A stretch of DNA of 27,327 nucleotides from Nitrosopumilaceae archaeon (GCA_965200155.1 CBDATR010000012.1:1-27327), one strand, 5' to 3'. Positions 1-27,327 are shown, counted from the stretch's first letter. The notes: generated by a model not told the origin, from the letters alone. Made by a program: numbers and translations.

Positions 1-270
1 GTGTGAGTCCGGTAACGCGTGTTACCCCATCAGGAATTCTATTTCCATCTCCATCACGTAACACCACGACATAATTGGTATGGTCTTGGTACTGTTTCCA
101 TGTAACGGTGGCACCAGTGGAGGTAGGAGTTACTGTAAGGTCAAATATTGGACTGGTTGTTTGAGCAAACGCAAGATCAGTGGCCGGTATTAATACTAGT
201 GCAAGGAGGAGCCCCCCCCCCCGATTAAAGCTTTAACTGTAATATTGTTACGGTTAGTAGATTTTAACAT
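1..270 (-). CDS. Secreted fibronectin type III-like surface protein, 5' part only (runs off the window), out of frame at a G11 tract in the signal peptide
   Basis: Manual translation from ATG at 270 gives MLKSTNRNNITVKALIGGG, then G11 (C run 212-222). In the shifted frame it continues LLLALVLIPATDLAFAQTTSPIFDLTVTPTSTGATVTWKQYQDHTNYVVVLRDGDGNRIPDGVTRVTGLT: a hydrophobic signal with AFA|Q cleavage and an FN3-like TVTW..Y.V..VTGL pattern. Not in the ORF track. Confidence 0.75.
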
Positions 271-333
271 TAAAAATTAGTTGACATGTAATGTTAAAAA
301 CATTGCTTTGATACTGATGTGAGTAAATACATG

Positions 334-425
334 GTATGAGTTCACGTCTTCCGGAATCTTATGCACAAATCACATTAACTGTCGCGATCAGTTATGCGTA
401 AATTTAGACACAGGTGAACTCATAC
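334..425 (+). mobile_element. 92-bp MITE derived from the IS66-family element (copy 1)
   Basis: Terminal inverted repeats GTATGAGTTCAC...GTGAACTCATAC; perfect 8-bp target duplication AATACATG at 326-333 and 426-433. Confidence 0.95.
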
Positions 426-581
426 AATACATGTTGTATACCAGACCGGCACTTCATGTGGGGATGAGACATGCGCTAATATATTAGAATGTTAGTCAGT
501 TGTACTGGAAAATCGGCATTCCCATACAAGCCGGGTTTACCAATTCTAATCTTGAAAGGTATCCCGTTGGCGTCTGCTTAT

Positions 582-596
582 GACGTGAACTCATAC
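582..596 (-). repeat. Solitary IS66-type terminal inverted repeat
   Basis: GACGTGAACTCATAC is the exact reverse complement of the MITE left end GTATGAGTTCACGTC; no partner with a matching target duplication was found in the window. Confidence 0.85.
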
Positions 597-730
597 CCGC
601 AACGTGACCCATAACAATCCATGTTCTGAATGTCTCATTGTTGGTTCATCCCGAGTCGTGCCGGGATAATATGAACGCCTTATTCAACCACAGAGTAGCA
701 ATCACACCGACATAATGATGAGTGTATTCA

Positions 731-840
731 TGATGCCGGAACGTATCATAGCGCCGTCCGGGATTGCGCGTATATAAAACAGATAACAGGACGTGTTCCG
801 GGATATTGCCGGGAATGATGGGTGATGCCGGAACGTATCA
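731..840. repeat. Pair of identical 18-bp imperfect-palindromic direct repeats
   Basis: TGATGCCGGAACGTATCA at 731-748 and 823-840, flanking an AT-rich TATATAAAA stretch (771-779). Confidence 0.8.
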
Positions 841-1015
841 CTCCAATGCATCAACGGCCATCTCTATTTGGATATTCAGAGCGATACCTCGTTCCTGGAA
901 TGGTCGATTTATACTGTCCCGCTCACCGATTTGTTCACCAACGGTTCTCATATAGCCGTCATCATTATTGAGACCGTGATTGCCTTCCCGGGTAGCTGCT
1001 AGGGCCCCCACCATG

Positions 1016-1107
1016 GTATGAGTTCACGTCTTCCGGAATCTTGTGCACAAATCACATTAACTGTCGCGATCAGTTGTGCGTAAATTTAGACACAGGTGAA
1101 CTCATAC
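1016..1107 (+). mobile_element. 92-bp MITE (copy 2)
   Basis: Near-identical to 334-425; same TIRs; perfect 8-bp target duplication CCACCATG at 1008-1015 and 1108-1115. Confidence 0.95.
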
Positions 1108-1194
1108 CCACCATGAGCCATTCACAAAGTCGTTTTACCCATTAAAGCGCGGGTCATTTAAGGAATCGGAATTTCCCATTTAGAGTGATTCATT

Positions 1195-1683
1195 ATGGTG
1201 AGAATGATTCCTGCCAAGTCAGTCCATATAACCTCGCCGCCATATAATGTCGGGCTATCCTATGAATGAGTATCTGGGCTGGCTGGAAACGGTGTTTATA
1301 GAGCATTGATGGATGGCGGCCGCTTAATATGGCACCCACTGGCATATTTCACACTATGACATACTCCGCACCGAGATAGTGTGGTACTAGAACCATTACT
1401 CAAGTCCTAGCAGACATGCCTGGAAGAGTCCATCCTGACATATACTCAAAGAGTACCATGAAACTTGAGGGAAGCCCCGACATGGCCGATAGTGAGTTTA
1501 AGGAATATTCTGATGGATTATTACATATACGCTCAGGGGTCACCCGGCTATAAGGATAACTTGACATGTTCGGGGGGTACTGTGGTGGCAGAGAGAATAG
1601 GCCGCAAGTTTATTCATTCATCCAAGAAGTCAAAACGATTATTGAATCTGGAAAAACCCTAGCCAGCTGACAAGGAATATTGT
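1195..1683 (+). pseudogene. Decayed beta-class N4-C/N6-A DNA methyltransferase
   Basis: Motifs appear in the expected order but in different frames: IPAKSVHITSPPYNVG (TSPPY at 1231-1245), EYLGWLETVF, RALMDGGRL, EFKEYSDG, GHPA (1538-1549), DMFGG (1563-1577), VAERIGRKFI, DKEYC. Confidence 0.8.
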
Positions 1684-1714
1684 ACCGAACAGTATAATGC
1701 CAGCACGTATTACT

Positions 1715-2245
1715 CTATTCAAAGAGGATCACCCCCGTGATAATGGCTGCGCCAACAAGGAAAGTGACCATGGGCAACCCTGGATACACAATCATGCCAC
1801 TGGCGTCCGGCTTGGCAACAGTTCCATCCTCACATATGATACAGAAACGGTCATCCCGTTTTTTGACAAAGTACAAGAATCGTTTGGGGAATGGTAAGTC
1901 CGTCCTTCTCACGCATATCATAATGTGGCATAACAACATGGTTACCATCCCGCCAGATACCATCATGATAACAGCCATGATATCGATGGTCAGCATTGCC
2001 ATTGATAACCCGGATATGAACCACCAGTCACCGGAACCGGCAAATTTCCATGTCACCACAGTGATGATTCCGATCATACTGCCGCCGACTAGAATGGTTG
2101 TGAAATCAATCGTCTCATATGATAATACCAGAACGGCGGCACTCACCATTAATGCGGTAATACATGACTCTAATGCGACACTTCTATCTCTATAATCAGA
2201 GACAGCTGCCGGTATCATGCAGAGAACGGCCAGTATCCATTCCAT
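1715..2245 (-). CDS. Prepilin/preflagellin peptidase, A24 family (GxGD aspartic protease)
   Basis: Multi-TM hydrophobic protein with AAVSDYRDRSV (first Asp), GSGD (second Asp) and C-terminal PGLPMVTFL, typical of archaeal A24 peptidases. Confidence 0.8.
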   Translation of the reverse strand: MEWILAVLCMIPAAVSDYRDRSVALESCITALMVSAAVLVLSYETIDFTTILVGGSMIGIITVVTWKFAGSGDWWFISGLSMAMLTIDIMAVIMMVSGGMVTMLLCHIMICVRRTDLPFPKRFLYFVKKRDDRFCIICEDGTVAKPDASGMIVYPGLPMVTFLVGAAIITGVILFE

Positions 2246-2337
2246 GCAGGGCGACGTTACGCCTCAATAAAAGGCAGGTCATGATGATTCCATTCAGGAT
2301 ATGGGCAGGTGAGCCGGGCGGTTTTCGGTTATGGTCC

Positions 2338-2617
2338 GTGCCGGAGGTTCTTGTGGGGCTTGATCAGCAGCAGGGGGTTCGTCCTAGTGGTCGTGCCGGG
2401 TGTTCATGATCATGTGGTGCTGCCACCGGGCTGATCAAGGATATGACAGTCACTGTTGAGCGTGCCGGGTGTTCTTGATCATGTGATGCGGTCACCGGGC
2501 TGGACTGATCAGCCATATGCCGGGGAGGTTCTTGTGGTACTGATCAGCAACCGGGTGTTCTTGTGGGGCTGATCAGCCATATGCCGGATGTGTTCTTGAT
2601 CATGTGGTGCGGCAACC
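2338..2617. repeat. Degenerate tandem repeat array built from CCGG(G/A)(T/G)GTTCTT and TGATCA modules
   Basis: Eight TGATCA hexamers (2361, 2407, 2432, 2476, 2506, 2541, 2570, 2597) interleaved with GCCGGGTGTTCTT-like units; no convincing ORF; a related short copy lies at about 18170-18225. Confidence 0.8.
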
Positions 2618-3212
2618 ATGCTTGTCGACAGAATGAGAAATACCCACTTGACATATGTCAGCAGGAAGTGCCTGAGAATCATTCCAGAATGCTACCAATT
2701 CTTGGGCAAGACCGGATTTGCCTGGCGTTATTTACAAATCTTACGCTCTATTTATGCCAAAGTGATGATTTTGAATCTAGTTCGAGAACCATTCAATGAC
2801 TGAACTTGAACACCTGTAGTCTATCCACCACACCGTTCCCTCCTTGATATCATACACCGCCTGCCATCCATCACAGTGTAGCAACCCTTGAATGGTTTTA
2901 GACTCACTGGTATAGTTCAGAAAAAATACCGTTATCCACTCCGTTAGACATGAATCGTCAGTCATGAAGCGACGGTTAATGGGTTGAGTGACTAGCCATT
3001 TATCGGACTAGCATTACCTCATCCGGATATTATTTAGCGAGTTCATCAGCTTTCTGTTTGGCCTCATCCAATCTTGGCGCCGTGAGGTACTCTTTGTTGT
3101 AATGGTACTCTCTTGAAATTCTGTCATGGTGTGATAATATGTCTCATTCTATTGATGGGTTGACGCGGAATGTGTGGATGTTCATGATTCAAAAAACTAA
3201 ATCGTTGGTAAA

Positions 3213-3578
3213 CTAGCCTATTGATTGAACATTACCAGACTCATCAAGCGCGTATGTGCTATTCTCTTGCCATATAATGGCGCGTGATCCATTACATTGA
3301 GTACAAGCCTCAAATCTACCTAGACTACCGTTACAAATATTCCTCAATGGTCCGTAATCATTACTCCATTGATGTGATCCGCCTGTATTCGGACATTCAT
3401 TCTCATTACAATCATCATAGAAGAATTCATCTATACGGAGGAATTTGTTCTCCAATGACCATTGACACTTGTTACACTTTCTTGTATTATAGTAAACGTC
3501 ATCATAGATACCGTTACGGGTATGTGTCCAATCATGGCTTCCACCTTTCATACAAGTGATTGGGTGTAAACTAACCAT
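3213..3578 (-). CDS. Cys/His-rich hypothetical protein with two internal Zn-binding-like repeats
   Basis: CMKGGSHDW...KCNKC and CPNTGGSHQW...ACTQC; promoter-like CAACCCATTAAC about 30 nt upstream. Confidence 0.65.
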   Translation of the reverse strand: MVSLHPITCMKGGSHDWTHTRNGIYDDVYYNTRKCNKCQWSLENKFLRIDEFFYDDCNENECPNTGGSHQWSNDYGPLRNICNGSLGRFEACTQCNGSRAIIWQENSTYALDESGNVQSIG

Positions 3579-4087
3579 TCTGTGAATGGTTGTGCTATTC
3601 TAGGGTTAATGGGTTGACAGGATATCATTCCCGTCCTGATCAATCCCATATTCAGTCTGTATCATCACATTTCTTGCACCATTTCAGTAATAGAGTGTGA
3701 TACCTGTAAACAGGACGAATGTGACTCATGCTACAAATATGGCACTGGCGCCCGTTCTGTGTTACCATCTAATCTCCTTGGAATGGTTACACGCCACTAT
3801 ATTATGTCCCATTCGCGATGTTACATGGCTGAATTTGTAAAATCATATCCTGTAATAATGACTCCTGTAATCCAGATCTCCCCATTTATATTCCCCGTCA
3901 TGAATGAACCTTGTTAGACTGAGTAATAGTCCCTTGTTGAACTTCATCCCATGACTCATTGAATGGTGCACGACCCTGCCCATGACGTACCCAACACCCC
4001 GCTTAAGGAACCGAACATGTGTACATGAAATGAAAATTAGAGTCAACCACATGTCTGACAGGCTCCCGACCTTTTACATATCATTCC

Positions 4088-7000
4088 GTGTTACTTATAT
4101 GGTCTGATTCAATCATTTCACCATTGACTAATGGTGTTAATCTCTTTGAGATGATTGGTTTCATTGACAAGCAAGAGACTGTAATTAATGACTGGCAGAT
4201 AACACTATTCCAGCATCCATGTGATGACTTGTATCTTATATTGATACATGATGGTCCAAAAAACGTTACAGAGATCAAAAGATGGGTGGAGAGTTACGGC
4301 CGTGATCAGTGCATCATATATTATTCCAACAAGGATACCATGATAATAAAATCGATTAACAAGATACACGTTGAGTCACTAGAAAATGAGTATTCCAGAA
4401 TAAAATCCATCATAGAGTCAAGCGGTATCAGAACAGTCAGTGACAAATTTGATCTCATGCTTGCCATGGATGAAATACTGAAAACCATACCATACACGAC
4501 AAAGGACTTTGTGAATCGCGGACTATTTTCTACACATTACCTGAAAAAGAGGATATTCGCTGACACACGGCAGGATTTGAAAACCGTGCCAAAGATTTCC
4601 GGTACCGTTCAAGAAATACTCTCAACACTGGGCTATCATAATGAAAGTGGTATCGATGGAATAGTATCTGTGACCATTACCAACCAGAAAGATTTTAGCA
4701 TACGCGAGGGCGAGAATGTAGCACCCAGCCATACCGCAATATCAACACTCAAACATGTTAGATGGGCAATACTGACTAACGGAACAAAGTTCCGTCTCTA
4801 TTCCAGTAGAATCTCTGCGTCCAGTACGAATTACTTTGAGGTTAATCTGGACTTGAATGATACTAATCCATATCTCTGGATGATATTCACGGCCGCGGCC
4901 TTCCAGGAGAATGATGTTGACCATTACTTGGAAGAAGGAGAGAGAAACAAGACTCAGCTGGAGGAAGAACTGTCAGACAGAATCATGGGACCGCGAGGTC
5001 TGTTATTGGATATGGTAAAGGGAATACTGAAACATGACATGGTAAAAATATTCGATGTCAATGAATTGGACAAAGCAAAAGAGACCGCCTTGAGTGTGTT
5101 ATATCGTATATGGTTCATCGCATATGCCGAATCCCGTAACTTGTTACCAATTCATGATGAAAAGTATGATGAAATGTCACTGGGAATGATACGTAGGAAA
5201 TTGGGCAAATACAAAGATAATGGTACTGATTGCTGGGATGCGCTGCTCAACCTGTTTGCCGGTATACGGCGGGGCAGTCCGGAACACAACCTGCCACAAT
5301 ATAACGGGAATTTATTCTCGGAAAAGCCATCCATAGATGGGAAAATAATAGAGAACAGATTCATTGTTCCAGCGTTACAATCACTATTGGAGACTGACGG
5401 CTCGGCCATCGACTATGCTGATCTTGGCGTGCGACACTTGGGCAACATATTCGAGGGACTGATGGAGTATAATGTGATGCAGGCATCTGATGACATGATG
5501 TTACTAAATGAGAAAAATGCTGTAAAAACAAAGAAAGAATCATCATACTCATACAAGAAGAATGACTTGTATTTGGTTTCAAAGGAGGGTGTAGGTGCCA
5601 GGAAATTAACAGCCAGTTATTACACACCGGCAGAAATAGTTCAATTCCTGGTACGGCAAGGTTTGGATCCCATTTTGAAGTCCCGTGAGAGAAAAATGGG
5701 GAGACTGCTGGAACAATACAAGAATGGTCATGTAGATAGGCAGGCTTGCATAGATTGTATCACAGATATCCGGGTATTGGATCCCGCCATGGGTAGCGGC
5801 CACTTCTTGGTAGAGGCACTCAACCAACTGACATTATGGGCCACTAATATGCTGGAACGGTACAAGGATCATCCATTATCTGAAGATATAATGAGGGACC
5901 GGGATTCCATACTGGAACAGCAACGAAACCGGGGAATAAGTATAGAAGATAGTTTACTTTCGTTTGACGTTCTACTAAAACGCCGTATTATGAAGCGGTG
6001 TATATTCGGGGTTGATATCAATACATTAGCCGTTGATTTAACAAAGGTCTCCCTCTGGCTGGACTCGTTCGCGATAGGTGTACCACTGACGTATATGGAT
6101 CATCACATCAAGCATGGCGACTCTACTATGGGGGTATTCCTGGATGATATTAAAGATAGTGAGAATGACACACTAGATGATTGGGTTGTGAATCATATGG
6201 AAGATGTTGCACAAAGTCCTGACATAACCATCGAGCAGGTACGTCACAGCGAGGATACATATAATGAACATATGAAAAGACTGGAGCCCACGCGCCGTAT
6301 ACTTGACGCGTTTGCCGCCTCAAGGATAGATGGGAGTATTCTACCAAAGAAGGGTAAGGAGTCGTTTATACGACTATTCGGGAATCATTCCAGGAATGAG
6401 GATAACTTTCTAAAGCAGTCCAGGAAAAAGGTCAATGACCTTGTACAAAGACATCACTTCTTTCATTGGGAACTAGAGTTTTCTGATTCTTTTACTAGTC
6501 CACGACGGGGCTTTGATGTAATAGTGGGTAATCCGCCGTGGAAGAAAAACAAGATGAATGAGGATAAATTCTTCTCAATATATGATCCGGAGATACAGAC
6601 ACTCAATCCTAACACTAAAAAAAAGAAACGTATAAACGAGTTACGTAAAGATCCCAAAATAAATCACTCCTGGGATGTTGCCTCAAATCTAATTAAGGAG
6701 AAGAGTATATTCTACAAACAATACAAAAGATATAGTCTGCAGAAAAGCGGAGATAGAGACCTTTGGAAGATCCTAACTGGCATATCCCTTGGATTGACCG
6801 CGAAAAATGGTTTTACATCAATAGTGATTTCTGCGGGGCTGTGTGCAGATGCAGGTATCCCGGCCATGCGAAAAGCCATCCTGGATAGGAGTATACTGTC
6901 ATTATACGTCTTTGAGAATCGTGAAAAAATATTTCCAATTCACACGAGAAAAAGATTCGTTTTACTTACAGTGCAAAATTCCAAGGGTCCGGATGAATTT

Positions 7001-8012
7001 CCTGCAGGTTTCTATCTACATAAACTGGCATCACTGAATAACAAGAAATTGGAAAAAGAAAAGTTTGGTATACTATCAAGGAATGATATCATGGAAATGT
7101 CACCACAGAAATTCATTATACCGGAGGTTGTTGGTAATGACAGGCAAATACTACAACGACTATACGCTTTCTACACGTTCGGTGATGACTTGGAGGATGG
7201 GTGGAGTGTGAAGATGATTAGGGGGTTTGATAAAACCGGCAGCGCATCACTACAAAAGGAAGGCGGTAACGGATGGCCAGTATACGAGGTAACAACAATA
7301 AATCAATACACACATTTATGGAGCCCACACAAATTTGTCGCGGACTCTCGAAAGGGACTACAGAGGATGTCCAAAGTGAAGGCGCTTGACGGTAGACATG
7401 TGGATTTCTATGATGGTTACCAACTAGTGTTCCGCCAAATAACAGGCGCAACGAACACAAGGACTTGCGTCGCGGGAATCATTCCACCGCATACATTCAC
7501 CACGAATTCATTACGCTCCCTTGTCTTTTACTGTAATGATATCATTCTAGTGAATAATATGAACAAGATGGCCTTTGTCTGTGGAGTGTTGAACTCGTTG
7601 ACATTTGATTTTACTGCACGCGCGCAGGTACGTGAAAATTTATCATCTGTTATCCCATCACTCCCATTCCCACCAAACACATACGAAAAACAGATATCCC
7701 ATTTAGTGGCAAAGATGGTAGTGGGTACACCTGAATTTGAGGCATTCGCGGAAAGTATGAGAGTACCAAATGTGACCGCCCCCCCCCCCCGAGAGAATTA
7801 GAATTGCCGCAGAGATTGACGCGCTAGTCGCCCTATCATATAATTTAACGATTCCTGAGTATAGAACGGTAATAGATTCATTCCCGCTATTCAAAAGGAA
7901 TCCTGCACTCTGGAAGACACAAGAGATTACTTGGGATAACAGGAATTTACAAGAATTCTACGGCGAGATGGCAGAAACAGCATATGAACAATACGAGGTG
8001 CTGAAACAATGA
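4088..8012 (+). CDS. Type IIG (Eco57I-like) restriction-modification N6-adenine methyltransferase; frameshifted near the 3' end at a C12 tract
   Basis: WAILTNG..FRLY, YYTP, DPAMGSGHFL (motif I), GNPPW (motif IV) and a TRD region. The ORF stops at 7801 just after C12 (7779-7790), but the next frame encodes ERIRIAAEIDALVALSYNLTIPEYRTVIDSFP... to TGA 8010-8012, which overlaps the helicase ATG. Confidence 0.9.
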
Positions 8013-11000
8013 ACCCCCTGAAACGAGATATCATAGATAACCAGAAATATACCATGGCAGAAATACTGAACTATCAAATTCCGAAAACAGAAAAGATAGA
8101 CATCTCCACCGGTTACTTCAATGTAGGCGGGTATGCAGCCGTGCGTAAATCATTAGAACCGATATCCAACAATGAGAATTTCCAATTACGATTACTATTA
8201 GGTAAGGATGCTATAGAACCTGAAAAAAAGTCATTTGAGGCATATGCCAAGGAGCACGAACTATCACAAGAAGAAATGTCTGTCAAAACCGGCCTCTATA
8301 ACACGGAACTTACAAGCGAGTCACTATCTGATGTGGCGTCATTAATCACACTACTAAAGAAGGATAGCGTTCAAGTAAGGCTTGGACGGTCACGATTCAA
8401 TCATTCAAAATGTTACATCATGGATGATGCAGTATTCATAGGCTCCAGTAATTTCACGGAAGGTGGACTCAAGGGCAACTATGAACTAAATGCCGGATTG
8501 TACCAGAGTGCTGCTTGGCATGACACAAAGAAATGGTTCAACCACATGTGGGAGAAATCAAAGGATGAAAAATCAAAGGATGAAAAACAATCTCTAATAG
8601 ACGTACTGGAACAATCAAAGTTTGGTGCACCGGTTGAGCCATTCCATGTCTACATCAAGATGCTCTTTGAGAGATATAGGCCGCACCTAGAACGGATGGA
8701 TAAATCACAAAAGAATACCAAGCTAACACAGTTCCAGAATGATGCCGTGCAGGCAGCCTTGCACATTACTGATGAGTTGGGTGGCGCAATAATCGCCGAC
8801 GCCACCGGTCTAGGAAAAACCAACATCGGAATTGATATAATTCGCCAGAAGGTGTTATTGGAGGGCAGGCATATTCTACTGATAGCCCCCTCCCAAGTCC
8901 TGAAAAGTATGTGGGATGAGAAACTGAAAGAGGTTGATGTCAAAGTCCGGGAAACATTAGGCATGGAAAGGTTGAGCCGTATAGAAACAAAGGAGGAACT
9001 GAAACCATACGAGGATATTGATTTCATTTTGATAGACGAGTCCCAGAACTTGCGCTCAAAGAATGCAAAAAGAAGGGAGAACCTCATGAAGATTCTATAT
9101 ACCGGCAAGAAGAAGCAGGTAGTACTACTTACGGCCACTCCAATCAATAATTCAATCATGGACCTATACTACCAGCTGTCAATCATTACCAAGAATGATG
9201 AGTCACATTTTAGACGTGCTGCTGGTATATACAACCTATACCAGCACATGAGGGAAGCTGCCAAAGAGGGTAGATTATCCGGTGGAATAGAAAAGATACA
9301 GCAGTTACTGGATGCCGTAATGGTGCGCCGAACCAGAGCTTACATAAAAGACGTATATCCAGATGACAAGATATCAGGCAGGCCGGTCAAGTTCCCGGAA
9401 CACCAGTATGATTCCATACGGTATAGTATGACTGAACTATTTGGGAATGTATTCGAGCAGATAGTAAATGACTTTGAAATGCTGAAAATGACACCATACT
9501 CGTTAGAGAATTATAACAGAAATCTGGACGAGGCTGAAAAAAAGAAGTACCGTACTGCCGCACACCTCCAAGTCATACTATTGTTAAAACGGTTCGAGAG
9601 CAGTATCCGGGCGGTCACCGTCAGCCTTGAGAATAAGGTCAAGTTATACCGGTATATCAAAAATTCATTAGATAATAATGAGAAGCTTATTCCACGGGAT
9701 CTTGCCAGTGTTATAAGAAAACACTCAGTGATGGAGCCAGGAGAGGACAACGACTATGAGGAACGTATTCTGGATGAAATTAAACAGATAGGGAGTGGGA
9801 GAATAGGCGAGGAGTATGATATTGAACAAATGAAACAGGACATGGATGCGGATATGGAAATACTGTTGCGATTACAAGGCGAGATAAAAAAAATCACAAT
9901 AGACACCAAGCTGAATAGTACTATCAAGACCATAATGAGGGAAAAAATACTAGAAAAGGAGGGCAAAAAGGTGCTCATATTCAGTGAATACTCAGTTACT
10001 GCCAAGTATATCAAGGAAGAGTTACAGAGAATATTCCCAAATAATAGGGTGGAGTGCATTACCGGTGACACCAAAGATAAAACACGAAAAAATATGATAC
10101 AACAGTTCGCACCCAAGGCAAACCCACCGGGGCAGTCTCCAGAGATAGACATACTGGTATCAACAGAGGTACTAGCCGAGGGACAGAATTTGCAAGACTG
10201 TAATTACGTGATAAACTATGACTTGCCCTGGAACCCCATGAGAATAGTACAAAGGACAGGCAGGATAGACAGACTGACCAGTGAACATGATATCATCCAT
10301 ACAAGGGCATGCTACCCGGACAAGGAGCTTGATGTTATACTGGAATTGATGGGTAAGCTAATCAAAAAGATAGATGTTGCAAATGAAGTAGTGGGAACTG
10401 ACTCGGAAATACTGGGTGAGGAGCCCACACCAAAGCAGTACAATGGGACTATTTCTACCAGGCTGAAAAAGCTGGCCACAAAAGATGGCGCCCAGGACGT
10501 AATAAAATCACTGGAGCTGGAATCTGATATGATGCCAGAGATATCGCCGATTAATGAGCTGTTCAAGTTCGTCAAGGAGCGAGGCATGGAAAGTATGGAC
10601 AAGTTCCAGATGGGGTGCCGGGCAGGTAAGCGAGGCAAACAGGAGATAATACTGGCATACACTGGTTCTGATAGGCGCGTCTATTTTGTTACCTATGACA
10701 TGAATAAGAAGAAGGCAACAGTACCAGAGGATGACTCTGAACTTGTACGCCGCTTGCGTTGCACCACTAACACAAAGTCATATTTGCCGGAAGACGGGCC
10801 GGAACACCGGGAATCATTCATGACATTATTGGAGGCGGACAAGGCTGCTCGCGAGGAAATAACGAGACATAATGAATGGGGGGTGAAAAAAACACGCGAA
10901 TTGAAAACAAAACCTCGTAATAATACCTATGATATTGAGTCTGAGATAGTGAAAGCGGTTCAGAGTGGAAAAATTTCACGCGATGCCGGAAAACAGGTAG

Positions 11001-11236
11001 TAAATATAATTAACGCGGATGGCATAATCGCATGGCAGGGTGACGTGAAGCGCGTATGGGCAAAGTATGGAGAGGACAAAGATGTCATCAAAATGGTCAC
11101 AAAGTTGATGGCTCTGGACGGGCTATTCAGTACGAAGAAACCGAAAGTGGTTAACCACACAAAGATAGGAGAACTGAAACTGATAGGCGCCATGTTCATC
11201 AGTGATGGAATGGATATTAGATCACAGCTCGTATGA
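8009..11236 (+). CDS. PLD-nuclease domain fused to an SNF2-family SF2 helicase
   Basis: N-terminal HSKCY...IGSSNFT (PLD-like); DATGLGKT (Walker A), IDESQN (Walker B), TATP, EGQNLQ, YDLPWNPMRIVQRTGRIDR; ATGA overlap with the methyltransferase. Confidence 0.92.
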   Translation: MNPLKRDIIDNQKYTMAEILNYQIPKTEKIDISTGYFNVGGYAAVRKSLEPISNNENFQLRLLLGKDAIEPEKKSFEAYAKEHELSQEEMSVKTGLYNTELTSESLSDVASLITLLKKDSVQVRLGRSRFNHSKCYIMDDAVFIGSSNFTEGGLKGNYELNAGLYQSAAWHDTKKWFNHMWEKSKDEKSKDEKQSLIDVLEQSKFGAPVEPFHVYIKMLFERYRPHLERMDKSQKNTKLTQFQNDAVQAALHITDELGGAIIADATGLGKTNIGIDIIRQKVLLEGRHILLIAPSQVLKSMWDEKLKEVDVKVRETLGMERLSRIETKEELKPYEDIDFILIDESQNLRSKNAKRRENLMKILYTGKKKQVVLLTATPINNSIMDLYYQLSIITKNDESHFRRAAGIYNLYQHMREAAKEGRLSGGIEKIQQLLDAVMVRRTRAYIKDVYPDDKISGRPVKFPEHQYDSIRYSMTELFGNVFEQIVNDFEMLKMTPYSLENYNRNLDEAEKKKYRTAAHLQVILLLKRFESSIRAVTVSLENKVKLYRYIKNSLDNNEKLIPRDLASVIRKHSVMEPGEDNDYEERILDEIKQIGSGRIGEEYDIEQMKQDMDADMEILLRLQGEIKKITIDTKLNSTIKTIMREKILEKEGKKVLIFSEYSVTAKYIKEELQRIFPNNRVECITGDTKDKTRKNMIQQFAPKANPPGQSPEIDILVSTEVLAEGQNLQDCNYVINYDLPWNPMRIVQRTGRIDRLTSEHDIIHTRACYPDKELDVILELMGKLIKKIDVANEVVGTDSEILGEEPTPKQYNGTISTRLKKLATKDGAQDVIKSLELESDMMPEISPINELFKFVKERGMESMDKFQMGCRAGKRGKQEIILAYTGSDRRVYFVTYDMNKKKATVPEDDSELVRRLRCTTNTKSYLPEDGPEHRESFMTLLEADKAAREEITRHNEWGVKKTRELKTKPRNNTYDIESEIVKAVQSGKISRDAGKQVVNIINADGIIAWQGDVKRVWAKYGEDKDVIKMVTKLMALDGLFSTKKPKVVNHTKIGELKLIGAMFISDGMDIRSQLV

Positions 11237-11726
11237 GTTCACGTGATGAACCCTTCCAGGAATGTGTATGCGTTTAGTTGGTAATCATAACCTGACTCAT
11301 ATCCAATCCCTCAAGCAGGAGTGAAAAACAGTAAGGCTGGCGCATATCCTATTCCTACAGAGTACACATAACGGAACTAGAATGTGTATGCGGTCCAATT
11401 GGTTCCAGTAATGGTTCCAAAGAATCATGTGTGCTAAATGGCGGGAGAATTGTTCCTGGATTTGGATGATGCAAGGAGTTCATATGGATGGTTACCGGGG
11501 AGTACAGCCGGTTTGATGACTGAAGAGTACCAGTTGTGTGATACCCGGGTATAGATACCGATCACGCCCGGATCAAAGCCGTTCGTTCAAATTGAGGCCG
11601 GAGCCATTCTGCAGAAGGGATGGAATCATTCATGGACGTGTTCCGGGGATGATTCCCGGCCAGATAAAGTCCACACCGGGCCTTTCTGTAATAGAATGTA
11701 GTTACACCAATCACGTGAACTCATAC
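11231..11726. mobile_element. 496-bp non-autonomous element bounded by IS66-type ends
   Basis: 17-bp perfect inverted repeats GTATGAGTTCACGTGAT...ATCACGTGAACTCATAC; interior not recognisably related to the transposase or the 92-bp MITE; no matching target duplication. Confidence 0.8.
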
Positions 11727-11811
11727 TTCACCTGTGTCTAAATTTACGCACAACTGATCGCGACAGTTAATGTGATTTGTACACAAGATTCCGGAAGACG
11801 TGAACTCATAC
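11727..11811 (-). mobile_element. 92-bp MITE (copy 3), inverted, missing 7 terminal bases
   Basis: Reverse complement of 1016-1107, starting TTCACCTGTGTCTAAA (the GTATGAG is absent) and ending GACGTGAACTCATAC. Confidence 0.92.
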
Positions 11812-11896
11812 CATAAGGATGGATCACCTTGGAAAACGAAATCATATTAGTTGACAAATGAGGGAACTGGGCCTATCACATACCAGCATGTCTTAT

Positions 11897-11928
11897 TAGA
11901 CCGTATGCGTAAAATCACTTCCCCCACC
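11897..11928 (+). repeat. Remnant left end of the IS5/ISL2-like element
   Basis: TAGACCGTATGCGTAAAATCACTTCCCCCACC matches 25920-25951 (TAGACCGTATGCGCAGAATCACTTCTCCCACC) at 29/32. Confidence 0.75.
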
Positions 11929-12164
11929 TTGTATGAAAAAGATCAAGGGACTATTACTCAATAGTAGTGTCCGGGCTGCACAAACATGGGAGACTATTAT
12001 CCATATAGGTCGCTCAAGCAATACTGAATCCGGTTATAATACACTAGTACCATCATTGAATACGTATAATCACGGGAATCTGTGGTGCATTTGATGGCCA
12101 GACAATCCATACAGAACCCAAATAAACATAATTTATATACATTGATTAATATATAATATGCATA

Positions 12165-12329
12165 TTGGAAGCAAGATACTCCGGTGGCTGCATTATGGGG
12201 CAGTATGAATACGACATGCTGACAAAACTGGTAGAGTCAGGAAAGATACGATCAAGAGGCAGGTTCTTCCGTGAGATGATACGCCGACACGGAAAGGCCA
12301 TACTGGAAGGCAGAGAGCCGCCAATCTAG
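12165..12329 (+). CDS. Ribbon-helix-helix (CopG/Arc/MetJ-like) DNA-binding protein, 54 aa
   Basis: TTG start; MEARYSGGCIMGQYEYDMLTKLVESGKIRSRGRFFREMIRRHGKAILEGREPPI. The L..LVESG...SR..F.RE.IR pattern is typical of archaeal RHH proteins; TTTATATA at 12132-12139. Below the ORF track cutoff. Confidence 0.7.
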   Translation: MEARYSGGCIMGQYEYDMLTKLVESGKIRSRGRFFREMIRRHGKAILEGREPPI

Positions 12330-13240
12330 TTTTTTGTATATTTTGTAGGGTGTGTCGCGGAACAACCGGGACATAATGTATTAGAACGAACCCAGGAGCA
12401 GCCGGGCACCTTGTAACCACTCCTCTTTATCTGGTTGATGTGATACTCTGTTATCTTCTTGTTATAGTCCGGGGCGCCCTGGAACAGGTCACTGATGTCT
12501 GGAATATCGATACCTGTATTCAGGTAGTACGCTGCCACAAGGAAGCGGCCTGAATGTGATAAATTCCCGCCTTGAGATATCATATCCAGGCACTTTGTTA
12601 TGCAGGGGGGTGTGTCGCCACTCTTAATGACTTTGTTATACTCACACCATTCTGTAATGTCTGGTGGTACCTCTATGGGCGGCAGTCTTGTCATCTTCTC
12701 GATACGATTCCTAATGTACCGAGTAATGGCATCTCGCATTAATCTGAGGAACTTGTCCGGCTCCAGATGGACAAAGCCCTTGTTCACATGCTGGTTGATT
12801 AGCTTCCATGTATTTCCAAGGCCGACCGCCAATGGCAAATATTGGGAGACATGCAACGTATACAGGCCTTTATCACTGCCTGGTTCTGAACCTAATACTT
12901 CCCGGCATATGGGAGTTATGTCTACATTGCGCTCCTGCATCATGTGGATGGAGTATAGTGCTTCTGTGTATGAGAACCGGCCTATCAGTTTATGGTTATT
13001 CATCCTCCTACATAATATAACGGCCGCCAGGAATGACTCTGTTCCTTCCGGCTCCATGTAGCGGCGGTCTAGAATAATTTCCTCGATTGCTCTATTCTTG
13101 GCCCACCGCTCCCAGTCATGTATTCCCGGATGCATCCCCGCAATAGCCGCCCTTACCCTTTCTACACCCAAGTCGATGTTAATCTCGGTCTTGCCTTTCA
13201 TGTGAATAGCGGATTCCGGCATGAAATGTAGTAATACCAT
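12326..13240 (-). CDS. priL: DNA primase large subunit
   Basis: WKLINQHVNKGFV, PPCI...GGNLSHSGRF, APDYNKKITEYHINQI, YKVPGC...LCPGC..HP: the archaeal PriL Fe-S C-terminal domain signature. Confidence 0.9.
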   Translation of the reverse strand: MVLLHFMPESAIHMKGKTEINIDLGVERVRAAIAGMHPGIHDWERWAKNRAIEEIILDRRYMEPEGTESFLAAVILCRRMNNHKLIGRFSYTEALYSIHMMQERNVDITPICREVLGSEPGSDKGLYTLHVSQYLPLAVGLGNTWKLINQHVNKGFVHLEPDKFLRLMRDAITRYIRNRIEKMTRLPPIEVPPDITEWCEYNKVIKSGDTPPCITKCLDMISQGGNLSHSGRFLVAAYYLNTGIDIPDISDLFQGAPDYNKKITEYHINQIKRSGYKVPGCSWVRSNTLCPGCSATHPTKYTKN

Positions 13241-13265
13241 TCTAAATCATACAAGTCAGGGTTTA

Positions 13266-14198
13266 TCATTCCACGAATATGGTGGACTGGCCTATAGTGA
13301 TATCATCCCCGAATAGAAGAGCGGTATAGACACCCGGCCCGTGCTGCTCTAGTATAGGGGTAATGTCAGATATAATGGAAAAGTCATCCTCCCATTGTAT
13401 TGCCTCTATGAAGGGAATTATTACCAGTTCCTCATGGTATTCCGGCCGCCATGTTATGGTGTCAAATGGTGTCTGGGACGCCGGTGCATCTTGGTCTACG
13501 TCATACGGATCAGGGCACCGTGTCACGTACATCTCTGATTCCATGTAATAGTAACCGTGGGGCGGTATTATAGAGGCCACAATCACCCCATTGTCATAGC
13601 AGTATGTTCTCTCGACCTGCCCGCGGGTCAGGTTGTATGGTAAAGGATCATAGTATAATGAGATGCTGTCTATAACATTCATGGAATGACCGCTCAATGT
13701 TAGAGTGGTACCATTAATGGATGCCTCTGTGAATGTCACGTAACTATACTCAAAGTGTTGGACGACTCTCATGTTATAATCATCATGCGTGATTCCCAGA
13801 TTGACATGAGTGTGGTGCTCGTTTAGTATGTTATCACGGTGTCCTGGGCTGTTCATGAAACCATCCATGATCTCTTCCAAGTCCTGGAATGGTGATACGG
13901 GAACGAACAAGTCATTAATACAGTAATCCAGGCCGGATACGTTCTCGGCGTTGACACCTGTCCCATTATATCGCATGTACGGTTTCATGCCGTCCAGTCC
14001 CCAGTGGGATAAGTAGCAGTATTCCAGCATGTTTTCAGCGTGTTGCTGGGCCGCCATATCATTACCAAGTGAAACTGGCTGTAGTCCGGCCATTTCTCTT
14101 TCATGGTTGATCAATTCCAGCATGTACTGATCAAGTGTTTGTTCCTGGGAATGAGCGGTACCGGCCACTAGTGGTGCTAGAGCCAGTAATAGATTCAT
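13266..14198 (-). CDS. Secreted CAP (SCP/PR-1) domain protein
   Basis: Signal peptide; LELINHERE.AGL.PV, AAQQHAENM, SHWGLDGMKPYMRY, AEN, SPGHRDNIL...VNLGI. Confidence 0.9.
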   Translation of the reverse strand: MNLLLALAPLVAGTAHSQEQTLDQYMLELINHEREMAGLQPVSLGNDMAAQQHAENMLEYCYLSHWGLDGMKPYMRYNGTGVNAENVSGLDYCINDLFVPVSPFQDLEEIMDGFMNSPGHRDNILNEHHTHVNLGITHDDYNMRVVQHFEYSYVTFTEASINGTTLTLSGHSMNVIDSISLYYDPLPYNLTRGQVERTYCYDNGVIVASIIPPHGYYYMESEMYVTRCPDPYDVDQDAPASQTPFDTITWRPEYHEELVIIPFIEAIQWEDDFSIISDITPILEQHGPGVYTALLFGDDITIGQSTIFVE

Positions 14199-14364
14199 GA
14201 TTTTAATTCAGTCATGATGTAATAAAAGGACAGTTCATGTTAAACCATGAAACTGGAGAGACCTGATGGGGGAGAATTCATAGGCAACACTGAGTGATGT
14301 AGATTGTCTCAATACTATCAGGTGTGATAGTTGATGTACGCGATAACGAAATAGTGCACTGCAT

Positions 14365-16017
14365 GTATGAGTTCACGTGTTTTGATCACATAATAAGATA
14401 GAATGCATCCCAGTTTTTTTAATTATAACTGCATTCTGGCAGCAACCTCGTTCATTACAGAAAGGCCCTGAGCCCTCCATGTCTGAACACATGATACGAA
14501 TGTGGACATGCGGCGCATTGCCCTTTCGCCACCCTTTATCTGGCCACTAATCTTGCGGAATACCACTGCGTATCGCAAAGCCTGCTCCGCTGGATTGTTG
14601 GTGGGCTCTACACTGTCATATTCTAAGAATACGAACATGCCGGGTATGGCCTTATTCAATCCTTTTACCTTCTTTTGTAGTTCAGTATCATCAACATCAC
14701 AGTATTGATGCAGAATGGATTCTGCTCCTGTCTCAAATGAGTGTCGTAATTGCGCGGACGGCCCGCAGTGATTCAGGGATTCCCGTGCGCTCCGGAACAA
14801 TCCTTTCAGGTCGTTGTCAAGTTTGATCCGGGCGTCCTGAGCACCGGGATCGATATAGAATCCTGCATGTAATGCCTGGGTATCGCGCAATAAATGCGCC
14901 CAACACAACTGGTGCTTCCCACCGTCATCAAACCGGCGGTACACAACGTACCTGTCCGTTACTATCGCTCCCTGGTAACCGTTCAGGTATTTGTTCACTA
15001 CATTTGAACTCCTACTTTTGTCATATATGGACATCATCCACTCTTCGGCTCGCATCCCCCATACCCAGCCACGCCTACCCGCCAGTGATATACCAGTTTC
15101 GTCCACATGTATGCTGGGTGATTTTATTATATTCTCATGAATTGTTTCCATAAATGATTCGCATGCATCGGCGGCCCTGGCAATTATGTTGTTTACCGCA
15201 CCCACAGATATATTCAGGCCGAAGAGATCCTTCGAAATTACAGGTATGCGTTTTATTGGAATCTTTTCTGCGCGTAATGCAGTGATGGCACCGCATAATT
15301 TAACCCCAAAACTACCACTCTTTGGGACGCCCGCTGCTGGGGCCAGTTGTTTTTTGCCGCACTTGCATGCAGCCATTTCTATCACATGAAGGGCCTCCTC
15401 TATTTTGGCTGGTATTAATTCCGTTATGTGTCGTTGTTTCCAACCAATTTTTGTCATTATATTGCCGCACTCACATATTGGTGTGTACTCAAAGGTGTGA
15501 TGCACTACTCTGCCGGGGTTGTGGGAACGGGAAACCCCCTTGTGTCCCTTTTGAGCGCCAGCCTTTTTGGCTGATTTAGTATTGACTTCTGTATGTTGCT
15601 TATTATCTCCCTGTTTTCGCTTCTTGTACTGGAGGGATTGAAGGGATGGTGGCGTGTGAGCATTCTCATAATATTTAAGTCGCGTTGTGAGTACCGCAAT
15701 TTTCCCCTGTTTTTCTTCTAATTTCTCATTCAATTCATTTACATAATTCCTAATAATTTGGAAATCTTGTGTGAGATTTCGTATTTCTTTTGTGGTGCGG
15801 GACACATATGCTTCCAATACTCTCACACGTTCCTTGTAATGTGCAAGATCTTTCTCGGTAGACGCAAGGGTATCCTGAAGAAGTTTATTTTCCAGTTCCA
15901 ATTCCTTATAGGACCGGCGTCTTCTCATTAGATTCTTATTGCAAATTTGGTATTTAAGTAAAATATTGTCATACCAATCTATATCTTAGTGAATGATCAA
16001 AACACGTGAACTCATAC
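14365..16017 (-). mobile_element. IS66-family insertion sequence, single-ORF (ISBst12-like) type, 1653 bp
   Basis: 24-bp perfect TIRs GTATGAGTTCACGTGTTTTGATCA; contains an intact transposase; left flank CACTGCAT. Confidence 0.95.
14423..15928 (-). CDS. IS66-family DDE transposase (TnpC-like)
   Basis: N-terminal coiled coil, PPS motif, Zn finger (CEC...CKC), VDETG, TDRY, QLCWAHLLR, PTNNPAEQALR. Confidence 0.95.
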   Translation of the reverse strand: MRRRRSYKELELENKLLQDTLASTEKDLAHYKERVRVLEAYVSRTTKEIRNLTQDFQIIRNYVNELNEKLEEKQGKIAVLTTRLKYYENAHTPPSLQSLQYKKRKQGDNKQHTEVNTKSAKKAGAQKGHKGVSRSHNPGRVVHHTFEYTPICECGNIMTKIGWKQRHITELIPAKIEEALHVIEMAACKCGKKQLAPAAGVPKSGSFGVKLCGAITALRAEKIPIKRIPVISKDLFGLNISVGAVNNIIARAADACESFMETIHENIIKSPSIHVDETGISLAGRRGWVWGMRAEEWMMSIYDKSRSSNVVNKYLNGYQGAIVTDRYVVYRRFDDGGKHQLCWAHLLRDTQALHAGFYIDPGAQDARIKLDNDLKGLFRSARESLNHCGPSAQLRHSFETGAESILHQYCDVDDTELQKKVKGLNKAIPGMFVFLEYDSVEPTNNPAEQALRYAVVFRKISGQIKGGERAMRRMSTFVSCVQTWRAQGLSVMNEVAARMQL

Positions 16018-16495
16018 GCCTTTTTGGCTGATTTTGTACTGGCTTCTGTCTGTTGCTTATTATCTCCCTGTTTCCGCTTCTGCTCCTCCTGTTTTCGCTT
16101 CTTGTACTGGAGGGATTGAAGGGATGGTGGCGAGTGAGCATTCTCATAATATTTAAGTCGCGTTGTGAGTACCGCAATTTTCCTGTCTTTTTCTACTAAT
16201 TCCTCTATCAATTCACTTACATAATTTCTAATAATTTGGAAATCTTGTGTGAGATTTCGTATTTCTTTTATGGTGTGTGACGTATGTGCTTCCAATACTC
16301 TCACACGTTCCTTGTAATGTGCAAGATCTTTCTCGGTAGACGCAAGGGTATCCTGAAGAAGTTTATTTTCCAGTTCCAATTCCTTATAGGACCGGCGCCT
16401 TCTCATTAGATTCTTATTGCAAATTTGGTATTTAAGTAAAATATTGTCATACCAATCTATATCTTAGTAAATGATCAAAACACGTGAACTCATAC
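16018..16495 (-). mobile_element. Truncated second copy of the IS66 element (one end plus the 5' part of the transposase)
   Basis: Near-identical to about 15560-16017; cut at GCCTTTTTGG directly by the end of the first copy; right flank CACCGCAT matches left flank CACTGCAT at 7/8. Confidence 0.93.
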
Positions 16496-16549
16496 CACCG
16501 CATTAGTGTCATTCCATGACTATGCCTTTTACCATGGAATGAGACTAGC

Positions 16550-16729
16550 ATGGGATATTATTGTGTGGAAGAAAGACATTCTGGTAGCTGGCGATGGTGT
16601 GATGGACGATGCGACAAAGACGATGCAATTGCCCAAGCAAAGTGGTATGCGGATATGTTCCCAAACAAATCTATCCGTGTGATAGAGATGGACGATGACG
16701 AAATAGTGTACCGTACAGGTCCGTCTTGA
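16550..16729 (+). CDS. Small hypothetical protein, 59 aa (paralog of 16936-17121)
   Basis: MGYYCVEERHSGSWRWCDGRCDKDDAIAQAKWYADMFPNKSIRVIEMDDDEIVYRTGPS; shares SG.W, KDDAI..AK, P, V and E(I/V)V with 16936-17121; below the ORF cutoff. Confidence 0.7.
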   Translation: MGYYCVEERHSGSWRWCDGRCDKDDAIAQAKWYADMFPNKSIRVIEMDDDEIVYRTGPS

Positions 16730-16759
16730 GATTTTTTTATATCATTCCATGACTTTCTA

Positions 16760-16899
16760 GTGGAACATTATAGCATAACTGGAAAGAGACATGATGGGGA
16801 AGAATTCATAGGCAACACTGTAGATTGTCTCAATACTCAGGTGTGATGGTTGATGTACGCGATAACGAAATAGTGTACCGCATTAGTGTCATTCCATGA
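16760..16899 (+). pseudogene. Degraded paralog of the small-protein family; also a duplicate of the IS66 empty site
   Basis: Fragments EHYSITGKRHDGEEFIGNT and VMVDVRDNEIVYRISVIP in different frames; DNA is highly similar to about 14250-14364 joined to 16504-16533. Confidence 0.6.
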
Positions 16900-16935
16900 C
16901 TATGCCTTTTACCTCTGTAACAAACTAGTTCTAAC

Positions 16936-17121
16936 ATGGCATATAACATAGAGGGGAGAAGTAAGTCTGGTTACTGGTACTATTATGGATCAGAAAATAA
17001 CAAAGACGATGCAATTGGTACCGCAAAGATGATTTCGGTAGAAAAACCGGGCATGCTTGTCCACGTTACAGATACAGAGACAGGAGAAGTAGTATTTGAT
17101 ATCACAGTTCAAGTGTCTTGA
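16936..17121 (+). CDS. Small hypothetical protein, 61 aa
   Basis: ATG start preceded by GCCTTTTAC at -29..-24; paralogous to 16550-16729. Confidence 0.7.
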   Translation: MAYNIEGRSKSGYWYYYGSENNKDDAIGTAKMISVEKPGMLVHVTDTETGEVVFDITVQVS

Positions 17122-18242
17122 TCATTTTGTAAACCACTGGCGCATCAGCCCAAACTAACCATGTTATCATGATCAAGAACGGCGTTGTTTATGCGCAAGT
17201 CCCGTCAGGATGATACTGAAGTATACATATGAGAACAGAGGTAAAAATGGTTCAGTCCCATGAAGAGGACCATGGGTATATTTCATTTGATTTTGATCCG
17301 TTAGATGGTGCTGATGAGAGAATCCATAAGGCGTTTGCATTATTCTCTAACTTCATATTTGGTATGTTATTATATTGGAGCCGTGGTAAGAGGCAGCAAG
17401 CAGGCCGTTCAATGATGCAGGTCAAAGCCTAAAACAGATACCATGTCCACTATTCCTGGAATGGAATCTGGATGTTGAAGAATCATGGAATAGAATAGCC
17501 AAGGAACAATTATTGCCGGCTAAACACGCGCCATGATTGATGCCGTTTGTAACATGTTTGACATTGAGTATGATACTGATTCCCTTACCAATATGTGGTG
17601 TGAGGAACCAAGTTGACGGTGGCTTATATGTATACTTATAATATATTACTCTGGAGAATAGTTTATGTTTCCCACCAAATGTCCCACACACCCACAAATT
17701 TATTGTTAAAGGTCAGCCTGTGAATCATTAATTCCATCATGGTAGACATCCGGCGCTCACCTATACCAACATGATGGAATATAGTAACATCCGCCTCTTT
17801 GTACCGCCGTCTCTGGAATGGGCTTTGCGTGTAATACCAACAACCGTGGTTTTATTTACCCTTTACACGCCTCACGTAACATGAACCACGTGGATTATAA
17901 CTAGTTTCATGGAACTGCCGCCTGATCGGATTGCCCAATTCGTAATGACCTCTGAATCATTCCTAACATGTTGCAGTCATACTAGAATAGCGCGTTCACC
18001 ATTTGTCCATATGATTCCCTTGAACCATTTTATCATCCGGGAATTTCTGCATGATCTCAATCGTGACTTGCCGGGACCATTTTATCATGGAATATCTAGG
18101 GATCCTTTGGAAGTGTACTTTAGTTGGGCGCGGCCACCAAGCCAGGGCCGCTGATGCATGTGAATCATACGTGCCGGGTGTTCTTGGTATGGTAACTGGA
18201 CTTGATCAGCCGGGGGTTCTTGGCCACCATTAACAAATGATT

Positions 18243-18742
18243 CTAGTATTGGAGTATTCCATGGGCATTTGCCCTCAGCCACTTCTTGGTCTCCTCATAG
18301 TTCGGGCAATGCATGTGAACTAGTGTCCAAAATTGTTATGGTGTACAATATGACACAACTCATGAATGATGGTAGATTCTATAACCTCCTTGGGGGCCCT
18401 TAACAATCCTCATAGCGTATTTCATTCGCCCAGTTACAGTCACCCCAGCGGCCTCCACCGAATCTTTTCACGGAAACCTGTGATGGTTTTATACCTATCA
18501 CTCTAGCCAATTCATTAGTCCGTTCAATGACCCATTGAACTGAATGAGGTTTGAGACTGGAAACTGCCTCTTTTGGTCGTATAGTGTCTGCAATCCACTG
18601 GGCGTTCTTGATCACAAATATCATCCGGTGGGATACCGGGAAACGTTCTCACGACAAACTTGCCGCTCTTATCCATCAATGTCCTCGCAAACATGACTCT
18701 CTGCTTGCTTCGTAATGGTCTTGTTCCCCACCTTGAGTACAA
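18243..18742 (-). pseudogene. YgjP-like (DUF45, HExxH metallo-hydrolase) pseudogene
   Basis: Multi-frame fragments: LARVIGIKPSQVSVKR..RWGDC, LLRAPKEVIESTIIHELCHIVHHN (HELCH at 18350-18364), FWTLVHMHCPNYEETKKWL. Confidence 0.8.
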
Positions 18743-18998
18743 CTTCTGTCCTATTCATACTATTATGATAGCGGTATTAGTGCATATTCCTTTGTATTAA
18801 CTTGTATCAGAACAGCCATGACAAAACATGGTAAAAAATTCCATCATGGAACGAGGGAATTCTGTGCTTCAAGTTTGGCATACAAGCTTGTGAGTTCTTT
18901 AGCACTACAAGGGACTGTTATTCAAACAGCCCAACGAGGGACTCAATAGTCCTAACAAGATGAGAACCATTGAGTAACTCAGACATGTAATTCCCAAA

Positions 18999-19758
18999 TT
19001 ATGGACAGTCTTTTGGAAGTGGACTTTGGTTGGGCGCGGCCGCCATCTCCAAATCAAGCCGCCTCAACCTCAATGATACCGTTGAGATATTGGCAGCATC
19101 AGCTATCATTTTCTGTGTTATGGAATGATCATGATAACAACACATCTTGTAGAGTGCAGCGGCCGCCAGTGTGGTCGGGTCCTTGCCGGTCATTCTGGGA
19201 GTGATATGACGCAAGAATAGAATGGTACTCTGGCGGACTTTTTCCGGTATGTCGCACTCCTGTGCAATGAATCCCACAAATGATGCCGGATCCGGCGGCG
19301 GCACTACAATCTCCAAATCACGTAATAATACACGGTAAATGTGATTGGCTTGCCCTGACTTGACACCGGCCGCATGACATATTACTTTGGCCGTCCTTGG
19401 AATCCCCTCTAACCGGCACGCCAATATAACAACGGCGGCAGCCCGGGCTACATTACTCCAGCCTAAATGTAAATTATGACTGACTACCATATGACTTGGC
19501 ACGGCGTCTCCCCATATCAGGAATGCCGCACTTTGTACAAATGTCATCAATTTTGCCATGTATCTTGTGGTTGGGACTCTTGATTAGTCTATCCAAGTTG
19601 TACAGTCTCCATCTCCCGCTGAAACTGTTCCGGCGCACGCCATACTTCCAGGAACCACTATACGTGGGGATAGTCTCATGGACCATGCCACATTTATCAC
19701 AGACATACTCAGCCTCACACTCTATCACCATTCCACCGCATGTACACTCTAGCACCAC
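18999..19758 (-). pseudogene. tfb: Transcription initiation factor IIB (TFB)-like gene split by one frameshift near 19480-19500
   Basis: Frame 1: Zn ribbon CTCGG...EYVCDKCGMVHE and helix IDDICTKCGIP...A. Frame 2: AAAVVILACRLEGIPRT, GKDPTTLAAAALY, ITQKMIADAANISTVSLRLR (cyclin folds and HTH). Confidence 0.85.
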
Positions 19759-21380
19759 ACATTCCAACCTCTCACAAATTTGGTTACCCCGCAATCCTGC
19801 CTGTTCACGCCCGACTGCTCTATCACTCCATGATTGACTGGAGTAGATGTACCACACCATATCACTCCAGTTCGCTCGACCGGTGATGGAATGGCAAGGC
19901 CGCTCTTCCATGCAGAGGGGCCATCTGACTCTACCATGTATTGAATTGTCCCGCCAGGGTGATCTAGAGTAGCTGTAATAGTATCATGGTATAATGATTG
20001 CGCCAGTGGCTCCAGAAGGGTCCCGTTGGACGTGTAAATGAGATTCCCCATCATGGCAGGCATCCTTAAAGTGAGAATAGCGGGCTCACCGGTTGCTATT
20101 ACTCGTATAGTGGAGCCATCCCTATTCAATGATACGTCCAGGTTGGACTCAAATGTAGTCACGTATGGTAATATTAATGGCGGGCGGCGCGTCTCCATGA
20201 CATCAAAGTCAACCGTCACCGTGCTACCGGGCGGACATACTGTTGGCGCTACCATATGGGGATCACCAGATACAAGACTCATACGAATGGAACCATGAAA
20301 GCCGGAACCATACACTAATGCTGTGGGTCCATCCCAGGCCCGTAAAATCAAATCCTCCAGGCAGTCGCCGGTACAAGTGTCATTAGGAATCATATGTATT
20401 ATAATGTCGCCATCATTATGCGGTATGGTAGCCGAGAGAACGCCGCCGGTAACTGTATAAGTAGTCTCAATGGGGTGACCATTCTGCCAGAAGGTATACT
20501 TGGAGCCAAAGGCAGGCATTACCACATCTAGAATGCCCGGCTCTATTGAGTGGCCCCGTATGATGGCCTTTCCTGGAGTAGTAGAGTATGATTCCACGCG
20601 GTATGTCTGGGAAGACCATGACAGGCCGGATAGCGTCCCCGCCTGCATGATGTTATCTGGGCCTGAAATATCAATGACACTCTCATCCTGCATTCCCAGT
20701 AACATGTCCAAGTGGGAACGATCAGAGTAGAACCACATGGATGCATCCACGAATGGATCATAACGGTCCGCCTTGAATATACCCGCCAGGGGAATAGGCT
20801 GTGTTATGTCAATTAAGAATGCGGCGCTGCCCTCGCCGGAATATTCCACCATATACAAGTCATTATTCCCTTCTAGAACGATTACATCCCCCCACATCTC
20901 GCCCACTTTGACGATTCCGGGGCCGTCCATAAAGTCATTAATTGCAAGAATAGTATCCTCCAATGAGCCCACAAACATTCTTGACTGATCAATGAAGGGA
21001 GCCTTTAGCGTACCATCATATAGTAAGATGTATGTTTGTGTGGGTATACCCGGTGGTATGGAATCCTCCAACAACTCCAAGTCAATAATAGGGTCGCCGG
21101 TCATTATGAAACGTTCCGGTATGTAATTTGGATAATCCATGTCTTGGAGGAACCCGGCCATAATGGTCATTTGTGCCTGTACAATCCAGTATGGCTTGTT
21201 GTAATGGAGAACAGAAGTCAGGAAATCAAGGCTGGCATCATAGCATAGTTGTCTAGTGGTATCACAAATGGTATAGACATACGTGTCATGAGTGGCACCG
21301 GTCCCCGGCTCCCAGTATAGGGCATGCGCCATTCCGGGAATAATCACTATTACCATGATTATGGCCGCTAGACCTTTCAT
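19749..21380 (-). CDS. Secreted mosaic protein with repeated beta-rich domains and a degenerate, interrupted thermonuclease (SNase)-like domain
   Basis: Signal peptide; two similar G.L...MPA....(F/Y)..NG...E...AT..H..G.I segments; CTGDC...DGPT...SIRMSLV...CPPGSTVTVDFD...R.GVIWCG...C..F..W recalls thaumarchaeal SNase-like proteins (from memory, not searched). Confidence 0.6.
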   Translation of the reverse strand: MKGLAAIIMVIVIIPGMAHALYWEPGTGATHDTYVYTICDTTRQLCYDASLDFLTSVLHYNKPYWIVQAQMTIMAGFLQDMDYPNYIPERFIMTGDPIIDLELLEDSIPPGIPTQTYILLYDGTLKAPFIDQSRMFVGSLEDTILAINDFMDGPGIVKVGEMWGDVIVLEGNNDLYMVEYSGEGSAAFLIDITQPIPLAGIFKADRYDPFVDASMWFYSDRSHLDMLLGMQDESVIDISGPDNIMQAGTLSGLSWSSQTYRVESYSTTPGKAIIRGHSIEPGILDVVMPAFGSKYTFWQNGHPIETTYTVTGGVLSATIPHNDGDIIIHMIPNDTCTGDCLEDLILRAWDGPTALVYGSGFHGSIRMSLVSGDPHMVAPTVCPPGSTVTVDFDVMETRRPPLILPYVTTFESNLDVSLNRDGSTIRVIATGEPAILTLRMPAMMGNLIYTSNGTLLEPLAQSLYHDTITATLDHPGGTIQYMVESDGPSAWKSGLAIPSPVERTGVIWCGTSTPVNHGVIEQSGVNRQDCGVTKFVRGWNVWC

Positions 21381-21962
21381 GCCGGTATAGTGGTTCTATG
21401 ATGGGTTAATGGGTTATACTCTACCGTACCATTTAGTCCTCTCCAGTATTGAGGCTGTCTTGTACCCCAAACTTTAACGACATAGTCGCTTCATCTCCAG
21501 CTTGTTACTCATTTAGAAGTCGGGTATTTTGGTATCCGGCCACTGATCCCCGATCACCATACTTGGATGAGGGGTGGTCTATTACCGGCTTCTCGTCCGG
21601 CCCAAAGCCATGATACCAGAGTTGTGTCCACCTTATATGACAACCGTTCCGGCAGGAATAATTCTCGTCCTTGTAATGCCAGACTCTGGCTTCCTTACAT
21701 TTGAGGCATTAGAAAGTATGGCTTCATAAAGTCTGTCTAAACCGGCCATTCATTCAATGATGGTATAATCCCTGAACAGGGCCGGAATAATACCCTATGA
21801 GCATTCCCGTTATTTCTGGTACAGGTTTCCAGTCATGTTATAGTGTCATTGAATCTTCTATGGCAAATCCGGCACAGGCGCGTCACTGAATAACTCATGG
21901 GCGTTACCATCATTCTCAGGACAGATTCTGTCAAGGGTGGTCATGTTAGTCCCATTAGAAAG

Positions 21963-22157
21963 TCATGGAATACGCATGGGTGGATTCCTGATTCTATACC
22001 TGCCATGACAAGTCCCCCTGGGAACGCGCCTCAATGACATGCCACAACAGGGGCACTGTATGTGTGTCTTGGGGAACTTTTTCTTACAAGTCCCGCACCA
22101 GTTATGTCTGGTGTAATCTAACTGGCCCTGGATACAATAATTCCTGCACGAGAACAT
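21963..22157 (-). CDS. Small Zn-finger protein
   Basis: CRNYC, WCGTC, CPCCG.SLR..PR; resembles a small conserved thaumarchaeal Cys-rich family; promoter motif at -28..-23. Confidence 0.7.
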   Translation of the reverse strand: MFSCRNYCIQGQLDYTRHNWCGTCKKKFPKTHIQCPCCGMSLRRVPRGTCHGRYRIRNPPMRIP

Positions 22158-22165
22158 CTAGAGTT

Positions 22166-22195
22166 AGATTATAACTTGAATAAAAGGGCGGCCAT
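22166..22195 (-). promoter_or_regulatory. Putative promoter, 30-bp direct repeat copy 1
   Basis: AGATTATAACTTGAATAAAAGGGCGGCCAT (coding strand TGGCCGCCC-TTTTAT); 29/30 identical to 24802-24831. Confidence 0.75.
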
Positions 22196-22280
22196 GCTAT
22201 TCCTTTCCACAATTGCAATGGAATCCCATATGGTAGAGACACTAGCATTAGTAATCGTTCTTTTCATCAATGGTGAATGA

Positions 22281-24092
22281 TTACACCTTCCTGTATATGC
22301 CGTGCCTGTCCAATATCACCCGGCCAGCATTATGCAGGCGGTTTATCACCTTTTCAATATCTGGTAAACTCCGTTTCATATCATGTGCTACCTCCTCGGC
22401 GGTGTGGCCATCCTCGCTATTCTCTATCAAATCAAGAACATGCTCGGCGATATTCTTCTTACCCGCGACTACCCTTGCATAGTCCGTCTTGCCTGTCTCT
22501 GATGTCAATAATACTTTCTGTATCATATTCTCTATCAAGTAGACTGCCCTGTTTGCATCATCGACTGTTATCTCTTTCCGCCGGTATACCTTGGCCATGG
22601 CGCCGGCTAGACGATGTGCTGCCTCCACCTGGCGGGGCGTAGCTTTGATATCCTGCGACCTCCAGTTCTGACGGGCGCTTACAAAATATTTCTTTATGAT
22701 CTTGGCGGCCTCCACTGTCATGACAGGATCCAGGTCACGTACTGTTCTGATATACGCTGTCACGTCTTCCGGTGACAAGCGGTTCTCCTTCTTTGTAGAG
22801 AATAATATGGCATTGGCTATGTCAGCATCATGTTCCTCGTTGGGCTGATCTTTCAAGTTGAAGATCAAGTCAAACCGGGATATCAGACTGTCCGGCAAGT
22901 CGATATTTTCCTTGATATCCCTGGTCACATTCCAGCTACTATCCTTGGGGTTTGCCGCGGCCAGTATTGATACGCGAGCGTGCATTGTGACCAACGTTCC
23001 CAATTTTGCTACCGAAACCGTCTGCTGTTCCATCACTTCATGAAGTCCGGCCCTGTCTGTCTTTTCCGTTTTGTCAAACTCATCCATACATAGAACGCCG
23101 CCATCAGTGAGTACGGCGGCTCCGGCCTCCAGATACATCACCCCGTCCTTGTCCCGATTCATGCCCGCGGTAAGTCCCGCGGAAGTGGCCCCCCTGCCAG
23201 AGGTGTAACGTCCAAGTGGCGCCAAATTTGCAGCCTCCTTGAGTAGCACTGATTTGGCGATTCCCGGGTCCCCCACCAGTAGTATGTTTATGCTGGAGCG
23301 GCCTTTCATGGATTCCGGCCCGCCCACCATCAATAGAATAATGGCCTCCTTCACTACTGTGTGGCCGTGTATTTTAGTGGCGAATGAGTCCAGTAATGCT
23401 TCCATGGGATCACCATCTATTTCTGGTGGGATGGTCTCCTCAACTTTTTCCTGTAATGAGACGTTATTCACCAGGAATTCATAGTCGTATCCCGCCTTTG
23501 TTGTTTTCAGCGTCATGACACCATTCATTATACACCGATCACCGGGATTGACCACCTGTATTAGTGTGCCATCAAGCCTGCAGGGAAGCATACGGGGAGC
23601 CCGGGTCCCGGCTATCTCCTCGAATTGCTCGGCTAACAAGATATGCTGGGTGTCCACGAATTTGGAGTCTGCCTCACTCCTCTCGAAAAAGCCGCGGCCG
23701 CATGGGCACTTGGTAGGCTTTTGGCCTGGATCAGTTGTCTTGATGTTGTTACAGACGCTACATCGCCATCCCACATCAAGGGCCAATGGTATGGGCTGAC
23801 TTATCCTGGATATCATGCCCCGGAACTGTACCCACTGCTTGTTCTGACTTACGGCGGCCTGGGCGACGGAGATGGCTGCATCACTATTCGTCTCTACTCT
23901 AATGGACCAGTCATTGTGGGCCTTTGCTAATTCGCGATTATGCCGGGCCACTTTTTCCTTGTATACACCAGATAACTTGTCTAAGTGTGATAATGGATCG
24001 TCCTGGAATGTTTCCGGGAGTGTGTCATATCTAACGGCCACATATCGATGCTCCAGCGTTCCCATTATATCGTCCGGTATTACATTCATCAT
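22281..24092 (-). CDS. mcm: MCM replicative helicase
   Basis: Zn finger CSVC...CPC, PGDR, Walker A GDPGIAKS, GLTA, EAGA.VL.DGG, Walker B CMDEFDK, AAANP, arginine finger SRFD, TPRQ.EA, C-terminal wHTH. Confidence 0.97.
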   Translation of the reverse strand: MMNVIPDDIMGTLEHRYVAVRYDTLPETFQDDPLSHLDKLSGVYKEKVARHNRELAKAHNDWSIRVETNSDAAISVAQAAVSQNKQWVQFRGMISRISQPIPLALDVGWRCSVCNNIKTTDPGQKPTKCPCGRGFFERSEADSKFVDTQHILLAEQFEEIAGTRAPRMLPCRLDGTLIQVVNPGDRCIMNGVMTLKTTKAGYDYEFLVNNVSLQEKVEETIPPEIDGDPMEALLDSFATKIHGHTVVKEAIILLMVGGPESMKGRSSINILLVGDPGIAKSVLLKEAANLAPLGRYTSGRGATSAGLTAGMNRDKDGVMYLEAGAAVLTDGGVLCMDEFDKTEKTDRAGLHEVMEQQTVSVAKLGTLVTMHARVSILAAANPKDSSWNVTRDIKENIDLPDSLISRFDLIFNLKDQPNEEHDADIANAILFSTKKENRLSPEDVTAYIRTVRDLDPVMTVEAAKIIKKYFVSARQNWRSQDIKATPRQVEAAHRLAGAMAKVYRRKEITVDDANRAVYLIENMIQKVLLTSETGKTDYARVVAGKKNIAEHVLDLIENSEDGHTAEEVAHDMKRSLPDIEKVINRLHNAGRVILDRHGIYRKV

Positions 24093-24142
24093 TCATCAAG
24101 TCCTGGAACAATCCTGATTACCGATAAAAGGACGGACATGAC

Positions 24143-24793
24143 TCATAATAGCATGGCAGACTGATGGTACGTTATTTCATCGCCATACTTGATGGTGGCA
24201 GGCTCCCTTGCAGATAAATGGATGGTTGCCATCATACTAGCTATCCTGGGAACGCACTCCATCAAATCATTCAATAATAGCCTAGAGTACCCCCTGCCCG
24301 TAACCTGGGCCGGTACCATAATATCACAACTATTCCCTTCCGGCCCGTGGAAGAGAGCAGTTCCCTGCCGTATCGATATTACAATGACTGATGTCCCTGT
24401 GGCGGCGACATCAGCTAATGCATTGTAAAAGACATTGGTTGGTAATGTTATGGTGCCGCCCTCACCGGTTTTTGGTGCATCAAGGAATGGAACAGGTTCC
24501 TGTCGGCGCAGCTTGTACCGGATTTGTCCATCATCCATGACTAGTGACTCATCACTTAGTGAAAGAGTGATGTCATTTTGGAGTCGTCGCGCCATCTTTA
24601 CCATTTGTGTGGTATCCACGCTGGCATCACTGCCGGTACTATCTGTCATGTCCGGCGTGTACTGTAACCGCCGGATATGGTTATAGTCCATGGCAGAGAA
24701 CGAGCCCCGTTCCGGGCTGATTGTGACATCGCCCAGCTGGGATAGTGTACCGGCTACATATCTTAGCACTCCATGACTGGCTGTGAATTTCAC
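24143..24793 (-). CDS. pcn: Divergent PCNA-like sliding clamp
   Basis: From GTG at 24793: MKFTA...SAMDYNHI (compare PCNA AMDPSHV), F..AL.DV, G.S..LL..L, P..IKY...ITY..SA. It is directly upstream of mcm, and the start is supported by promoter spacing. Confidence 0.7.
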   Translation of the reverse strand: MKFTASHGVLRYVAGTLSQLGDVTISPERGSFSAMDYNHIRRLQYTPDMTDSTGSDASVDTTQMVKMARRLQNDITLSLSDESLVMDDGQIRYKLRRQEPVPFLDAPKTGEGGTITLPTNVFYNALADVAATGTSVIVISIRQGTALFHGPEGNSCDIMVPAQVTGRGYSRLLLNDLMECVPRIASMMATIHLSAREPATIKYGDEITYHQSAMLL

Positions 24794-24801
24794 GGGACAC
24801 C

Positions 24802-24831
24802 AGATTATCACTTGAATAAAAGGGCGGCCAT
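24802..24831 (-). promoter_or_regulatory. Putative promoter, 30-bp direct repeat copy 2
   Basis: AGATTATCACTTGAATAAAAGGGCGGCCAT; TTTTAT lies at -28..-23 from GTG 24793. Confidence 0.75.
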
Positions 24832-25078
24832 ACCTTGTTACAGGTTCTATGCCGGAATCATGGTTAGCAATTCCCCTTGTAAAGATACACGCGCATTGGC
24901 CAGCTCAAAATGCAACGTGATGGCGAATCATGTATCCAGGAGTGATGCATTTGAACGGGGCGGGAAGCCATTCATGCACTCTCCATGTCAGATAATCCGT
25001 GAATCATTCATCACTCTTGGGTGATCAATTGATCGCATGGTTATTGACATATCAGTCGTGTATTCGGGATTATTCCAG

Positions 25079-25882
25079 CTAAATTTCCCCGTTTTCCAAA
25101 TCCACATAGTAATCTTCCATGTACTCCTCAACGGTTTGATTGTTAGATTTCAGATAGCCGGTCTTTCTGTAAGCGTCATAATAGCCCGGTGGGGCGCCAT
25201 CCCATTGCTCCCGGCAGAATACGCAGTGACTATACACAGGATGTATGGAAACCATATCAGGATGTGCGCAAAAGTATATGCAAGCCTCGTGCTCACCGCC
25301 CTTGGGACATTTCCCCACTCTTACACGCCCGGAATTACAAGACTCGCTTACCTGATCAAGGAATAGCTGTTTACCTGCTGGTGGGGACGTTGCATTCATG
25401 GATTTCAATTCTCTTTCTGTGGCACGGCGTGGCTCGGTCCATGGATCATCCCAGTATACATTCTTTGCCCTGAACCACGGGTGCATGCCCATTTCAGTCC
25501 AGCATCTCAGGCACGTACAGGAGACTTTCTCCGGGGTGACGGTTACCGTGTATGAGTGCATTCTGTAATGTTTCTTGTGTAATGGTGGTATATCCCTTGG
25601 ATCCAGTGGATTATTCTTGGAGCGTTTATAGGGTAGGTTGACGTAATAGTCAGGATTCTCACAGTTCTCCTCATAGTTGCTACACTTGCCGTAATCAAAC
25701 CGGCCAACAAATACGTCGGGCCGTATACGGTCCATGTAAAAGAATATCTTTTTGTCCAGTTCATTGAATGGGTGCAACGTAGGGTAGAATGTCCAGGCGT
25801 ACAATGGGGTCTTCGTTAACGGCATTTTACTATCTTCCATGACCAAGTCCGGTTTTGACCATTTCTTGTGGTATACTCCCAT
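25079..25882 (-). CDS. Hypothetical Cys/His-rich protein
   Basis: 267-aa ORF with an AT-rich TATA about 25-35 nt upstream; CTCLRC and CPKGGEH...CVFC motifs (same CxxGGxH type as 3213-3578). Confidence 0.7.
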   Translation of the reverse strand: MGVYHKKWSKPDLVMEDSKMPLTKTPLYAWTFYPTLHPFNELDKKIFFYMDRIRPDVFVGRFDYGKCSNYEENCENPDYYVNLPYKRSKNNPLDPRDIPPLHKKHYRMHSYTVTVTPEKVSCTCLRCWTEMGMHPWFRAKNVYWDDPWTEPRRATERELKSMNATSPPAGKQLFLDQVSESCNSGRVRVGKCPKGGEHEACIYFCAHPDMVSIHPVYSHCVFCREQWDGAPPGYYDAYRKTGYLKSNNQTVEEYMEDYYVDLENGEI

Positions 25883-25919
25883 TACTATAATGATATTCAG
25901 GATACCTTATAAAATATAA

Positions 25920-27327
25920 TAGACCGTATGCGCAGAATCACTTCTCCCACCCTGCACGTCTAAACCAAGTTGTTAGATACGAACAATTGACCTAGTATCA
26001 TGGGTTTTCCCACAGACTCGTGTGAAACAGAAAAGTTAAGACCTAATTTTGTAATACCAGGTATGCTAAAAGCAGAAGAACTCACCAGGGAGCAGTTAGT
26101 CACAGAGTACTACCGGCTACGCACCGAGTCTGAGGCCGAAGTAACAAACCTGCGTGGCAAAAATGACAGTCTGCACGCCAAACTTGAAGCTCAAACAAAG
26201 AATGCCCTCGTTTCAAATCTTGATGACATCATAGAACGCAAGGATCAGCTTCATTCCCTGACCGGATGCACCCCGGAAGAGTTCAAATGGATACTAACCA
26301 GATTCACAGAATACGTAGAGTCCCTGGAAGGCGATGATGCACGGCGATTCTTAGAACTTACAAATGATCGCGGGCACGTGAACAAATTTCCGGTCAGGCA
26401 TGTACTCTTAGTTACACTGATACGCCTGCGCTGCAATACAAAGCAGGAGCTGCTGGCAGCAATACTCAAGATAAACCAGTCAAACATATGCCGTTACATC
26501 CAGTTTACAAAGCAGGGACTGATCAAGATACTCCCAACGGCCGATACCGTTGCAAAAGCAATATCACAAATCAAGTCAGCATCGGACTTTAAGGAAATTG
26601 TTCCCGGTCGAGCCGGAGGGGAGATAAAGACTGACGGGACACATGTACGCGTACAACGTCCTGAAAAAAATCAGGAGGCAATGTACTCTGGTAAACAAAA
26701 AACCCACACGTATAACGTACAGATAACATCAAACAAGAAAAGACTGATAATTCACGTAAGTGGAGTATATGAGGGAAAAAGACACGATTATGGTATATTC
26801 AAGAATGATATTCCCCTCGGTGGCAAATGGGGCAAGTCCCTAAAAGAATCAACCACGCTGCCATCTGAGAAGATAACAGTAATAGCAGATGCAGGATACC
26901 AGGGTATGAAAGACTTCCTACCCGGCGCAAAGGTCATGATTCCATACAGGGGTAGGGAATCACTCACTAAAACTGAAAGGAAATACAACCAATATGTATC
27001 AAAAAGGCGCATATTAATCGAGCATGTAATTCGAATGCTAAAGGTATATCGTAGATTAAGTCAGGTATATGATGGCAGTCGTGAGGAATTCCGGGATCTA
27101 CTCGTAGTATCCGGGTTGCATAATTTACACATTATGCACAAGCATACCAGGTACAAGAAATTCTTGAAAAATATCTGTCCATAATTTCCGTGTTATTATA
27201 ATTCGAATATTACTCATCAGAAAATCCACTAAATTAATGGGTTTTGTGGTAACCATTTAGCTCACTCATGATATACGTCATCAAGATCCGGTCACCCCAC
27301 TACACGACATTTGTAATCACGGCATAC
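25920..27327 (+). mobile_element. IS5-family (ISL2/Harbinger-like) insertion sequence; right end probably cut by the window
   Basis: Left end defined by similarity to 11897-11928; the window ends in GCATAC, the reverse complement of GTATGC in the left end (weak evidence). Confidence 0.7.
26000..27184 (+). CDS. DDE transposase (DDE_Tnp_4/HARBI1-like with HTH)
   Basis: LTG..PEEF, HTH QELLA..LKINQSNICR, DGTHVRVQRP, YSGKQKTH, HD, ADAGYQG, KRRILIEHVI..LK.YR. Confidence 0.93.
   Translation: MGFPTDSCETEKLRPNFVIPGMLKAEELTREQLVTEYYRLRTESEAEVTNLRGKNDSLHAKLEAQTKNALVSNLDDIIERKDQLHSLTGCTPEEFKWILTRFTEYVESLEGDDARRFLELTNDRGHVNKFPVRHVLLVTLIRLRCNTKQELLAAILKINQSNICRYIQFTKQGLIKILPTADTVAKAISQIKSASDFKEIVPGRAGGEIKTDGTHVRVQRPEKNQEAMYSGKQKTHTYNVQITSNKKRLIIHVSGVYEGKRHDYGIFKNDIPLGGKWGKSLKESTTLPSEKITVIADAGYQGMKDFLPGAKVMIPYRGRESLTKTERKYNQYVSKRRILIEHVIRMLKVYRRLSQVYDGSREEFRDLLVVSGLHNLHIMHKHTRYKKFLKNICP

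Follow-up and report, generated by a model that had tools for sequence, protein, structure and literature searches.

The window analysed here, 27,327 nucleotides in length, is the whole of contig C12 of a sponge-associated Nitrosopumilaceae MAG (G000; 2.38-Mb genome, 87.6% complete). Both ends of the contig are repeats or IS copies, and the window represents part of a mobile element, one of either the integrative-conjugative or the cryptic-element kind. A Pfam search of its 24 ORFs found no VirB4/TrbE-like or VirD4/TraG-like ATPase and no member of the integrase families. By its content (genes for MCM, a PriL-like protein and a transcription factor B, tfb) the window alone is a replication and regulation fragment. 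Related contigs of the same genome carry other functions: C22, which has segments in common with C12 that are 99–100% identical, encodes a TrwB/TraG-like (TraG/VirD4-like) protein of 741 aa together with T2SSF-like proteins, and C43 encodes a VirB4/TraG-like ATPase (AAA_10/TraG P-loop) of 615 aa. Note that C22, C35 and C43 were called element contigs partly on account of the promoter motif described below, and that gene starts come from a crude ORF caller. The features that matter here are as follows.

2267–2283, minus strand: class 1 site CATGACCTGCCTTTTAT, before a 176-aa gene (1715–2245), outside 18999–24831
2974–2985, minus strand: class 2 core AACCCATTAACC, before a 62-aa ORF (ATG at 2951 or 2965)
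3604–3615, minus strand: class 2 core AACCCATTAACC, 26 nt before the ATG at 3578 of a 121-aa ORF
14222–14239, minus strand: class 1 site CATGAACTGTCCTTTTAT, before a CAP-domain gene (13266–14198)
16515–16532, plus strand: class 1 variant CATGACTATGCCTTTTAC, before a 59-aa ORF; a duplicate at 16895–16912 precedes a 61-aa ORF
18999–19758, minus strand: tfb pseudogene of the short type A subfamily (Pfam TFIIB repeats; aligned with 16 intact homologues)
19474–19500, minus strand: tfb frameshift zone; homology places the change of frame between ..RRRAKS and HMVVSH.. (about 19489–19494)
19749–21380, minus strand: 543-aa gene whose product has a hydrophobic, signal-like segment at the N-terminus; there is an overlap of 10 nt between its stop and the GTG start of tfb
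21404–21415, minus strand: class 2 core AACCCATTAACC, 24 nt before the ATG at 21380 of the 543-aa/tfb operon
21963–22157, minus strand: 64-aa Cys-rich ORF with a class 1 promoter upstream
22180–22196, minus strand: class 1 site CATGGCCGCCCTTTTAT, TTTTAT at -28, before the 64-aa ORF
22281–24092, minus strand: MCM helicase gene, mcm (Pfam MCM, MCM_OB, MCM_lid)
24124–24140, minus strand: class 1 site CATGTCCGTCCTTTTAT, TTTTAT at -37, before mcm
24143–24793, minus strand: 216-aa ORF with a GTG start, a conserved neighbour upstream of mcm; no family match in profile searches
24816–24832, minus strand: class 1 site TATGGCCGCCCTTTTAT, a near-duplicate of the site at 22180–22196, before the 216-aa ORF

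Two motif classes precede the genes of the window, both at the normal host promoter distance of about -29 from the start codon (distances are counted between the TATA-like hexamer and the start codon). Class 1, (C/T)ATG-N-CC-NN-CC-TTTTA(T/C/A), is a C/G-rich stretch of seven bases (N-CC-NN-CC), often with CATG 5' of it, followed by a TTTTA(T/A/C) box. Class 2 consists of AACCCATTAAC(C/G) and, just 5' of the ATG, an AT-rich box; it can also be written AACCC-(A/T)TTAAC-(C/G) plus that box. If leaderless geometry is assumed, the class 1 box lies at -23 to -37 and the class 2 box at -29 to -32, which agrees with the AT-rich box expected of an archaeal core promoter some 24–30 nt upstream of the transcription start.

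The preliminary description of this DNA had claimed that TATA-like hexamers preceded by CC stand at a near-fixed distance from many start codons, and this proved correct for sites between -23 and -37. TTTTAT with CC before it occurs at -27 (gene starting at 2245), -29 (14198), -28 (22157), -28 (GTG at 24793) and -37 (mcm, 24092), and CC-TTTTAC occurs at -29 (gene 16936) and -23 (gene 16550). In the window, an ORF of at least 50 aa starts 17–31 nt downstream of seven of the nine CCTTTTA[TC] sites, versus 9 of 69 on core contigs. Most of the sites listed previously were recovered. The sites at 22157 and 24793, however, have about 27 nearly identical bases in common, and the upstream flank is common to those at 16550 and 16936, and so these are two duplications rather than four independent sites. 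Two entries need correction: the TTTTAC site assigned to 4072 lies only 16 nt before a GTG (4088) or 79 nt before an ATG (4151), and ACCC-ATTAA at 1137 has no ORF of at least 50 aa at promoter distance. Class 1 itself is real but longer than first described, reading [CT]ATG-N5/6-CCTTTTA[TC]. Counting both strands, this extended form, which was defined only after the sites had been inspected, occurs 14 times in G000 against a rough whole-genome expectation of about 2; seven occurrences are in C12 and the other seven on C22, C35 and C9. Similarly, 16 of the 21 CCNNCCTTTTA[ATC] sites in G000 lie on C12, C22, C35 and C43, and 13 are in promoter position. (A crude count of CC-TTTTAT gave no enrichment, with 9/129 on C22, C35 and C43 combined versus 69/961 on core contigs.)

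In the window, AACCCATTAAC stands before the starts at 21380, 3578 and 2951/2965. Across G000, 10 of 15 testable AACCCATTAAC sites have an ATG-initiated ORF of at least 50 aa 22–27 nt downstream, as compared with 1499 of 20,000 random positions scored with an 18–32 nt window. Class 2 is in promoter position before nine called genes, all on C12, C22, C35 and C43 (C22 has five class 2 sites), and before none elsewhere in the genome.

Host promoters look different. Their TATA-like hexamers peak at -30 to -28, with 41 of 80 TTTTAT occurrences within -34 to -24, and an EM motif of host promoters shows an A-rich BRE (A at 0.57, 0.53, 0.39 and 0.43) followed by W-T-W-W-A-T. CC precedes the TATA box in 11 of 212 host genes and class 2 precedes no core gene, whereas at element promoters N-CC-NN-CC or AACCC takes the place of the A-rich stretch. 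The earlier suggestion that the motifs are non-host in sequence is thereby supported. The eukaryotic BREu is a G/C-rich heptamer, SSRCGCC, that lies directly 5' of the TATA box and ends in CC. BREu-like sequences are GGGCGCC in G135 and GGCCGCC in the window, the latter lying one base 5' of TTTTAT. However, the consensus N-CC-NN-CC is looser than BREu and the element TFBs have an HTH unlike that of TFIIB; the resemblance may be due to chance.

The tfb gene is split between two frames. The Zn ribbon and a short linker are read in one frame, from the GTG at 19758 down to a stop at 19474–19476, and most of the two cyclin repeats together with the HTH, which reads ISTVSLRLRR as had been noted, are read in a second frame down to a stop at 18999–19001. 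The frameshift, near 19490, is crossed with no differences and no gaps by DNA contigs from two studies (X1 and X3) and by two Logan contigs from RNA libraries (X6 and X7), four runs from two studies in all. The copy is thus truly frameshifted, as previously stated, and is a real pseudogene. We found no second type A copy in the MAG, at its 87.6% completeness.

What remains of the gene is recognisably a TFB. PF00382 matches two stretches (E 1.6e-16) and the genome search found both repeats; residues 72–239 of an intact type A homologue, P0005, align to the TFB of 1ais/1d3u. The four Cys of the zinc ribbon are present in the upstream frame (ECTCGG...CDKCG), and C-x-C...C-x-x-C is kept in the 16 intact type A homologues (235–262 aa, about 245 aa; N-terminus MVLxCxCGG). 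In these the HTH is near-invariant, VSTVS[LM]RLRR, rather than the canonical VTEVT[IV]RNRY. The alignment indicates that the odd helix is a conserved trait of the subfamily and not decay, which agrees with the divergence proposed for it, but a PDB alignment shows that it keeps the Val and Arg found at the matching positions in the recognition helices of P. woesei and human, and the helix is in this respect less divergent than had been implied.

Type A genes always lie behind a gene for the 543-aa protein, a predicted secreted protein and conserved upstream partner that matched no known family in family searches; its homologues in G135 and G100 are 58–60% identical and directly precede type A tfb. 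Near type A tfb in the same two genomes are homologues of the 176-aa protein, and G135 has a 51% identical homologue of the window's mcm adjoining a 222-aa-gene homologue. Classes 1 and 2 intergrade: the promoter of the 543-aa/tfb operon is AACCCATTAACC in G000, AACCCTTTTAC in G135 and AACCTATTTAC in G100.

The element family as a whole has three TFB subtypes and TBPs of its own. Among 150 genomes, type B occurs at full length only in G135 (three copies) and G100 (one copy); in G000 an intact type B tfb is on C35. Element TBPs, with changed residues in the VCTGA stretches, are found in G000 (on C43), G135 (four) and G100 (two). The C43 TBP gene and a third tfb, on C35, have the promoter tATGaCCCGCCTTTTAAgggagtgat in common.

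About 40 alignment columns of host TFBs, covering the B-reader and B-linker, are absent from all type A sequences, and type B lacks about 15 of these residues. Types A and B reach 100–134 bits, where NCBIfam sets its TFIIB cut-off at 384; the PRK00423 match of 100.6 bits spans only profile positions 122–303. TFBs shortened in this way may be unable to support initiation. They might then bind BRE and TATA variants with TBP without opening the promoter, acting as repressors or gatekeepers that silence element genes until induction rather than as initiators. The missing residues, which lie between the Zn ribbon and the first cyclin repeat, and the restriction of the NCBIfam match to the cyclin core would fit such a role, as would the presence of the region in RNA libraries of a genome whose type A gene is broken. 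We nevertheless consider it improbable: 16 of 16 intact type A homologues keep the RNA polymerase-recruiting Zn ribbon, and P. furiosus TFB2, which is without the conserved B-finger, still supports transcription.

Counts in other genomes bear on how far the code extends. The exact class 2 12-mer occurs 14 times in G000 versus 0–2 times in each of 150 same-family genomes; the 11-mer occurs 16 times in G000, five times each in G100, G135 and G060, four times in G018 and 0–3 times in the rest. By these counts, motif clusters were absent among the 150 genomes. Despite a very different G+C content, element regions of G135 and G100 that bear TFB/TBP genes show both classes again. In the same-genus genome G135 (61–65% G+C) the two classes cluster around element-type TFB and TBP genes: all five 11-mer sites lie within about 25 kb of one, and 9 of 11 SSCCTTTTATRG sites fall in 2.334–2.447 Mb. 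CC precedes 17 of 35 TTTTAT occurrences in 221 kb of element DNA there versus 0 of 25 in 100 kb of control DNA, and 14 of 17 CCTTTTAT sites and four of five 11-mer sites are at promoter distance. Note that each of the three genomes with motifs has both TFB subtypes and both promoter classes, so that an assignment of subtype to class, or their co-variation, is not demonstrable from them. (The ICEs of G065, G083 and G125 showed no clear alternative motif.)

Such recurrence could stem from shared ancestry alone: upstream regions would have been carried with their genes when element copies duplicated and recombined, and no special recognition would be involved. The near-identical segments of C12 and C22, the two duplicated pairs of window class 1 sites and 26 bases common to the C35 tfb and C43 TBP promoters are what this would predict. 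In the window, however, five or more class 1 sites have unrelated flanks and precede unrelated genes; the fixed spacing is kept in G135, where orthologous proteins are 40–60% identical and flanks are unalignable; and orthologous operons keep the box while its class changes. Shared ancestry as the sole cause is therefore strongly disfavoured, and we regard it as very improbable.

The recurrence of the motifs with element TFB and TBP genes suggests a private transcription system. Element genes would have core promoters with the leaderless geometry of the host and a non-host sequence code, and the family's divergent TFBs (three subtypes or more) and divergent TBPs would form a promoter-recognition set of its own that directs the host RNA polymerase to class 1 and class 2 promoters. 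Class 1 would drive an element TBP gene, one TFB gene, mcm and small genes, and class 2 the VirB4-like and pilus/secretion operons and the 543-aa/tfb operon, giving an orthogonal and probably hierarchical programme. We infer both that the putative promoters are active and which factor, if any, would read each class. On the sequence evidence, we put the probability that such a private code is read on the host polymerase by an element-encoded TFB/TBP set at about 0.5. More tentatively, and with the odds somewhat against it, the set may amount, in these sponge-associated ammonia-oxidising archaea, to a complete orthogonal kit of TFB subtypes and divergent TBPs that runs its own cascade on the host polymerase through a private two-class code (a CC-NN-CC BRE ending like the eukaryotic BREu, and an AACCC-WTTAAC box).

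The proposal as originally made, that this element uses its own TFB, does not stand for C12: the only type A copy found is a pseudogene, about 40 B-reader/linker residues are missing, and the element cannot be using a dead gene. Since the type A tfb of C12 is dead, either its promoters would be read in trans (type B tfb on C35, TBP on C43) or the C12 copy would be decaying. Related elements in G135 and G100 carry tfb along with the motif. G018, of the same genus, has three class-2-type promoters on short contigs, and a search of it for type A tfb, type B tfb and the 543-aa gene detected none. The broken sole copy and the case of G018 weaken the original interpretation, which is partly supported overall.

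These same observations favour a reading that needs only host factors, in which the motifs are element promoters recognised by host TBP and one of the host TFB paralogues; the C-rich flank and CATG would be the site of an element repressor or activator, or part of a strong-promoter design, and the element TFBs and TBPs would have some other role, or none here. In the host's six TFB genes the HTHs are intact and partly varied (for instance ITEVTIRKNY, VSDVTIRNGV and VTDVTVRSRC), and the promoter geometry is the host's own. The motifs are kept even though the window tfb is dead, and the region is present in RNA libraries, with depth highest at 24102–25871, which includes one class 1 gene (DNA carry-over is possible). 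C22, like G018, has the motif, and the genome search found no tfb on it. Moreover, with its 11–12 invariant bases, class 2 resembles an operator more than it does a degenerate BRE/TATA. Against this, core host genes use neither class, and thus no host TFB paralogue has an evident host regulon of such a code; the conserved bases sit exactly at the BRE and TATA positions; in G135 and G100 the motifs travel with element TFB/TBP genes; and class 1 lies upstream of the element's own TBP gene and of one tfb. We consider the host-factor explanation possible but on balance unlikely.

The private programme would follow the logic of bacterial phage and plasmid sigma factors, such as T4 gp55 and SPO1 gp28, in which a mobile element redirects the host polymerase with a promoter-recognition subunit and private promoters of its own, perhaps in a cascade; here the protein family and the domain of life are different, and any cascade is putative. 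Among archaea, TFB/TBP paralogue-directed promoter choice in haloarchaea was reportedly described by Facciotti et al. in 2007. A further study of haloarchaeal TFB and TBP paralogues also proposes such choice (Lu et al. 2008, PMC2396416); as there, alternative general factors are proposed here to select promoters through BRE and TATA in the manner of sigma factors. The haloarchaeal cases, however, concern chromosomal or megaplasmid stress regulons with experimental binding data, whereas ours is a mobile-element family with a putative C/G-rich BRE.

An element-borne TFB on thaumarchaeal conjugative elements is already published: Krupovic et al. (2019, PMC6563490) report TFIIB homologues in every thaumarchaeal ICE known at the time. 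Like those ICEs, the element described here has a tfb gene in a thaumarchaeon, and relatives with VirB4-like, VirD4/TraG-like, TadC-like, MCM and restriction-modification genes. In that paper tfb lies before parB, whereas here type A tfb follows the gene for the 543-aa secreted protein, and three TFB subtypes and element TBPs are present. The words promoter, TATA and TBP have no matches in the main-text passages of that paper, whereas here a two-class promoter code is associated with the factors; we found neither a cognate promoter code nor element TBPs in print. A complete kit that runs its own cascade, if real, would give archaea their first equivalent of the sigma-factor programmes of phages and plasmids, and it would offer natural, matched TFB-BRE and TBP-TATA variants with which to study how specificity is encoded.

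The preliminary description of this DNA had proposed that a mobile element may use its own TFB (archaeal TFIIB), in the manner of a sigma factor, to read a C-rich, non-host BRE (the element directly 5' of the TATA box) next to TATA-like hexamers at a near-fixed distance from the start codon. Genes of the source MAG (G000) were called crudely, using a codon-usage score and the first ATG. Among 1,406 de-duplicated genes, TATA-like hexamers peak at -30 to -28 from the ATG, with 41/80 instances of TTTTAT and 49/76 of TTTATA lying within -34..-24 (expected, 17%). A TATA hexamer at constant spacing from the start is thus the usual leaderless-type layout of host genes and nothing remarkable on its own. 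The host motif returned by an EM search is an A-rich BRE followed by W-T-W-W-A-T, found in about 26% of upstream regions. CC precedes a TATA-like hexamer (at -33..-26) in 11/212 genes, and four of those 11 are on contigs C22, C35, or C43 of the same MAG. The promoter of a 267-aa gene of the window (25079-25882, - strand) is of the host type: TTTTATAA preceded by A/T-rich sequence.

The window is contig C12 (27,327 bases) of a 2.38-Mb, 51-contig MAG with a completeness of 87.6%, and the runs holding its DNA are labelled sponge metagenome. Gene families were assigned with Pfam.

Gene families of the window
4088-7801, + strand, Eco57I/MmeI-like methylase-endonuclease, 1237 aa
8009-11236, + strand, PLD-nuclease/SNF2 helicase, 1075 aa
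12326-13240, - strand, PriL-like protein
13266-14198, - strand, CAP-domain protein
14423-15928, - strand, IS66-family transposase
18999-19559, - strand, TFIIB repeats
22281-24092, - strand, MCM
26000-27184, + strand, DDE_Tnp_4 transposase

Dozens of copies of each insertion sequence (IS), 90-99% identical, occur on the large core contigs, which argues that C12 belongs with G000. Segments 1-4031, 11810-14364, and 16777-18839 match parts of C22 at 97-99.9% identity, and a third, diverged copy of these common segments is present on C9. C22 encodes a TrwB/TraG-like ATPase, a T2SSF/TadC-like protein, type ISP restriction genes, and ribonucleotide reductase, and C43 encodes a VirB4/TraG-like ATPase. 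The segments held in common with C22 and C9, together with the conjugation-type genes on C22 and C43, therefore identify the window as a replication/regulation fragment of a conjugative or cryptic element family with several copies in G000.

Window positions 4031-11810 are a restriction/defence insertion (the methylase-endonuclease and the helicase); the C22 copy, 99-100% identical elsewhere, does not have it. Insertion sequences are abundant in the genome: complete or partial copies of the IS66-family (14362-16497) and DDE_Tnp_4 (25912-27327) elements, 88-99% identical, number in the dozens for each across the MAG. The IS66 unit has a tandem repeat of its 5' part, with 15969-16406 being the start region again behind identical upstream sequence. 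A 257-base repeat (21471-21727) is also present on C43 at 91% identity; its contig depth is about 2x in all four runs, and variant contigs end at its borders.

Every C-rich site listed in the preliminary description exists in the window, although those at 1137 and at 4072 (TTTTAC) are weak examples. The sites form two classes of candidate promoter. Class 1 is real, but the version first given was too short: (C/T)ATG and the 7-8 bases N-CC-NN-CC have to be added, making (C/T)ATG-N-CC-NN-CC-TTTTA(T/C/A). The pattern [CT]ATG-N5/6-CCTTTTA[TC] has 14 sites in G000 (seven on C12, three on the C22 copies, one on C35, and three on C9). The looser pattern CCNNCCTTTTA[ATC] has 21: 16 are on C12, C22, C35, and C43, and the two largest core contigs, with 1.05 Mb of sequence, have two. 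Of the 21, 13 are in promoter position. Two pairs of class 1 sites in the window are duplicates (22180-22196 with 24816-24832, and 16515-16532 with 16895-16912); five window sites with unrelated flanks are left when duplicates are discounted. Class 1 precedes mcm, a 216-aa gene, the CAP gene, a 176-aa gene family, and a type ISP gene on C22, and the class 1 sequence tATGaCCCGCCTTTTAAgggagtgat is common to a TBP (TATA-binding protein) gene on C43 and the third divergent tfb, on C35. The CAP/PR-1 (cysteine-rich secretory protein) domain protein (13266-14198, - strand) is thus one that lies behind class 1 on the mobile element of a sponge-associated archaeon.

Class 2 is AACCC-(A/T)TTAAC-(C/G) with, at many sites, an AT-rich box (CATTAT-like) a few bases 5' of the ATG. 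Its core, AACCCATTAAC, has 16 sites in G000 (C12, three; C22, five; C35, two; C43, four; C9 and C40, one each). An ATG-initiated ORF of at least 50 aa begins 22-27 nt downstream of 10/15 testable sites, versus 7.5% of random positions even when these were scored over a wider, 18-32 nt, window. Nine genes of the called set have class 2 in promoter position, all of them on C12, C22, C35, or C43. Class 2 precedes the VirB4-like genes of C22 (694 aa) and C43 (615 aa), the C22 operon whose last gene is TadC-like, and an operon consisting of a 543-aa gene and tfb. The end of the DDE_Tnp_4 IS carries AACCCATTAATT (27232-27243, - strand, with about 30 further copies genome-wide), which has 10/12 bases of the class 2 core; either this likeness is due to chance or the IS end holds an outward-facing promoter.

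Exact matches to the 12-mer AACCCATTAACC number 14 in G000 versus zero to two per genome in 150 other genomes of the family Nitrosopumilaceae; nine of those 150 have any, and this background is at the level of a reversed-pattern control. Counts for the 11-mer were 16 in G000, five each in G100, G135, and G060, four in G018, and 0-3 in the others. (These tallies take in the unpublished genomes G077, G092, and G093, and no conclusion depends on any one of them singly.) The motif code is not a lineage trait. In G135, where G+C is about 61% in five control stretches and about 65% in element regions, both classes are found at promoter distance despite the higher G+C. All five AACCCATTAAC sites of this genome are at most about 25 kb from an element-type TFB or TBP gene (distance to the gene is reported, rather than location inside the fetched regions, because one stretch was picked for its motif match), and 9/11 SSCCTTTTATRG sites are at 2.334-2.447 Mb. 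By simple counts, with arbitrarily placed control DNA, CC precedes TTTTAT at 17/35 sites in 221 kb of element DNA versus 0/25 in 100 kb of control (Fisher P = 1.7e-5), and CCNNCCTTTTA[ATC] occurs 16 times versus zero times. Downstream of four of the five class 2 sites lie ORFs of 827-1010 aa, similar in size to the 817- and 900-aa genes behind class 2 on C43. These 817-1010-aa proteins are without known domains and consistently have class 2, a putative promoter, upstream in both genomes (G000 C43:75171-83657; G135:C1 near 1026017, 2392581, 2403076, and 2421402).

Orthologous genes retain the code across genomes. The box of the 543-aa/tfb operon is AACCCATTAACC in G000, AACCCTTTTAC in G135, and AACCTATTTAC in G100, and that of the G135 homologue of the 216-aa gene is CCTTTTAAGGGG; the two classes therefore look like extremes of a single family in which CC(C) abuts a T/A-rich hexamer on its 5' side. 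At most class 1 sites of G135 there is a conserved downstream extension, TTTTATGGAACGG, that the window sites lack, and many have CCAC in place of the window's CATG. Upstream of virB4 genes the sequence is heterogeneous (CCGCC-TTAAAA in G065, AACCCTAAAAC in G100).

The tfb of the window, which belongs to a short subfamily (type A), is one gene split over two frames. Its relatives (21 proteins, E <= 1e-10, 49-63% identity, 189-262 aa) begin MVLxCxCGG, which makes GTG 19758 the start of the window gene, with a 10-nt overlap onto the 543-aa gene's stop. Given that the HTH A-x-VSTVS[LM]RLRR is nearly invariant among type A homologues, the ISTVSLRLR helix seen at the outset, which we confirmed, is a subfamily trait. 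The type A HTH aligns with VTEVTVRNRY of P. woesei TFB (1ais/1d3u) and VADVTIRQS of human TFIIB, and at the aligned positions it keeps the Val and Arg, which contact bases in human TFIIB. The segment linking the ribbon to the first cyclin repeat lacks about 40 residues in type A and about 15 in type B (a divergent TFB, intact on C35), and all type A and type B proteins score far below the NCBIfam TFIIB cut-off. Such shortened TFBs may fail to initiate.

The frameshift already reported for the window gene is genuine: DNA contigs from runs X1 (another study) and X3 span 18962-21543 with no difference or gap, and the break is equally unaltered in contigs from RNA libraries X6 and X7. G000, a MAG that is 87.6% complete, yielded no further type A copy. 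(Programmed frameshifting at the break was rejected because a slippery run is absent from the site and 16 homologues are in a single frame.) The 543-aa protein, which has a signal-like N-terminus and belongs to no known family, is encoded directly before type A tfb in G000, G135, and G100 with 58-60% protein identity. The gene pair lies at window 19749-21380 (-) with 18999-19758 (-), at 8082-10453 in locus L052, and at about 8085-10441 in locus L053, and it couples a secreted-looking protein to a transcription factor gene. The idea that the partner is an anti-TFB, akin to an anti-sigma factor, was set aside in view of the signal-like N-terminus and, by eye, no other hydrophobic anchor. We obtained one weak, unrelated match in a metagenome scan for further type A loci and zero matches in a viral scan; the composite class 2 pattern had at least 116 single, chance-like matches in viral contigs.

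Of 150 genomes, just two have full-length relatives of the intact C35 type B protein: G135, with three copies at 44-46% identity, and G100, with a single copy at 39%. Type A queries, from an alignment without the N-terminal fragment, against all species-representative genomes led to the same two chromosomes. G000 has 10 TFB loci, more factors than were seen in the preliminary description.

TFB and TBP genes of G000, and element TBP genes of G135 and G100
G000, canonical TFBs, three
G000, TFBs with mild HTH variants, three
G000, C12, type A TFB, broken
G000, type B TFB, intact on C35 and truncated on C43
G000, C35:10578-11402, third divergent TFB, HTH VSAASVRTRA
G000, C43:85445-85942, - strand, element TBP, adjoining the truncated type B tfb
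G135, C1:2443866-2444345, 2443177-2443686, 2343297-2343812, and 2387096-2387611, four element TBPs
G100, C1:1630870-1631373 and 1746894-1747394, two element TBPs

In the TBPs from C43 and G135 2443866, Val replaces the Thr of both 'VCTGA' stretches, a residue that presumably contacts the centre of the TATA box.

Same-genus ICEs of G065, G083, and G125 were located through their VirB4-like protein. Within 60 kb of that gene there was no type A or type B tfb in any of the three, and the ICE regions of G083 and G125 have very divergent TFB-like ORFs only. Enrichment of 8-mers upstream of ORFs recovered class 2 in the positive control, C22, and gave only G+C-rich noise in the G+C-rich ICE regions of the three genomes; no clear alternative motif emerged from these distant ICEs. 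Co-variation of TFB subtype with motif could not be demonstrated, since each of the three motif-bearing genomes carries the two subtypes together with the two classes. In G018, a genome of the same genus in 210 contigs, short contigs hold three class-2-type promoters, yet neither a type A or type B tfb nor the 543-aa gene was detected; contig C22 likewise has the motif and lacks a tfb.

The RNA libraries contain the window region, most deeply at 24102-25871 (as contigs only, for which DNA carry-over is possible), and neither run covers 23560-24031. Contigs from these libraries extend past the class 2 promoter as far as 21543, which reflects either read-through or DNA carry-over. The 267-aa gene lies in the stretch of highest depth; contigs end at 25868-25871, near its start and 11-14 nt inside the ORF, and these ends are not readable as a TSS.

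The motifs have a defined sequence code and position, are restricted to the elements, are conserved, and travel with factor genes. The best reading is that they would be the core promoters of the element family, and that the family's own TBP and TFB variants would read class 1 and class 2; promoter activity, and which factor would read which class, we infer from sequence. What survives of the original proposal is that the element family may supply readers of a non-host BRE; the broken tfb of the window does not. Weighing against a role for the element factors are that dead gene, the possibly non-initiating short TFBs, the motif without tfb in G018 and on C22, and the absent co-variation.

The element-borne TFB genes themselves were already known. 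As far as the available text of PMC6563490 goes, every thaumarchaeal ICE known at the time encodes TFIIB homologues, in most cases before parB; the paper cites a previous report of TFIIB close to type IV secretion genes of archaea, and 'promoter', 'TBP', and 'TATA' have zero occurrences. In haloarchaea, specific TFBs direct promoter choice via BRE/TATA (PMC2396416). A full-text search of a limited paper collection found no promoter code for element-borne archaeal TFBs, and no cognate promoter is known to have been described for these genes.

Class 1 and class 2 promoters can be named base by base and are conserved across hosts of 47% and 61-65% G+C. Since they also accompany TFB and TBP variants, the hypothesis of sigma-like use can be tested directly, and an experimental test is worthwhile because promoters and candidate factors can now be named exactly. 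If the hypothesis is true, these would be natural cases of re-coded BRE/TATA recognition, and the motif would be a marker for detecting such elements in metagenomes. If it is false, the motifs would still mark a regulon of mobile DNA in an uncultured symbiont.
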